Shown here: positions 1 to 33,654 of the stretch, piece after piece
Numbering within the stretch: position 1 is the first letter of the stretch
Layout: each line of letters begins with the position of its first letter
From: Bdellovibrionales bacterium
Lineage (GTDB): Bacteria > Bdellovibrionota > Bdellovibrionia > Bdellovibrionales > UBA1609
NCBI GenBank assembly: GCA_020435025.1
Contig: JAGRAG010000091.1
Span: 1-33,654, forward strand
Direction: 5' to 3'
Length of the DNA: 33,654 nucleotides
Position numbers and translations under genes: made by a program
Notes under the pieces: model-generated
What the model was told of the DNA's origin: nothing
Seen by the model: the letters and a program-made list of their open reading frames with translations, nothing else
Database searches by the model: none

Positions 1-426
1 ATTTAGTAACTCCTCTAGAAGTCCTATCAGAGTGTTTTTGAGAATCGGTATTATTTTGGATTCAAAATGCAAAAGGCAGTGAAATAACAATTCAATGAGC
101 AACTGATTGGAAGAAAGAATGCGAGTTTGTTGAAAGCACTTAGATTTTTTATTAAGCAATTTTGGATCCAGATAAAAAATCAATCGCTCTCCCTTTTTAG
201 CGCTGGAATAGAAGGAGTGTGAAACTTCTGAAGGCACAAAGACCATGGACCCCGGGCCAAGTGTCAATTTGTTATGATCAACTTCGAGGGCAATTTCGCC
301 TTGAAGAGGAATGATCACTTGATACTCAGGATGATGGTGCGGAGGAAGTTTCTTTCCTGGTTGATTTTGATGAATAATCATAAAGTCTTCAAACTTTTTG
401 ACTAAATCAATTTCGATTTCACTCAT
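1..426 (-). CDS. Cupin-domain protein, probably the N-terminal ligand-binding part of an AraC-family regulator (partial; continues beyond window start)
   Basis: Absent from the ORF track because it runs off the window. Hand translation of the reverse strand from the ATG (RC of 424-426) gives MSEIEIDLVKKFEDFMIIHQNQPGKKLPPHHHPEYQVIIPLQGEIALEVDHNKLTLGPGSMVFVPSEVSHSFYSSAKKGERLIFYLDPKLL...LIELLFHCLLHFE..., open to nt 1. An AGGAG Shine-Dalgarno sits 4 nt upstream (RC of 427-436 = taggagagaa). The H-x-H...G...H cupin pattern is typical of AraC N-terminal domains. Confidence 0.55.
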   Translation of the reverse strand, partial: MSEIEIDLVKKFEDFMIIHQNQPGKKLPPHHHPEYQVIIPLQGEIALEVDHNKLTLGPGSMVFVPSEVSHSFYSSAKKGERLIFYLDPKLLNKKSKCFQQTRILSSNQLLIELLFHCLLHFESKIIPILKNTLIGLLEELLN

Positions 427-440
427 TTCTCTCCTAAAAC

Positions 441-2975
441 TCAATCGTATCCAAACATGATCGTTTCATCTTGATTTGAGCCGCCAGTATCTGTCTTTGG
501 TTCATACCATGCTTGGAAACGTACATTCGTAGAAAAAAATCTATAACCTGCACCAACATTTTGTACACGAACTTTATAAGGAGCTAAGGACTCGGAACCA
601 GTTTTTACTAAATTAAGCGTCGTAACAGTTCCGCTTGGCGAAATCATATCTATGGTTCCAGGACCGACAGATGCCATCGCAACCCAATCTGCATTGACGT
701 TAATGGCAAACCTATACTTTAGCATACTCGTTGGGACGTACGTTGCAGCACAATTGCCATCTCCATCGGCATACGAGTTCCCAACGATGGGATGATCTGC
801 AATGACTCGAATGGCTTCTTCTTTATAGGCTCCCGACGTCCCTACCCCAGGAATGTTTTTAATGTTTCCTAAAGTCAAAGTGCCTGTACTAGTAGAACTA
901 TCGGAAAAATAGGCGGTGTAAGGGTTTCCTGTTATCGTAGTTGATATCTTTGCGCTCTTTGATGGGAAGCCCAAAATTCCAGGGCTACTGGGGAGAATAG
1001 GATGGGGATCGACAACACGTCCACTGTTGTTAGAATAAACATAAGCGATGATAAGCCCTGAACTGATCAACTCAAATCCGCCATTTGAGCTAATCGAGAA
1101 GGTTTGATTGCTATTTTCTGCAACAAATTGAGTAAATAAATTAGATCCACCACTAGAAATATTAATTGTAGAGTCGGTAAAAGCGTGAACTGTCACGACA
1201 TGAGGGTTGTCTCTAGTTCCCGTAAAATAAAATTCCTTTCCGGCCCAAGAAGATGTGCTCCAAACCATATTGCCTTTATTGACAGCGGACCCACTACCTT
1301 TTCTTCCGGCCACGAAAAATTCTTTATCTGAAGAAAGAATATCATTTAAGGCGCTTGTAAAGACATAAGTGTCGCCAGCATTAGCTAATGTTGTCAAAGT
1401 GGTTCCAGCTGGATAAGTGGCATTTGTCAAAGTGATAACTACTCCTGATTCCATGGCAACGACAGAGCTTTCCGTGGCACCACCAAGGTTAAATGCCGTT
1501 TTTAGATTTGGGTCAAAAAAGGTATCATTTGGTGTGGTAGAGCCTGTAGCCACATTGGAATAAGCTCCCCAAGCTCCATTATAGGCTTTTACACGAAAAT
1601 CATACGAAGAATTTGCGCTAAGGCCTGTAACAGTGGCGGTTGTCGATACAGAGACTCCGTCGACAAAGACATTCCAGATTGAATCTGCAGATAACTTATA
1701 TTCCACTTGGAAATCTGAGACGGGTGGTGCCGCAACGGACTGGGTCCAACCGAGATCAATTTGAAAGGGAGCGATATCGGTAACGCCCAAATTGATAATG
1801 GGAGGAATAATTGGCGATTCATCATCGTTGATTGTAAATGTGTGAGAGGTATTTGCTCCCAAAGTAATTCCCGCAGGAGAAGGGTTCGAAATAGTAATAA
1901 AAAAAGTTTCAGAAGACTCAGAGGCCCCATCGTTTAAAATAGATACGGGTAAATTTACACTTGTAGTCCCAGTTGGAATAATAATAGTTCCCGTGGCACT
2001 AGTGTAGTCTGCTCCCGCGGTGGCCGTTCCTGGCGACATACTATAATCAATGCTAACGTCCGAGGCACATGTGGCACTCATTTCAATAACAATGTTTACA
2101 ATTCCAGCACTTTCAGAATCATTGGAACTAGATTCTCTAAACTGAACCACCTGAGAATTACAGGATGCAGTAAGTATGGATGTATCTGTAAAATTAGTTG
2201 GTATAGTAAATTGATTTTTATCCACTGTAAATTGAATAGGTCCGATCGTATCAGCGCCAATAGTTATAATCGCTGATCGAACCCCTAAGGGGATATTACT
2301 AATGGCAAAATGACCTTGGGCACCTATGTTAATTGTAGTTTGTGAAAAAGTGACTCCTCCAGTTCCATTTGGATGGTAAATATCAATTGTCGCACTGGTA
2401 TCATCAGGATTTCCAATGCCTCCGTTGACTAAAAATCCGTGAACCGTTCCTAAATATAGCGACTGAGGCAGTGCAATGGTAATGTCTTGATCGAGACCGA
2501 CCCCTCCAGCAGCCCCATCAGCCCCCAAACTGACGAGCGTTGGCGGCGATCCCGCTACAGAGTAAACATAGTCATTGCCCCAAGCATCCTTTGTAAAGTC
2601 TTGACCCGTCGTATTTGACTGCAAATATGGCCCGTTCCATCCATGATTCAGTCGATGAGTGGTGTCGGTCGTCCAAGTCGTATGCCCTGTAGGTAATATT
2701 AACAAATCCGTTAGAGCGGATGGCAGGCTTCCAACATCACCAACATAACCAAACTGATTTCTGATTCCGCGGACGGAGGCGTCTGGATTTCCAACTATCG
2801 CATTGCGAATATCAATCATCTCACTGAGGGTTTCATCGTATTTTGATTCGGAGGTTGTTTCAGACACCTCAGATATGGTAACCGTCGTAATCACAGACAA
2901 CAGCATGATGATCATTAACAACTCTATAAGAGTAAAACCCATATTAGCAGATGTCTTATAAAAGGCTCGCAGCAT
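441..2975 (-). CDS. Giant GspG-type pseudopilin (type IV pilin-like N-terminus) fused to Calx-beta-like, FN3-like and unknown C-terminal domains
   Basis: Prepilin leader and cleavage/methylation motif MLRAFYKTSANMG|FTLIELLMIIMLLSVI. GspG-core motifs are present: GWNGPYL, DAWGNDYVY, LVSLGADGAAGG..DQDI. There is a Calx-beta-like stretch SIDYSMSPGTATAGADYTSATGTIIIPTGTTSVNLPVSILNDGASESSETFFITISNP (about nt 1881-2051) and an FN3-like stretch ...FQIDLGWTQ...FQVEYK...TVTGLSANSSYDFRVKAYN... (about nt 1530-1802). The last ~360 aa have no motif I recognise. The protein is very Ser/Thr/Gly/Asn-rich. Confidence 0.8.
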   Translation of the reverse strand: MLRAFYKTSANMGFTLIELLMIIMLLSVITTVTISEVSETTSESKYDETLSEMIDIRNAIVGNPDASVRGIRNQFGYVGDVGSLPSALTDLLILPTGHTTWTTDTTHRLNHGWNGPYLQSNTTGQDFTKDAWGNDYVYSVAGSPPTLVSLGADGAAGGVGLDQDITIALPQSLYLGTVHGFLVNGGIGNPDDTSATIDIYHPNGTGGVTFSQTTINIGAQGHFAISNIPLGVRSAIITIGADTIGPIQFTVDKNQFTIPTNFTDTSILTASCNSQVVQFRESSSNDSESAGIVNIVIEMSATCASDVSIDYSMSPGTATAGADYTSATGTIIIPTGTTSVNLPVSILNDGASESSETFFITISNPSPAGITLGANTSHTFTINDDESPIIPPIINLGVTDIAPFQIDLGWTQSVAAPPVSDFQVEYKLSADSIWNVFVDGVSVSTTATVTGLSANSSYDFRVKAYNGAWGAYSNVATGSTTPNDTFFDPNLKTAFNLGGATESSVVAMESGVVITLTNATYPAGTTLTTLANAGDTYVFTSALNDILSSDKEFFVAGRKGSGSAVNKGNMVWSTSSWAGKEFYFTGTRDNPHVVTVHAFTDSTINISSGGSNLFTQFVAENSNQTFSISSNGGFELISSGLIIAYVYSNNSGRVVDPHPILPSSPGILGFPSKSAKISTTITGNPYTAYFSDSSTSTGTLTLGNIKNIPGVGTSGAYKEEAIRVIADHPIVGNSYADGDGNCAATYVPTSMLKYRFAINVNADWVAMASVGPGTIDMISPSGTVTTLNLVKTGSESLAPYKVRVQNVGAGYRFFSTNVRFQAWYEPKTDTGGSNQDETIMFGYD

Positions 2976-2981
2976 TCTTAA

Positions 2982-3009
2982 ATTATAGCAATGTCATAGG
3001 AATTGACAA
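2982..3009 (-). promoter_or_regulatory. Candidate sigma70-type promoter placed for a leaderless (or nearly leaderless) transcript of the giant pseudopilin gene
   Basis: On the minus strand: TTGTCA (RC of 3004-3009), a 16-nt spacer, TATAAT (RC of 2982-2987), 6 nt (ttaaga), then the ATG (RC of 2973-2975). No Shine-Dalgarno fits between the -10 and the ATG. Confidence 0.4.
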
Positions 3010-3040
3010 GATTTAGATATTATACCTTTCTAAAGAGGAT

Positions 3041-3070
3041 TTGACCATTACAGAGAAAAAGCCATAGAAT
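3041..3070 (+). promoter_or_regulatory. Candidate sigma70-type promoter for the plus-strand pseudopilin pair
   Basis: TTGACC (3041-3046), an 18-nt spacer, then TAGAAT (3065-3070), upstream of the 3086/3113 start. Confidence 0.3.
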
Positions 3071-3112
3071 GATTGGGATGGTGTATTGTCGATTTTTTTT
3101 CCTATTAGAAAA

Positions 3113-3574
3113 ATGCACAAAGTAATGATTTTTAGAAATCAAAACGGATACGGTCTTTGGGGCTTACTTCTCATTATTATTTTAATGACAAGTACAATGA
3201 CTTTTGTGTTGGTGAACCCTACATCAAGTCAATCTAGCAAAGAAATGAAGGATACCATTGAAAAGCTAGACCAGTTACTAGTGGCCATTTCTAAATACCA
3301 ACAAGATCATGCCACAGGGCTGTCACCTGTGAGTTTAAATTATTTACTTTCTGACATAGATGGTGTCGGCTGCAATGCGGATACGACGAATTCTAAAATC
3401 TCCGGTTGGTGTGGCCCATATGTCTCAGTATATTTCCAAGAATTTTTGCAAGAACCATTTATTGATGGCTGGAAGACCAATTTCCATTATGTGAACTCCG
3501 GTACTTTGAGGAGCTTTGGACCAAATCGGACAGATGATAGTGGAGGCGGAGATGATATTACGCGAACTTTTTAA
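3113..3574 (+). CDS. GspG-fold pseudopilin-like protein with a degenerate N-terminal motif (no Glu5)
   Basis: The track ORF starts at TTG 3086; I prefer the first ATG at 3113 (MHKVMIFRNQNG|YGLWGLLLIIILM...). The hydrophobic N-terminal helix follows a Gly, but the canonical G-F-T-L-I-E is replaced by G-Y-G-L-W-G. The C-terminal part keeps GspG-like motifs: SGWCGPYV, DGWKTNFHYV, SFGPNRTDDSGGGDDI. The start codon is uncertain. Confidence 0.5.
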   Translation: MHKVMIFRNQNGYGLWGLLLIIILMTSTMTFVLVNPTSSQSSKEMKDTIEKLDQLLVAISKYQQDHATGLSPVSLNYLLSDIDGVGCNADTTNSKISGWCGPYVSVYFQEFLQEPFIDGWKTNFHYVNSGTLRSFGPNRTDDSGGGDDITRTF

Positions 3575-4358
3575 TACATCAGGATTTTCACTCATTGAAA
3601 TGCTTATGGTTTTAATTTTGGTTGGAATTTTGTCTGTTTCCTCAATAGAGTATATTTCGGGATCACTAGATGAATCTCGATTCGACCAAACTTTACTAGA
3701 AATGCAAGCCATTCAGCAAGCCATCGTTGGAAACCCTGATATGAAGGAAAATGGTTCGAGAGTGAGCTTTGGTTATTTTGGTGATGTCGGGGCCATGCCT
3801 GCTACTATTTCGGATCTCATTGTGAAACCAGCCAGTATTGCTGCTTGGAGCATCGATAATACCAGACGTATGGCTTATGGATGGAATGGCCCTTATCTCG
3901 TCGGAGGCAATTCTGGTACGGATTATACAACGGATGGTTGGGGTAACTCTTATGTTTACTCACCAGCTGCAAGTCCGCCAACTTTGGTGAGTTTAGGTGC
4001 AGATGGCTTAGCAGGAGGAACCGGGTATAACCAGGACATAACGATTAGTTTTCCTGCTAACGAAAGACTGGCCACTGTTGAAGGCTTTGCTTCGGATACA
4101 GGTGGTCCCTTTGCAGGGGCGGCTGAAGCTGAAATCAATTATCCCGATGGTACTGGGGGAGTAACGAGTTCATTAGACACAGATTTGTCCTCCGAAAATG
4201 GACACTTTTCTTTTAGTAATATTCCCTTTGGAGTTCGGTCAATTTCCTTATATGAGCCAACAAAAGCAGGAGTAAATAGCCAAGTTGGACCGATTGTCAT
4301 TACCATTGATAGTCCGAATGCTCTTGTTCCCTCAAATTTAATTGATTTTAATCCTTGA
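3552..4358 (+). CDS. GspG-type pseudopilin with a C-terminal beta-sandwich (carboxypeptidase-regulatory-like) extension; paralog of the N-terminal third of the 844-aa protein
   Basis: The track ORF begins at 3516. I prefer ATG 3552, preceded by GGAGG (3542-3546), which gives the leader MILRELFNTSG|FSLIEMLMVLILVGILSV. Motifs GWNGPYL, DGWGNSYVY and LVSLGADGLAGGTGYNQDI align colinearly with the 441-2975 protein, including GHFSFSNIPFGVRSI versus GHFAISNIPLGVRSA. It overlaps the upstream gene by 23 nt in another frame. Confidence 0.8.
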   Translation: MILRELFNTSGFSLIEMLMVLILVGILSVSSIEYISGSLDESRFDQTLLEMQAIQQAIVGNPDMKENGSRVSFGYFGDVGAMPATISDLIVKPASIAAWSIDNTRRMAYGWNGPYLVGGNSGTDYTTDGWGNSYVYSPAASPPTLVSLGADGLAGGTGYNQDITISFPANERLATVEGFASDTGGPFAGAAEAEINYPDGTGGVTSSLDTDLSSENGHFSFSNIPFGVRSISLYEPTKAGVNSQVGPIVITIDSPNALVPSNLIDFNP

Positions 4359-4524
4359 TTACCAAATTTTTTAGATTTTTGATTTCATGATATATTTTTT
4401 GAGCTCCCTGAATTCTTTTGTTGTGACTCATATTGAGATCTTTTCAAAGAACTTTCTAGATTAATTTTTATCGATTTTCGAAATTAAGATCTAGTAACTG
4501 ATTCAACATTCCGAAAAGTTCGAT

Positions 4525-5547
4525 ATGTTTACAATTAGGACTTCTCAATTTTTTAGACCTCTATTATTTGGAATAACGTCTATCTTATCTCTATTTCTGG
4601 TTCACTGCACTCGAGACAAAGGAGATCAAACTCGATTTGCGATCGTTGTAGAAAAGTCAGAAGTTCAAAAAAAGATAAGCGCATTAGAAGCTACCTGGCC
4701 TCCTACAGATCGTAAAGTTTGCTATGCAGTGAACGTCACGGCTCCTGATCTTCCAGCAACAAATTCGGGATGTGGCCCTGCTGAGGGAGTCAAAAGTCCC
4801 TTTGTTGAATCGGGGTCAACCATTGAAATGTTAGTCAAATTAGGAAGCGCTCGAAAGATTGAGGTGTTCGCTTATGTGGCTCCCACCTTGAACTCACCTT
4901 GTCCCGCTTGGACCTTTTCTTGTGATTCTCTCAAGTACTGCAATATGTACAAAGTAGCAGAAAAGACAGATGTAGAGATGTCGTCGGCAGTGACAGAGGT
5001 GACTTTAACGGCGGTCTTTCCGGGTTGGGATCAGTCGGCGACGCAGATTGCAGGACAACAGCAAGTCTGTAATGGTAAAATCAATGCAATGCTCTTTTCT
5101 AATGGCGACATAAAAGATGGAAGCGGTTTGACACTGACTTCTGATCTGTCAGACCCGACAAATGAATCCTTTTTCGGAAAGGATGTGTTTGATCAAGGTA
5201 TAATGACTTCTTACAGTCTTTTAAAAGATAGCCTCATATTCTCTGTCCCTCCTCAGGTTCGTTCCTTGACAAAAAGTCCTGAAACAGGCGAGTACTACGG
5301 ACTTATAGGGGCAGGAGAGCTGGTCAAGGTGGACCCGGCGACGGGTCAGTATGAATCCTTGGCTGCGAATTGTCCTTTTGCATCCTGCTCCTTACCAGCA
5401 TGGTTTCAAAGTATTAGTGTCGGTATGGAAAACCAAATCTACGGTCTCGACCATGGTGGTGCAATTTATAAGGTAACTGGATCTTCGTCGATAGAAAGTC
5501 TGCCGGCTACGGTCCCCAAAAATGTAACACAGGTATCTTATCATTAG
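4525..5547 (+). CDS. Putative lipoprotein of unknown function, with a repeat-like (beta-propeller-like?) C-terminus
   Basis: Signal peptide with a lipobox-like ...LSLFLVH|C. The C-terminal region has recurring G-x-x-Y-x-(L/V) segments: GEYYGLIGAGELVKVDPATGQYESL and NQIYGLDHGGAIYKVTG. There is no strong SD. Confidence 0.55.
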   Translation: MFTIRTSQFFRPLLFGITSILSLFLVHCTRDKGDQTRFAIVVEKSEVQKKISALEATWPPTDRKVCYAVNVTAPDLPATNSGCGPAEGVKSPFVESGSTIEMLVKLGSARKIEVFAYVAPTLNSPCPAWTFSCDSLKYCNMYKVAEKTDVEMSSAVTEVTLTAVFPGWDQSATQIAGQQQVCNGKINAMLFSNGDIKDGSGLTLTSDLSDPTNESFFGKDVFDQGIMTSYSLLKDSLIFSVPPQVRSLTKSPETGEYYGLIGAGELVKVDPATGQYESLAANCPFASCSLPAWFQSISVGMENQIYGLDHGGAIYKVTGSSSIESLPATVPKNVTQVSYH

Positions 5548-5620
5548 AGTGTGCACAAATTTAAGGAGGACTTCTTGCGATTTATATTAAGATCGCTAGA
5601 ATGAGAAAAAAGGAGTTTCT

Positions 5621-6367
5621 ATGAAGATGGTTTATTGGATTTTATGGCTGTGTTGTTTTAGCTTCGCTGAAGCTCGTACCGTTAACGTAATGATTGCCGA
5701 TAAACAGATCGCTCTAACGAATCCCTCAACGGTACCAGTAACATTTAATGTGAGCTGCTACGACTCTGCTGGTAGCCAACTAGTGAATCTTTCCGGAGAG
5801 ACTTTGGCTCCGAATGCCTCAAAAGTTTATGGAGGAAGTGTCGACATTTCTACGGTTTCCAACAATGATGCATGTTCAGCATCTGCCGTGATGGGCTACT
5901 TTTCCCACGTCAGTTGTGGATCGACTCTACAAGCAAAAATCTGCCCTGGAAGTGTGACTTATGCAAATGCATCGACTCTATGTGGACCTGGTTTAACTAT
6001 ATGTAAATACCTTCCTGGAAATTTCATGTCTTGTTCGGGACTAGCGGGATACTGGATGGCTCCTCCCGAAAGTGGAACTTTTGCTGCTTCAGCGGATGGA
6101 GGATGCACCTATAACTCTCTTACGGGAGCCCAGGGGATCGTTGTGTCCGATTACTACAGCTGTAGTTCGGCAGTGTATGGTCAAAAATGCCAAGTCAATG
6201 GAACAGATACAGTCAACTATGGATGTGGATTAGATAACGTTACGGCTTCATATGGAACGGTTTGCTGTGCCCTTCCATCGTCATCTTTCTGCAAAGTGAC
6301 GATCACTACCACAGATGTGAACGCTCATCTTTCAAGCCCTGGCTTTAAAGGGGGAGCTCCTTTTTAA
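5621..6367 (+). CDS. Secreted cysteine-rich protein, unknown function
   Basis: AAGGAG SD about 6 nt upstream of ATG 5621. Signal peptide MKMVYWILWLCCFSFAEA|RT. The mature part has 14 Cys, and I recognise no catalytic motif. Confidence 0.6.
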   Translation: MKMVYWILWLCCFSFAEARTVNVMIADKQIALTNPSTVPVTFNVSCYDSAGSQLVNLSGETLAPNASKVYGGSVDISTVSNNDACSASAVMGYFSHVSCGSTLQAKICPGSVTYANASTLCGPGLTICKYLPGNFMSCSGLAGYWMAPPESGTFAASADGGCTYNSLTGAQGIVVSDYYSCSSAVYGQKCQVNGTDTVNYGCGLDNVTASYGTVCCALPSSSFCKVTITTTDVNAHLSSPGFKGGAPF

Positions 6368-8214
6368 AAAACACCAAGCTGTTCTTCCATGAGTAACCAT
6401 TCGGGTTCGTTATTCGGGAATAGAACCTTTTCCATCGTCTTTCGATGGAACCACTGTTCCTGCAGCATCGCTTTAACTCCTTGGCTCCACGGATGATCTT
6501 TTGAGTTTGTTTTGGCAAGCTCATTAAAGGTCCATTTGTCCCAGGGTAGAGGCAGAACCTCTGAGGCCTTTTGAAATAAAAAGTATCCAAATACAAATGG
6601 CTGTCGTCGATAGTTCCAAATGGGTTCTAGATAAAGAGGCATCAAATGAGGAGACTCGATCACTAAAACCTTTGATTTCCATTTTAGTATTTCCGACATC
6701 ATTTGGTTATAGCCTCTCAAGGTCATTTCCGCTGAGAGCTGGCCTGAAAAAAATTGACGAGCTTGTTGCTGAAAATTCTTCCAACTGGGAATTTTTTGAC
6801 GAAAATCTATCTGATAAACTCGTTGAAGAGAATCTAAGTACCATGGCATTTGTATCAAGGAGGCATGAATCACGGGAACGTCGAGGGGAAATTTTTGATT
6901 TAACTGGGCTTCAAGTAAAGCGAAATAGAAAAAATCAATACTCGTTATAATTAGAGTTTGCTCGTCAACAATAGCCTCAATGTTTTTTGTCCATTCCGGA
7001 AGAACAGCAGGATAGGGTCCTTTTCTTATTTGATTTCCCATTCCCACAATCACAAGTGAACTCACCAATAGGACGAGCCCTTTTCTTAAAGATTTTTGAG
7101 AAACTTTGCTATAAAAAATGGCCAACCCTAAGGTCGAAGAAATAGATAAGAGCATCCACCAAGGTAAGTAGAAGGGCCACATCATACGATCAAATCCGGC
7201 GTTGATAGATGGACTCCCCGTAAAAGGATTGTAAAAACGAATGAACTGCGAAACCAATTCTCCAGAAGCGACTAAAAAAGTCAGCAAAATCCAAGGCCAC
7301 AAGAATTTCCGTTGATTCCAAACAAAATACAGAAAAAAAGGTAGGCACAGAACATACCAATAGGGGTCTATTAAAAAAGAGTATTGATGTTGCCAATGGT
7401 AGGCGAAAAGGCTGAGGTCATTTGGTAAAGACAGGCCTTGGTATTGCTTTCGAAACACCAGGTCCAATAAAAGAGAAAAACTTTCCGGATCTCCCCAATC
7501 TAAAATAGGCTGTTGAAATGAACGGATCACCAATAATAGAAATGGGGTCAAACCTAGAATAAAGAAAAACAAAGTTTTAGCCAAGCTAGTGAGAGATCTT
7601 GTCGGACTCACCCCGAAAAAAATCCAGCAAGCAGTTCCTGCAACAATCGCTAAATATTGATAGTGTGCTGAAATCAGAATTCCTGAAAGAAATGCTATCA
7701 GATATAAATTTTTATGACTGCAAGTGGTCTGACAGAGACACCTAAAAAGCACAAAAAGATAGAGCATCAAAAAAAGAGTGCTCACACTATATTTTTCTAG
7801 ATGTGAAAATTGAGCAATAGCCAAAGGATGAAGTGCAAAAAGTAGTAAACCACAACAGATCAACAAATAAGATAAAAAAGACAACACGTGAGTTTTTTTA
7901 GCAATTTCGGTGACTATTAAATATCCAAAAGTAAATGAAAAAGCACCGCAAAGAGAAGCCATCAAGGGTCCCAGGATCTCAGTGGGTAAAGGGAGCCACT
8001 GAAAGAGGAGAGAAAACAGGACAAACAAAGGGTAACCAGGAGGGTTTAAGAGGCTTCCCGTTTGAAAGGCGACATTGGCCAAAGCATTTGTTCCCGGAAT
8101 CGAGTAGGGAGTCGCTTGCCACCAAAACCAAAGAAAGCTCGTCAACCAGATGAATGCAGCAAAAAATAAACGCATACACATATAGTACCTGAATGATGCA
8201 AAGAGGGTACTCAT
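6364..8214 (-). CDS. Large polytopic membrane protein, GT-C-fold glycosyltransferase-like (resembles the DUF2723/TMEM260-like family)
   Basis: 616 aa with many predicted TM helices in the first ~400 aa, followed by a soluble C-terminal domain. The early loop motif ...GSLLNPPGYPLF... resembles the HPPGYPL-type loop I recall in DUF2723/PMT-like GT-C enzymes. The family assignment is from memory only. Confidence 0.5.
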   Translation of the reverse strand: MSTLFASFRYYMCMRLFFAAFIWLTSFLWFWWQATPYSIPGTNALANVAFQTGSLLNPPGYPLFVLFSLLFQWLPLPTEILGPLMASLCGAFSFTFGYLIVTEIAKKTHVLSFLSYLLICCGLLLFALHPLAIAQFSHLEKYSVSTLFLMLYLFVLFRCLCQTTCSHKNLYLIAFLSGILISAHYQYLAIVAGTACWIFFGVSPTRSLTSLAKTLFFFILGLTPFLLLVIRSFQQPILDWGDPESFSLLLDLVFRKQYQGLSLPNDLSLFAYHWQHQYSFLIDPYWYVLCLPFFLYFVWNQRKFLWPWILLTFLVASGELVSQFIRFYNPFTGSPSINAGFDRMMWPFYLPWWMLLSISSTLGLAIFYSKVSQKSLRKGLVLLVSSLVIVGMGNQIRKGPYPAVLPEWTKNIEAIVDEQTLIITSIDFFYFALLEAQLNQKFPLDVPVIHASLIQMPWYLDSLQRVYQIDFRQKIPSWKNFQQQARQFFSGQLSAEMTLRGYNQMMSEILKWKSKVLVIESPHLMPLYLEPIWNYRRQPFVFGYFLFQKASEVLPLPWDKWTFNELAKTNSKDHPWSQGVKAMLQEQWFHRKTMEKVLFPNNEPEWLLMEEQLGVF

Positions 8215-8465
8215 CTTAAAAAATAAATGTCATTGTGCTACTACGATTTTTAGAAAATGCTAGGGACTTTCTTGAAATTGTTATGAAAAGGGCGTTCTAT
8301 AAGTTCGTTCTTGAAATGATCGTCAACAAAAGGTTCCCTCTCTTTCGTAAGTCTGCGTTATTTTAAATAAATTTCCTATTCGACTGGTTTTCACCTTGTT
8401 GCCGCAGAGTTGCTTAAAAAAAGATATTGGTACTCGAATTCCAAAAAATAGAATAGGTCGATGGC

Positions 8466-9788
8466 ATGCAAATTCCCATGTTTTTAAAAACCCAGCCACC
8501 CGCTTCGGTGACGGTGAGCGATCCTGTTGTTGTCAAAAAGCTCTATCGACTTTGGCGCTTTCGGGTTTTTATTGCCATGTTTATCGGGTATGCGGCTTTT
8601 TATTTGGTTCGAAAGAATCTCAATGCTTCATCGGCTGATATAAAATCGGCCTTTCAACTCTCCAATGCGGAATTCGGCGCTATTTTTTCGGCATGGTCGT
8701 TGGTTTACGGTGTGGGAAAGTTTACAAACGGGATTCTGGCCGATCGGGCTAATTTAAGATATCTCATGGCCTTTGGATTGTTGGCCTCTGCAGTCACGAA
8801 TGTTCTTTTTGGACTGAGTTCGACTCTTGTCCTATTCATTCTATTTTGGTCTTTCAATGGGTACTTTCAAGCTTTGGGTTGGCCACCCTGTGCCCGTGGG
8901 TTAACACAGTGGTTTAGCAAAACCGAAAGAGGAACCTATTGGGGTTTATGGAATGCTTCGCACCAGATTGGTGGTTCCATCATCTTGGTTTTAGCCGCGT
9001 GGCTTTCGACAGAATTCGGATGGCGTTCTAGCTTCTTTATCCCGGCAGGTATTGTAGCGCTCGTTTCTCTTTTTTTAATTTGGAATCTACGAGACAATCC
9101 TCCTTCTTTGGGATTGCCCTCCGTGGAAAGTCAATATGGCAATCAAGAGACTCAGCAAGAAGAGCACTTTGAAACACAGCACGAAAAGAGTCAGTGGCAG
9201 CTCATTAAAGAAGTTTTAGAAAATAAAGAAGTGTGGCTTCTCTCCGTCGGCAATGTATTTGTCTATATTGTTCGCTGGGGCATTTTAAATTGGTCGATCA
9301 TCTATTTGGTCACGGCAAAGGGGTTTTCAAAAATGGAAGCTTCTGGGGCTTTAGCAGGCTTTGAGATCTGGGGTATTCTCGGCGCCTTACTTGCAGGATG
9401 GCTTTCTGATCGTTTTTTTTCTCGCAATAGAGGAACATTGAATGCTCTATATATGGGAGTTCTTTCTCTTACGCTTTTGCTTTTTTGGCTAAACCCTGGA
9501 GGCACCGTTTGGTTTGAAGCGACGATGCTATTTGCCGCTGGTTTTTTTGTTTACGGTCCACAAATGTTGGTCGGTGTCTGTGCCGCAGATACCGTTAGAC
9601 GTTCCCAAGCGGCGACTGCGACAGGACTCACGGGACTTTTCGGATATGTATTTGGAGCGACAGCTTCAGGTCTAGGTGCTGGATGGGTGGTGGATCACTA
9701 CGGTTGGACAGGAGGATTTGTCTTTTTTATTTCCTGTGCACTGATTGGTATGGTCCTTTTCCTTTTGTATCGTCCTCAACATGAGTAG
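8466..9788 (+). CDS. MFS organophosphate:phosphate antiporter (GlpT/UhpT/UhpC/PgtP family)
   Basis: Colinear with E. coli GlpT as I recall it: YRLWRFRVFIAMFIGYAAFYLVRKN, ADRANLR, GWPPCARGLTQWFSKTERGTYWGLWNASHQIGG, NVFVYIVRWGILNWS, SDRFFSRNRG, YGPQMLVG, ATGLTGLFGY. The substrate (G3P versus hexose-P) cannot be decided by eye. Confidence 0.9.
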   Translation: MQIPMFLKTQPPASVTVSDPVVVKKLYRLWRFRVFIAMFIGYAAFYLVRKNLNASSADIKSAFQLSNAEFGAIFSAWSLVYGVGKFTNGILADRANLRYLMAFGLLASAVTNVLFGLSSTLVLFILFWSFNGYFQALGWPPCARGLTQWFSKTERGTYWGLWNASHQIGGSIILVLAAWLSTEFGWRSSFFIPAGIVALVSLFLIWNLRDNPPSLGLPSVESQYGNQETQQEEHFETQHEKSQWQLIKEVLENKEVWLLSVGNVFVYIVRWGILNWSIIYLVTAKGFSKMEASGALAGFEIWGILGALLAGWLSDRFFSRNRGTLNALYMGVLSLTLLLFWLNPGGTVWFEATMLFAAGFFVYGPQMLVGVCAADTVRRSQAATATGLTGLFGYVFGATASGLGAGWVVDHYGWTGGFVFFISCALIGMVLFLLYRPQHE

Positions 9789-9841
9789 CATAAAATTTTC
9801 CAAACTTTTCAAATTCCAGAACTATCTTTTGCGGCTTAAAT

Positions 9842-9869
9842 CTCTTTAATGATATGGAGCATTAAAGAG
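9842..9869 (+). promoter_or_regulatory. 10-bp perfect hairpin whose 3' arm overlaps the Shine-Dalgarno of the first gene of the polysaccharide operon
   Basis: ctctttaatg (9842-9851), loop atatggag (9852-9859), cattaaagag (9860-9869). The purine-rich SD tract aagaggaggg spans 9865-9874, upstream of GTG 9877. No T-tract follows the hairpin. Confidence 0.35.
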
Positions 9870-9876
9870 GAGGGTC

Positions 9877-10656
9877 GTGAAGTTGCTGTGGATGGGTAGA
9901 GCCCTAGAAAGAGTGAGCATTATCTTATGGATGAGTGTGGTCCTGCCTGCCGTAGGTTCTCCTAAATATGAATTTTACAGCCAGTCTTACTACTCCAGCC
10001 GCTACGACAATTTTATCATCGATGGCAAACTCAACTGGATGTTCCCAGAAACATTAGGTGTCAGCCCCTATATAGGGATTTCCCTCAGTCAAGACAGTCT
10101 TTCTGATGAGACTTTCATTTATAATGAAAACTACCAGGCTCTACAAATAGGTCTGCGTTCAAAAAACTTCTTATCCAGTTACCTCTTTGTCGAAGGTCGC
10201 CAGTTAGCGGTTCAATCAGAGTCTAAGGTTATTCAAGATCGATCCCAACAAGACCTTCGCAGCGGAGGAGTTCATTATCATTGGCTCGACTTAAATTGGT
10301 TGTCCGCCTATCAAACCTATTTAGAATCCTATGGAGAGTTCTTTCATAGCACTCGCTTGAACGACCTTTTTTTGAATGTAATTTTAAGAGGGGGCCTCAC
10401 CACAAATCTCTCTTCTCAATGGACATTCGGTCCTTATTTCGCTGTTCAGTTGAAAAGAGATCGATCGGGTTTTTTTTATGAAAATAGTGATGAATGGCGC
10501 TCTGGAGTACGCACTGCCTACCAAGGGATCTCCCTTTATACCATGGTCTTTCTTACCTATGGAGAAGGACGTTATCGGCCAACGACAGGACAACAACCCC
10601 GCTCTCTTAATTTTGAAGAGACTCGAGCCCTCATAGCCATCGGAGGACATTGGTGA
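9877..10656 (+). CDS. Small predicted outer-membrane beta-barrel protein (possible exporter/NfrA-C-terminal analogue)
   Basis: Signal-like N-terminus (…IILWMSVVLPAVGS). Alternating aromatic/polar beta-strand-like pattern rich in Y/G/S/R, with a C-terminal ...ALIAIGGHW ending in an aromatic residue as in many OMPs. Its stop overlaps the next gene's ATG (TGATG). The start could be GTG 9877 or TTG 9883. Confidence 0.5.
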   Translation: MKLLWMGRALERVSIILWMSVVLPAVGSPKYEFYSQSYYSSRYDNFIIDGKLNWMFPETLGVSPYIGISLSQDSLSDETFIYNENYQALQIGLRSKNFLSSYLFVEGRQLAVQSESKVIQDRSQQDLRSGGVHYHWLDLNWLSAYQTYLESYGEFFHSTRLNDLFLNVILRGGLTTNLSSQWTFGPYFAVQLKRDRSGFFYENSDEWRSGVRTAYQGISLYTMVFLTYGEGRYRPTTGQQPRSLNFEETRALIAIGGHW

Positions 10657-12059
10657 TGGACCACTTTCTTCTGATTGATTGGGGACTCTACGCCATGATG
10701 GTTCTGGCCCTTCTTTTTTGTTTTTTCGGGATAGATGATTCCTTTATAGATTTCTGGTCGATCTTTAAAAAATTAGGACCAACCCTTATTAAGGATTCCG
10801 ACTGGTATTGGATCTCCTCTCTATCTGAGAAGCGCATTCTTATTTTAGTGGCTAACTGGCAGGAAGAAAATGTTTTAGAGGCCATGATCCAAGGCAACAT
10901 AAGTGGGATTGATTATCATAATTATCAATTTCTTTTAGGTGTTTATCCGAATGATTTTAAGACAAAAGAAATTGCAGAAAGGCTGGCTCAACAGTTTTCG
11001 CAAGTGCAGGTGATCGTCAATCCTCAAGACGGTCCGACCTCGAAAGGTCAGATGCTCAATGCCGTTCTTGATTCTATTTTTAAAAGTTCTGAACCCTATG
11101 ATGCCATTGTGATTCATGATGCTGAAGATGTGATTCATTCAGACGCTTTAAAACTGATCAATTGGCAATTAGATAAATTTGATTTCATTCAAATTCCAGT
11201 GTTTTCTTTAATACGGTCCTGGTGGCAATTGGTCGGTGGAACCTATATGGATGAGTTCGCCGAATCTCACACCAAAGATATGTTGGTGCGCAGTTCGCTC
11301 AAGGCCGCAATTCCGTCAGCGGGAGTGGGAACCGCCTTGAGCCGGAAGTTGGTTACGGAGTATTTAAAAAAAGAAACACTTTTTTCTCCCCATAATCTGA
11401 CAGAGGACTACTATCTTGGAATTCAATCCCATCTCAGAGGTTTTCCCGCGACCTTTGCTTGTTTTCAGAAAGACGATCCTCATAATTTCATAGCCACTCG
11501 AGAGTACTTCCCAAATAAAGTGCGGCAATCCGTTCGACAGAAGTCGCGATGGACTTTGGGTATAGCTTTGCAAAGTTTGCAGCAATTAGGATGGCAAGGC
11601 AGCGTCGCTAATCTTTATTTTTTGTACAGAGACCGCAAGAGTCCTTTGTCGAACTTTGTTTTGCTACTTGGAATGGGAACTTTTATTGTAGGCGTTTTTC
11701 TTTATTTGCTGACCCCTGGATTTTTAGTACAGACTCAGGATCACTTTCTATCTGAACATCTTGTGACTTATGAGATTTTTGTTGGGTTATCGATGGCCTG
11801 TTTTGCCTTTATGACTTTGCGTTGGGTGCAGAGGTTTCGGGCTGCTTATAGAGTTTATGGTCTTCGTCATAGTTGGGTCTCTCCCATTCGACTTCTCGTG
11901 GGTAATTACATTGCTGTTCTTTCTTCCACTTCAGCAATGGGGCAATTCATCAAAAACCGTATAAAGGGAACTGTACCTCTGTGGCAAAAGACCTTGCACG
12001 AAATTCCAAATGAGTTTGGAAGAGTCTCTGAGAAAAAAGAACCCATTTCGTCAAGATAG
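10656..12059 (+). CDS. nfrB: NfrB-type processive family-2 glycosyltransferase (exopolysaccharide synthase), lacking the C-terminal MshEN-type domain
   Basis: Colinear with E. coli NfrB as I recall it: GIDDSFIDF, VANWQEENV, YHNYQFLLGVYPND, GPTSKGQMLNAVLD, HDAEDV (nt 11118-11129 = DAED), IQIPVF, YMDEFAESHTKD, IPSAGVGTALSR, LTEDYYLG, REYFP..VRQSVRQKSRW (RQKSRW = nt 11535-11552), LYRDRKSPLSNF, W.KT.H..P. There are TM segments at the N-terminus and after the catalytic domain. ATG 10656 is preferred over TTG 10650, with GGAGGA at 10642-10647. Confidence 0.85.
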   Translation: MDHFLLIDWGLYAMMVLALLFCFFGIDDSFIDFWSIFKKLGPTLIKDSDWYWISSLSEKRILILVANWQEENVLEAMIQGNISGIDYHNYQFLLGVYPNDFKTKEIAERLAQQFSQVQVIVNPQDGPTSKGQMLNAVLDSIFKSSEPYDAIVIHDAEDVIHSDALKLINWQLDKFDFIQIPVFSLIRSWWQLVGGTYMDEFAESHTKDMLVRSSLKAAIPSAGVGTALSRKLVTEYLKKETLFSPHNLTEDYYLGIQSHLRGFPATFACFQKDDPHNFIATREYFPNKVRQSVRQKSRWTLGIALQSLQQLGWQGSVANLYFLYRDRKSPLSNFVLLLGMGTFIVGVFLYLLTPGFLVQTQDHFLSEHLVTYEIFVGLSMACFAFMTLRWVQRFRAAYRVYGLRHSWVSPIRLLVGNYIAVLSSTSAMGQFIKNRIKGTVPLWQKTLHEIPNEFGRVSEKKEPISSR

Positions 12060-12160
12060 AACCATTAGCCGTCCTGGATTTAAGAAAAATGTACATTTGT
12101 TTTTTCGAATATTGAAGCGGAGCAGAAAAACTGCTATTTCGAACTTCGACCCGGGGGTTA

Positions 12161-13420
12161 TTGGTGAAGAAGTTAGTTGTACTCATTTGGGGCACACGAC
12201 CAGAAGTGATTAAGATCGCTCCGGTTTATCTTGAGTTAAAAAGGCGCTCCGACCTGAGGATTCTCAATGTGATGACTGGTCAACACAGAGAACTTCTAAG
12301 AGGTCTGATTGAGCTGTTTGAGCTAGAATCGATAATAGATTTAGGGATTCACCACAAATCAGACTTGTCACAGTTTTCCGCGCAACTCATCCAGTCTCTT
12401 CAAGAAAAGGTTTTTAATCAATTTTCGGTAGATCTTGTCTATGTCCAAGGTGATACGACAACAGCTATGAACGCCGCTTTGGTTGCATTTTACAATAGAG
12501 TTCCCGTCGCGCACATTGAAGCCGGCTTAAGAACCTATGACAGCTATTCACCTTTTCCCGAAGAGATGAATCGACAGTTGATTTCTCGTATGGCTCGATG
12601 GAGTTTTTGTCCTACAAAAGGGGCAAAAGAGAATCTATTGAAGGAAGGATATCCCGAATCTCAAGCGCTAGTTACGGGAAACACCGTTGTAGATGCTTTA
12701 CGACGAGTTCGAAAACAGACTTTGTCCGATAGATATATTTCTGAAGTTCTTCCTGAGGAGTCGCCAGATCTTTTTCAACTTTTTAAAGATGGTCCTCTAA
12801 AAATAGCCTCTTGCCTGAAAGCTCTTGTGACCTTTCATCGAAGGGAAAGTCTGGCAAGTGGGGTTCATGAAGTTTTTTCGGCGATTGTCGAGATTGCTCA
12901 AAAGAACAAAGATGTCCATTTTATTTTTCCCGTACACTTAAATCCAAAAGTCGCACAGTCAGCAACGTTGTACTTTCAGCACATTGATAATGTTCATTTA
13001 CTGCCACCGTTAAGTTACAGACCGATGATTTTTCTTTTCGACCAAGTGGACTTTGCACTATCTGATTCCGGGGGCCTTCAGGAAGAATTCCCAGAGATGC
13101 AAAAACCCCTTTTGATTTTAAGGGCCAATACCGAGCGACCAGAGGTGGTTCACTTAGGACTGGCACGTCTTATTGGAACACATAAGAAAAATGTCATATT
13201 TGAAACTGAATCCCTACTCACTGCGCTTCGAAAAAATGAAGCACCCCATTGGTTTCGCCAAGCACCCAATCCCTATGGAGATGGATTGGCCTCTCAGAGA
13301 ATTGTAGAATGTTGCTTTCCAATTGATTTACAGGCAAGTTCCCTTCAAGAGCCTATAAATGAAAACTTATTACATGGCCTCAATCAAGACTCTCTTAATT
13401 TCACAGTACAGACACTATAA
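12161..13420 (+). CDS. wecB: UDP-N-acetylglucosamine 2-epimerase (non-hydrolysing)
   Basis: VLIWGTRPEVIKIAPV, VQGDTTTAMNAALVAFYNRVPVAHIEAGLRTYD..SPFPEEMNRQLISRMA, TGNTVVDAL, HRRES, PVHLNP, SDSGGLQEE, ERPE and NPYGDG are all hallmark WecB/MnaA motifs in the canonical order. The start is TTG 12161 or GTG 12164. Confidence 0.9.
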   Translation: MVKKLVVLIWGTRPEVIKIAPVYLELKRRSDLRILNVMTGQHRELLRGLIELFELESIIDLGIHHKSDLSQFSAQLIQSLQEKVFNQFSVDLVYVQGDTTTAMNAALVAFYNRVPVAHIEAGLRTYDSYSPFPEEMNRQLISRMARWSFCPTKGAKENLLKEGYPESQALVTGNTVVDALRRVRKQTLSDRYISEVLPEESPDLFQLFKDGPLKIASCLKALVTFHRRESLASGVHEVFSAIVEIAQKNKDVHFIFPVHLNPKVAQSATLYFQHIDNVHLLPPLSYRPMIFLFDQVDFALSDSGGLQEEFPEMQKPLLILRANTERPEVVHLGLARLIGTHKKNVIFETESLLTALRKNEAPHWFRQAPNPYGDGLASQRIVECCFPIDLQASSLQEPINENLLHGLNQDSLNFTVQTL

Positions 13421-13422
13421 GG

Positions 13423-14739
13423 ATGACTATGAAAAACTATTTTGTATTTCTGTTGACTCTCATTTCATGCATTTCTATTTCCGCCTCGGCTCGTGAAGTG
13501 CGTGGATTTAATCTGATAGAAGATGCCGGTTTTTTTTATGATGCCAATCTAAAGGCCACAAAAATCCATGAAAAGACACAAGCGCAAGTGACAGTAGACC
13601 GAGCCAAACTTTTGGGAGCCAATCATATTATTCTTAATCCCAGAGCCACGATGCTAGGTCCCTATAGCAACGATGTAAGACCGTTGACTAAGGGAATTCA
13701 GGTGAGCAAGGAGTACAGATCTTATCTGCGTCTTATTGAATACATCCGTTCGATAGGAATGACTGTGGGAATTCGTCCGATTCTGTTTGTGGTGAATAAA
13801 GAAGGAAAAACGCCATATATTGAAAAACGAACCGATGGCAGCGAAAAAATCTGGTGGCATGGTAATATTCAACCTTCAGATCCAAATGCTTGGTTTGAGT
13901 CGTTTCGCCTTTACATTGAGATGTATCTACGTATTGCTAAAAAGGCCCAGATCGAAGAATTTACGATTGGAGCCGAACTTTATAGTATGACGGTCGGAAT
14001 TGAGGACCAATGGCTCGCGCACCCCCATGGTTTTCCTTTGCAGTGGGAAAAAATTGTAGATCTTGTTCGAGGCTCGCTTCCTAAAGCTCGTATTATGTAT
14101 GATATCAATTTCACGGACGACAGCAATGTCAGTGGAGGACTGGGCAATACGGGCGGTGAATTGGAACGTTGGCGCTATCGACTTGTCGACTTAGGACCGC
14201 CTTTAGATCCTGGAGATCGTATCCGCTGGGAGCAAGATCCTAATGGCAAACCTATTTGGGATCATCTGGTTCGTTTTTGGAAAAAATTGGATGCCGTCGG
14301 AATCGATATGTATCGATCGTTAGCTAGTGAGTCGGATGAGATCCCTGACAACTATAGACAGCTTGTCTCTCTTTTATCTTCTCGATCGGATCGATATGCA
14401 TTGCAGCTGGAGCTGGCTTTAGCTGAAATCGAAGATTCTTTGGGCGAAGCCAAGCCTGTTATGTTTAAAGAGATAGGTTACAAAAGTGTGGAAAAAGGTT
14501 TTATTGATCCCTTCTCCTATGAAAAGCAGACAACAGATGTCAATTTAGAGCATCAAGCGGCCGCTTATGAAGCCTTTTTTAAGTCGTTTTGGGAGCCCGA
14601 GTGGACTTGGTTTTATGGAGTGAGTTTTTGGGACATTTCAACGAGCTTGTCCCGCAGTGGGGAATTGGATGCAGGGTTCAGTCCTTTGGGCAAACCCCTA
14701 ACGGAAAACGTAATAAAAAAATATTATTTGAGTCAGTGA
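13423..14739 (+). CDS. Secreted TIM-barrel glycoside-hydrolase-like protein (clan GH-A-like; family not assignable by eye)
   Basis: Signal peptide (MKNYFVFLLTLISCISISASA). The pattern is consistent with a (beta/alpha)8 retaining glycosidase: a candidate acid/base Glu in EEFTIGAELYS, a candidate nucleophile Glu in VMFKEIGYKS, and aromatic-rich strand ends (WWHGN, FWD). Confidence 0.45.
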   Translation: MTMKNYFVFLLTLISCISISASAREVRGFNLIEDAGFFYDANLKATKIHEKTQAQVTVDRAKLLGANHIILNPRATMLGPYSNDVRPLTKGIQVSKEYRSYLRLIEYIRSIGMTVGIRPILFVVNKEGKTPYIEKRTDGSEKIWWHGNIQPSDPNAWFESFRLYIEMYLRIAKKAQIEEFTIGAELYSMTVGIEDQWLAHPHGFPLQWEKIVDLVRGSLPKARIMYDINFTDDSNVSGGLGNTGGELERWRYRLVDLGPPLDPGDRIRWEQDPNGKPIWDHLVRFWKKLDAVGIDMYRSLASESDEIPDNYRQLVSLLSSRSDRYALQLELALAEIEDSLGEAKPVMFKEIGYKSVEKGFIDPFSYEKQTTDVNLEHQAAAYEAFFKSFWEPEWTWFYGVSFWDISTSLSRSGELDAGFSPLGKPLTENVIKKYYLSQ

Positions 14740-14740
14740 A

Positions 14741-15796
14741 GTGAGCGCCATCAAGTACTTAAGCATTCTTCTCTATTTCATAGCAATCTTCATTGCACAG
14801 ATCGGATCTGCGAACGAACAGAACCAAAGATCGCTCGTTTTGTCCGTTGATCCTGCGTGTCCCATCAAAAGAGATTCGATTCAGCACCTACCAACACCTG
14901 TGATCGCTATAGATCACTCCAATCAAACGGTCCATTTTGAACTGCGGCTTCCGATTCCAGAGGATATGCCGCAGGACCAGATTCCATTTTCGTCAGTTCA
15001 ACTGACACTTTTGAAAGATGATGAGACTGTGAAGCCCAAATTTACTCTAAAAAGAGCTTCACCTAATATTTTGTTATTTAAAGGTTCTTTTTTATACAAG
15101 TGGGTTCCTCCTCTTAGGAAACAGGCTCACTCTTTGTACTTTTTGGTAGATTTTCCAGAACCTATGAAAAGCTATTCGACTTCATTTTTGACCTACGTTC
15201 TTCACCCAAAGGGAGTCGTGCGACTGTTTGATTACTCTCAAGCTTGTCATGTCAGCTTCCCTCCTAGAGTGATCTCAAAAGCCTATGTCAATCGAGCGCA
15301 GTTTGGAAATCAGGACCTTGATTTTGGTGAAAGCCATGAATCCAGTCAGTGGTCCTATAAGGAGGATCTTGCAGGAATTTTGGAACTTAATCACTTTCGT
15401 GGTCGTTCTCTGGGTTCCATGGGCGTGGCTCAATCGCAACTTCAATTTTATTCAAGACATCGTTACACATCTATGAAGCAAAATCGCTTTGCTGTAGATC
15501 TGATTTTTCGCATTCCTGAAAATCTCTTTGGATATATCATACAACATGAGACCTTCCGCTATGTTCCTTATGCCGATATCCGTTTTTCAAATTGTGGTCA
15601 CTTAGAAATATCAGAAAAATTCCCATATCAGGATTGGCAAGCGGAACCACTGAAATCACATAGCTTACTGACGGTTGAGCCTCAGTATGTTGATAGCTGG
15701 GATTATATCGAAAATAGATTATTAGAGTATCCAATTATAAATGAATGTCGAGGACAAGAAAATGAACCAGATTTATCTCGTAACAGTACTAATTAG
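14741..15796 (+). CDS. Secreted protein of unknown function (paralog A of a tandem pair)
   Basis: GTG start 1 nt after the upstream stop. Signal peptide ...FIAQIGSA|NE. It shares Cys-anchored motifs with the next gene (QACHVSFPPRVISKAYVN; SNCGH). Confidence 0.5.
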   Translation: MSAIKYLSILLYFIAIFIAQIGSANEQNQRSLVLSVDPACPIKRDSIQHLPTPVIAIDHSNQTVHFELRLPIPEDMPQDQIPFSSVQLTLLKDDETVKPKFTLKRASPNILLFKGSFLYKWVPPLRKQAHSLYFLVDFPEPMKSYSTSFLTYVLHPKGVVRLFDYSQACHVSFPPRVISKAYVNRAQFGNQDLDFGESHESSQWSYKEDLAGILELNHFRGRSLGSMGVAQSQLQFYSRHRYTSMKQNRFAVDLIFRIPENLFGYIIQHETFRYVPYADIRFSNCGHLEISEKFPYQDWQAEPLKSHSLLTVEPQYVDSWDYIENRLLEYPIINECRGQENEPDLSRNSTN

Positions 15797-16793
15797 TTTT
15801 ATAGCTGTGACCTTTCCCGTCAGCGCGGACCTTCAAGTCGAGTTGGGCGTGCGGACAGAGTCTTGTCGCAAAGGGACTCTGTACGGTCTTAAAGAAAAGC
15901 AAAAGGTCAAAATGGCGGTGCGCGTGCCCAACGCTAACTCTGGAACCCTTCTTTATCGTTATTGGTTTTCAAATGATGGTTTTAAAATTTCTCCAAGGAA
16001 ATTTAAGGAATTGATCACCCAAGCTCAAAAAGGGACATCAAAGAACACATATGAATTTGAAATCCCAGAAATGAAAGAGAGTTTATCGGTCGCTCATATC
16101 ACCTTGGGAGTCGTCGTTTCAAACTCCTCAACTGGCGAAAAGGGCCATGCCTCTTATCGATATCCTGTCACCAGAGATCTCAAGTTTACTCTAAATGCGA
16201 ATCAGAAAATGGCGTGTCGACAAGTTTATCCTACGGAACCCATTCGTAGTATTTACTTCAATCAGAACGATACCGATATGCACTTGACGATCTCTGATGC
16301 TGAACAGCAGTTGCAGTCAGAAGAAGATCAGAAGTCTTCTGGTTGGAGTTTTTCTCCAAGCTTCTTTTTTAGCAACTTTGGCTTCAGCCTATTTGGATAC
16401 TCCAGTACGTATTTAAAAGGGATCACCGAGCAAACCAACCAAACCGTACTTGTGCAAGTGGAGCATCAGCTCAGCCCAGGTGATTCGGCTTTTATTTATC
16501 GACAGAAGACACGAATGAAAGAAGAGTACTTTGTTGACTGGGTAAACGAGTGTGGACAGTCACAGCAAGTGGGTTCTGCTTATATTGATTCATGGAAAAC
16601 AGTCTATAATGTGATTAAAGTGGATCCTTTGATGGAAAATCCGTATCACTCGAAAGCCTATGGCGAAGAGGTCGATAACACCTGTCGTGAGATAGATCAG
16701 TTTCCGCAATTTGATTTTTCAGAAGCGGAGTTCGAAAGCGATGATTCGACAGATCCTTTTGGAAACCCAGTTTTTTTCGATAGTTCTAGATGA
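15762..16793 (+). CDS. Secreted protein of unknown function (paralog B of a tandem pair)
   Basis: I prefer ATG 15762 (MNQIYLVTVLISFIAVTFPVSA|DL) over the track start 15741. It has motifs MACRQVYPTEPIRSIYFN and NECGQ matching paralog A. Its stop overlaps the next ATG (ATGA). Confidence 0.5.
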   Translation: MNQIYLVTVLISFIAVTFPVSADLQVELGVRTESCRKGTLYGLKEKQKVKMAVRVPNANSGTLLYRYWFSNDGFKISPRKFKELITQAQKGTSKNTYEFEIPEMKESLSVAHITLGVVVSNSSTGEKGHASYRYPVTRDLKFTLNANQKMACRQVYPTEPIRSIYFNQNDTDMHLTISDAEQQLQSEEDQKSSGWSFSPSFFFSNFGFSLFGYSSTYLKGITEQTNQTVLVQVEHQLSPGDSAFIYRQKTRMKEEYFVDWVNECGQSQQVGSAYIDSWKTVYNVIKVDPLMENPYHSKAYGEEVDNTCREIDQFPQFDFSEAEFESDDSTDPFGNPVFFDSSR

Positions 16794-17812
16794 TGGATTG
16801 TATTCAGATGCCTTTGCTGTTTTTGAAATCAACACTCCTGTTTTTTGGATTTTTAGGAGTCCCAACACCTCTTCATGCTCAGAGTTTTATTTCACCACCG
16901 CCTTTGGCCTTAAAGAAATATGATCCTGAGCATCGGATTGGGGTGCCGCTCACTTCACAAGCCTTTCGTTATGATCATTCGGTTCGTTTGATTCCTTCAG
17001 ATCATGATCCTTTAGGTGAGTCGACTTCGGCTCGTTTGCTGATGCAAATGTATCATTTAGGGGTTCGCCACATTGTTGTAGAAATTCCCAGTCTATTAAA
17101 AAGATCCTCCTCGCGCATCTACTTTGGTAATCAGTGGCGACCAGGAAGTCCGAAGGGTTTTTCTGTCTTCGTTGCTCAGGCAAAGAGTTTAAACATCGAA
17201 ATCACATTGGCACTGAAGACCTACGATGAAAGTGACGAAGTTATTTACTCTTTGTCTGAAGAACTTCGCGAATCGACTTTACAATCTTATGTGATATTTC
17301 TTCGGGCCTATGCCCAACTGGCAGAAAAAATTGGTATTGAAGAGGTTTCCATAGGCACGTTATTAGCAGACCTACCTTGTGATAACCGTTTGGGCTTTGA
17401 ACGGATTCTTCAACAAATCTCAGCTTGGTACCAGGGGCGGTTGCGAATGGATTTTTCAGATGAATTTCATTTCATTCGATCCTATAAATGTCTTAAGCAA
17501 AATTCTTCTCTGTTTTCAAGTTTTGCGATTCACAATTCTCCTGTAGCCACTGTATCAATACCTTGGAGTGCCCTACTTCCTTCTCAGACGCTTCTTTTTG
17601 AGGTGCCCTTAATAGGTCTCTATGCCCAACAAAAGAAGGTATTTTCGGAAATGACAGACTTCTGGGAAAAGGCCTTACACAAAGATCAATGGCAATTGGT
17701 GTTTGGCTCCTTTTATGCGGATCGAATGAGAGGTGGTCCCTATGATGAAAGCGATGCACTGAATTCCAAAAAAATTCTTGAGGATCTTGAGCAATGGTAT
17801 CTAAAGCACTAG
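16790..17812 (+). CDS. Secreted TIM-barrel hydrolase-like protein, apparently degenerate paralog of 13423-14739
   Basis: Signal peptide, then the same order of segments as the 13423 gene: LGVRHIVVEIP versus LGANHIILNP, and IGIEEVSIGTLLADL versus AQIEEFTIGAELYSM. The candidate acid/base Glu position is Leu here. The similarity is weak and judged by eye. Confidence 0.4.
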   Translation: MMDCIQMPLLFLKSTLLFFGFLGVPTPLHAQSFISPPPLALKKYDPEHRIGVPLTSQAFRYDHSVRLIPSDHDPLGESTSARLLMQMYHLGVRHIVVEIPSLLKRSSSRIYFGNQWRPGSPKGFSVFVAQAKSLNIEITLALKTYDESDEVIYSLSEELRESTLQSYVIFLRAYAQLAEKIGIEEVSIGTLLADLPCDNRLGFERILQQISAWYQGRLRMDFSDEFHFIRSYKCLKQNSSLFSSFAIHNSPVATVSIPWSALLPSQTLLFEVPLIGLYAQQKKVFSEMTDFWEKALHKDQWQLVFGSFYADRMRGGPYDESDALNSKKILEDLEQWYLKH

Positions 17813-19470
17813 GCGTACTCTTTTTGATCTTTGCGTTTGTAACTTCTACGATGGTATTCGGGACGCCGTCTATTTCTCAGCAAGCTCTGTCTGTTTGTGT
17901 TTATTACGATGCTCCCGTGGATCGTCCGAATTATCAGCTCGGCCACATTTATGCAGTGATGATGCGCAATCTTCTTGGTCACTTTCAAGAAGTTCAACCC
18001 AAACTCATTCCTATTCGTGAGTATCAGTCTCGAAGCCTTTTTGGATGTGATCGAGTGGCCTATTTTGGAAGTTATTACGACTCTCCAACTCCTGAGTCAT
18101 TCTATAACGATCTCAGTCTGTACAAGCGGCCGGTTCTCTGGTCAGGGTACAACATTTGGAATTTGCAGACGTTTATGGGTCCATCGGCATTTTCTAGAAA
18201 AACGGGATTCGAGTTCTTAAGGCTCTTTCAGTATTCAAAGAAACCAAATCCTCCTGTTACGGAGGCGGGCTTTTACAAGTATTTCGACTATAAAGGGCAG
18301 AGGTTTCACAAACTCGATCAAATAGACCATCGATTTCGAAAACACCACTCTCATGTGGAAATAGGTTTGATAAAAAAGGAGTTGGCCGAGGTCTTGTCAT
18401 GGGCAGAAGACAATCATACAGGTTTAAGAACTCCGTATATTACAGCGTACAACGACTTTTTCTATGTTGCAGATATTCCCTTCTCCTACATTCATGAATC
18501 GGATCGCTATTTAATTTTTAGTGACTTGCTTTTTGATTTTTTAAAACTGCCACCAAGACATTCTGTCAAGAAAGCTTTGGTACGTATCGAGGATATTCAT
18601 CCCAGCACCGATCTTCGCCTTTTGTATTTAACACTTTCAAAGTTTAAAAAATACCACATTCCCTTTTTAATTTCAGTGATCCCAAAGTTCGTAGATCCTT
18701 TTGGCTACCTAACAGGGGTTCCTCAATCTAAAACACTCAAACAGAACCCACCCTTAGTAAAAGCCTTGCGATATGCAGAAAATCTTGGTGGAGAATTCGT
18801 GCTTCATGGGTTCACCCATCAGTTAGATCAACAACTTAATTGTGAGACCGGGGCTTCTGGTAGTGATCATGAGTTCTGGGATGGTTGTCTTCGTCGTCCC
18901 TTGGCCTTTGAATCAGAGACCTGGGTCTTAGAGAGAATCTATAAAGCGATCGACCATCTTCATGACGCCGGTTTGGAGTATGTTGCCTGGCTCCCTCCCC
19001 ATTACGAAGCATCACCTCTAGCTTATAAGATGTTTGCTAAGGTCTTTCCAGCAACCATTCAAAGAGTGCGTTACACGCCGGATGGAGCTGATCCAGGCAA
19101 TCCTGCTCATTGGGGCGGTCAATTTTTTCCTTACGAAATCTATCAAGACTATTATGGACAAAGAATATGGCCGGAAAATTTGGGAAATGTACGGATCTCT
19201 GATAAAAAGGAAAGGGATATTCACGTTCGTTCAACAGAAGACATCCTGGAATCCATTCGATTGAACTCCGTCATACGAGACAGTTGGGCCTCATTTTTCT
19301 GGCATTCACAGATCGTCGATACGGAAGAGGGCCTTGCCAGTCTGGATCGCATCCTTAAAGAAATTCACAAATACGGCTATCAGTTTGTCTCCTTATCAGA
19401 ACTCAATCAGATTTCACCGACAAACCCATCGCATCACCTCCTTCCACCCCCACCCACAAAAAAACCCTAA
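17794..19470 (+). CDS. Two-domain secreted protein: unknown N-terminal domain plus DUF2334-type polysaccharide-deacetylase-like domain; Pro-rich tail
   Basis: Signal peptide MVSKALGVLFLIFAFVTSTMVFG. The C-terminal half carries ALVRIEDIHPSTD ... IPFLISVIPKF ... EFVLHGFTHQ ... HEFWDG, which resembles the (D/E)D-H-H pattern of DUF2334/CE4-like deacetylases as I recall them. It ends ...HHLLPPPPTKKP and overlaps the upstream gene by 19 nt. Confidence 0.5.
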   Translation: MVSKALGVLFLIFAFVTSTMVFGTPSISQQALSVCVYYDAPVDRPNYQLGHIYAVMMRNLLGHFQEVQPKLIPIREYQSRSLFGCDRVAYFGSYYDSPTPESFYNDLSLYKRPVLWSGYNIWNLQTFMGPSAFSRKTGFEFLRLFQYSKKPNPPVTEAGFYKYFDYKGQRFHKLDQIDHRFRKHHSHVEIGLIKKELAEVLSWAEDNHTGLRTPYITAYNDFFYVADIPFSYIHESDRYLIFSDLLFDFLKLPPRHSVKKALVRIEDIHPSTDLRLLYLTLSKFKKYHIPFLISVIPKFVDPFGYLTGVPQSKTLKQNPPLVKALRYAENLGGEFVLHGFTHQLDQQLNCETGASGSDHEFWDGCLRRPLAFESETWVLERIYKAIDHLHDAGLEYVAWLPPHYEASPLAYKMFAKVFPATIQRVRYTPDGADPGNPAHWGGQFFPYEIYQDYYGQRIWPENLGNVRISDKKERDIHVRSTEDILESIRLNSVIRDSWASFFWHSQIVDTEEGLASLDRILKEIHKYGYQFVSLSELNQISPTNPSHHLLPPPPTKKP

Positions 19471-19618
19471 TAACCAACTGTAAGCAAAGGAGGCTGTTTG
19501 AGGGTTTTAGTTTTGAAATAGTGCGCCATTTTTTTAAAATTTTAAAGAAGAGGTCGCCGTTCTAAGATGATTTCTTTTAATCACTTGCAATTATCTCCTA
19601 TTTAAGTACCTTTCTTAC

Positions 19619-20968
19619 ATGTCTAATCACATTGAATATATAAAGGGACGTTTAGATGAAGTCAGTCCCACTCATTGTTTGGTCAAGTGGAAGCACGCCA
19701 GTGTCTATTTAGCAGCCGGAACTGTGAAGAGCTGCTGTCACAATTTTTATAGTAATAAGAAATCGACAATCAATGATTCCAACTTGGCCTTTCATGATAC
19801 CGAAAAAGACCAAAAGATCCGTGAGGAGCTTTTACAGGGTCAAAAACCAAAAGAGTGTGATTTTTGTTGGAACAATGAAAAAACGGGAAGTTATAGCGAT
19901 CGACTTTTTTGGAGCAGTCTGTCTTTTATGCGCGATTTTGTAGACGAGGTGGCCGAACATCAATCTCCTAAAGCCTTGAGTCCGAGTTGGCTAGAGATCA
20001 ATTTCTCTCCGAAATGTCAGTTGCGTTGTGCTTATTGTGGACCGGAAGTTTCCAGTGCATGGAAAAAAGAAGTCGATGAGTTTGGTCCCTATAAAACAGA
20101 TCCCTATAACGGTGCCATAGACTATCTGATTCGAGAGAACCGCAATCCTTATGAAGAGTCCGGACGGGATGAGTTTCGCGAAGCCTTTTGGAGTTGGTTT
20201 GCTGAAATTTATTTGGGAATTCGACAGATCACAATCACGGGAGGAGAGCCCCTCTTGTCAGAAGACTTTGATAAGCTTTTAGAATGGATTGATGCAAACC
20301 CTCATCCGGAACTTCAGTTGAGTATTAATACCAATCTCTCTCTTCCAGCCCCTGTCTGGGATAAGTATGTTCAAAAGTTCAAACGGCTGCGCAGCGAGGG
20401 TAAATTTCGGAATCTTTTTGTGCATCCCAGCTTAGATACCTGGGGCGAACAGGCCGAGTACATTCGTTATGGCCTGAAGCTTCCGCTATTAAAGAAAAAT
20501 GTAGAATCTTATCTTAAAGAAAATATAGGTGATTTGGTTTTTAGCTGCACTCTTAATTGTATGAGCCTACCTAAATTAATAGATTTTTGGCAGTACGTTT
20601 ATCAGTTAAAAAAAGAGTTTCCTCATCAATATATTTCATCAACATCCGAGCCGTTGCTTTTCCCTGACTTTATGAGAGTGAGCGTTCTGCCGCCTTCTTT
20701 TATAAAATATGTAGATGAAATTCTTGAATTTTTAGAGTCCCAAGGTGAGGTTTTTTCTGATCATGAAAAAAATGGCCTTCGGCGTGTTCGAACTCTTATG
20801 GAGCAGGGAGAAAACCCCGAATTTCATGTGAAGCAGAAAAAGAATTTCTACACCTATTTTAAGGAATACGATCGTAGAAAGAAAACGAACTTTTTACTGA
20901 CCTTTCCAGAAATGCATGAGTTTTGGAAAGAGTGTCAGGCACTCTGTGAACCGTCAAAAAGCCCTTAA
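19619..20968 (+). CDS. Radical SAM enzyme with an additional N-terminal cysteine cluster (twitch/SPASM-like auxiliary cluster domain placed N-terminally?)
   Basis: The canonical CxxxCxxC is CQLRCAYC at residues 133-140 (nt 20015-20038), followed by a GGEPL motif (ITITGGEPLL). The N-terminal ~90 aa carry C20, C39-C40 and C80-x2-C83 (THCLVKW...VKSCCHN...KECDFCWNNEK). Confidence 0.8.
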   Translation: MSNHIEYIKGRLDEVSPTHCLVKWKHASVYLAAGTVKSCCHNFYSNKKSTINDSNLAFHDTEKDQKIREELLQGQKPKECDFCWNNEKTGSYSDRLFWSSLSFMRDFVDEVAEHQSPKALSPSWLEINFSPKCQLRCAYCGPEVSSAWKKEVDEFGPYKTDPYNGAIDYLIRENRNPYEESGRDEFREAFWSWFAEIYLGIRQITITGGEPLLSEDFDKLLEWIDANPHPELQLSINTNLSLPAPVWDKYVQKFKRLRSEGKFRNLFVHPSLDTWGEQAEYIRYGLKLPLLKKNVESYLKENIGDLVFSCTLNCMSLPKLIDFWQYVYQLKKEFPHQYISSTSEPLLFPDFMRVSVLPPSFIKYVDEILEFLESQGEVFSDHEKNGLRRVRTLMEQGENPEFHVKQKKNFYTYFKEYDRRKKTNFLLTFPEMHEFWKECQALCEPSKSP

Positions 20969-21113
20969 TATCTCAATCCTCCTACTTAAACTTCATAAAC
21001 AGCTCCATTTCATTTTAGATTCATATTTTCAGTTTTTTATCCGTCAGTAGGAGTTATGTATTGAATTCTTCCGCTGCTTTTCTACACTGATTCTAAGGGA
21101 AAGGGTCAATCCG

Positions 21114-22928
21114 ATGAAGTCTTTTTATTTCTTTTTTTTAGCATTTTTCATGTATCTGTTTTGTTTGCCTGCAGCAGCTCAGGACCTTTCTTGGAAAGTC
21201 GAAAAGGTTCTTGGTGAGGCCGTGGTGATTCGAGGTCAAAAAGAGCAAATGGCGGTTCCTGATCTTATTTTAGAGGCTGGGGATATGGTTGAGACTCACA
21301 AACGATCTCGTGTACGATTGATCATGGATCAGCACAAACTGTGGATCGGGCCAAAGACACGCTTTAAGATAAGAGATGATGTTGCAACTAATGACAAGCA
21401 AGATAAGTTGCAGCTTTACTATGGAAAGCTACGTGCAAAAGTCCATGCGCCCTCAGCAAAAGAAAAGCAACAGGAAATGGAGGTCCTAACTCCTTCAGCT
21501 GTTTCTGGAGTGCGTGGGACCGAATTTTTTATCAATGTCTCTCCACACAAGGAAAGTGTCTGCACTATTGAAGGACATGTTCACCTGCAAGACCTGAAAT
21601 CGAACACTCATCATTCAGTGAAACCTTATGCTGGGGTTTCAATTCAGCCAGGGACTCACCCTCATTTAAGGGCCATGGATTCTCGAATAATTGCTCAGTG
21701 GAAAGCAGAAACGTCACTAGAAAACGATCATCCTCAGTGGAGTCCGCATTATCAGCAACCTCATTTGAAGGCACACTCATTTCACCCGTCGTTTCATATG
21801 GGGCTGCGCCTTCAATCTGTTGTTGGTCACTCTAACCACCTTGGTTATGGCTCCAGTTTATTGCCTTCGGAGGACAATGTATTTGCCCAAGCCAAGCTGA
21901 TTCCAGAATTTCACTGGGGAAGTGAACATAAGCTTTTTTGGGCGCCGGAATGGCTCTACGCTTATAGCGAAGAAACAATGACGCTCGATAAAAATCCCGC
22001 CATTTCGGAAAGACTTCTTAGTAAGGTTCGTTTACCTGGAGAACTCTACTATCAGGGTCACCGACAGAACTTGAAGTGGACCTTGGGACAACAACGACTT
22101 CATTGGTTAGATGGTTCACTACTGGGGGACAATCTTTGGAGTCTTGATAGTCGATTGTATCCAGCCTTCCGATTGCAAACTCAGTTTTACCCTTATTTTC
22201 TAGATATCTTTCATGCGGCGTCACAAACAGTTCGAGCCTTTTCGGGTAATGAGCCTCTGACAATGAGTGGACTCCATTTGAGCTATTTATCGTGGGCCCA
22301 TTTTTTTGCTCTTCATCGAAATTATGATGAAAGTAAATCCGGGACTTCAAAAGTCCTACAAAATCACAATGTCTGGGATGTGGGTTTATTTTCCAGTCGG
22401 CACTTTGATCAATGGAATTATCAATTTCAATACGTATTACAAAATGGAAAATACTTTCAAGACCAAGTCAGTAAAATCAACGAAGAAAACTATTTTTATC
22501 AAGTGGACCTGGGAGGCTATCTTCATCCTCAATGGCATGTTCATGCCGAAGTCAGTTACTTAGAAGCCAGCCGCAATTTTTTACCCGGCATGGAGAGTCA
22601 ATTTCTACTAGGATACAGTCAGTTGTTGCAACGGACGAACTTGCAACTTCAAAGATTTCGATTGCGATACAGTCAGACGGATTGGCATTTGATTTTAGAC
22701 TGGTATCAAAGTTGGACAAAAGAAGCCTCAGGTGCCTTCGCTAAGTGGTCTGGAGATCATGTCTCGATTGCCGAAGAGTGGAATGCGCGTTGGGTATGGA
22801 ATTATGAGGATCATTCTCAGATTTCTTGGGTGCTAGTGGCGTTGTTTCCTAAAACCGCTCTTTCGTGGGCCACTCCCAATCCAGAAGCGGGTTTGGCTAC
22901 GCAAATTTATTGGCAAACTTCTATATAG
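21114..22928 (+). CDS. Secreted FecR-domain protein fused to a ~400-aa predicted beta-barrel-like C-terminal region
   Basis: Signal peptide ...LFCLPAAA|QD. FecR-domain motifs are present: EAGDMVETHKRSRVRLIMDQHKLWIGPKTRF, YGKLRAKV, TPSAVSGVRGTEFFI, VCTIEGHV. The C-terminal part is rich in alternating aromatic strands (W/Y/H/Q) in the style of a porin. Confidence 0.6.
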   Translation: MKSFYFFFLAFFMYLFCLPAAAQDLSWKVEKVLGEAVVIRGQKEQMAVPDLILEAGDMVETHKRSRVRLIMDQHKLWIGPKTRFKIRDDVATNDKQDKLQLYYGKLRAKVHAPSAKEKQQEMEVLTPSAVSGVRGTEFFINVSPHKESVCTIEGHVHLQDLKSNTHHSVKPYAGVSIQPGTHPHLRAMDSRIIAQWKAETSLENDHPQWSPHYQQPHLKAHSFHPSFHMGLRLQSVVGHSNHLGYGSSLLPSEDNVFAQAKLIPEFHWGSEHKLFWAPEWLYAYSEETMTLDKNPAISERLLSKVRLPGELYYQGHRQNLKWTLGQQRLHWLDGSLLGDNLWSLDSRLYPAFRLQTQFYPYFLDIFHAASQTVRAFSGNEPLTMSGLHLSYLSWAHFFALHRNYDESKSGTSKVLQNHNVWDVGLFSSRHFDQWNYQFQYVLQNGKYFQDQVSKINEENYFYQVDLGGYLHPQWHVHAEVSYLEASRNFLPGMESQFLLGYSQLLQRTNLQLQRFRLRYSQTDWHLILDWYQSWTKEASGAFAKWSGDHVSIAEEWNARWVWNYEDHSQISWVLVALFPKTALSWATPNPEAGLATQIYWQTSI

Positions 22929-23094
22929 GTTTAAGACAAATAAAACGAACGATATAAATAAAAATATTGATAGGAAAACGTGTATCGACTTTTGCCTTAG
23001 GACTATTGCATAGGAAACTTTATATAGCAAAGTTAACAGTCTTTCTTAAAAGAAAAAAATTCAGGCCGGTCGATGGTATACCGATAGGTCTCTT

Positions 23095-24309
23095 ATGAAA
23101 TTATTTGCTGTCATTTTAGTTTGTAGCTTCCTGCTTTTCAGGCCTCTAGCATATGCAAACAGTCAATGTGATCGATCCCTTTTTCCTAAGATTTTCCAGA
23201 ATATCCAATTTAATTCATGTTTAAGTAGTGCCGACTGGTCTGACTGTTTCCAAGGAAATTTAATTCCTGCTTCTGCGATCTATATAGTCACGGGTGGGAC
23301 CTACTCTTATTTGCAGGTACTTAGATCTGTTCCACAGAGTACTACTAACGTGAATCTTTTAAAGATAGGTATAGAGCTTGATAAGTTGAAGGTGGCTCTT
23401 TTTAAGAAATATGGACCTGAATGGTATAAAATGGTTGAAAGCTCAAGTGCCCTCTATGCAGTAACTGGAGAAAAGGCATTTAAAAATGCCGCTTTAGATA
23501 CCCTTAGGCGAATGGGGGCAGATAGTGCAAAAATTGAAAAGCTTCTCTCTCAAATAGGAAAATCTGCAGCCGTTGAAAGAGGATTGATTTGGACGGGGCG
23601 TGGATTGGCATTGATTGGTGGATCTCTAGGTACAGCCATCTTATTCGGATTATCGCCAAGTGATGTAGACTGTTCTTCGGAAATCATTTCTCAATATTTT
23701 GAGCATGATAGTAGCTGTCAGCCAACTCACCAGATTGGACCTAATGCGTTTAAACTTTTTTCTCTACCCGAGGCAGAAAGAAATAAGCTTATGGATGCAT
23801 ATCCCTCCTTATGTACAATCTATGAAAAAATAGGGCAAAAATTGGAATCCAATATAAAAGAGATTCTCCAGTTAGAAAAACCTCATCTACAGTGCCAAAC
23901 CGACTCATCATTTCAGTTCGCATTCACACGTGATGGACAAGATCACTCACAAAAATACTCATTTTTTCCAAATGGAAAAATAAAAAGCATTGTGACTCGG
24001 CGAAGTGATTTAGATAGAGACGTGACCCTTGAGTTTTCCGATACGGGTCGAGGAAAGACTTCTTTGGATCGAATTAAATTTAAGGGAAATGCCACTGGTC
24101 TACCAGTCTCCATTCTTTTGAAATACGCATCTGAAAACTATTTGGGAAATCAAAAGTATATAGAGGCCGGTTTGCAGGAAATCCCAATTGTTCAGCTTTA
24201 CGGTCCTCTTGCAAAGTCATGCTGTTCAAGTGGGAGAGGCTGTGAGGGACTTGTCAGCGCCGCCCGAGACTCTGAATCACCTTCAAAACGACAACCCTCT
24301 GACCGATAG
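23095..24309 (+). CDS. Secreted protein of unknown function with one internal hydrophobic segment
   Basis: Signal peptide MKLFAVILVCSFLLFRPLAYA|NS. It has several Cys and a hydrophobic stretch GLIWTGRGLALIGGSLGTAILFGL. I recognise no motif. Confidence 0.45.
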   Translation: MKLFAVILVCSFLLFRPLAYANSQCDRSLFPKIFQNIQFNSCLSSADWSDCFQGNLIPASAIYIVTGGTYSYLQVLRSVPQSTTNVNLLKIGIELDKLKVALFKKYGPEWYKMVESSSALYAVTGEKAFKNAALDTLRRMGADSAKIEKLLSQIGKSAAVERGLIWTGRGLALIGGSLGTAILFGLSPSDVDCSSEIISQYFEHDSSCQPTHQIGPNAFKLFSLPEAERNKLMDAYPSLCTIYEKIGQKLESNIKEILQLEKPHLQCQTDSSFQFAFTRDGQDHSQKYSFFPNGKIKSIVTRRSDLDRDVTLEFSDTGRGKTSLDRIKFKGNATGLPVSILLKYASENYLGNQKYIEAGLQEIPIVQLYGPLAKSCCSSGRGCEGLVSAARDSESPSKRQPSDR

Positions 24310-24554
24310 AAATTTCTCACTTGAAGGTTCTGTAGACACCTTTAATATCTCCAATATCTTGCAGCTGCCATGGTTTCGTATCAAAAAAGAGCACCCTAAT
24401 TAAAAATGAGTCGTGTTATCTACTGCTATCAGTCTCCCTAGGATTTGGCTTAAATTGCCAGTTTTGGTTCCTCAATCAGCTACTTTTTATCCGGCATGGG
24501 GAGTCAATCTTTCTGCAATAGTTCTGGTAGATAAAAATTCAGCCAGTCAGACGA

Positions 24555-24582
24555 TTGCTTCCGTAGAAATTCGATTTATAAT
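24555..24582 (+). promoter_or_regulatory. Candidate sigma70-type promoter for the AspH-like/PIN operon
   Basis: TTGCTT (24555-24560), a 16-nt spacer, then TATAAT (24577-24582), 33 nt upstream of ATG 24616, which has a GGGGG SD-like tract. Confidence 0.35.
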
Positions 24583-24615
24583 GAAAGCTCAATTTTTCGT
24601 CTCTCGGGGGATGTT

Positions 24616-25386
24616 ATGTTTGATCTAAAAGAATTTCCAACAAGTCTTCAAAAATTTTATCACGACAACAATGATTTGCGTCCGCATTTAGAACCTCAAC
24701 CCAATAAAGACTCCCAATGGATCTATCAACAAAGTGATATCCCATGGCTAAAGCTCAACATCGACACGCCTCACGAAGAGATGTACCGCGAAGCAAAATC
24801 ATGGATTGATGAAATGGTCCCACAAAATTATAAGGAGCTTTTTGACAACCCTGTCTTAGATGGTGAATTCCCTAATCAAAAGGGATGGAATACCATTTGC
24901 GTCCATGGAATTGGACCTAAACATTTTGATAGGGGCTACATGTATGGATACGGTCATGAAGATGAAGTGCCATATATATGGACAGAAGTGGCCGATCAGT
25001 GTCCCATCACTAAAGAGTACTTGCAGTCTTTGCCGTATGAAAAGCTCTATCGTGCTCGATTCACGATGCTGGCACCGGGAGGCTATGCAGCTCCTCATAT
25101 AGGTCGGAAAAAAGCGGCGAGCCACAGCCGAAAAATCAATGTCGCATTAAATCATCCAAAGGGCTTTCACTTTCATCTAGAAGGTCAGGGGCCCATTCCC
25201 TGGGAACCCGGTCGAGCCCACTTGATTGCTGCTGATGATTTTTATCATGCCGTATTTAATCAAAGTGACGAAGTTCGAATTCATTTGATCACAATGGGAA
25301 AGCCTGACTTCAAACGTCTTGAACCCTTAATCCAAGAGTCCTACTATTCAGATGACCCCTTTGGGTACAAGAACTGGGAGGCGTGA
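24616..25386 (+). CDS. Aspartyl/asparaginyl beta-hydroxylase-family (AspH/LpxO-like) 2-oxoglutarate/Fe(II) oxygenase, soluble
   Basis: KGWNTICVHGIG ... QCPITKEYLQSLP ... ARFTMLAPGGYAAPHIG ... RKINVALNHPKGFHFHLEG..IPWEPGRAHLIAADDFYHAVFNQSDEVRIHLI matches the family pattern (L.PG..i.pH.G ... l.v.g....W..G....fDd...H.a.N.s...R..L). This includes the H-x-G first ligand motif known for AspH. No TM segment is present. Confidence 0.7.
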   Translation: MFDLKEFPTSLQKFYHDNNDLRPHLEPQPNKDSQWIYQQSDIPWLKLNIDTPHEEMYREAKSWIDEMVPQNYKELFDNPVLDGEFPNQKGWNTICVHGIGPKHFDRGYMYGYGHEDEVPYIWTEVADQCPITKEYLQSLPYEKLYRARFTMLAPGGYAAPHIGRKKAASHSRKINVALNHPKGFHFHLEGQGPIPWEPGRAHLIAADDFYHAVFNQSDEVRIHLITMGKPDFKRLEPLIQESYYSDDPFGYKNWEA

Positions 25387-25616
25387 TGGCAAAGATTGAA
25401 ATCGAGGTGTCAGAGGAGATTTATTCTCTCTTCCAACAAGAGCCTGAGTATTATCAAAATCTCCTACGTGAACAGCTTACTAAAGCCTGTCGTCAGCGGC
25501 ATCGCAATCCGACTGATTGGGTTAAGACGCTGACTCGACTAAAAACCCCGGTGTGTAATTGGACGGACTTGGAGCAACAAATATTGCGTGGGGCCCTTGG
25601 GGAGCAACGTGACTGA
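25386..25616 (+). CDS. Small (76-77 aa) acidic/basic protein, possible RHH-type antitoxin/DNA-binding partner or hydroxylase substrate
   Basis: ATG 25386 overlaps the TGA of the hydroxylase gene (gTGATGg). The N-terminal AKIEIEVSEEIYSLFQQ looks like an RHH strand-helix. The C-terminal half has two Cys and NPTDW / NWTD motifs. The functional call is weak. Confidence 0.4.
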   Translation: MAKIEIEVSEEIYSLFQQEPEYYQNLLREQLTKACRQRHRNPTDWVKTLTRLKTPVCNWTDLEQQILRGALGEQRD

Positions 25617-26061
25617 AAAAGTTTATCTGGATAGCAGTCTTGGTTTTTATGGGGCAGGGAATATTGGCTACCGCTGGGCTGTTAAAGTGATTAATGCGGT
25701 TTCTGGGAGATTTGTCCATGTCAATACAGACTGTTTTTTCTTTTTGGATCTTATGGATCAACACTACTATCAAAATGACTTCCAAGGAATAAACACTCAC
25801 TTCCAAACGTTTCAAAAGATTCTTCCTCGCGTAGAGGCTGTGACCGTTGCTGACTTTGATCAATCCTACCTTTTATTTAAAGAATATCCCAACGCCAGCC
25901 CTCGATTGTTGCTCGTCGGAGCCATCATGAAACGGCTGGAAATTCGAAAAATTGTTACGACATTTAGTTCAGGGATGGAAAAATTCTCTTTTTTTGAAAG
26001 AACAAATTTAATGACCGTATTAAATGAAATGAAATTGAGTCGTAGGGTGTTAGAAAAATGA
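25609..26061 (+). CDS. PIN-like domain protein, paralog 1 (active site apparently degenerate)
   Basis: I prefer GTG 25609, with GGAG at 25600-25603 and an 8-nt overlap with the upstream stop, over the track start 25588. VYLDSS supplies the beta1 Asp. It aligns colinearly with the next two genes, but the 3rd and 4th acidic positions are Leu and Ser (SPRLLLVGAIM; TTFSSG). Confidence 0.45.
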   Translation: MTEKVYLDSSLGFYGAGNIGYRWAVKVINAVSGRFVHVNTDCFFFLDLMDQHYYQNDFQGINTHFQTFQKILPRVEAVTVADFDQSYLLFKEYPNASPRLLLVGAIMKRLEIRKIVTTFSSGMEKFSFFERTNLMTVLNEMKLSRRVLEK

Positions 26062-26516
26062 GCCCTTTGCTAATCGATTCTAATATTCCCATCATAGCTT
26101 CAGAACAGATCGGCGAAGCCTGGGCAACGGTGATCCTGAACGAAGTGGCCAAAGGAAATTGTCCGGCGTTCACTTCTGTTTTGTACTGTTTGGAAATTTT
26201 AGAATCCTATTGGCAACAGGAAAAGGCCTTTGAAGGACGTGTTCTTTACAAAAATTTTAAAAGCCTATTGGATGATCAAATTCTTCCTCTGACAGTTGAA
26301 GATTTTGATCTTTCTGAATCCCTTTTTAAAAGAACACCGCACTTGCCCCCTCGCGATTTGATTCATTCTGCTGTAGCCATACGCCATCAAATGACGGATC
26401 TCTTTAGTATTGATGGTCCAACTTATACAGACATCGAAGAAGTGCGCTGTGTGACACTCAACGAACTTCTACGACAGCTCAAATTGACAGGAGACTATAT
26501 CGATGAACGCAACTGA
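26058..26516 (+). CDS. PIN-like domain protein, paralog 2 (all four canonical acidic positions present)
   Basis: ATGA overlap with the upstream gene. D7 (LLIDSNI), E46 (YCLEILE), D100 (PPRDLIHSAVA) and D119 (LFSIDGPTY) have VapC-like spacing. The size (152 aa) is typical of PIN toxins. Confidence 0.55.
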   Translation: MSPLLIDSNIPIIASEQIGEAWATVILNEVAKGNCPAFTSVLYCLEILESYWQQEKAFEGRVLYKNFKSLLDDQILPLTVEDFDLSESLFKRTPHLPPRDLIHSAVAIRHQMTDLFSIDGPTYTDIEEVRCVTLNELLRQLKLTGDYIDERN

Positions 26517-26931
26517 TGAGAGGACCTTTCTTGATCCCAACTTTATGAGCTATTTGGTCCAGCAAGGAGAGAGTTTTAACGACGTTCTGTCTCAATTACA
26601 AAAATCCTTTCCCAAGTTGTGTACGGACGTGCGCTGCCTCCAAGAAGTCGTCTATCGCTATCATCTGATGGGAGATACCGAATTGGGCTCCAAAAGGGCG
26701 ATGGAAATTCGTCAGTCCATAGAGGTGTTTCCTATTGATCAAGATGTTTTAGGTAAAATGGAAGAGCTTATGGAGCTCTACCCCAAACATCCTCCCAGAG
26801 AACTCCTTCATTCTTCGGTGATGTTATTGCAGAAGGTCCGATTCATTATTTGCTCACCAGAGAGTCACTATCATGAAATTGAAGAAGTAAATTCTGTTTC
26901 TCCTATTAGTAAAGCCAGTCAAAGAATCTAA
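26503..26931 (+). CDS. PIN-like domain protein, paralog 3 (partly degenerate)
   Basis: It overlaps the upstream gene by 14 nt. The motifs are FLDPNF, CLQEVVY, PPRELLHSSVM (Glu for Asp) and IICSPESHY (4th Asp position is Pro, with an adjacent Glu). It shares the ...EIEEV motif with paralog 2 (TDIEEV). Confidence 0.45.
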   Translation: MNATDERTFLDPNFMSYLVQQGESFNDVLSQLQKSFPKLCTDVRCLQEVVYRYHLMGDTELGSKRAMEIRQSIEVFPIDQDVLGKMEELMELYPKHPPRELLHSSVMLLQKVRFIICSPESHYHEIEEVNSVSPISKASQRI

Positions 26932-27090
26932 AAACTCGACGAAAGGGAAATTGTCGAAGTATATTGTTTTGCCATGTTCTGTGGGCGATCGGTTTATGAC
27001 TCATTTTCATCTGTTTTAGAGCTTTTACGAATAAAAGGAAGAACATCTTTCCTGTTCCGTGATGTTTCATAAGCTTCTATTTATAACCAT

Positions 27091-27119
27091 TTGAAGACCA
27101 AGGACAAACAGTGTATTCT
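27091..27119 (+). promoter_or_regulatory. Weak candidate promoter for the PP-loop/reductase/ligase operon
   Basis: TTGAAG (27091-27096), a 17-nt spacer, then TATTCT (27114-27119). Confidence 0.2.
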
Positions 27120-27176
27120 CACTGACCTCGTAAACGTCCAGTTGTTGTCTTGTACGATCTTTTTTACTCTCAGGAC

Positions 27177-28322
27177 ATGAGCCTATCGAGTGCAGAAGTC
27201 TTTAAAAAAGAAGCCGTTAGAACTGAATGGATTGCCAGAAATCTTTGGCCTTGGATTCGTCCTTTATTTAAAAAATATCTAAGTCCTAGATGCAAACGTT
27301 GTGTCAATAATGTTCATTACAGTCGATTGAACGAAGAAGGTCTCTGCGAGCACTGCCTGCAGTTTCACCCTGAAAGCGCAGACAAAGATATTCCCGCTGA
27401 ATGGTCAGAAGAGCTGCATCAACTCTTAGCAAATCCACCGAAGACAGGCGGTCCATATGATGCCCTACTGCTCTTTAGTGGCGGTAAAGATAGCTCCTAC
27501 ATGCTTCATCGCTTAAGAAATGAGTACTCTCACTTAAGAATACTTCTTCTTTTTGTCGACAACGGCTTTTTGAGTCCCGTTGCTATTCAAAATGCCGAGT
27601 CTGTTGCACAAAGGTTTTCTATGGATTTCGTTCGTTGGACGATCAATAAAGACTTTGTTAAAAAGGTGTTTCAAAAGTCATTTCATAACATTAGAAATCA
27701 GAAATCCTACAGCATCGTCGATTTGATGGACGGACAAATGACCTTTGATACAGCAAGAAATCTGGCTTTGCATATGAAAGTTCCCATTGTTCTTTGTGGA
27801 CTTGGACGTGTTCAGTTAGAGAATGTTTATGGTCGAATTGGCTTTGAAATGTCAGAAGATCAAGAAAAAAATCCTTTCGAAACCCAACTGGGAAAAAACC
27901 TGACTGAGGAATTCACCAATGATGAATTGTCGTACTGGTATCAACGCCCTCAAGATCCATCAGATTTTCGACCCCGATTTGTTATGCCATTAGTGGTATG
28001 GGATCCTAGTGAAGAAGAAATTTTAAAAGTGATAACGGAGCAAGGGATGTTAGAGTTGTCCTCAACGAGTCCTCTTGTGACAAACAATCAGATCATTCCT
28101 CTAATAGGAATCTCTGAAGTGAATTTATTAGGTTATAGCACCTTCGAAATAGAGTTTTCCAAAAACCTAAGAGCTGGAAAAATTGAACGATCCTACTGGC
28201 TCAATCTATTTGAGATGCTTGAACTTTCCGCAAAAACTGGAAAGTTCCTTGGGGCCACCATTGTGAGTACTTTGGAGAGACTCCATCTGACCTCATCTGA
28301 CTTGGGATGGTCAAAACGTTAA
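27177..28322 (+). CDS. PP-loop ATP pyrophosphatase with an N-terminal Cys4 zinc ribbon, resembling N-acetyl-sugar amidotransferases (WbpG/LfnA/PseA-like)
   Basis: CKRCVNN...EEGLCEHC zinc-ribbon-like motif, then ~35 aa later DALLLFSGGKDSSYMLHRL (SGGKDS = nt 27477-27494). This is the same architecture I recall for WbpG-type amidotransferases. ATG 27177 is preferred over TTG 27150. Confidence 0.6.
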   Translation: MSLSSAEVFKKEAVRTEWIARNLWPWIRPLFKKYLSPRCKRCVNNVHYSRLNEEGLCEHCLQFHPESADKDIPAEWSEELHQLLANPPKTGGPYDALLLFSGGKDSSYMLHRLRNEYSHLRILLLFVDNGFLSPVAIQNAESVAQRFSMDFVRWTINKDFVKKVFQKSFHNIRNQKSYSIVDLMDGQMTFDTARNLALHMKVPIVLCGLGRVQLENVYGRIGFEMSEDQEKNPFETQLGKNLTEEFTNDELSYWYQRPQDPSDFRPRFVMPLVVWDPSEEEILKVITEQGMLELSSTSPLVTNNQIIPLIGISEVNLLGYSTFEIEFSKNLRAGKIERSYWLNLFEMLELSAKTGKFLGATIVSTLERLHLTSSDLGWSKR

Positions 28323-28331
28323 GGGGATAAG

Positions 28332-29450
28332 ATGGGACGCTATTTGATAACAGGTAGCAGTGGGGTGGTGGGAAGTCGTTGTGCTGTTGAACTTCTCCAT
28401 CGAGGCCATTATCTGATATTATTTCTTCGCCCACGAAAGAGTCAGTCCATTGAAGATCGATGGCAATCCATAGCTCAATTTTATAAAATCGATAAACGTT
28501 TCGATTCCCAAGTTCAGCTCGTTCAATGGGAAATGAGTAAAAAAGATCTAGGACTGGATTCGCAGACAGCTCAAAAAGTATTTTCAAATATTGATGGTGT
28601 TATCCATGCTGCAGCGAGTGTTCATCTCAATCAGACTATTGAACAGGCCAGAGAAAACTCGTTAGAAAGTACGAAAACCTTATTCCAATTACTGCGGCGA
28701 TGGTCTTCTCCCGAAAGAGTTCAGAAAATAGAATATGTATCCACCGTCGGTGTTTCAGGAAGAAGTTCTTTGCCTTTGAAAGAAGAACCTGTAAGGTCAC
28801 TCCCTGAGTTTCATAACACTTACGAACAGGCAAAATTTGAAACAGAGCTTTTTGTTACTCAATCAAGAAGAGAGGGATGGACGGTTACCATTCATCGGCC
28901 CAGCATGGTGGTCGGTGACAGTTTAACAGGAGCCATTCTTTCGTTTCAGGTATTTTACTATATCTTAGATTACATAGCCGGAATAAGATCCAACGGCTGG
29001 GTTCCGGATCTTAAAGAAAAAACTTTGGATATCATTCCTGTCGACTACGTAGCACTGTCGATTGTCGAATCCCTTTTGAATCCAAAGAGCGCCATTGAGA
29101 TACTTCATCTCTGTTCAGGACCGGACCAAGCTCAATCACTAAAACAGTTGCAAACACGGTATCGACAATTTCTTCAGACACATCGAATTTCAATAAGTTC
29201 ATTAAAAGTTCTCTCTCCTCGGCTATTAAGAAGTCTCTATCAAGTCGGAGCTCTGATACCCTTTTTACCTCAACAGAAGAAGTTTCGAGCAGCACTCCCT
29301 TTACTCGACTATTTACAAACGGAGCAGAGTTTCGAAAACAAAAAGAGCTTGCAACACCTCGAGCAGTTTCACATCAATTTGCCCGATCCTAATCAGTATC
29401 TTGATCCCATTTTATCTATTTGGATGGAGCAACAAAATGGCCGAGTCTAA
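28332..29450 (+). CDS. SDR-family thioester/fatty-acyl reductase (NAD_binding_4 / 'male sterility' type)
   Basis: ITGSSGVVGSRC (GxxGxxG), VIHAAASVHLN, NTYEQAKFETE (YxxxK) and IHRPSMVVGDS are typical of terminal thioester-reductase/fatty acyl-CoA reductase domains. Confidence 0.7.
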   Translation: MGRYLITGSSGVVGSRCAVELLHRGHYLILFLRPRKSQSIEDRWQSIAQFYKIDKRFDSQVQLVQWEMSKKDLGLDSQTAQKVFSNIDGVIHAAASVHLNQTIEQARENSLESTKTLFQLLRRWSSPERVQKIEYVSTVGVSGRSSLPLKEEPVRSLPEFHNTYEQAKFETELFVTQSRREGWTVTIHRPSMVVGDSLTGAILSFQVFYYILDYIAGIRSNGWVPDLKEKTLDIIPVDYVALSIVESLLNPKSAIEILHLCSGPDQAQSLKQLQTRYRQFLQTHRISISSLKVLSPRLLRSLYQVGALIPFLPQQKKFRAALPLLDYLQTEQSFENKKSLQHLEQFHINLPDPNQYLDPILSIWMEQQNGRV

Positions 29451-31131
29451 GTCTCCAACCCACTCTTTACTGCAAGTTATCAAAGACAAAGTGGATTCAA
29501 GTCCTGAAAAAGAGATTTTTTTCGAAAAAATTGGGGATCAGTGGATCGGTTATAGCTATCGGCAATTGGCGACAGCAATAGAATTCATGCGAAGAGCATT
29601 GGTAAAACGGGGAGCAGGCCATGGAAGTTTTATTGGTTTGGTCAGCACCACCTCATTTTTAGGAGAAGTGCTCGACAAGGCGATTCAATCTATAGGAGCT
29701 ATTGCAGTTGGTTTGCCAAACCAGTTAAGTGTTTTAGAAATGAATTCAACTTTACATACAATTCGCCTGAGCGGAGTGATCTGCCTTGATGAAATCTCTT
29801 ACAATGAATGGACAAAGGCCGATGCAATAGATCCTTTTTGGATTTGGAGAGCCGAAGTATCTTGGCCATCTTCTAAGAATGATTATTTGAATTTTGAGGA
29901 ATGGATCATTGATCCTCAAGCTGACGCTGCTCTGATGATGACTTCTGGTACAACAGGAGATCCAAAATCCATCGTTTTCACGCAAGAACAATTATATCAA
30001 AGCGGAAATGCGCTGATTCCGCAATTAGAGATGATCTTCAAGACAGAAAAGCCAACAAAATCGATCTCCTGGTTACCAACTTACAATGCAACAGGAAGAT
30101 TGCTTCACACACTTTCTCTAATCAAAGAGGTTCCACTGTACTTTGTTAAGGATCCTAGGAACATAGCTAATTCTATTTATGAAATCGAACCGACCGTCTT
30201 CTTTGCCCCTCCAAGGTTTTATGAAAAAGTGTATCAAGAAATTACAAATCAAATTCGGAAAAAGGGACTTATTATTGAGCATCTATTTCATTGGTCAGCT
30301 GTTATCAAGAAATGGCCAATTCTAGGAGCTTGGTTTGATACTAAGATCTTCAAGACTCTAAGATCTAAAGTATTTGGGTCGAATATCCAATATCTTTTCA
30401 GTGGCTCTGCACCTCTTAGGCAAGATATTTTAGCTTTTTTTATCAAGATAGGATTGCCCATCTATGAGTGCTACGGAATGACAGAGATCGCTCAACTGAT
30501 TGCGATCAACACTCCGGACCAGAGGCGTTGGGGATCAGTGGGAAAAATCACCAATGGACAAAACGTTATCATATCAGATGAGGGAGAAGTTCTGATAAAG
30601 GGACCCACCGTCTTTAACGGATACTTGAAGGACCCTTCCCCTCAGTATTTTACCAAAGAAGGATTTTATAGATCAGGAGACCTTGGCTATCTTAAAGATG
30701 ATTACATCTATCTGACGGGACGTAAAAAAGAGATCATAAAAACGTCGAATGGCCAAAGAGTCTCTCCCCAACAAATTGAACATTTTTTTAGTGAAATAGA
30801 AGAAATCGATTTTTTGATCGTCATTGGTGACAATCTACCGTATTTAACTGCTCTGATCTCTGTAGATCCCATCCATTTTAAAGAATATAAAAAAATGTAC
30901 GGTTCTAATGCGGAAAAAAATATCAGAAAAGAGCTTCAAGTTAAAATAGATAAACTCAACTACACACTATCTAAAAAAGACAGGATACATGGCTTCATAC
31001 TCATCAAAGATCCGCTCTCTTTAGAAAAAGGACAGATCACAAGATCTCTAAAAATTCGAAGAGAGCAACTCATCAAAGACTTTCAAAAAGAAATTCACAC
31101 TCTTTACGCTGTAGAAGAGTCTACAGGATAA
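29437..31131 (+). CDS. AMP-forming acyl-CoA synthetase (long-chain fatty acid-CoA ligase type)
   Basis: MMTSGTTGDPKSIVF, YECYGMTE, SGDLGYL..DYIYLTGRKKEIIKTSNGQRVSPQQIE. ATG 29437, with GGAG upstream and a 14-nt overlap with the reductase gene, is preferred over the track start 29401. Confidence 0.9.
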   Translation: MAESKSPTHSLLQVIKDKVDSSPEKEIFFEKIGDQWIGYSYRQLATAIEFMRRALVKRGAGHGSFIGLVSTTSFLGEVLDKAIQSIGAIAVGLPNQLSVLEMNSTLHTIRLSGVICLDEISYNEWTKADAIDPFWIWRAEVSWPSSKNDYLNFEEWIIDPQADAALMMTSGTTGDPKSIVFTQEQLYQSGNALIPQLEMIFKTEKPTKSISWLPTYNATGRLLHTLSLIKEVPLYFVKDPRNIANSIYEIEPTVFFAPPRFYEKVYQEITNQIRKKGLIIEHLFHWSAVIKKWPILGAWFDTKIFKTLRSKVFGSNIQYLFSGSAPLRQDILAFFIKIGLPIYECYGMTEIAQLIAINTPDQRRWGSVGKITNGQNVIISDEGEVLIKGPTVFNGYLKDPSPQYFTKEGFYRSGDLGYLKDDYIYLTGRKKEIIKTSNGQRVSPQQIEHFFSEIEEIDFLIVIGDNLPYLTALISVDPIHFKEYKKMYGSNAEKNIRKELQVKIDKLNYTLSKKDRIHGFILIKDPLSLEKGQITRSLKIRREQLIKDFQKEIHTLYAVEESTG

Positions 31132-31142
31132 AATCGATGAAG

Positions 31143-31970
31143 TTAGGTTTGAGTTTCTGTTGATACAGAAAGATTCTCTGGATTTGGTTCCTTATACTTA
31201 ACAAACGGAATCAGTAACAACCAATGAAGGTGCGAGTATTGAGGTTCCCGAAATGACGTAATACCTAGTTGCATTTTAGTGAGTGTCTCTGTTGGCAAAA
31301 ATTTATAGGTCTTAAAAAAATAGTCCCACCAAGGCAAATTAAAGCCAAAATTAGTATTCAGCTCCTTCCAATCCGTTGAATGGTGTACTTTATGCATTTC
31401 AGGAGTGACCAAAAACTTTCGAAGCCACTTATCAAATCTTTTAGGTAGAAGAAAATTCCCGTGATTGAACATTGCTGTCGCATTCAATAATACTTCAAAT
31501 ATAACAACAGCAACAGGATTGGCTCCAATCAAAGCCACAATTCCGATCTTGATAAGTGCGGACAAAAAGATTTCAATTGGGTGAAATCGAGCCCCGCTGG
31601 TCACATCCAAATCTAGATCCTGATGATGCATTTTATGAAGAGACCAAAGTAAAGGAATGGAGTGAAAAAACCGGTGTTGCCAATAAATGGCAAAATCTAA
31701 AATTAAAACTGTTAATAAAACATTGATCCAAAAGGGAAGGGACAGCCAATGAAAAAGCCCCCACTGGTTTTCTTGTACAAAAAAGGCCGCACTGACGGCA
31801 GTCACAGGCAATAAAAGTCGAACAGTGAGCTGTCCCAAACCAATAATTCCGAAGTTACTATACCAGCGGTGCCAACGAGGAAGAGCTCGTTTTCGGTGAG
31901 GACGAATCACTTCTAACAGTGCGACGAAAACAAAAACACTTAAAAAAACACCAACTCGGACTTTATCCAC
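31143..31970 (-). CDS. Fatty acid hydroxylase superfamily membrane enzyme ('sterol desaturase family')
   Basis: His boxes HRFFH, HKMHH(QD) and HKVHH sit among 4-5 TM helices. The GTG start at 31970 has a GAGGTGG SD upstream. It is convergent with the ligase gene with only 11 nt between the stops. Confidence 0.85.
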   Translation of the reverse strand: MDKVRVGVFLSVFVFVALLEVIRPHRKRALPRWHRWYSNFGIIGLGQLTVRLLLPVTAVSAAFFVQENQWGLFHWLSLPFWINVLLTVLILDFAIYWQHRFFHSIPLLWSLHKMHHQDLDLDVTSGARFHPIEIFLSALIKIGIVALIGANPVAVVIFEVLLNATAMFNHGNFLLPKRFDKWLRKFLVTPEMHKVHHSTDWKELNTNFGFNLPWWDYFFKTYKFLPTETLTKMQLGITSFREPQYSHLHWLLLIPFVKYKEPNPENLSVSTETQT

Positions 31971-32067
31971 AATACCACCTCATGTGGATTTATTATTATT
32001 AAATTTCTTCAAGATTGCAATAAACACAATGCAACGGAAGGAAGATGCCCTTTCTCTGCGAGACAAA

Positions 32068-33435
32068 TTAGCTCGCTTGTTTTTGATCTACTTGGCCTAC
32101 AAGCGGAAATTTGAGAGTGATTCTCGAGTCATTGTGAGCCCGATCAATATATATATTGCCACCATGCTCCGCCATGATTCCCGCGGCAATAGAAAGTCCT
32201 AAGCCGGTTCCTTTGCCAACTGGTTTGGTGGTAAAAAACGGATTAAATACTTTTTCCTCGATTTCAATTGGGATTCCTAAGCCACTGTCAATAACACTGA
32301 TACAAATAAAGCCAGACTCATCTTTGTCTACCTCGATCGCAATAAATTTTTCTGGACAAGATTCAATGGCGTCAAGTGCATTGGAGACCAAATTAACAAT
32401 AATTTGATAAACCTGAACGTACCTACCCCAAAAAGGAGTCTGATCAAATTCACTGATGATCTCAAAACGAATTTGATTGAAGTTAAATTTTTCTTTAAAA
32501 ATTTCTGTGACATCTTCGAAGATTTTTTCTAGTCGAACCACTTCCATGGGATCACTCTCTCCATCTCTACTGTAGTTTTTTAGTCCGCTGATGATCTTGG
32601 TAATTCTTAGAGCTGTGCGATCAATTTTATCGCACATTTCGCCAATCATTACCTTATCGTGACACGACTGGGCTAGTTCTCTCTTAATTCGCTGATTGGC
32701 TCCCAATATTATGGCAAGGGGATTGTTGATTTCATGTGCGATCCCCCCGGCCAATTCTCCTAACTCCGTCATTCGTGAAGTTTTATAAAGAGTTTCTTGT
32801 TGTCGCAAAATTATATCTCTTGAATTGGCCAGCTCCTTTTCAGAATGTTTGATCGTGTAAAGAAAGTAGGTAACTAAAATAGTTGCAAAAAAAGCCGCAT
32901 ACTGTTGGTCCACAATAAGAAGTTTTAACCAGGACTGTTCATCCCATGTTGGAAGAATCTGAATTCCTCTTTCTAGGAAATTTAGTGAAAGATACAAATT
33001 TCCTAAAGACAAATAGGCTGCAACGACTAGACCCCACTTAATTTCACAAAGAAATAGCGACAGCATAATGTATACGGGGATCCATGAAACCAAACCAGAA
33101 AATGCCACGCCATGGGCTCTGATTCCTAAAAGAAGGGCCGTTGACAGTACAAACGAAGAGGGAACTGTAATGGTCATCAATGACCAATTTAGAAACTTCA
33201 TTGTTGTGACACAAAAAACACAAACGCCTAGAATAAGGTAGACAGAAAGTTTAAATTCTTCAGGCAAGACATCATTTACAAATAAGACAGAAGAAGTTAA
33301 GAAAAATCCGAAGATAGCCATTCCTATAATGACTCGCGCCCTTTGTCGATCGCTGTATCGTGAATGTGCACGTAGCTCATCTGGCAAAAACCAGTCTAAA
33401 ATAGCAATAAGCTGATTCAGTACTTCTTGTGGCAT
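32068..33435 (-). CDS. Sensor histidine kinase with a polytopic (about 6-7 TM) N-terminal sensor region; no cognate response regulator in the window
   Basis: H-box LGELAGGIAHEINNPL, N-box VNLVSNALDA, and G-boxes DSGLGI and GKGTGLGLSI. The N-terminal ~190 aa are strongly hydrophobic. Confidence 0.85.
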   Translation of the reverse strand: MPQEVLNQLIAILDWFLPDELRAHSRYSDRQRARVIIGMAIFGFFLTSSVLFVNDVLPEEFKLSVYLILGVCVFCVTTMKFLNWSLMTITVPSSFVLSTALLLGIRAHGVAFSGLVSWIPVYIMLSLFLCEIKWGLVVAAYLSLGNLYLSLNFLERGIQILPTWDEQSWLKLLIVDQQYAAFFATILVTYFLYTIKHSEKELANSRDIILRQQETLYKTSRMTELGELAGGIAHEINNPLAIILGANQRIKRELAQSCHDKVMIGEMCDKIDRTALRITKIISGLKNYSRDGESDPMEVVRLEKIFEDVTEIFKEKFNFNQIRFEIISEFDQTPFWGRYVQVYQIIVNLVSNALDAIESCPEKFIAIEVDKDESGFICISVIDSGLGIPIEIEEKVFNPFFTTKPVGKGTGLGLSIAAGIMAEHGGNIYIDRAHNDSRITLKFPLVGQVDQKQAS

Positions 33436-33494
33436 TCTATCAATTTATCAATACTTTTATTCTAGATCTAATTAAAATACTTTAAGATTTTCGC

Positions 33495-33654
33495 TTCAAG
33501 CTGAGACGTTATTTATAAAACTCCTTCCCTTGCCTACTTCATGCTCAAACAGTCCTCGCCAAGCGGGGCGGCCATAAATGTCCGCACCGCAGCTGCGGAA
33601 CTGCGCGTGAAGTAGGCAAGGGAAGGAGTTTTATAAATAACGTCTCAGCTTGAA
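33495..33654. repeat. 47-bp perfect inverted repeat flanking a 66-nt GC-rich core (MITE-like / long hairpin element), ending at the window end
   Basis: The left arm 33495-33541 (ttcaagctgagacgttatttataaaactccttcccttgcctacttca) is the exact reverse complement of the right arm 33608-33654. The core 33542-33607 has 43/66 G+C by my count and contains the 12-nt palindrome ccgcagctgcgg (33587-33598). Confidence 0.9.

Follow-up and report, generated by a model that had tools for sequence, protein, structure and literature searches.

Pilins in which cargo domains, FN3 and Calx-beta types included, are fused C-terminally to a pilin module have been described as modular pilins (Raynaud et al. 2021, PNAS; PMC8179133), with PilB of Streptococcus sanguinis as the prototype and PilC and CofB/TcpB as further cases. 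A tip location was modelled for PilB, and modular pilins are regarded as scarce subunits, predicted to be displayed at the tip for adhesion, that take a direct part in what the filament does. Dataset S1 of the same study includes pilins joined to FN3 (12 proteins), to a PF13620 sandwich (66 proteins) and to three Calx-beta domains (1 protein) (PMC8179133). Other pili, such as the MSHA pilus of Vibrio cholerae with MshQ, and those with PilY1/PilC, employ a large accessory protein presumably located at the tip; MshQ and PilY1 are not pilins and, according to a model, dock on a minor-pilin complex via a C-terminal strand (PMC12918778). Within the phylum considered here, Bdellovibrio bacteriovorus has chimeric fibre adhesins, which are described as combining a conserved scaffold with exchangeable distal binding domains that recognise surfaces (Caulton et al. 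2024, PMC10769870).

The window analysed here, an entire contig of 33,654 bp, encodes an 844-aa protein (441..2975, minus strand; ATG start in the ORF list) that we call the megapilin. We think it fairly likely that this protein, from an uncultured bacterium of the Bdellovibrionota, serves as a minor type IV pilin of the modular kind in an MSH/T4aP-like filament, with a binding cargo held at or near the filament tip. Its pilin module is followed by C-terminal domains that are not T4F-specific, of which a modular pilin has at least one: a Calx-beta domain, an fn3 domain and a PF17517-like C-terminal domain (CTD). The megapilin adds a further, large member to the described modular pilins. It does not represent a new kind of system and opens no new class, given the definition and catalogue of modular pilins published in 2021. 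It differs from the described cases in its GspG-type carrier head, in the four modules that follow the head, in its diderm Bdellovibrionota host, and in a distal module that is PF17517-like and common to lipoproteins in place of a vWA or lectin domain. The direct fusion of cargo to a pilin, emphasized in the initial annotation, is present in the sequence but belongs to this already described class (PMC8179133) and is less novel than was implied. In contrast to MshQ and PilY1, the cargo is covalently part of the pilin; Pfam and NCBIfam scans of the megapilin gave no PilY1 beta-propeller, and the CTD model had no propeller-like match in the PDB. The likeness to the Bdellovibrio adhesins is conceptual: those are fibre proteins and not pilins (PMC10769870), and no sequence relationship of the megapilin to them was found.

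Residues 1-13 of the megapilin, MLRAFYKTSANMG (2937..2975, minus strand), read as a class III (prepilin) leader that ends in Gly-1 and is followed by the mature N-terminus FTLIELLMIIMLLSVITTVTI, with Phe+1, Glu+5 and then ~21 hydrophobic residues. A short basic leader, Gly-1, a hydrophobic +1 residue, Glu+5 and a run of ~20 hydrophobics are the features of a type IV pilin leader and are all found here. The 844-aa ORF with a G/FTLIE prepilin leader is as first annotated. The Pfam N_methyl model (PF07963) scored 9.8 bits on the megapilin vs a cut-off of 21.2, which the relatives P0004 (22.9) and P0173 (22.7) exceed. For the N-terminal methylation model TIGR02532 no match was reported for the megapilin, and a 280-aa paralogue encoded in the window scored 23.3 vs 16.3. 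The computed mass and pI of the mature megapilin are ~87 kDa and 4.4.

The pilin module (residues 14-170; 2466..2936, minus strand) consists of the segment with Phe+1 and Glu+5, the hydrophobic alpha1 helix and a GspG-fold head. Pfam T2SSG (PF08334) matched residues 107-166 (E 3e-9, 37.3 bits vs a cut-off of 21), and PDB sequence matches to GspG covered residues 127-165. An AF2 model of residues 1-272 (pLDDT 89, pTM 0.81) showed a 46-residue alpha1 helix at residues 16-61, followed by the head and a beta-sandwich at ~170-270. The model, together with Foldseek, gives the type IV pilin architecture of a long N-terminal helix packed on a beta-sheet head, and the EpsG/GspG crystal structures 3gn9, 3fu1 and 4lw9 superposed on the head with TM 0.62-0.73 and probability 1.0 (Foldseek). 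With GspG, EpsG and PulG the megapilin also shares the leader motif and a C-terminal G-x-DG-x-GG...D-x-DI loop, its head ending with GADGAAGGVGLDQDI. In GspG, this loop binds calcium.

Three further modules lie between the head and the CTD. The beta-sandwich (~residues 171-270; 2166..2465, minus strand), with AF2 strands at 175-257, matched CnaB/transthyretin-like sandwiches in Foldseek. By alignment, the 280-aa paralogue has this sandwich too, as do many pilins of 235-400 aa that form a wide family; PF13620 was found in the relative P0277. The Calx-beta domain (residues 275-385; 1821..2153, minus strand; Pfam E 6.6e-16) matched the Na/Ca-exchanger CBD in the PDB (E 1e-12), and Cys272 and Cys303 of this region are invariant among 7 aligned carriers. 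The FN3 domain (residues 395-477; 1545..1793, minus strand; Pfam fn3 E 4.7e-10) is, judging by sequence comparison, the first half of an FN3+CTD cargo cassette. The domain HMM scan, which the initial annotation had proposed as a check, thus recovered T2SSG, Calx-beta and fn3, and the order given there (leader, GspG-type head, beta-sandwich, Calx-beta, FN3, large CTD) was confirmed by Pfam, AF2 and Foldseek together.

The CTD (residues 478-844; 444..1544, minus strand) is a 367-aa all-beta domain with the conserved motif DETIMFGYD at its end. It is Ser/Thr/Gly-rich, as had been noted, with these residues making up 33% of it. Modelling and a Foldseek search of the C-terminal region, also proposed earlier, gave a confident all-beta fold (AF2 pLDDT 94.1, pTM 0.91) without a convincing PDB match and with the phaeovirus protein FirrV-1-C4 (Q6XLX4; TM 0.77) as the sole structural match, found among viral models. 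Nine Foldseek matches to the PDB at E ≤0.001 were rejected as local beta-sandwich similarity (TM ≤0.17, rmsd >20 Å), as were phage tail, PA14 and lectin matches among the viral models, all with TM <0.2. With the CTD alone as query, a word-indexed search found only 2 homologous proteins. The family became visible in an exhaustive HMMER search, which gave 273 representatives of 50%-identity clusters at E ≤1e-3 and 93 at E ≤1e-30. Ten CTD-relative clusters that we looked up carried no informative names.

The CTD appears to be distantly related to PF17517 (IgGFc_binding), a model that represents the N1 domain of human FCGBP. This model matched 17/27 members of the CTD family (best E 4e-10) over only part of the domain, and its gathering score of 25.6 bits was exceeded in 4/10 full-length relatives (P0123, P0126, P0132 and P0173, the last of which has no Calx-beta domain). 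The megapilin's own CTD, in contrast, matched no Pfam family, PF17517 included, at E ≤10. IgG binding by the FCGBP N1 domain is disputed, and so is the PF17517 name (PMC11796319); a literature search for PF17517 returned nothing relevant. By sequence, the CTD family profile had no match in the PDB at E ≤10, and for the full megapilin the matching chains were of the Calx-beta, FN3 and GspG types, none of them covering the CTD past FN3. The label of an unknown domain is accurate in that this copy has no Pfam or PDB sequence match; it needs qualifying because the CTD folds confidently and belongs to a large conserved family of 273 cluster representatives, being no orphan but the second half of a fixed cassette with FN3. 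The suggestion of an enzyme-like cargo was not upheld, as no catalytic family matched the CTD and no His or Cys is invariant across the family sequences.

An fn3 domain directly precedes the CTD in 10/10 relatives scanned. The FN3+CTD cassette forms the extreme C-terminus of proteins of 500-3400 aa, nearly all of which, among those read, have lipoprotein signal peptides; in all, hundreds of large proteins, mostly lipoproteins, bear FN3+CTD as a fixed distal cassette. Since the same cassette ends hundreds of proteins, the pilin version may be regarded as one more copy of a surface binding module, here mounted on a filament.

Two further pilin genes lie beside the megapilin gene on the opposite strand. 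The paralogue, a 280-aa ORF (3516..4358, plus strand) with a likely ATG at 3552 that would give 268 aa, consists of a GspG-type head and beta-sandwich without further cargo and has Pfam T2SSG and N_methyl matches. It shares 46% identity with residues 1-264 of the megapilin (E 6e-75), and the 271-281-aa neighbours of the megapilin in the loci L001, L003 and L004 are 50-63% identical to it. The other gene encodes a small GspG-like pilin of 162 aa (3086..3574, plus strand) in which the leader ends in NQNG, the mature sequence begins YGLWG and Glu+5 is missing; its C-terminal signature is GWCGPY...DGW...GGGDDI. Orthologues of this small pilin adjoin the paralogue in 9 other Bdellovibrionota loci, with G, S or T at +5 throughout, and Glu+5 was absent in 10/10 orthologues read. 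By analogy, the small pilin is probably the apical cap subunit, and we treat it as the candidate for that role. The window, L001 and L003 each encode all three of these pilins (small pilin, ~275-aa paralogue and megapilin), and L004 holds the paralogue and the megapilin. A 157-aa pilin of L001 was considered as the partner of the window's 162-aa pilin and rejected, as it bears Glu+5 and a 141-aa gene lacking Glu+5 fits better (tblastn).

No secretin, ATPase or platform gene was found in the window by Pfam on 20 of the larger ORFs or by tblastn with the machinery proteins of a relative, and the window contains no prepilin peptidase gene. For this contig the initial annotation was therefore right that no assembly machine lies close by; in two relatives the machine adjoins the gene. 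In these (L001 and L003), a complete type IV filament cluster encloses the orthologous pilin and comprises an MshE-type ATPase, a PilC/GspF platform, PilMNO, a secretin, and MshM/N-like ATPase and TPR proteins. An MSHA-type system would encode, along with its pilins, an MshE ATPase whose MshEN domain binds c-di-GMP, an MshL secretin, an MshM ATPase and an MshN TPR protein. Genes for MshEN+T2SSE, AAA_22, TPR and secretin proteins flank the orthologue in both loci, and none of them is in the window. The gene for the orthologue P0003 (54% identical) has a secretin gene on one side and an MshEN-T2SSE ATPase gene on the other; the cluster further encodes a T2SSF platform, PilM, PilN and PilO, an AAA_22 ATPase, a TPR protein and, separately, a pilin of 167 aa. 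P0004, which has the same carrier with a different cargo, adjoins the same gene set. Overall, machinery was found within 10 kb in 37/83 loci, including 10 Bdellovibrionota loci (tblastn), and the orthologue lies away from machinery in L002 and L004. Because the window lacks both machinery and a prepilin peptidase gene, the coupling of the megapilin to a machine rests on these relatives.

The relatives' machines resemble that of the MSHA pilus in their MshEN ATPase, ExeA/MshM-like AAA ATPase, TPR protein, PilM/N/O-like proteins and secretin, and in a large accessory protein presumably at the tip (PMC12918778). All components of a relative's machine scored below the NCBIfam equivalog cut-offs. 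NF053729 gave 47.6 vs 38 and the MshL model 130 vs 250; for the secretin, PilQ and GspD were the better-fitting models.

From the domain anatomy, folds, family relationships and relatives' gene neighbourhoods described above, we infer how the megapilin may be processed, incorporated, positioned and used. Prepilin peptidase would cut after Gly13, and the megapilin would enter a filament by way of its alpha1 helix and GspG-fold head; the same filament would also take up the two co-encoded paralogous pilins, the 268-280-aa head-and-sandwich protein and the small pilin without Glu+5 as a probable fibre cap. The C-terminal 670 residues would stay outside polymerisation, with the beta-sandwich, Calx-beta and FN3 domains forming a stalk that holds the 367-aa all-beta CTD at its far end. 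We would expect few copies of the megapilin, placed at the fibre tip or close to it, and its likely function would be attachment to a surface, possibly that of prey or particles. Since Glu+5 is kept, another subunit may sit closer to the apex, and attachment of the cargo at the C-terminal end via the sandwich might permit incorporation along the shaft. The broad proposal of the initial annotation, a pilin presenting its cargo on a fibre, is supported.

In a different reading, the megapilin would be the major or an abundant subunit and each fibre subunit would bear an 80-kDa appendage ('bottle-brush' filament). The head is most like that of the major pseudopilin GspG, Glu+5 is retained, the cargo joined at the C-terminal end of the head via a separate sandwich could point outward, and a location in the filament body would be possible given a flexible linker (PMC8179133). 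We nevertheless judge this quite improbable: a separate 160-175-aa pilin lies next to the platform gene in related clusters and is a more plausible major subunit, and the megapilin is accompanied by minor-pilin-like partners, one of them without Glu+5. Carriers 44-53% identical to the megapilin bear other cargo, either glycine-rich or a beta-helix plus glycine-rich, and such swapping between close relatives is typical of adhesin tips. Also, ~670 extra residues per subunit are unlikely to fit through the secretin, as the sizes of secretin channels make passage of so heavily decorated a shaft unlikely. The pilin head could alternatively serve as only an inner-membrane anchor or export handle, so that the protein would remain periplasmic or membrane-bound, or be pushed out as a self-carried secretion substrate and then released or retained at the surface, without being a stable fibre component. 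T2SS pseudopili are pistons rather than long fibres, and the head is of the T2SS type; the same cassette otherwise sits on lipoproteins that need no pilus, and this contig and L002 have no machinery nearby. This explanation remains unlikely in our view, given that the carrier is kept with two pilin partners and that a PilMNO-secretin machine is present in most Bdellovibrionota loci. Moreover, no conserved cleavage site or linker was seen between head and cargo, and the head and sandwich are predicted to be packed together (pTM 0.81, AF2).

The megapilin is 100% identical to a Bdellovibrionales MAG protein in NCBI that is named T2SS major pseudopilin GspG, and this name and the Pfam T2SSG match would suit an ordinary GspG with irrelevant C-terminal extensions. 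The GspG equivalog model TIGR01710, however, scored 45.1 bits vs its cut-off of 88.85, matching in two stretches, the best at model positions 73-132 and so only part of the model, and at 844 aa vs ~140 the protein is six times the usual length. A gsp operon (GspC, D, E, F, H-M) was not found around the gene: the window has no machinery, and the relatives' genes stand beside PilM/N/O, a secretin and an MshE-type ATPase, not GspC/L/M. The extensions themselves are conserved, folded domains. An ordinary GspG is thus very unlikely, and the initial description as a T2SS pseudopilin is not supported; if the megapilin is the minor pilin favoured here, the NCBI name is misleading and is corrected. That the gene might be an assembly chimera or a decaying pseudogene fusion is suggested by its position in a metagenome-assembled contig, where it stops 440 bp short of the edge. 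Assemblies made independently from other samples contain full-length orthologues with the same five-module architecture (P0002 at 58% and P0003 at 54% identity), which argues that the ORF is not a chimera. The reading frame is unbroken, GC content is even along the gene, and every module folds or matches a domain model; we regard an artefact, which the initial annotation had named as a possible refutation, as exceedingly improbable.

If the megapilin is a modular minor pilin as we favour, a filament and the subunit presenting a large binding module would be identified in an uncultured Bdellovibrio-like bacterium. A widespread uncharacterised CTD, with hundreds of cluster representatives and a relative in a brown-algal virus, would be linked to surface attachment, and the same cargo would be displayed in two ways, lipid-anchored and pilus-mounted. 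A more far-reaching proposal, which we offer tentatively and consider rather unlikely, starts from a distinct MSH-like filament whose pilins are all GspG-like. The carrier (GspG-type head, sandwich and Calx-beta), the cap without Glu+5 and the ~275-aa partner would together make up its dedicated tip module, a swappable receptor-binding system with exchanged distal cassettes for prey or particle recognition in predatory Bdellovibrionota. The cassettes would in that case be the FN3+PF17517-like domain borrowed from surface lipoproteins, a glycine-rich domain or a beta-helix. Among pili, such a module would correspond to the tips of phage tail fibres and to the chimeric fibre adhesins of Bdellovibrio.

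A scan of the region for promoters and terminators gave total counts equal to chance expectation, with one near-consensus site adjoining the megapilin start codon. Because the site count in the region is not above chance, we take this site as a lead only: a TTGTCA-16-TATAAT promoter-like sequence with a TG (2982..3009, minus strand; consensus scan), which has 11/12 consensus matches and ends 7 nt before the ATG at 2975.

The minus-strand ORF at 441..2975 opens with an ATG and encodes an 844-aa protein, here called the megapilin, with 100% identity to a Bdellovibrionales MAG protein that NCBI labels 'type II secretion system protein GspG'. Its N-terminus, MLRAFYKTSANMG|FTLIELLMIIMLLSVITTVTI, comprises a basic leader, Gly-1, Phe+1 and Glu+5 and then ~21 hydrophobic residues, bearing out the G|FTLIE-type prepilin leader described in the initial annotation; the Pfam N_methyl model scored only 9.8 bits, under its cut-off. 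Pfam placed T2SSG at residues 107–166 (E 3e-9), Calx-beta at 275–385 (E 6.6e-16) and fn3 at 395–477 (E 4.7e-10). The AlphaFold2 model of residues 1–272, made from 30 homologues (pLDDT 89, pTM 0.81), consists of a 46-residue alpha1 helix, the head and a beta-sandwich. In Foldseek searches the head superposed on crystal structures of EpsG/GspG, the major pseudopilin (3gn9, 3fu1, 4lw9; TM 0.62–0.73, probability 1.0), and the neighbours of the second domain were CnaB/transthyretin-like sandwiches, so that the GspG core, beta-sandwich, Calx-beta and FN3 proposed initially were all recovered.

This ORF is real, intact and not chimeric. Five-module orthologues occur at 58% identity (P0002, from a Logan assembly) and 54% identity (P0003, from NCBI and JGI, on five contigs), and GC content is uniform along the gene. 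Both observations counter the assembly chimera that had been considered at the outset and leave an assembly artefact scarcely credible. A near-consensus sigma-70-like promoter, TTGTCA-16-TGcTATAAT (2982–3009, minus strand), ends 7 nt ahead of the ATG at 2975, with promoter counts across the scanned region at chance level; such spacing would leave the mRNA with little or no leader, or else point to a start at the second ATG (Met12).

The C-terminal domain (CTD, residues 478–844) had been described as ~360 aa of unknown fold. That description stood with respect to the PDB, where the family profile matched no sequence and all Foldseek matches of the model were at TM ≤0.17, but not otherwise, as the CTD gave a confident all-beta AlphaFold2 model (pLDDT 94.1, pTM 0.91) and belongs to a large family partly matching PF17517 (IgGFc_binding). 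An exhaustive HMMER search with residues 481–844 returned 273 cluster representatives at E ≤1e-3, of which 93 reached E ≤1e-30; nearly all carry the domain at the extreme C-terminus of 500–3400-aa proteins, with a conserved motif, DETI(M/L)(F/Y)G, closing it. PF17517 was matched by 17 of the 27 aligned members (best E 4e-10) and its gathering score was exceeded by 4 of 10 full-length relatives; the megapilin's own CTD gave no match. IgG binding by the FCGBP N1 domain, which defines PF17517, has been contradicted, and N1 is of unknown function (PMC11796319). Among viral models Foldseek found one true match, FirrV-1-C4 (BFVD Q6XLX4; E 2e-22, TM 0.77, 18% identity) from a phaeovirus of the brown alga Feldmannia irregularis, which hints that the fold is common to eukaryotic or viral PF17517-like proteins. 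The CTD matched no catalytic family and its alignment holds no invariant His or Cys, which favours a binding role; of the adhesin or enzyme-like cargo suggested initially, the adhesin is thus the more likely on sequence grounds.

Most N-termini in the CTD family are lipoprotein-type signal peptides (...L-x-S/G-C), and the closest relatives of the CTD are lipoproteins (51–54% identity). A pilin motif was found only in P0001–P0003 and in P0173, where a pilin head is fused to FN3 and CTD without Calx-beta. Since fn3 directly precedes the CTD in 10/10 relatives scanned, the two form a single cassette, which in the lipoproteins follows Ig-like stalk domains. The carriers P0004–P0007 (L003 10001–11896, L004 10001–12880) share 44–53% identity with the megapilin over head, sandwich and Calx-beta and differ at their C-terminal ends: a ~250-aa glycine-rich domain, weakly matching Pfam Gly_rich_2 (20 bits), replaces FN3 and CTD in P0004, P0005 and P0007, and in P0006 it follows a right-handed beta-helix. 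The simplest history would be a surface-lipoprotein cassette grafted onto a duplicated head-and-sandwich pilin. It is doubtful, though conceivable, that predatory bacteria have here an exchangeable receptor-binding module mounted on a pilus.

Pfam searches of 20 of the larger ORFs and tblastn with a relative's machinery proteins found no assembly machine in the window, in agreement with the initial reading that secretin, ATPase and platform genes are missing nearby. The locus of P0003 (L001, Bdellovibrionaceae MAG GCA_018663505.1) encodes, in order, a 167-aa pilin, a T2SSF platform, an AAA_22 ATPase, a TPR protein, PilM, PilN, PilO, a 151-aa protein, a secretin, the megapilin orthologue, three small pilin-like genes convergent with it, an MshEN+T2SSE ATPase, a response regulator and a PilZ protein; P0004 in L003 adjoins the same gene set. 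By NCBIfam, the L001 ATPase resembles PilB and GspE to about the same degree and carries the MshE c-di-GMP motif (47.6 bits vs 38), and the secretin fits PilQ best. Because each component fell under the equivalog cut-offs, we describe the machine as apparently MSH/T4aP-like and assign no named system. When genomes, each species represented by one, were searched with the carrier alignment (A3), 281 relatives came up, led by Bdellovibrionota and followed by Zixibacteria, Ignavibacteria, Calditrichota and Marinimicrobia. Of 83 loci, 37 (10 of them in Bdellovibrionota) have a gene for an ATPase, platform, secretin or PilM within 10 kb. Such loci typically carry two to five pilins of 130–1056 aa in an array, indicating that enlarged pilins are typical for this filament type, and the megapilin stands towards the top of that range. 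In the last four phyla (L018–L083), pilins of 235–906 aa that share the head-and-sandwich core stand in tandem in groups of three to five, often adjoined by ATPase, platform and secretin; these arrays suggest a filament type, rich in enlarged pilins, that is widespread in uncultured FCB-group lineages.

Two further pilins are encoded beside the megapilin. A 280-aa pilin (3516..4358, plus strand) has 46% identity to the megapilin's first 264 residues and 50–63% to 271–281-aa genes adjoining the megapilin or carrier genes in L001, L003 and L004. A 162-aa pilin (3086..3574, plus strand), unrecognised by Pfam and NCBIfam, has a GspG-like C-terminal signature, conserved Cys pairs (QGWCGPY...SCGPD) and a leader ending G|YGLWG, without Glu+5. 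In nine further Bdellovibrionota loci (L001 12629–13054 and L003 12694–13134, both minus strand; L007, L009, L011, L013, L014, L016, L017) every orthologue likewise has G, S or T in place of Glu+5. In T2SS and T4P, the position nearest the tip is ascribed to pilins without Glu+5 (GspK, PilX, PilK; PMC12918778). By this analogy we infer that the small pilin may cap the fibre, with the ~275-aa pilin and the megapilin below; it would resemble GspK/PilX as an apical cap but differ in its GspG-like head. The three genes diverge in the window, converge in L001 and L003 and run in tandem in L004, and their association is kept across genomes despite this rearrangement.

What the data show directly is the protein's anatomy and folds, its family relations and the gene contexts of its relatives. 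Its most probable role is that of an adhesin subunit in the tip region of an MSH/T4aP-like filament, with the assembly machine encoded at another place in the genome. Prepilin peptidase would cleave after Gly13, the head would polymerise into the filament as a scarce subunit located at the tip or close to it, sandwich, Calx-beta and FN3 would form a stalk, and the distal CTD would bind a surface ligand; taken whole, we consider this mechanism reasonably probable. It is unlikely that the protein is instead a pilin-like anchor or a secretion substrate that carries itself out, and a shaft subunit of a decorated fibre is slightly less likely still. The GspG-type head (Foldseek, Pfam T2SSG) upholds the T2SS-type pilin of the initial annotation in part; PilM/N/O in place of GspC/L/M in relatives argues against a classical T2SS, and with the megapilin falling short of GspG equivalog membership, a true GspG is very improbable.

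The closest concept to this tip-region subunit is that of modular pilins, in which a functional module is grafted onto a pilin module, with a tip position modelled for PilB (Raynaud et al. 2021, PMC8179133); PilY1 differs in its propeller, which the megapilin lacks. That class holds >1,200 proteins in 264 architectures, including pilin-FN3 (12), pilin-PF13620 (66) and pilin-Calx-beta x3 (1) in Dataset S1 and a multi-repeat example of 860 residues (PMC8179133). By this definition the megapilin is an unusually large modular pilin, wrongly named GspG in the NCBI record. Its five-module architecture, PF17517-like distal domain and GspG-like partner without Glu+5 were not found in the literature examined, and are variations inside the known class.

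The window is a complete contig of 33,654 bp, and a cupin/AraC-N-terminal-like ORF (1–426, minus strand), beginning 15 nt downstream of the megapilin stop, is truncated by its end, so that genes beyond lie out of view. After the 280-aa pilin and on its strand lie two secreted proteins, a 340-aa lipoprotein (signal ...LVHC; 4525–5547) and a 248-aa Cys-rich protein with a signal peptide (5621–6367), with no family above threshold and no homologues in related loci. A 616-aa TMEM260-like (PF11028) GT-C-type protein O-mannosyltransferase homologue (6364–8214, minus strand), encoded 2 kb away from the pilins, might glycosylate them, as the pilin cargo is Ser/Thr-rich; no counterpart was seen beside the orthologues in L001–L004. 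Other ORFs encode, by Pfam, an MFS transporter, a radical-SAM protein, a FecR-like protein, acyl-activating enzymes, reductase enzymes and a histidine kinase. An exopolysaccharide-type operon (9877–19470, plus strand) combines a GT2 synthase-like protein, a UDP-GlcNAc 2-epimerase, a GH113-like hydrolase and the deacetylase-like DUF2334 (Pfam) with several ORFs lacking a family match.

Follow-up and report, generated by a model that had tools for sequence, protein, structure and literature searches.

An eight-gene cluster of an uncultured Bdellovibrionales bacterium of the predatory type probably encodes a synthase-dependent exopolysaccharide pathway, the core of which is homologous to the E. 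coli Nfr/NGR system and the periplasmic and outer-membrane parts of which have been rebuilt. The window analyzed is a stretch of 33,654 nucleotides (contig JAGRAG010000091.1, assembly GCA_020435025.1), and ORF analysis placed the eight genes, g1 to g8, on one strand (+) between positions 9877 and 19470. The ORF coordinates and junctions agree with a first-pass annotation, which had described eight co-directional genes. Six of the seven junctions consist of an overlap or of a gap of at most 2 nt. Thus, the stop codon of g1 (TGA, 10654-10656) and the ATG start codon of the synthase gene g2 (10656) have an A in common, g3 and g4 are separated by 2 nt and g4 and g5 by 1 nt, g5 and g6 overlap by 35 nt, g6 and g7 meet in an ATGA sequence (16790-16793), and g7 and g8 overlap by 19 nt (17794-17812). 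The ATG of g6 at 15762 has a GAGGA sequence 9 nt upstream; an alternative in-frame start (ATG at 15741) would extend the overlap with g5 to 56 nt. The remaining junction is a gap of 101 nt between g2 and g3, the wecB gene. Signal-peptide-like N-termini are present in g1, g4, g5, g6, g7 and g8 and absent from g3. A simple scan of the window for consensus promoters and terminators gave results at or below chance, which says nothing on transcription.

This arrangement exceeds chance, because it recurs in independent genomes and its core is kept across 80 Bdellovibrionota loci. Recurrence had been set as a test of the initial proposal, and the g1-g8 order was found again in other uncultured Bdellovibrionia (L085, and L002 plus L084) at protein identities of 23-49%, with the flanking genes conserved. 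The best 80 genomic loci all belong to Bdellovibrionota, and in these the core formed by g1, the NfrB-type GT2 gene and the DUF2334 gene is near-universal, cultured Bdellovibrio included. Among the 36 loci with full flanks, g1 was present in all 36, the DUF2334 gene in 33, wecB (counted within 10 kb of the GT2 gene) in 22 and a GH113-like gene in 20. Since wecB is missing from this interval in 14 loci and GH113 is missing in 16, neither is obligatory for the core. Genes g5, g6 and g7 co-occur in L082, L084, L085 and L086, and g5/g6 are missing from most loci, those of cultured predators included. Some genomes contain two paralogous loci that differ in their accessory genes, among them genes for NAD-dependent epimerases (family F9).

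Gene g2 (10656-12059) encodes a 467-aa protein that, judged by its sequence, clearly belongs to the NfrB family of processive GT2 synthases and not to the PgaC or BcsA families. It matches the NCBIfam models PRK14716.1-3 (356 bits) and NfrB NF008411 (302 bits, model positions 13-474 of 723), and aligns with residues 5-482 of E. coli NfrB at 34% identity (E=7e-74). Family membership had been proposed as a test, and with the g2 family profile E. coli NfrB scored 443 bits, as compared to -0.4 for BcsA and -1.4 for PgaC. The motifs DAED155, TED249 and QKSRW295 are present, and transmembrane segments are located at 3-33, 329-360 and 369-388. The early description of g2 as an NfrB-like processive synthase was therefore right as to family and motifs but overlooked that this is a short form: the MshEN domain of E. 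coli NfrB (542-628) lies outside the region aligned to g2. Having no such c-di-GMP receptor, g2 is deprived of the feature that defines the regulation of NfrB, so that it would not be gated by c-di-GMP in the NfrB manner. At the level of sequence, g2 is a stripped-down relative of E. coli NfrB, the "phage N4 receptor" synthase.

Located between the synthase and glycanase genes, as had been noted before, g3 (12161-13420) encodes a non-hydrolysing UDP-GlcNAc 2-epimerase (WecB), which would supply UDP-ManNAc. It matches TIGR00236 (wecB) at equivalog level, with 353.6 bits against a cut-off of 210, and Pfam Epimerase_2 with 298 bits. The NeuC score was only 65 bits (cut-off 236). The E. coli Nfr system depends genetically on WecB (PMC8669469, PMC8669472). 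That wecB is linked to nfrB homologues in genomes, and the argument for UDP-ManNAc that follows from it, have been published (Junkermeier & Hengge 2021, PMC8669469); the linkage, initially put forward as support for a UDP-ManNAc-fed polymer, is thus not new, and its occurrence here is a confirmation.

Two genes of the cluster encode secreted GH113-like proteins. The product of g4 (13423-14739) belongs to clan GH-A and is predicted to be an active retaining beta-glycanase. It matches Pfam GH113 with 73.7 bits, and its relatives in the PDB are the beta-1,4-mannanases 5ylh, 7dvz, 4cd6 and 3civ (E 2e-7 to 1e-5). In the alignment, E185 (IGAEL) and E350 (FKEIGY) coincide with the two catalytic Glu, which are Ala in mutant structures, and both are invariant in the 30 family members (30/30). 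By contrast, g7 (16790-17812), annotated at first as a second hydrolase, is GH113-like by profile but is without both catalytic glutamates, and is therefore probably non-catalytic, with a role in glycan binding or as a scaffold. On its own it matches Pfam GH113 with E=0.024, whereas the profile of its family (A6) matches GH113 mannanases with E=1.3e-7. Across the four members of this family the acid/base position is taken by L, E, N or G, and Glu is absent from the nucleophile strand. In L006 and L066 the DUF2334 protein (1002 and 953 aa, respectively) carries a g7-equivalent domain fused at its N-terminal end, which indicates a functional link between g7 and g8. GH113 similarity does not prove ManNAc as substrate.

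It is conceivable, but rather unlikely, that the same machinery makes a different product, either a GlcNAc-containing or mixed polymer or one built from another donor, for which wecB would be a facultative side supply or serve decoration while the substrate of the GH113-like enzymes is a beta-1,4 glycan other than a ManNAc polymer. The 14 of 36 full-flank relatives having no wecB near the GT2 gene fit such a product, as do the paralogous locus pairs, whose different accessory genes suggest several polymer types; even the substrate of E. coli NfrB was deduced solely by genetics (PMC8669469). However, wecB is embedded here between synthase and glycanase, in the survey already published wecB was linked to nfrB whenever the genome had no other copy (PMC8669469), and the solved structures closest to g4 and g7 are without exception beta-mannanases, specific for manno-configured sugars.

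The last gene, g8 (17794-19470), encodes a secreted or membrane-anchored 558-aa protein that matches Pfam DUF2334 with 147 bits and is a putative polysaccharide de-N-acetylase. A conserved N-terminal domain (about 1-260), to which no fold was assigned, precedes the DUF2334 region (260-519), and the conserved residues are R264-x-E266-D267, H338-G-x-T-H342-Q, D358, E360, H403 and H504. A DUF2334 gene lies directly 3′ of the GT2 gene in 27 of the 36 full-flank loci. The term deacetylase-like, used in the first-pass annotation, applies weakly at best: 3 of the 42 family members have weak matches to NF053788, a model of GlcNAc-lipid deacetylases (best E 1.2e-4), and one member matches PdaB; no relative in the PDB and no profile match to PgaB were found for g8. 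YdaL of the B. subtilis ydaJKLMN operon is presumably also of the DUF2334 type.

Gene g1 (9877-10656) starts with GTG at 9877, behind a strong Shine-Dalgarno sequence (GAGGAGG), and encodes a secreted 259-aa protein that is a candidate small outer-membrane beta-barrel and may form the export pore. Searches for Pfam and NCBIfam families, NfrA_C and known porin families gave no match. An iterated HMM detected homologues in 70 of the 80 loci, and in 33 of the 36 full-flank loci the homologue is directly 5′ of the GT2 gene. The barrel assignment, made before, is backed indirectly by the signal-peptide-like N-terminus, by an aromatic C-terminal residue, the family ending being of the type GGxF (F in 38 of 70) and that of the window protein W, by a family hydrophobic moment that is maximal at 170-180 degrees (period-2 hydrophobicity), and by an AlphaFold2 model showing a signal helix and about 12 long strands, but that model has a pLDDT of 46. 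The hhalign alignment with E. coli NfrA 817-987 is colinear and weak (E=0.0036, probability 9%).

Genes g5 (14741-15796; 351 aa) and g6 (15762-16793; 343 aa) encode secreted proteins with an identical four-cysteine pattern (C40, C169, C285 and C336 in g5; C35, C152, C264 and C308 in g6). Like g1, g5 and all members of the g6 family have no Pfam match, while the other domain calls (GT2, WecB, GH113, DUF2334) were mostly borne out. Their paralogy, asserted earlier, is plausible given the cysteines and would be distant, but the hhalign comparison of the g6 family with g5, colinear over 204 columns, is not significant (E=0.013). In L082, L084 and L085 a g5 orthologue (E 4e-10 to 4e-24) is located 5′ of a g6-like gene, and the g6 family is rare: among 1.84 billion proteins it has only 27 representatives. 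The AlphaFold2 model of g6 (pLDDT 78, pTM 0.60) shows a beta-sandwich at the N-terminus as well as long beta-hairpins, the strands being 16-21 residues long, and its low-confidence hairpin tips correspond to a conserved hydrophobic/Ser-rich segment (195-219). The top Foldseek matches in the PDB are the aerolysin-type lectin pore-formers 5zu4 and 4znq, and RbmA (E about 1e-4, TM about 0.2), which makes an aerolysin- or lectin-like fold only a lead; comparison with a viral library gave nothing informative.

Bdellovibrio deacetylates prey peptidoglycan with CE4 enzymes. The cluster might be a predation or attack module, in which the GH113-like, DUF2334 and aerolysin-like g5/g6 proteins modify or perforate the envelopes of prey after delivery to these, and the GT2 and WecB make a minor self-protective or anchoring glycan. 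The confinement of the clade to Bdellovibrionota among the best 80 loci, the pore-formers among the g6 matches and the conserved hydrophobic hairpin segment speak for this. We nevertheless consider it improbable: the invariant core of synthase, outer-membrane protein and DUF2334 protein follows a biosynthesis and export logic, the aerolysin likeness reaches a TM of only about 0.2 with no Pfam toxin family in any g6 family member, g5/g6 are missing from most loci, cultured predators included, and GH113 relatives target mannans and not peptidoglycan. That the genes form no functional unit, lying side by side only because the genome is compact and being transcribed or used independently, is hardly credible: the uninformative promoter and terminator scans and the gap 5′ of wecB would allow it, but the order is kept at 23-49% identity in independent assemblies, six of seven junctions are tight and g7/g8 equivalents are fused in relatives.

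In the exopolysaccharide pathway that we favor, cytoplasmic WecB would convert UDP-GlcNAc to UDP-ManNAc, and g2, in the inner membrane, would polymerize the sugar and translocate the chain without NfrB-like c-di-GMP gating. In the periplasm g8 would act on the chain, a putative de-N-acetylation that would be partial, together with g7 as its partner; being a GH113-like barrel without catalysis, g7 probably holds the glycan. The active glycanase g4 may trim or release chains, a role parallel to those of BcsZ, PelA, PgaB and AlgL in other systems; as GH113 enzymes are beta-1,4-mannanases, it also points to a beta-1,4-linked, manno-configured backbone. The polymer would then be a partly de-N-acetylated beta-1,4 poly-ManNAc leaving through the small barrel g1, and the disulfide-bonded, beta-rich g5/g6 would most likely serve as matrix factors or in a lectin-like manner, by binding to the polymer or to a target surface. 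The window contains no recognizable c-di-GMP receptor, co-polymerase or TPR scaffold that could account for activation and periplasmic guidance, which counts against this pathway, as do the low-confidence model of g1, the weak deacetylase assignment of g8 and the related loci without wecB or GH113.

The closest known system is E. coli Nfr/NGR (nfrB-nfrA-ybcH plus wecB; Junkermeier & Hengge 2021, Sellner et al. 2021). Its synthase is a homologue of g2, with 34% identity across the whole GT and transmembrane region, and the two share the DxD, TED and QxxRW motifs and a C-terminal WxKTxHxxP segment; both systems are WecB-dependent or -linked and have a periplasmic TIM-barrel-type accessory and an outer-membrane component. 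However, only the E. coli synthase has MshEN, and neither NfrA nor YbcH was found in the cluster: the 990-aa NfrA (TPR plus NfrA_C porin) has as its counterpart a 259-aa protein that has no TPR, and YbcH (DUF4434) has GH113-like proteins. A DUF2334 protein and g5/g6 come in addition, and gene order and phylum differ. The accessory set was correctly described as differing from that of E. coli; since YbcH is a periplasmic accessory too, the difference concerns the kind of accessory. Clusters of nfrB with linked wecB, DGC or alginate-like O-acetyltransferase genes occur in Pseudomonas soli, Simplicispira suum and Achromobacter xylosoxidans (PMC8669469, PMC8669472). They likewise recruit wecB and polymer-modifying genes, but with O-acetylation or a BcsB-like subunit and with NfrA kept, whereas here a glycanase and a putative deacetylase are present and NfrA is replaced.

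PNAG (pgaABCD) and Pel (PelA) follow the same logic of a processive synthase, a periplasmic deacetylase plus glycoside-hydrolase-like barrel, and an outer-membrane porin, and the g7::DUF2334 fusions resemble the two-domain PgaB/PelA layout. There is, however, no sequence kinship by the GT2 (PgaC) or DUF2334 (PgaB) profiles, and their hydrolases are GH153 or GH166, as compared to the GH113-like, WecB-fed arrangement here. The GH113 mannanases (AaManA 3civ/4cd6, 5ylh, 7dvz) share the fold family and both catalytic glutamates with g4 and the N-terminal half of the barrel with the g7 family, but g4 is distant (E about 1e-7) and longer (438 aa versus about 310-350), with a long insertion, and the context is biosynthetic instead of plant-mannan degradation. 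Like this cluster, B. subtilis ydaJKLMN, which makes an adhesive EPS, combines a GT2 synthase and a glycosyl hydrolase in one operon, with an essential protein without assigned function (PMC13274460).

The overall interpretation in the first-pass annotation was partly supported: the NfrB family, the internal wecB, the distinct accessory set and the recurrence stood, a hydrolase function of g7 did not, and the short form of g2 had been overlooked. The literature searched held no description of the eight-gene arrangement; neither its accessory set nor its lineage has been described, and the wecB-nfrB linkage was already known. The cluster is a lineage variant of one conserved across Bdellovibrionota, and the product that it makes and exports is most likely a surface polymer based on N-acetylmannosamine.

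Eight co-directional ORFs (g1 to g8) occupy positions 9877-19470 of the forward strand, and each of their junctions agreed with the description given in the first-pass annotation. The TGA of g1 and the ATG of g2 have one base in common, at 10656; a 101-nt gap separates g2 from g3 (wecB), and gaps of 2 and 1 nt separate g3 from g4 and g4 from g5, respectively. Counted from the ATG at 15762, which has the sequence GAGGA 9 nt upstream of it, g6 overlaps g5 by 35 nt; the g6/g7 junction is an ATGA at 16790, and g7 and g8 overlap by 19 nt at 17794. The gaps flanking the cluster, 88 nt upstream and 148 nt downstream, are in general bigger than the internal junctions. A scan for promoters and terminators gave totals at or below the shuffle expectation, and the best promoter-like hexamer pair of the scanned region was located in the downstream gap (19513-19540), in a scan that overall performed no better than chance and so carries no weight in either direction. 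The G+C content is even (~0.38-0.45) throughout the window, so that nothing points to a foreign island.

The limits of the cluster were delineated by comparison with related loci. A pattern scan with one genome per species yielded 239 relatives of the GT2 glycosyltransferase encoded by g2, of which the best 80 were analysed further. All of these best 80 loci belong to Bdellovibrionota, and complete Bdellovibrio and Pseudobdellovibrio genomes are among them. Neither the MFS gene (8466-9788), nor the radical-SAM gene (19619-20968), nor the TMEM260-like gene co-occurred with GT2 in the best 80 of the 239 loci, and a match to the region of the FecR-domain gene (21114-22928) was found in just 1 of these 80. 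These four genes were consequently rejected as cluster members. Because the neighbours outside g1-g8 do not keep company with GT2 in related loci, we take 9877-19470 to be the unit.

Other genes in the window were also inspected. The radical SAM protein encoded at 19619-20968 (+), which adjoins the cluster end just after the best promoter-like hexamer pair and is not conserved with the cluster, contains a twitch domain (NF033640, 280 bits). The gene at 6364-8214 (-), divergent to the MFS gene, encodes a multi-pass membrane protein of 616 aa whose protein O-mannosyltransferase domain is TMEM260-like; it is another glycan-related gene, and is not conserved with GT2 in other loci. Region 441-4358 (both strands) encodes unusually large pseudopilin-like proteins: in an 844-aa protein an N-terminal T2SS-G/pilin-like region is followed by Calx-beta and fibronectin-III domains, and two smaller pseudopilin-like proteins are a 280-aa one with Pfam T2SSG and N-methylation-motif matches and a 162-aa candidate. 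Finally, the gene run at 24616-31131 (+) suggests a small-molecule or lipid pathway. It encodes an Asp/Asn beta-hydroxylase-like protein, two 150-aa paralogue-like ORFs, a thioester-reductase-like NAD-binding protein, a protein of 390 aa that contains CxxC motifs and a PP-loop-like SGGKDS motif and, at 29401-31131 (+), a 576-aa ORF that is AMP-dependent ligase-like by eye.

Two of the genes, g2 and g3, have homologues in E. coli nfrB and wecB. All NCBIfam matches of the 467-aa g2 protein were of the NfrB type (PRK14716.1-3, 356 bits; NF008411, 302 bits over model positions 13-474 of 723), the next unrelated family appearing at E=0.012, and g2 is 34% identical to residues 5-482 of E. coli NfrB (E=7e-74). 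A profile built from 25 close g2 relatives scored E. coli NfrB at 443 bits, against -0.4 for BcsA and -1.4 for PgaC, which upholds the first-pass assignment of this GT2 to the NfrB family and not to PgaC/BcsA. A search of g2 against the PDB gave no match. The protein has one N-terminal and two later transmembrane segments and contains the motifs DAED155, TED249 and QKSRW295. It is therefore a processive membrane-embedded GT2 synthase, as is general for synthase-dependent exopolysaccharide systems, and has DxD, TED and QxxRW all in place; processive-synthase signatures of the same type are those mutated in E. coli NfrB (PMC8669469). The g3 protein matched the wecB model TIGR00236 with 354 bits (cut-off 210) and stayed far below the cut-off of the NeuC model; this equivalog-level match identifies it as a non-hydrolysing WecB.

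The alignment of g2 ends at residue 482 of E. coli NfrB, the MshEN domain of which is located at residues 542-628. Since g2 itself ends at 467 aa, before the position of MshEN, it has no c-di-GMP receptor, the feature by which the regulation of NfrB is defined. The GT2 ORFs of the related loci are mostly of ~445-560 aa and are thus short forms as well. Pfam and NCBIfam scans detected no PilZ, MshEN, GGDEF or TPR domain in the proteins of the cluster or in the genes that flank it. Absence of MshEN has been described before, for 136 of 1,841 nfrB homologues (Junkermeier & Hengge, PMC8669469).

To determine presence counts, we restricted the comparison to 36 loci with complete 10-kb flanks. The g1 gene was present in all 36, directly upstream of GT2 in 33 of them, and DUF2334 (g8 in the window) in 33, directly downstream of GT2 in 27; wecB, which in the window lies inside the cluster, was linked in 22 loci, and a GH113-like gene (g4) in 20. 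Iterated HMM searches on the ORFs of the best 80 of the 239 loci detected g1 homologues in 70. Cultured strains usually have the order wecB ... g1-GT2-DUF2334-F4-GH113, in which F4 encodes a protein of ~575 aa that belongs to no family. The layout of the window is rarer, yet recurrent. Locus L085, from an independent sequencing run, has the order g1-GT2-GH113-g5-g6-g7-g8 with all genes matched (g5, E=4e-24; g7, E=4e-28), and two contigs of one MAG carry g1-GT2-wecB and GH113-g5-g6-g7-g8 (L002 and L084, respectively). Partial versions contain wecB, a 347-aa ORF in the g5 position with no significant g5 match, and g6-g7-g8 (L086), or g5-g6-g7 (L082). Thus, whether the gene order recurs, a question that had been raised with the original proposal, is answered by L085 and by L002 together with L084.

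Several features of the related loci deserve separate mention. The secreted F4 protein is conserved between DUF2334 and GH113 (L075:13125-14852 and 25 other loci) and has no Pfam match; in the usual Bdellovibrio layout it takes the position that g5-g6-g7 occupy in the window, with no detectable similarity to them. Several Bdellovibrio and Pseudobdellovibrio genomes contain two paralogous g1-GT2 loci (L035/L051, L055/L062, L017/L064, L020/L026 and L012/L045). One locus of such a pair has the full-length DUF2334-F4-GH113 set, and the other has either a ~228-aa truncated DUF2334 gene plus NAD-dependent epimerase-like genes (family F9) or a different ~620-aa gene (family F21). That the paired loci differ in their accessory genes suggests several polymer subtypes per genome. 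In L013, a Bdellovibrionales MAG from a long-read assembly, an apparent 1064-aa GT2::DUF2334 fusion ORF was found. As that locus has two ORFs apiece in place of wecB, F4 and GH113, which are thus all interrupted, assembly indel errors are likelier than a true fusion.

The first gene, g1, had been annotated as an outer-membrane beta-barrel. The 259-aa protein has a strong Shine-Dalgarno sequence, a signal-peptide-like N-terminus, no TPR and no family assignment. A homologue search with the single sequence returned the query alone, and a search with the family profile returned 15 divergent sequences. Members of the family end in GGxF, and the g1 protein of the window ends in W; the family-averaged hydrophobic moment peaks at 170-180 degrees, and the AF2 model shows a signal helix followed by ~12 long strands. 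The signal peptide, C-terminal aromatic residue, strands and period-2 hydrophobicity speak for the annotation; the low confidence of the model (pLDDT 46) and the absence of matches to any known porin family speak against it. A small outer-membrane barrel is our best reading of these sequence and model data. A relationship with NfrA, the E. coli outer-membrane component, was considered as well. The g1 family profile aligned colinearly with NfrA residues 817-987, the last 170 residues in the region of the NfrA_C barrel (hhalign E=0.0036, probability 9%), which is suggestive at most, and none of 66 g1 family members matched the NfrA_C Pfam model. We therefore do not claim g1 as a homologue of NfrA_C or NfrA. 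Another secreted protein, of 604 aa, is encoded 1.6 kb downstream of the cluster (21114-22928, +); it has a FecR domain at residues 59-156 and, in its C-terminal region, a weak likeness to PF13372, a family of alginate export porins (E=0.048). This protein might serve as an alternative channel across the outer membrane, with a FecR-region match near GT2 in 1 of the 80 loci.

The secreted g4 protein matched Pfam GH113 with 74 bits. All 30 relatives compared keep E185 and E350; in the alignment, these residues fall on the pair of catalytic glutamates, the positions changed to Ala in mutant crystal structures, and we consider g4 a dedicated secreted glycanase with an intact catalytic pair that is apparently active. 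A second hydrolase had been proposed for g7. Alone, g7 matched GH113 at E=0.024, and a profile of its four-member family matched the same solved proteins as g4, every one of which is a beta-1,4-mannanase, at E=1.3e-7. Hence, the homology part of the proposal stands. The hydrolase part probably does not, since the family has no conserved Glu at either GH113 catalytic position, and we read g7 as a non-catalytic barrel. The clan GH-A barrel with both glutamates typical of GH113 hydrolases thus holds for g4 and not for g7.

The g8 protein consists of a strongly conserved ~260-aa N-terminal domain without known family, followed by DUF2334 (147 bits). Its conserved motifs, R-x-E-D and H-G-x-T-H, would fit an Asp/His/His metal site of the CE4 type. 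Three of 42 DUF2334 family members weakly matched a model for N-acetylglucosaminyl-phosphatidylglycerol deacetylase (best E=1.2e-4), and one matched PdaB; PDB searches with the g8 DUF2334 single sequence and profile found no solved relative, and the profile did not match PgaB (probability 0.9%). The term deacetylase-like is therefore tentative, and g8 is a putative polymer-modifying enzyme, a candidate de-N-acetylase. In two loci (L006 and L066) the DUF2334 protein carries a fused GH113-like domain of the degenerate kind and reaches 1002 and 953 aa, which indicates that g7 and g8 are functionally linked. As to the N-terminal half of g8 (residues 1-260, window 17794-18570), D39, N59, H63, F64, Y77, C85 and other residues are invariant, and it matched no family and no solved structure. 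Being conserved as strongly as the DUF2334 domain, it is possibly a second domain with a function of its own.

The g5 and g6 proteins are secreted, and neither matched a family. Both contain exactly four cysteines with near-identical spacing, as do a g6-like protein and the mature F57-family protein of L006. BLAST and hhalign comparisons of g5 with g6, F57 and F4 were all non-significant; the non-significant g5/g6 profile alignment was nevertheless colinear over 204 columns with the four cysteines in register. On account of this spacing and register we accept the paralogy proposed earlier as likely and distant, although the similarity scores themselves do not establish it. Only 27 of 1.84 billion proteins represent the g6 family, which is thus very small, and a JGI metagenome scan found no relatives. 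In the AF2 model of g6 from the family alignment (pLDDT 78, pTM 0.60), the N-terminal part forms a beta-sandwich, after which come hairpins whose strands are 16-21 residues long; the low-confidence tips of these hairpins coincide with a conserved hydrophobic and Ser/Gly-rich segment. In Foldseek searches of the PDB, the best matches were aerolysin-type lectin pore-formers (5zu4, 4znq; E ~1e-4 to 3e-5), namely lamprey LIP and Dln1, and also LSL and a putative toxin from Bacteroides, together with RbmA, a matrix protein of V. cholerae; global TM-scores were only ~0.2. None of 26 g6 family members matched Pfam toxin families, and the viral structure library gave generic beta-sandwich matches and nothing more. 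The g6 model thus provides no more than a lead to a beta-rich fold class, adhesin, lectin or aerolysin-like.

The E. coli Nfr system (nfrB-nfrA-ybcH plus wecB) produces a surface glycan, NGR, that is the receptor for N4-like phages. The core of the cluster, nfrB and wecB, is homologous to it. However, E. coli has MshEN on the synthase, NfrA with TPR repeats and an NfrA_C barrel, and the DUF4434 protein YbcH, whereas g2 lacks MshEN, the cluster has the 259-aa g1 without TPR, and no DUF4434 match was obtained in the window; g4 and g7 showed no BLAST similarity to YbcH. Because MshEN, the NfrA TPR porin and YbcH/DUF4434 were tested for and are absent, we term the cluster Nfr-like and not an E. 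coli-type member. The claim that the accessory set differs from that of the E. coli operon is hence correct, the GH113-like proteins, the DUF2334 protein and g5/g6 being present instead. The parallel drawn with PgaB/PelA is valid for the logic of pairing a GH-like barrel and a deacetylase and does not extend to the sequences, which are unrelated, and the PgaC-type synthase and PgaB-type CE4/GH153 protein of the PNAG system are both missing. Frequent linkage of nfrB homologues to wecB, and O-acetyltransferase genes in some nfrB clusters, have been shown earlier by Junkermeier & Hengge (PMC8669469), who mention neither Bdellovibrio nor glycanases or deacetylases. Sellner et al. (PMC8669472) described BcsB-like and O-acetyltransferase neighbours of nfrB in Achromobacter, and NGR-targeting phages with glycan-deacetylase tailspikes. 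In the literature searched, we found no published account of a Bdellovibrio Nfr-like locus or of a link between NfrB and a deacetylase.

Together, these results indicate that the original reading is broadly correct and that the cluster is real and conserved. In the mechanism that we propose, WecB (g3) would make UDP-ManNAc, a role that we infer from E. coli genetics and the published wecB-nfrB linkage, and the short NfrB-type synthase g2 would polymerise and translocate the chain. The g7/g8 pair would handle the chain in the periplasm, with putative partial de-N-acetylation, g4 would trim or release it, and it would leave via g1; g5 and g6 would act extracellularly or on the cell surface, binding polymer or surface. 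Given the mannanase relatives and the ManNAc donor, a beta-1,4 manno-configured backbone is the simplest prediction. Deacetylation, linkage and pore formation are hypotheses at this stage. A more far-reaching version, which we regard as improbable, would be a Bdellovibrionota-wide pathway for a beta-1,4, partly de-N-acetylated cationic poly-ManNAc akin to the E. coli NGR glycan, made without c-di-GMP gating and exported by a ~12-strand barrel instead of a TPR porin, with a sub-lineage aerolysin-fold pair docking on the polymer and acting on prey surfaces as a polysaccharide-anchored adhesion or attack device.

The NfrB synthase family and the wecB-nfrB link were already known. New features are the accessory genes as a set, a synthase that has lost its c-di-GMP module, another protein in place of NfrA, the g5/g6 module, which is rare, and a spread in predatory bacteria throughout the phylum. 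An NfrB synthase module combined with a wholly different outer-membrane and periplasmic set, minus the c-di-GMP receptor, bears on the evolution of synthase-dependent systems. As late as 2025, the NfrB-type product NGR went by the description "enigmatic polysaccharide" (PMC11990801), and the new features together provide testable handles on the chemistry of NfrB-type glycans: a synthase clustered with a GH113-like glycanase that is apparently active and with a putative deacetylase leads to the concrete predictions that the polymer is beta-1,4-linked and manno-configured and that its N-acetyl groups matter, and the cluster enzymes are candidate probes for E. coli NGR. According to the epsSMASH preprint, Bdellovibrio is the sole core activated-sludge genus in which most species lack a recognised exopolysaccharide cluster. 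For the pathway missing from Bdellovibrio in this 2025 survey tool, the conserved locus described here is a strong candidate, and its possible roles in prey attachment, gliding or biofilm formation can be tested in cultured strains.

Follow-up and report, generated by a model that had tools for sequence, protein, structure and literature searches.

A small peptide and three PIN-fold paralogs form a conserved module that usually adjoins sulfonate-type importers and, in Bdellovibrionota, a soluble AspH-type oxygenase

The window, by which we mean the whole 33,654-nt stretch of Bdellovibrionales DNA that was analysed, contains five ORFs on the forward strand that overlap consecutively between positions 24616 and 26931. 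The first, g1 (24616-25386), encodes a predicted soluble AspH-family Fe(II)/2-oxoglutarate (2OG) oxygenase of 256 aa, and is followed by g2 (25386-25616), a 76-aa partner peptide whose N-terminal half varies and whose C-terminal two-helix segment is conserved. Three predicted PIN-fold paralogs complete the set: g3 (25609-26061; 150 aa), with a degenerate active site, g4 (26058-26516; 152 aa), with a complete acidic tetrad, and g5 (26503-26931; 142 aa), whose active site is partly retained. Direct reading of the sequence gives a 1-nt overlap at the g1/g2 junction (TGATG at 25384-25388), an 8-nt overlap between the GTG start of g3 at 25609 and the TGA stop of g2 at 25614-25616, an ATGA at 26058-26061 joining g3 to g4, and a 14-nt overlap between the ATG of g5 at 26503 and the g4 stop ending at 26516. 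Shine-Dalgarno-like motifs precede each start, reading GGGGGA, GGGAGG, GGGGAG, AGGGTG and AGGAGA from g1 to g5. Alternative GTG starts are present for g2 (25383) and g3 (25588); the starts at 25386 and 25609 are backed by the N-termini of orthologs, and independent gene calls on identical metagenome contigs returned the same products of 256, 76, 150, 152 and 142 aa. The ORFs, junctions and single co-translated unit described in the original prediction were therefore all recovered, with a ribosome-binding motif at every start. Since overlapping or abutting junctions were seen again in 12 orthologous loci, translational coupling is a conserved feature of these genes rather than a product of chance.

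The unit is preceded by a 306-bp spacer (the upstream ORF ends at 24309) and followed by one of 245 bp, as previously noted, although the latter length holds only if the next gene starts at 27177; with a TTG start at 27150 it falls to 218 bp. A candidate sigma-70-like promoter, TTGCTT-16-TATAAT, had been proposed at 24555-24582 on the forward strand. The sequence is there, with a perfect -10 hexamer, but its -35 hexamer matches the consensus at 3 of 6 positions, it is absent from the promoters listed by a consensus scan, and the region is no richer in promoter-like sites than shuffled sequences are, so that its assignment as the promoter of the unit is possible but unsupported. Neither an Rfam element nor an operator-like inverted repeat was found in the 306-bp spacer. 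Directly after g5, a weak terminator-like hairpin (26936-26957, forward strand; consensus match only) comprises seven pairs, three of them G-C, and a T-poor tail.

The g1 product matches the Pfam Asp_Arg_Hydrox family (PF05118) over residues 109-226 at 41.1 bits (cut-off 22.6, E 2.1e-10). BLASTP aligned residues 196-225 with human AspH, placing H211 on H725 and R221 on R735; both residues are invariant across 18 orthologs, and P-H161-I-G163 nearly so. We take H161 to be the proximal histidine of AspH P-H679-T-G681, on the basis of the motif and of the AspH sequence and numbering. The protein thus appears to carry a two-histidine iron site and a 2OG-binding arginine ten residues past the distal histidine, as the AspH-like hydroxylase originally suggested would require. 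No hydrophobic or membrane segment and no TPR domain was detected in g1, which we assign from its sequence to the soluble members of the AspH family. Its match to OlsC is weak (7e-4, far under cut-off), its N-terminal half (residues 1-108) is conserved yet matched no family, and a search of PDB sequences with the g1 family profile detected no relative.

For the three proteins that had been described as PIN-like paralogs, the g4 AlphaFold model (pLDDT 90.5) predicts a three-layer alpha/beta/alpha PIN fold, to which g3 and g5 are tied by hhalign. The top Foldseek matches of this model in the PDB are VapC, FitB and PcrIIC1 (E 4e-5 to 1e-3, TM 0.66-0.80; among the top-ranked matches the query-normalised TM is about 0.56-0.72 and the target-normalised TM up to 0.80), and, PcrIIC1 aside, nearly all of the best 46 matches are VapC, FitB or archaeal PIN proteins. 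The g3 and g4 families align with an hhalign probability of 100% (E 2.7e-41) and the g5 and g4 families with 99.2% (E 2.4e-19); with probabilities of 99.1-100%, g3, g4 and g5 are, by profile comparison, true paralogs. Against the Pfam PIN family (PF01850, cut-off 23.6), g4 scores 23.2 bits and g5 18.6 bits (E 0.003), and g3 gives no match. The link of the g4 family to PF01850 is a transitive one: its profile retrieves single PIN proteins at 1e-15 to 1e-29, and these, with 27-67 bits on PF01850, are ordinary Pfam-positive VapC proteins. These comparisons trace the descent of the module to an ordinary VapC-type toxin family.

Of the three paralogs, only g4 retains all four acidic residues of the PIN active site, with no or almost no variation at D7, E46, D/E100 and D119. 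In g5, D11 and E48 are invariant, E100 is replaced by V in two loci, and S-P-E/K-S stands in place of S-x-D at the fourth acidic position. The invariant residues of g3 are D8-S-S, G20-Y-R-W-A-x-K26, P98-R99 and E124, and its third acidic position instead holds L, V, G, A or I. Strictly conserved motifs outside the catalytic residues are also present, QIGEAWA in g4 and GYRWAVK in g3. The g4 family is small, with about 10 clusters at 50% identity. As g4 keeps every feature of an active VapC toxin, it may still act as a genuine toxin.

The conserved part of g2 is its C-terminal 30 or so residues, which hold R51, K53, N58-W59, D61 and E63; across 30 sequences the invariant positions are V46, R51, V56, N58, W59, E63 and I66. 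Its AlphaFold model (pLDDT 76.5) predicts a coil at residues 1-9 and helices at 10-18, 20-38, 42-51 and 59-70. Bacterial orthologs have an N-terminal I-x-I-x-L-P-D-E-L followed by two helices, a pattern and topology compatible with a ribbon-helix-helix (RHH) fold, and archaeal orthologs are 35 aa long and consist of the C-terminal half only. No Pfam family was matched by any of the 30 members, no PDB relative was found by profile or by Foldseek, and these Pfam and PDB searches gave no detectable RHH family match; nor did g2 match an antitoxin family.

The order peptide-g3-g4-g5 was found unchanged in 13 further independent loci, 14 with the window. The hosts are Bdellovibrionota, one 'Ignavibacteriaceae' bin, a lineage of 32% GC and archaeal contigs, all of them uncultured organisms, and every complete locus has one small gene and then three distinct PIN paralogs in fixed order. 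By sequence, g2 to g5 constitute a four-gene module made of a small peptide and three distinct, anciently diverged PIN-fold paralogs. We found no description of this module in the literature searched. Alkaline-phosphatase-superfamily genes (sulfatases or phosphodiesterases), SBF carriers and anion porins recur in its vicinity, and a few loci also have radical SAM enzymes, methyltransferases, sulfotransferases or ADI-like enzymes nearby.

A NitT/TauT (SsuA/TauA-like) ABC importer adjoins the module in 12 of the 14 independent loci. Genes for a permease, an ATPase and an NMT1/SsuA-like binding protein are adjacent in L006, L008, L009, L010, L011, L012, L014, L018, L020 (two sets), L022, L024 and L025, and in five of these (L006, L011, L014, L024 and L025) module and importer share a single overlapping operon. 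There are two importer subtypes, only about 25% identical to each other, and both are linked to the PIN trio. Matches of their binding proteins to the SsuA family have E-values of 1e-20 to 1e-30; in related loci the scores on that family's model are 73-106 bits, against a cut-off of 163.5, and among solved structures E. coli SsuA (8e-9) and TauA (2.5e-8) come nearest. The permease resembles TauC, SsuC and SaoP, all under cut-off. Among the called genes of all the loci, Pfam searches returned no TauD-family dioxygenase, SsuD or SsuE, and the sole oxygenase was the PF05118 protein. No importer genes were found in the window, nor is there an importer near the module in L013 or on the short L015 contig, which indicates that the module can stand apart from an importer; it also explains why the importer was invisible to a reading of the window by itself. 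What had been predicted as an autonomous VapBC-like cassette is thus better described as a core of one peptide and three PIN proteins with an importer as its usual neighbour.

The oxygenase is a more restricted companion. It adjoins or sits within the PIN cluster in 10 of the 14 independent loci, at 52-87% identity, and of the seven contigs inspected among its 19 close homologs, six place it beside the PIN trio (the seventh appears unlinked). Its position varies: at the head of the operon in the window, translationally coupled to g2 there and in L008 and L009, between g4 and g5 in L010, ahead of the permease in L006-type loci, and divergently transcribed in L012 and L018. The archaeal and 32% GC loci lack the gene, and in the L005/L013 genome it is apparently unlinked. 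Gene-content comparison therefore indicates that the oxygenase is dispensable for the peptide and three-PIN core, and that a dedicated soluble AspH-type oxygenase joined the operon of the module within the Bdellovibrionota clade.

Because the module nearly always adjoins a sulfonate-type importer, it looks repurposed for nutrient uptake rather than like an ordinary toxin or defence system. Our leading reading, which we hold tentatively and at a probability of about 40%, is that the locus may encode a domesticated, hetero-oligomeric VapBC derivative serving an organosulfonate-type import pathway, and not an addiction or defence cassette. The g3, g4 and g5 products would assemble into one hetero-oligomer in which g4 would supply the only fully intact Mg2+-dependent nuclease site, whilst g3 and g5, being degenerate and half-degenerate respectively, are proposed to serve as scaffold or to confer specificity. 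The two conserved C-terminal helices of g2 would bind the PIN subunits as VapB binds VapC and gate the active site, and the RHH-like N-terminal half of bacterial g2 may tether the complex to DNA. Such a complex would be a gated RNase or a regulatory accessory, coupling expression or translation to the supply of an imported anionic nutrient, most likely an organosulfonate. The g1 enzyme would act in the same pathway, most simply by oxidising the imported compound as TauD does, or alternatively by hydroxylating g2 or a PIN subunit. The comparative data suggest that, among the earlier interpretations, the one in which the PIN proteins are non-toxic partners comes closest.

The shared operons also accommodate a purely metabolic role, in which the PIN trio and g2 would be a non-nuclease enzyme complex acting on the imported compound or on a phosphorylated or sulfonated derivative of it, with g1 of Bdellovibrionota carrying out an oxidation within that catabolic or salvage pathway. 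The module lies inside the importer's overlapping operon in the five loci named above, the recurrent alkaline-phosphatase-superfamily genes, SBF carriers and porins would suit such a route, QIGEAWA and GYRWAVK are unusual for toxins, and the g4 model weakly matches a small-molecule enzyme, the cyclodehydratase RohQ (E about 0.015, TM about 0.5). That match is far weaker than those to VapC, however, and g4 keeps the exact VapC tetrad and has ordinary VapC toxins as its nearest relatives. Known small-molecule chemistry accounts for neither a 35-aa peptide subunit nor three paralogs, and the window and L013 have the module without an importer; we consider a metabolic complex unlikely, if the foremost of the alternatives.

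The placement of g1 bears on a toxin-antitoxin system switched by O2 and 2OG, in which g1 would hydroxylate g2 (for example at Asn58 or Asp61) or a PIN protein, and the nuclease would be released or restrained by oxygen, iron or 2-oxoglutarate. Asp and Asn residues of proteins are established targets of AspH-family enzymes, g2 carries an invariant N-W-x-D/E motif, the g1 clade seems to occur only in genomes with the trio, and g1 is coupled to g2 in three loci and inserted between g4 and g5 in a fourth. Against this, archaeal and low-GC loci with no oxygenase conserve the N58-W59...E63 motif equally well, and hydroxylation therefore does not explain its conservation. The motif is also unlike the AspH EGF consensus, three importer genes separate g1 from g2 in L006-type loci, and elsewhere g1 is divergent or apparently unlinked. 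The NPTDW motif and the two cysteines of the window's g2, once put forward as hydroxylation targets, are not conserved among orthologs. An oxygen switch of this kind, conceivable for the Bdellovibrionota loci, is doubtful. Still more speculative is a wider reading, to which we give little credence: an unrecognised cross-domain, cytoplasmic partner of NitT/TauT importers, a hetero-oligomer of PIN proteins in which a single active site would be live and two degenerate, set by nutrient supply, whose activity would be RNA cleavage or chemistry on the imported compound and whose control in Bdellovibrionota would be oxygen- and 2OG-dependent hydroxylation of g2 Asn58/Asp61 by the dedicated AspH-like enzyme.

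That the module might be a selfish or defensive multi-toxin VapBC, stabilising importer islands or hitch-hiking with them and functionally unconnected to importer or oxygenase, is suggested by its layout of a small upstream gene and then PIN genes, by closest outgroup proteins annotated as VapC toxins, and by a distribution that crosses the boundary between bacteria and archaea and spans unrelated genomic contexts (a flagellar cluster, a glycan cluster, a position beside ribosomal genes). Yet the three PIN lineages are orthologous, keep a fixed order and include one that is catalytically degenerate, and the module is linked to two importer subtypes and embedded in importer operons. Although the hosts span 30 to 56% G+C, its sequences diverge by a uniform 40-50% or so, which argues for long residence. 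A tblastn search of 72,556 plasmid and 50,697 phage records found no relatives, PADLOC-DB defence models gave only non-significant matches (best E 0.015-0.033, on short stretches), and the genes around the module encode importers, porins, sulfatases, or flagellar or ribosomal proteins; the defence role first entertained for the locus finds no footing here, and we judge a selfish or defensive module very improbable. A fortuitous juxtaposition of oxygenase gene and PIN cluster, one of the original readings, has in its favour only the absence of g1 from some loci and is rejected by conserved synteny, which holds in 10 of the 14 loci even where oxygenase identity is as low as about 52% and which includes the case of g1 inserted between g4 and g5.

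Few toxin families of prokaryotes are as numerous as the PIN/VapC proteins and, to our knowledge, the characterised bacterial examples are almost all simple two-gene toxin-antitoxin pairs. Here a fixed PIN trio with a short peptide recurs from predatory bacteria to marine archaea, repeatedly within nutrient-import operons. Should the preferred reading of a domesticated VapBC derivative be confirmed, the module would clearly exemplify the conversion of a toxin-antitoxin system into a device of several subunits with a housekeeping or regulatory function, and the wider importer-partner reading, if true, would define a new class of domesticated toxin-antitoxin derivative. We know of no precedent for control of a PIN nuclease by hydroxylation, for which the locus offers a concrete candidate of oxygen-dependent regulation. 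The analysis also draws attention to an apparently unstudied sulfonate-type importer group in Bdellovibrionota and marine archaea and to an apparently unstudied soluble bacterial AspH-type oxygenase. The families are small and confined to uncultured hosts, which limits the immediate reach of these findings.

The H-x-G...H...R arrangement of g1 matches H679-x-G681, H725 and R735 of AspH, and g1 shares the PF05118 domain with AspH and with the lipid hydroxylases LpxO and OlsC; unlike these, it is a 256-aa soluble protein free of TPR domain and membrane segment. Like the related loci, TauABCD and SsuEADCB operons encode a NitT/TauT importer and an SsuA/TauA-like binding protein together with an Fe(II)/2OG oxygenase, and the L006-type gene order (oxygenase, permease, ATPase, binding protein) is tau/ssu-like. 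In contrast to tau operons, however, the oxygenase belongs to the AspH family (PF05118) rather than to TauD, SsuD and SsuE are missing, the binding proteins fall under the curated SsuA and TauA cut-offs, and the PIN module has no counterpart in tau/ssu operons. PcrIIC1 (PDB 8wmm), the PIN-fold accessory of type II-C Cas9 and the best Foldseek match of g4, resembles the module's PIN proteins as a small VapC-like protein recruited as the partner of another machine instead of acting as a free toxin. The likeness to g4 is structural only (21% identity over the aligned part), and PcrIIC1 is a single protein, whereas here a trio accompanies a peptide and no CRISPR genes are present. A further parallel is with VapBC, in which one antitoxin pairs with one PIN toxin and VapB C-termini bind VapC. 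As in VapBC and FitAB, the PIN genes are overlapped by a small gene upstream of them; g4 shows the predicted VapC fold and the D-E-D-D tetrad, with ordinary VapC toxins as its nearest sequence relatives; the short C-terminal segment of g2 could bind a PIN protein as VapB does; and the N-terminal pattern of bacterial g2 is compatible with a ribbon-helix-helix. The module departs from VapBC in that archaeal g2 lacks any DNA-binding half, it was not found on plasmids or phages, and, in place of a single pair, it comprises three non-interchangeable paralogs, one or two of them catalytically degenerate, in an order that is fixed across domains; it is further set apart by its linkage to ABC importers and, within a single clade, also to an oxygenase.

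All five predicted ORFs are present in the sequence, encoding the oxygenase g1 (24616-25386, 256 aa), the peptide g2 (25386-25616, 76 aa) and the trio g3 (25609-26061, 150 aa), g4 (26058-26516, 152 aa) and g5 (26503-26931, 142 aa), and the same five products appear in gene calls on identical metagenome contigs. The four proposed junctions can likewise be read directly: TGATG at 25384-25388, an 8-nt overlap at 25609-25616, ATGA at 26058-26061 and a 14-nt overlap at 26503-26516. Shine-Dalgarno-like motifs lie 4-10 nt 5' of every start, and ortholog N-termini favoured the starts at 25386 and 25609 over longer GTG alternatives. A 113-aa antisense ORF inside g2 and g3 (25522-25863, minus strand), without supporting evidence, is most likely spurious. 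The sequence of the promoter suggested for the unit exists, but its -35 element matches at 3 of 6 positions and the site was not listed by a consensus scan, in which promoter-like sites were not enriched. Rfam scanning of the 306-bp leader returned no element, hence no riboswitch or other RNA element, and the window's flanking spacers contain no operator-like inverted repeats. Related loci gave nothing relevant in the same scan, its only matches being one tRNA and a TPP riboswitch (L012, 724-832, minus strand, 63.1 bits) that precedes a sodium:solute symporter gene; this riboswitch is ~7.5 kb away from the module and probably unrelated to it.

Related loci were gathered through homologs of g1, g4 and g2, contig look-ups and collection scans, and their ORFs were classed with family HMMs. 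This yielded 14 independent loci, window included, all of which hold the order g2-g3-g4-g5 with overlapping or abutting junctions; the sole exception is L015, a short (7.5 kb) 'Ignavibacteriaceae' MAG contig in which g5 is cut to a ~30-codon remnant (MKEPDKKDSFFVDVQVIAFLVERG..., 1218-1310). This contig may be mis-binned, and a TctA transporter gene follows the remnant. The bacterial hosts are Bdellovibrionales, Pseudobdellovibrionaceae, Bacteriovorax and Bacteriovoracaceae MAGs, together with a 32% GC lineage (L020). Two contigs of 30% GC, L022 (8474-9857) and L023 (6798-8181), carry the trio with a 35-aa g2 and no oxygenase; beside ribosomal L1, their neighbours include Spt4, ribosomal S24e, S27e and L10P and an Rpb7-type subunit, which mark both as archaeal. 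This archaeal g2 consists of the conserved C-terminal half only, and the archaeal module adjoins an NMT1-type ABC importer and a CMD/AhpD-like protein.

In bacteria and archaea alike, the four-gene core is coupled to importers of the sulfonate type. In 12 of the 14 loci it directly adjoins an ABC importer of the NitT/TauT family, made up of a permease, an ATPase and an NMT1/SsuA-like binding protein; in loci of the L006, L011, L014, L024 and L025 type the importer lies between g1 and g2 in one run of overlapping genes, and in L020 importer sets flank the module on both sides. Against the SsuA family the binding proteins reach 1e-20 to 1e-30, short of the cut-off, and among solved structures E. 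coli SsuA and TauA come closest to them. The importers fall into two subtypes, both tied to the trio (L006, L009, L011, L012 and L014 versus L008, L010, L020 and L022), with 38-80% identity within a subtype and only ~25% between them. Because subtypes this distant are both linked to the module, we infer selection for the importer-module pairing rather than the common ancestry of one island. No importer was found near the module in the window, in L013 or on the short L015 contig. Porins, SBF carriers, sulfatases and phosphodiesterase-family genes also recur near module loci. The permease's best NCBIfam match is SaoP; by comparison with the SAO paper, an SAO organometallic transport system was rejected, as the likeness is generic to the nitrate/sulfonate/taurine group.

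The three small proteins are PIN-fold paralogs, as first read. Although they share only ~20% pairwise identity, profile-profile comparison of g3, g4 and g5 gave probabilities of 100, 99.2 and 99.1%, which proves their paralogy. For g4, an AlphaFold model from 31 sequences (pLDDT 90.5) has as its best PDB matches PcrIIC1, a PIN-fold Cas9 accessory, and the VapC and FitB toxins (E 4e-5 to 1e-3, TM 0.66-0.80). We searched the g4 profile against 1.84 billion representative proteins and recovered only 11 clusters at E<=1e-30, which are the orthologs, and 301 at E<=1e-10. The next tier beyond the orthologs consists of ordinary single PIN proteins, scoring 27-67 bits on Pfam PIN and in some cases annotated as VapC toxins; this makes the trio a divergent branch of a normal VapC family. 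The predicted active sites are asymmetric. All four acidic residues are kept in g4 (D7, E46, D/E100, D119); in g5, D11 and E48 are retained, E100 is present in most sequences and the fourth position is altered, and g3 has lost the third acidic position. A non-nuclease small-molecule enzyme complex is an unlikely reading of the trio, albeit the strongest of the alternatives. Complementary charge between paralogs was dropped as support for a heteromer because their isoelectric points follow no conserved pattern, and a DsrEFH/TusBCD-like sulfur relay, likewise three paralogs and a small protein, was rejected since the proteins have a PIN fold and lack a conserved Cys. A 140-aa PIN protein from a Chloroflexales MAG (P0146), with the motif GNIGYTWAVAIL, scores between g3 and g4 (104 and 76 bits) and hints at related modules outside Bdellovibrionota.

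Seven residues of g2 are invariant among orthologs (V46, R51, V56, N58, W59, E63 and I66); the two Cys and the NPTDW string highlighted in the original prediction are not conserved. The g2 model comprises a coil (1-9) and then four helices, and the N-terminal pattern is compatible with a ribbon-helix-helix (RHH); Pfam searches with 30 members, a PDB profile search and Foldseek assigned g2 to no family, RHH and antitoxin families included. An oxygen-switched toxin-antitoxin, another of the readings originally offered, is improbable, being weakened by the g2 motif being equally conserved in loci without oxygenase. We also considered g2 as a RiPP or ranthipeptide precursor, given its C-x3-D motif and nearby radical SAM enzymes. 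We rejected this, since Cys57 is absent from some orthologs, such as that of L013, even though a radical SAM gene is adjacent there, and since the binding protein identifies the transporter as an importer.

That the module is a selfish set of several toxins travelling along with importer islands is quite improbable. Trio identities stay flat at ~40-50% across host G+C contents of 30 to 56%, a pattern that favours long residence over recent spread; plasmid and phage collections held no relative of the module, and defence-system models gave no significant match.

The first product is an AspH-family oxygenase, as proposed, scoring 41.1 bits against Pfam Asp_Arg_Hydrox (curated cut-off 22.6). A stretch of human AspH was checked against the PDB and compared directly with g1 by BLASTP; g1 196-225 aligned with H211 at H725, an iron ligand of AspH, and R221 at R735, which binds 2OG. 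Among 18 g1 orthologs H211 and R221 are invariant and A-P-H161-I-G163, which by motif mirrors AspH P-H679-T-G681, is nearly so. The bacterial family members LpxO and OlsC are membrane-bound, whereas g1 contains no hydrophobic segment and matches OlsC only at 7e-4. Its N-terminal 108 residues, strongly conserved, match no family, and neither the single sequence nor the family profile retrieved usable PDB sequence relatives. In 10 of 14 loci the gene adjoins the module cluster or sits inside it; it separates g4 from g5 in L010 and is divergently transcribed in L012 and L018, and archaeal and low-GC loci lack it. With the oxygenase-PIN link conserved to this extent, chance juxtaposition, one of the readings originally offered, is rejected as exceedingly improbable. 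In sample ERZ21878121, a g1 ortholog stands alone on a 2.6-Mb contig (L005, 8001-8837) and the peptide and trio on a 1.7-Mb contig (L013, 8363-9892); similar GC (37% and 36%) and tetranucleotide profiles (correlation 0.968) suggest that these are probably one genome in which the genes are unlinked. Upstream of the oxygenase gene in Bacteriovorax-type loci lies the perfect palindrome TTGACAAATGTCAA, an FNR/CRP-like TTGAC-N4-GTCAA (L006 7931-7944, L025 6028-6041), of which L014 carries a one-mismatch copy. A Crp/Fnr-family regulator gene lies 3' of g5 in L006 (12772-13446, minus strand), and the window's leader has no site of this type.

The cassette lies within a glycan or lipid biosynthesis region, which is mostly not common to the other loci. 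Before it (8466-24309) are genes for an MFS transporter, a GT2 glycosyltransferase, UDP-GlcNAc 2-epimerase, GH113, DUF2334, a radical SAM enzyme, a FecR-domain protein and a 404-aa Cys-rich secreted protein matching no family; after it (27150-31970) come a WbuX-like PP-loop amidotransferase, a thioester-reductase-type NAD_binding_4 protein, an AMP-ligase and a fatty-acid hydroxylase. The radical SAM protein (19619-20968) has a twitch domain (NCBIfam N_Twi_rSAM, 4.6e-83) and shares 33% full-length identity (E 6e-79) with one in L013 (9893-11224, minus strand), whose gene abuts g5 and is followed by a PqqD/RRE-like gene; the two loci sharing these relatives are two of the three without an adjacent importer. 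A B12-binding radical SAM enzyme, 47% identical between L014 and L015, and two class I methyltransferases stand directly beside the module in L014 (9877-12984, minus strand) and L015 (3986-7050), and sulfotransferase and ADI/DDAH-like genes near it are common to L013 and L014. These common neighbours may reflect shared synteny or a second functional link.

Taken together, this analysis suggests a working model whose overall probability is roughly 0.4. In it, g3, g4 and g5 would form one hetero-oligomer with g4 as catalytic subunit, which the g2 C-terminus would bind and gate in a VapB-like manner. The role of such an assembly in the import pathway would be that of a gated RNase or a regulatory accessory. 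To the same pathway g1 would contribute a lineage-specific enzyme, by the simplest analogy a TauD acting on the imported compound or, less probably, a protein hydroxylase acting on g2.

Literature searches (PIN with hydroxylase, PIN with sulfonate importer, tandem VapC paralogs) returned no account of such an arrangement. The pairing of an importer with a 2OG oxygenase resembles tauABCD, but g1 belongs to another oxygenase family and nothing in tauABCD corresponds to the PIN module. With VapBC the module has its fold, ancestry and layout in common; unlike VapBC, it is not bicistronic and showed no link to mobile elements in the collections searched. A DNA-binding domain of the antitoxin type may be present in bacterial g2, given its RHH-compatible N-terminal pattern, and is absent from the archaeal orthologs. 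We tentatively regard the module as a domesticated derivative of VapBC with several paralogs, wired into nutrient import.

Follow-up and report, generated by a model that had tools for sequence, protein, structure and literature searches.

Background

The repeats with which the present element is best compared are the bacterial MITEs and the REP sequences. Bacterial MITEs, among them Correia/NEMIS, ERIC/IRU, RUP and BOX, are non-coding, intergenic sequences of 150–330 bp that form a single long hairpin, and the present repeat is alike in each of these respects; MITEs differ by presence or absence between related species (PMC10969869, PMC3184786), as the present repeat may also do. However, the terminal inverted repeats of MITEs are their most conserved part and are accompanied by target duplications (PMC10969869, PMC3184786), whereas the ends of the present repeat are its least conserved part and have no duplications. 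Unlike the MITEs, it has no known parent insertion sequence.

The REP, BIME and REPIN sequences of E. coli and Pseudomonas are also extragenic hairpin repeats, with tens to hundreds of copies and an enrichment at gene ends (PMC2817692, PMC3116915). They resemble the present repeat further in lacking target duplications, in their mosaic and nested arrangements and in causing assembly breaks (PMC2817692, PMC3116915), and the repeat described here was indeed found to be extragenic, multi-copy and enriched at gene 3' ends. The difference lies in what is conserved: in REP and REPIN sequences it is the stem and a GTAG/CGTC head while the loop varies (PMC2817692, PMC3116915), but here it is an apical module while the stem varies. 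The conserved part is a tip of 66–76 nt, with no GTAG or CGTC head at the arm ends; the arms are 45–135 nt long, compared with 20–40 nt in REP/REPIN; and, although each REP is confined to its species, the boxes of the present tip are shared without change by different phyla. The usual layout is therefore reversed, with a conserved apical module on a long stem that is free to change, and the element is a new variant among dispersed palindromic repeats, its tip being conserved across phyla.

Three other systems share some of these features. The mobile GC clusters of yeast mitochondria are GC-rich, structured, non-coding modules of several families, situated in AT-rich intergenic DNA, but they are organellar, short and palindromic themselves, with neither long, locus-specific perfect stems nor any shared box sequence (PMC4478555). 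The ssi/primosome sites, ssoA origins and Frpo promoters of phages and plasmids are also long imperfect hairpins, conserved in structure and at a few bases of loops or bulges but free in stem sequence; such single-stranded DNA signals occur once or twice per replicon and on one strand, whereas the present repeat has tens of chromosomal copies and its box 5 (defined below) was not found in viral contigs. Small self-cleaving ribozymes are known in permuted topologies (hammerhead types I–III, twister P1/P3/P5). They resemble the present repeat in that two strands form a conserved core, the closing helices vary with covariation, one hairpin is dispensable, a variant with circular permutation exists and the spread across phyla is patchy; they differ in that the repeat matches no Rfam ribozyme, has closing stems far longer and more perfect than a ribozyme needs, and is not fixed in orientation in the genome studied. 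Word and sequence searches found no description of the repeat in the literature covered.

The element in the window

The window, that is, the whole stretch of DNA analysed, comprises 33,654 nt and is contig C84 of a 3.9-Mb, 84.5%-complete Bdellovibrionota MAG in 511 contigs (G000). An earlier note on this DNA had reported a 160-bp element at its end. The inverted repeat itself was confirmed, since the arms at 33495-33541 and 33608-33654 (47 nt each) were exact reverse complements around a 66-nt core, as was the claim that this GC-rich core has a 12-nt palindrome of its own, ccgcagctgcgg, at 33587-33598. The reported extent was too short. An inverted-repeat search showed arm pairing to reach inward to 53 nt at 96%, and comparison with a second contig of the assembly (C366) and an independent contig (L028) gave a full element of 180 bp, having 57-nt arms (56/57 paired) and the 66-nt core. 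Each arm is laid out as AGATTTTCGY plus 47 nt, so that the suspected continuation beyond the end of the sequence amounts to 10 nt; the right arm goes on as ACGAAAATCT on both C366 and L028. The features are as follows, where F1 denotes the core family described below.

32068-33435, minus strand: HisKA/HATPase_c sensor kinase gene, 455 aa (Pfam families as listed for L028)
33485-33541, no strand: left arm, 57 nt, of which 33495-33541 is the perfect 47-nt part
33485-33494, no strand: left-arm extension AGATTTTCGC, from comparison with C366 and L028
33540-33559, plus strand: box 5, CATGCTCAAACAGTCCTCGC; 94% mean pairwise identity among F1 copies, with columns invariant in the cross-phylum alignment
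33564-33589, plus strand: inner hairpin, CGGGGCGGCC-ATAAATG-TCCGCACCG; inter-box identity among F1 copies is 83%
33592-33609, plus strand: box 3, GCTGCGGAACTGCGCGTG; 92% identity among F1 copies
33608-33654, no strand: right arm, 47 nt inside the window, exact reverse complement of 33495-33541

Folded as single-stranded DNA, the element had an energy of -69 to -72 kcal/mol; its dinucleotide shuffles gave -21 +/- 3, which corresponds to z = -14 to -16. It is contained in a 384-nt spacer between two divergent genes: the sensor kinase, with its start codon 50 nt from the left arm, and, on C366, a gene for a Lactamase_B-fold (metallo-beta-lactamase-fold) protein that is transcribed away from the element. 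This copy therefore sits between two gene starts. A scan of the spacer for consensus promoters and terminators was uninformative, returning only a small sub-hairpin inside one arm. A Rho-independent terminator, which has a GC-rich stem of about 5–15 bp and then a T-tract, was rejected, given the 57-bp AT-rich stem, the absence of a trailing T-run and the position between two gene starts; the earlier note had discounted a terminator on the same grounds of stem length and missing T-tract.

Contig breaks

C84 stops exactly at the last base of a perfect repeat, as do many other contigs, and an assembly artefact had to be considered, namely a chimeric fold-back that would have given the contig end a second arm which the genome itself lacks. 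This is now barely conceivable. The last 80 nt of C84 were the 100% reverse complement of the end of C366, which carries the second arm and 33 nt of the core and then runs on into different unique DNA with another gene. Likewise L028, an ENA-derived MEGAHIT contig (k141) located via the neighbouring 455-aa protein, crosses all 180 bp without a break and has both genes. Because the second arm is followed in both contigs by unique sequence of a different kind, the fold-back chimera that the earlier note had raised was excluded; moreover, G000 has over 80 hairpins built alike that lie inside contigs and are completely assembled.

A Logan contig also breaks at the element. Within G000, the outer end of an arm was the exact end of about 23 contigs, and a further dozen stopped inside a core, which bears out the suggestion that the element is why the sequence ends here, and shows the hairpin repeats to be a main cause of fragmentation. 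The hairpins thus account for much of the fragmentation of this 511-contig MAG, and short-read assemblies of its relatives will break alike. The overlaps between contig ends were heterogeneous (21–28, 80 and 150 nt) and therefore allowed no inference about inversion of the tip.

In G000, 34 contig-end pairs overlapped by exactly 150 nt of unique sequence (e.g., C178/C337 and C296/C426). These breaks were not caused by repeats, and the assembly could be joined further.

Hairpin families in the genome

Approximately 35–40 F1 loci were found in G000, many of them ending contigs, which supplied the copy number of a dispersed repeat that the earlier note had proposed to count. Their central ~76 nt were 74–99% identical, and nearly every copy had a long inverted repeat of its own (29–88 nt) on its two sides. 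When the whole genome was scanned for inverted repeats with arms of 28 nt or more and a spacing below 600 nt, 102 hairpins were found, of which more than 80 followed one design: a GC-rich core of 54–104 nt between near-perfect arms of up to 135 nt. The cores belong to at least five families, F1 to F5, that is, at least four sisters of F1. Long hairpins without a tip were few (~15). Family F2 shared only the terminal motifs GCTCARACA...GAACTCG with the tip consensus of other Bdellovibrionota genomes given below. In the F1 copies of class A, the outer 43 nt were a separate palindromic family that was also found without a tip.

Three composites resembled Russian dolls, a complete element of one family occupying the exact tip of another family's arms (C158:2055-2370, C6:7608-7935 and C78:21905-22230); in the first, the outer module of one family surrounds a complete F2 element. 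These composites suggest insertion into hairpin tips.

An F1 30-mer had no match in the metagenome collection, and F1 was absent from the 40 nearest genomes except for a variant in G009.

Structure of the conserved tip

The conserved part of F1 consists of box 5, CATGCTCARACAGTCCTCGC, and box 3, on either side of a variable hairpin. The first bases of box 5, CATGC, pair with GCGTG of box 3, including a conserved T.G pair, which was present in 24/26 tips. Box 3 and the end of the inner hairpin together form the 12-nt palindrome, and the T, G, GAACT and G columns of box 3 were invariant across phyla. The inner hairpin showed a compensatory change from G-C to A-T at one pair in 7/26 F1 copies, and one U-A. 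In other taxa it was variable or absent: it was replaced by unrelated perfect hairpins in Coriobacteriia, while the minimal tips of 41 nt (L079, L081 and L090) had no hairpin between the boxes. A covariance model was built from 26 tips of five phyla with 20 pairs; 93% of its cells were paired, against 83% in shuffles, and covariation was confined to the outer helix. The two boxes make an asymmetric internal loop that encloses a variable hairpin in most copies.

Two conserved strands forming an asymmetric internal loop, with covarying flanking helices, an optional middle hairpin and a T.G pair kept in nearly all tips, are what would be expected if the tip were a structured RNA module at transcript ends, the long stems being its closing helix P1. 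It could then serve as an internal loop for protein docking, as a signal for processing or stability, or as a small self-cleaving ribozyme of a new kind, dispersed because it is useful or because it rides on transcripts. This reading is possible, although the balance is clearly on the doubtful side. It was opposed by Rfam 15, in which the tips of F1–F5 and the Bdellovibrio-type tips matched no family, including all of its ribozyme classes (hammerhead, twister, twister-sister, pistol, hatchet, HDV and hairpin); the only matches were to generic long-hairpin models of miRNA precursors, far below gathering scores. The covariance search that the earlier note had recommended was therefore negative. 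Further evidence on this reading comes from the taxonomic distribution, the arms and the gene context, below.

Several likenesses were pursued and set aside. The stretch GACAGUCCU of the tip presumably also occurs in the sTRSV substrate of the hairpin ribozyme, but this likeness was rejected, since loop B is absent, the opposite strand misfits and no model matched. Integron attC sites are defined by R''/R' boxes, RYYYAAC...GTTRRRY, at the base of a hairpin adjoining a cassette ORF; these were rejected by eye because GTTATTT/AAATAAC misfits RRR/YYY and the copies are dispersed singly, not in cassette arrays. Likenesses to an ECF -35 element, a K-turn and boxA were weighed by eye and dropped as unsupported.

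Distribution across taxa

An exact scan with the 21-nt box 5, using one genome per species, identified 67 loci in other species, mostly in Coriobacteriia (Adlercreutzia, Enterorhabdus, Slackia, Ellagibacter and further MAGs). Complete elements with both boxes and paired arms were found in Omnitrophota (L049) and Gemmatimonadota (L058); both boxes were also present in an actinomycetote (L039), where the flanks were visibly paired, and in a second omnitrophote (L063), whose arms were ill-defined. Among Eubacteriales, the match was to box 5 alone, and the one exact match in Phycisphaerales may be due to chance; that in Methanoperedens lies inside a gene and was rejected as fortuitous. The arms at these loci outside Bdellovibrionota were GC-rich and approximately 24 nt long. 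A BLAST search with one Adlercreutzia locus returned at least 11–43 copies per genome in six genomes of Adlercreutzia and Enterorhabdus. Within Bdellovibrionota, the covariance model matched 33/301 genomes and 17/170 genera, many of the matches being in complete genomes of one genus; the inspected hits had the tip consensus AAATGC-TCAGACAG-TCCTCGC...GCTGCGG-AACTC-GCATTT.

A circularly permuted tip, in the order arm-box3-loop-box5-arm, was present in a Gallionellaceae genome (L042), where it accounts for the box 5 match of the exact scan, and in a metagenome contig (L110). Circular permutation is typical of RNA motifs, and this topology is a point in favour of the RNA module. In both sources (L042, reverse complement, 7560-7625, and L110), the permuted tip reads arm-GGCTGCGGAACTCGCAC-loop-CATGCTCARACAGTCCTCGCC-arm', and the arms are homologous.

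The identity of the boxes in predatory Bdellovibrionota and gut Actinomycetota implies a strongly constrained partner, whether an enzyme, a host factor or RNA catalysis. The tip CAUGCUCARACAGUCCUCGC / GCUGCGGAACUGCGCGUG might, as a more speculative and rather unlikely proposal, be an undescribed structured nucleic-acid module, with an optional hairpin between its boxes and a permuted variant, that rides on long self-correcting hairpins and has spread among Bdellovibrionota, Coriobacteriia, Omnitrophota, Gemmatimonadota and Betaproteobacteria. Such a module might act as a small ribozyme of a new class, or a host factor of wide conservation might dock on it.

Two further observations concern Slackia. 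In Slackia sp. ZJ119 (L091), one tip-bearing element was apparently inserted within box 5 of another copy. The Slackia hairpin was also part of a larger mosaic repeat that reached at least 60–90 nt beyond the left arm and ~45 nt beyond the right arm and included further hairpins.

Evolution of the arms

Between F1 copies, the cores were 86–89% identical, and the inner 40 nt of the arms were 38% identical, which is about random; within a copy, the complementarity of the two arms was 97.7%. The variable arm parts matched only themselves in G000. Spacer-like arms were rejected, since the excess of 13-mer matches reflected family members, contig-end duplicates and low-complexity sequence. In F2 and F3, arm identity between copies was 53% and 67% respectively and the arms were homologous along their whole length, so that arms have been inherited in these families. 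Similarly, six Slackia copies had identical arms within the larger mosaic repeat, and there the arms must travel with the tip.

These comparisons allowed the suggestion of a MITE or other non-autonomous mobile element to be assessed. The element is a dispersed, multi-copy repeat, as that suggestion requires; its arms, however, are not conserved (38%), and target-site duplications, which the earlier note had proposed to look for, did not exceed the control. A direct repeat of at least 4 nt was found in 1/21 copies, where shuffled partners gave a mean of 0.73. In place of the conserved terminal inverted repeats of MITEs, the F1 arms kept only a weak outer consensus, TCAAAnTGA..CGTTATTT.

Of 1315 arm pairs in F1, 33 were mismatched: 14 were C.A/A.C, 10 were G.T/T.G and nine were of transversion type. 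There was no strand asymmetry or preference for G.U among them. At orthologous loci of Adlercreutzia, where the flanks were 86–97% identical and the boxes invariant, the arms differed at up to ~9/24 positions, and nearly every difference was mirrored in the partner arm; the inner hairpin differed too. That the stems change between orthologous loci and the boxes do not favours an RNA module; the mismatches speak against it, as they show no G.U preference and include two A.C mismatches fixed on the sense strand of Adlercreutzia arms. Perfect long RNA duplexes are RNase III substrates, and the perfect duplexes of 45–135 bp would be among them, a further point against the RNA module.

The hairpin was absent in A. 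wanghongyangiae between the same flanking genes, although it was present in at least five relatives. A short, left-arm-like GCATGCC remained at this site, resembling an arm or tip junction. Either gain or loss of the entire unit would fit this site, the spacer being highly diverged.

The locus-specific arms would be accounted for if only the tip were mobile, either entering the apex of pre-existing hairpins (terminators or palindromic repeats) or inverting a copy of its flank on insertion. The near-random identity of the arms beside an 83% identical inter-box hairpin favours this, as do the nested composites, in which the arms of one family enclose a whole element of another (C158, C6:7608 and C78), the occurrence without a tip of the 43-nt palindromic family of class A arms, and the arm-like remnant in A. 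wanghongyangiae. It is nonetheless improbable: arms are homologous over their whole length in F3 and F2 and identical among the Slackia copies, those of F1 retain their weak outer consensus, tipped hairpins far outnumber the ~15 without a tip (>80), and the orthologous arms of Adlercreutzia are clearly homologous and diverge in place.

Polymorphism was observed at one orthologous locus in human-gut strains of Adlercreutzia (L102-L137). Three recurrent polymorphic sites and two singletons occurred in the right arm, while there was no polymorphism in the left arm or in the boxes, making the pattern asymmetric.

Origin and maintenance of the repeat

The reading preferred here, for which the chances appear evenly balanced, is that the element belongs to a non-coding DNA hairpin repeat with dispersed copies, similar to REP and MITE sequences, with a functional two-box module at its apex and arms that are copied from each other. 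The unit would spread or persist as DNA able to fold back on itself, and the tip would be the site read by a putative trans-acting factor. The arms would stay complementary through the copying of one from the other during replication, by intrastrand template switching of the Ripley/Lovett type at quasi-palindromes, rather than through selection on an RNA helix. Quasi-palindrome template switching is established in E. coli. Arm-to-arm copying is suggested by the absence of a bias to G.T over A.C mismatches in near-perfect Watson-Crick arms of up to 135 nt, and by the mirrored arm differences at orthologous loci. Any local effect in the divergent promoter region of the window would be exerted through DNA or leader-RNA structure.

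Drift and arm-to-arm copying alone do not explain why the arms are random although the inter-box hairpin, despite its free variation between taxa, has 83% identity among copies; a possible alternative is that each move brings new arms. In addition, no recent transposition was visible in G000, because no two copies share arms.

The repeat is a clean case of a design opposite to that of REP and MITE sequences: a tip constrained in sequence, and a stem free in sequence but perfectly paired. The arms are a natural system for studying how bacterial chromosomes keep long palindromes perfect. The shared boxes also link the hairpin repeats of Bdellovibrionota with those of gut Coriobacteriia, and cultured carriers, among them Adlercreutzia and relatives with complete genomes, are where the putative partner of the tip can be looked for.

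Gene context

The hairpins of G000 were intergenic. Approximately 10/102 overlapped an ORF of at least 90 aa by 30 nt or more, but the majority of these ORFs looked spurious. There were 27 hairpins between convergent genes, where they were enriched, 13 between divergent and 31 between tandem genes, and many abutted stop codons. Among F1 copies, six were in sense and two antisense, six abutted gene ends on both sides and 10 abutted none; for F2, seven were in sense and four antisense. Orientation relative to genes was not significantly fixed in G000 for either family. This, together with the position of the C84 copy between two gene starts, counts against the RNA module.

Other genomes gave a different picture. 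In Coriobacteriia, the upstream gene was in sense for 27/33 scorable copies, although many of these loci are orthologous and hence not independent; where the distance was measured, sense copies mostly lay 8–25 nt past the stop codon and several 100–370 nt. In other Bdellovibrionota, 4/9 inspected matches were directly 3' of tRNA genes, again in sense. Sense copies after stop codons or tRNA genes in these two groups fit an RNA role and go against the DNA reading.

At four loci of other Bdellovibrionota genomes (L153, L155, L156 and L157), the hairpins began ~10–15 nt past the CCA end of the tRNA, and Rfam confirmed the tRNAs of L153 and L157. At four others, in G000 (C108:1868-2099, C220:13524-13765, C132:1892-2139 and C259:5579-5783), the outer arm ends overlapped the stop codons of both convergent genes, so that the end of one gene mirrors that of the other. 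The repeat seems to have overwritten or supplied the gene ends there.

Mobilising enzymes

The preferred reading of a dispersed DNA repeat is weakened in that no mobilising enzyme was found, and Y1/RAYT genes were not commoner in genomes with the tip. PF01797 was present in ~17/33 tip-positive genomes, compared with 171/301 overall, and A. caecimuris B7 had the element but no PF01797 match. The sole Y1-like gene of G000 (C101:4196-4876; 26.5 bits, a weak match) was followed by a different palindrome. A RAYT partner was therefore rejected, there being no association in G000, A. caecimuris B7 or the 301 Bdellovibrionota genomes.

This RAYT-like gene (L097:1357-2037) encodes 226 aa with the HUH motif NHYHL and the sequence YKYVYQNP. 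The palindrome that follows it, GTCCCGGAAATTTAACCGGGAAC at C101 4890-4950, resembles both a tip-less palindromic family, GGTKCCMG...TTTCSGGGACGC (C146, C317, C330 and C395), and the 43-nt outer module of class A arms in F1. The gene and GTCCCGGAAATTTAACCGGGAAC may be a genuine REP-RAYT pair of G000.
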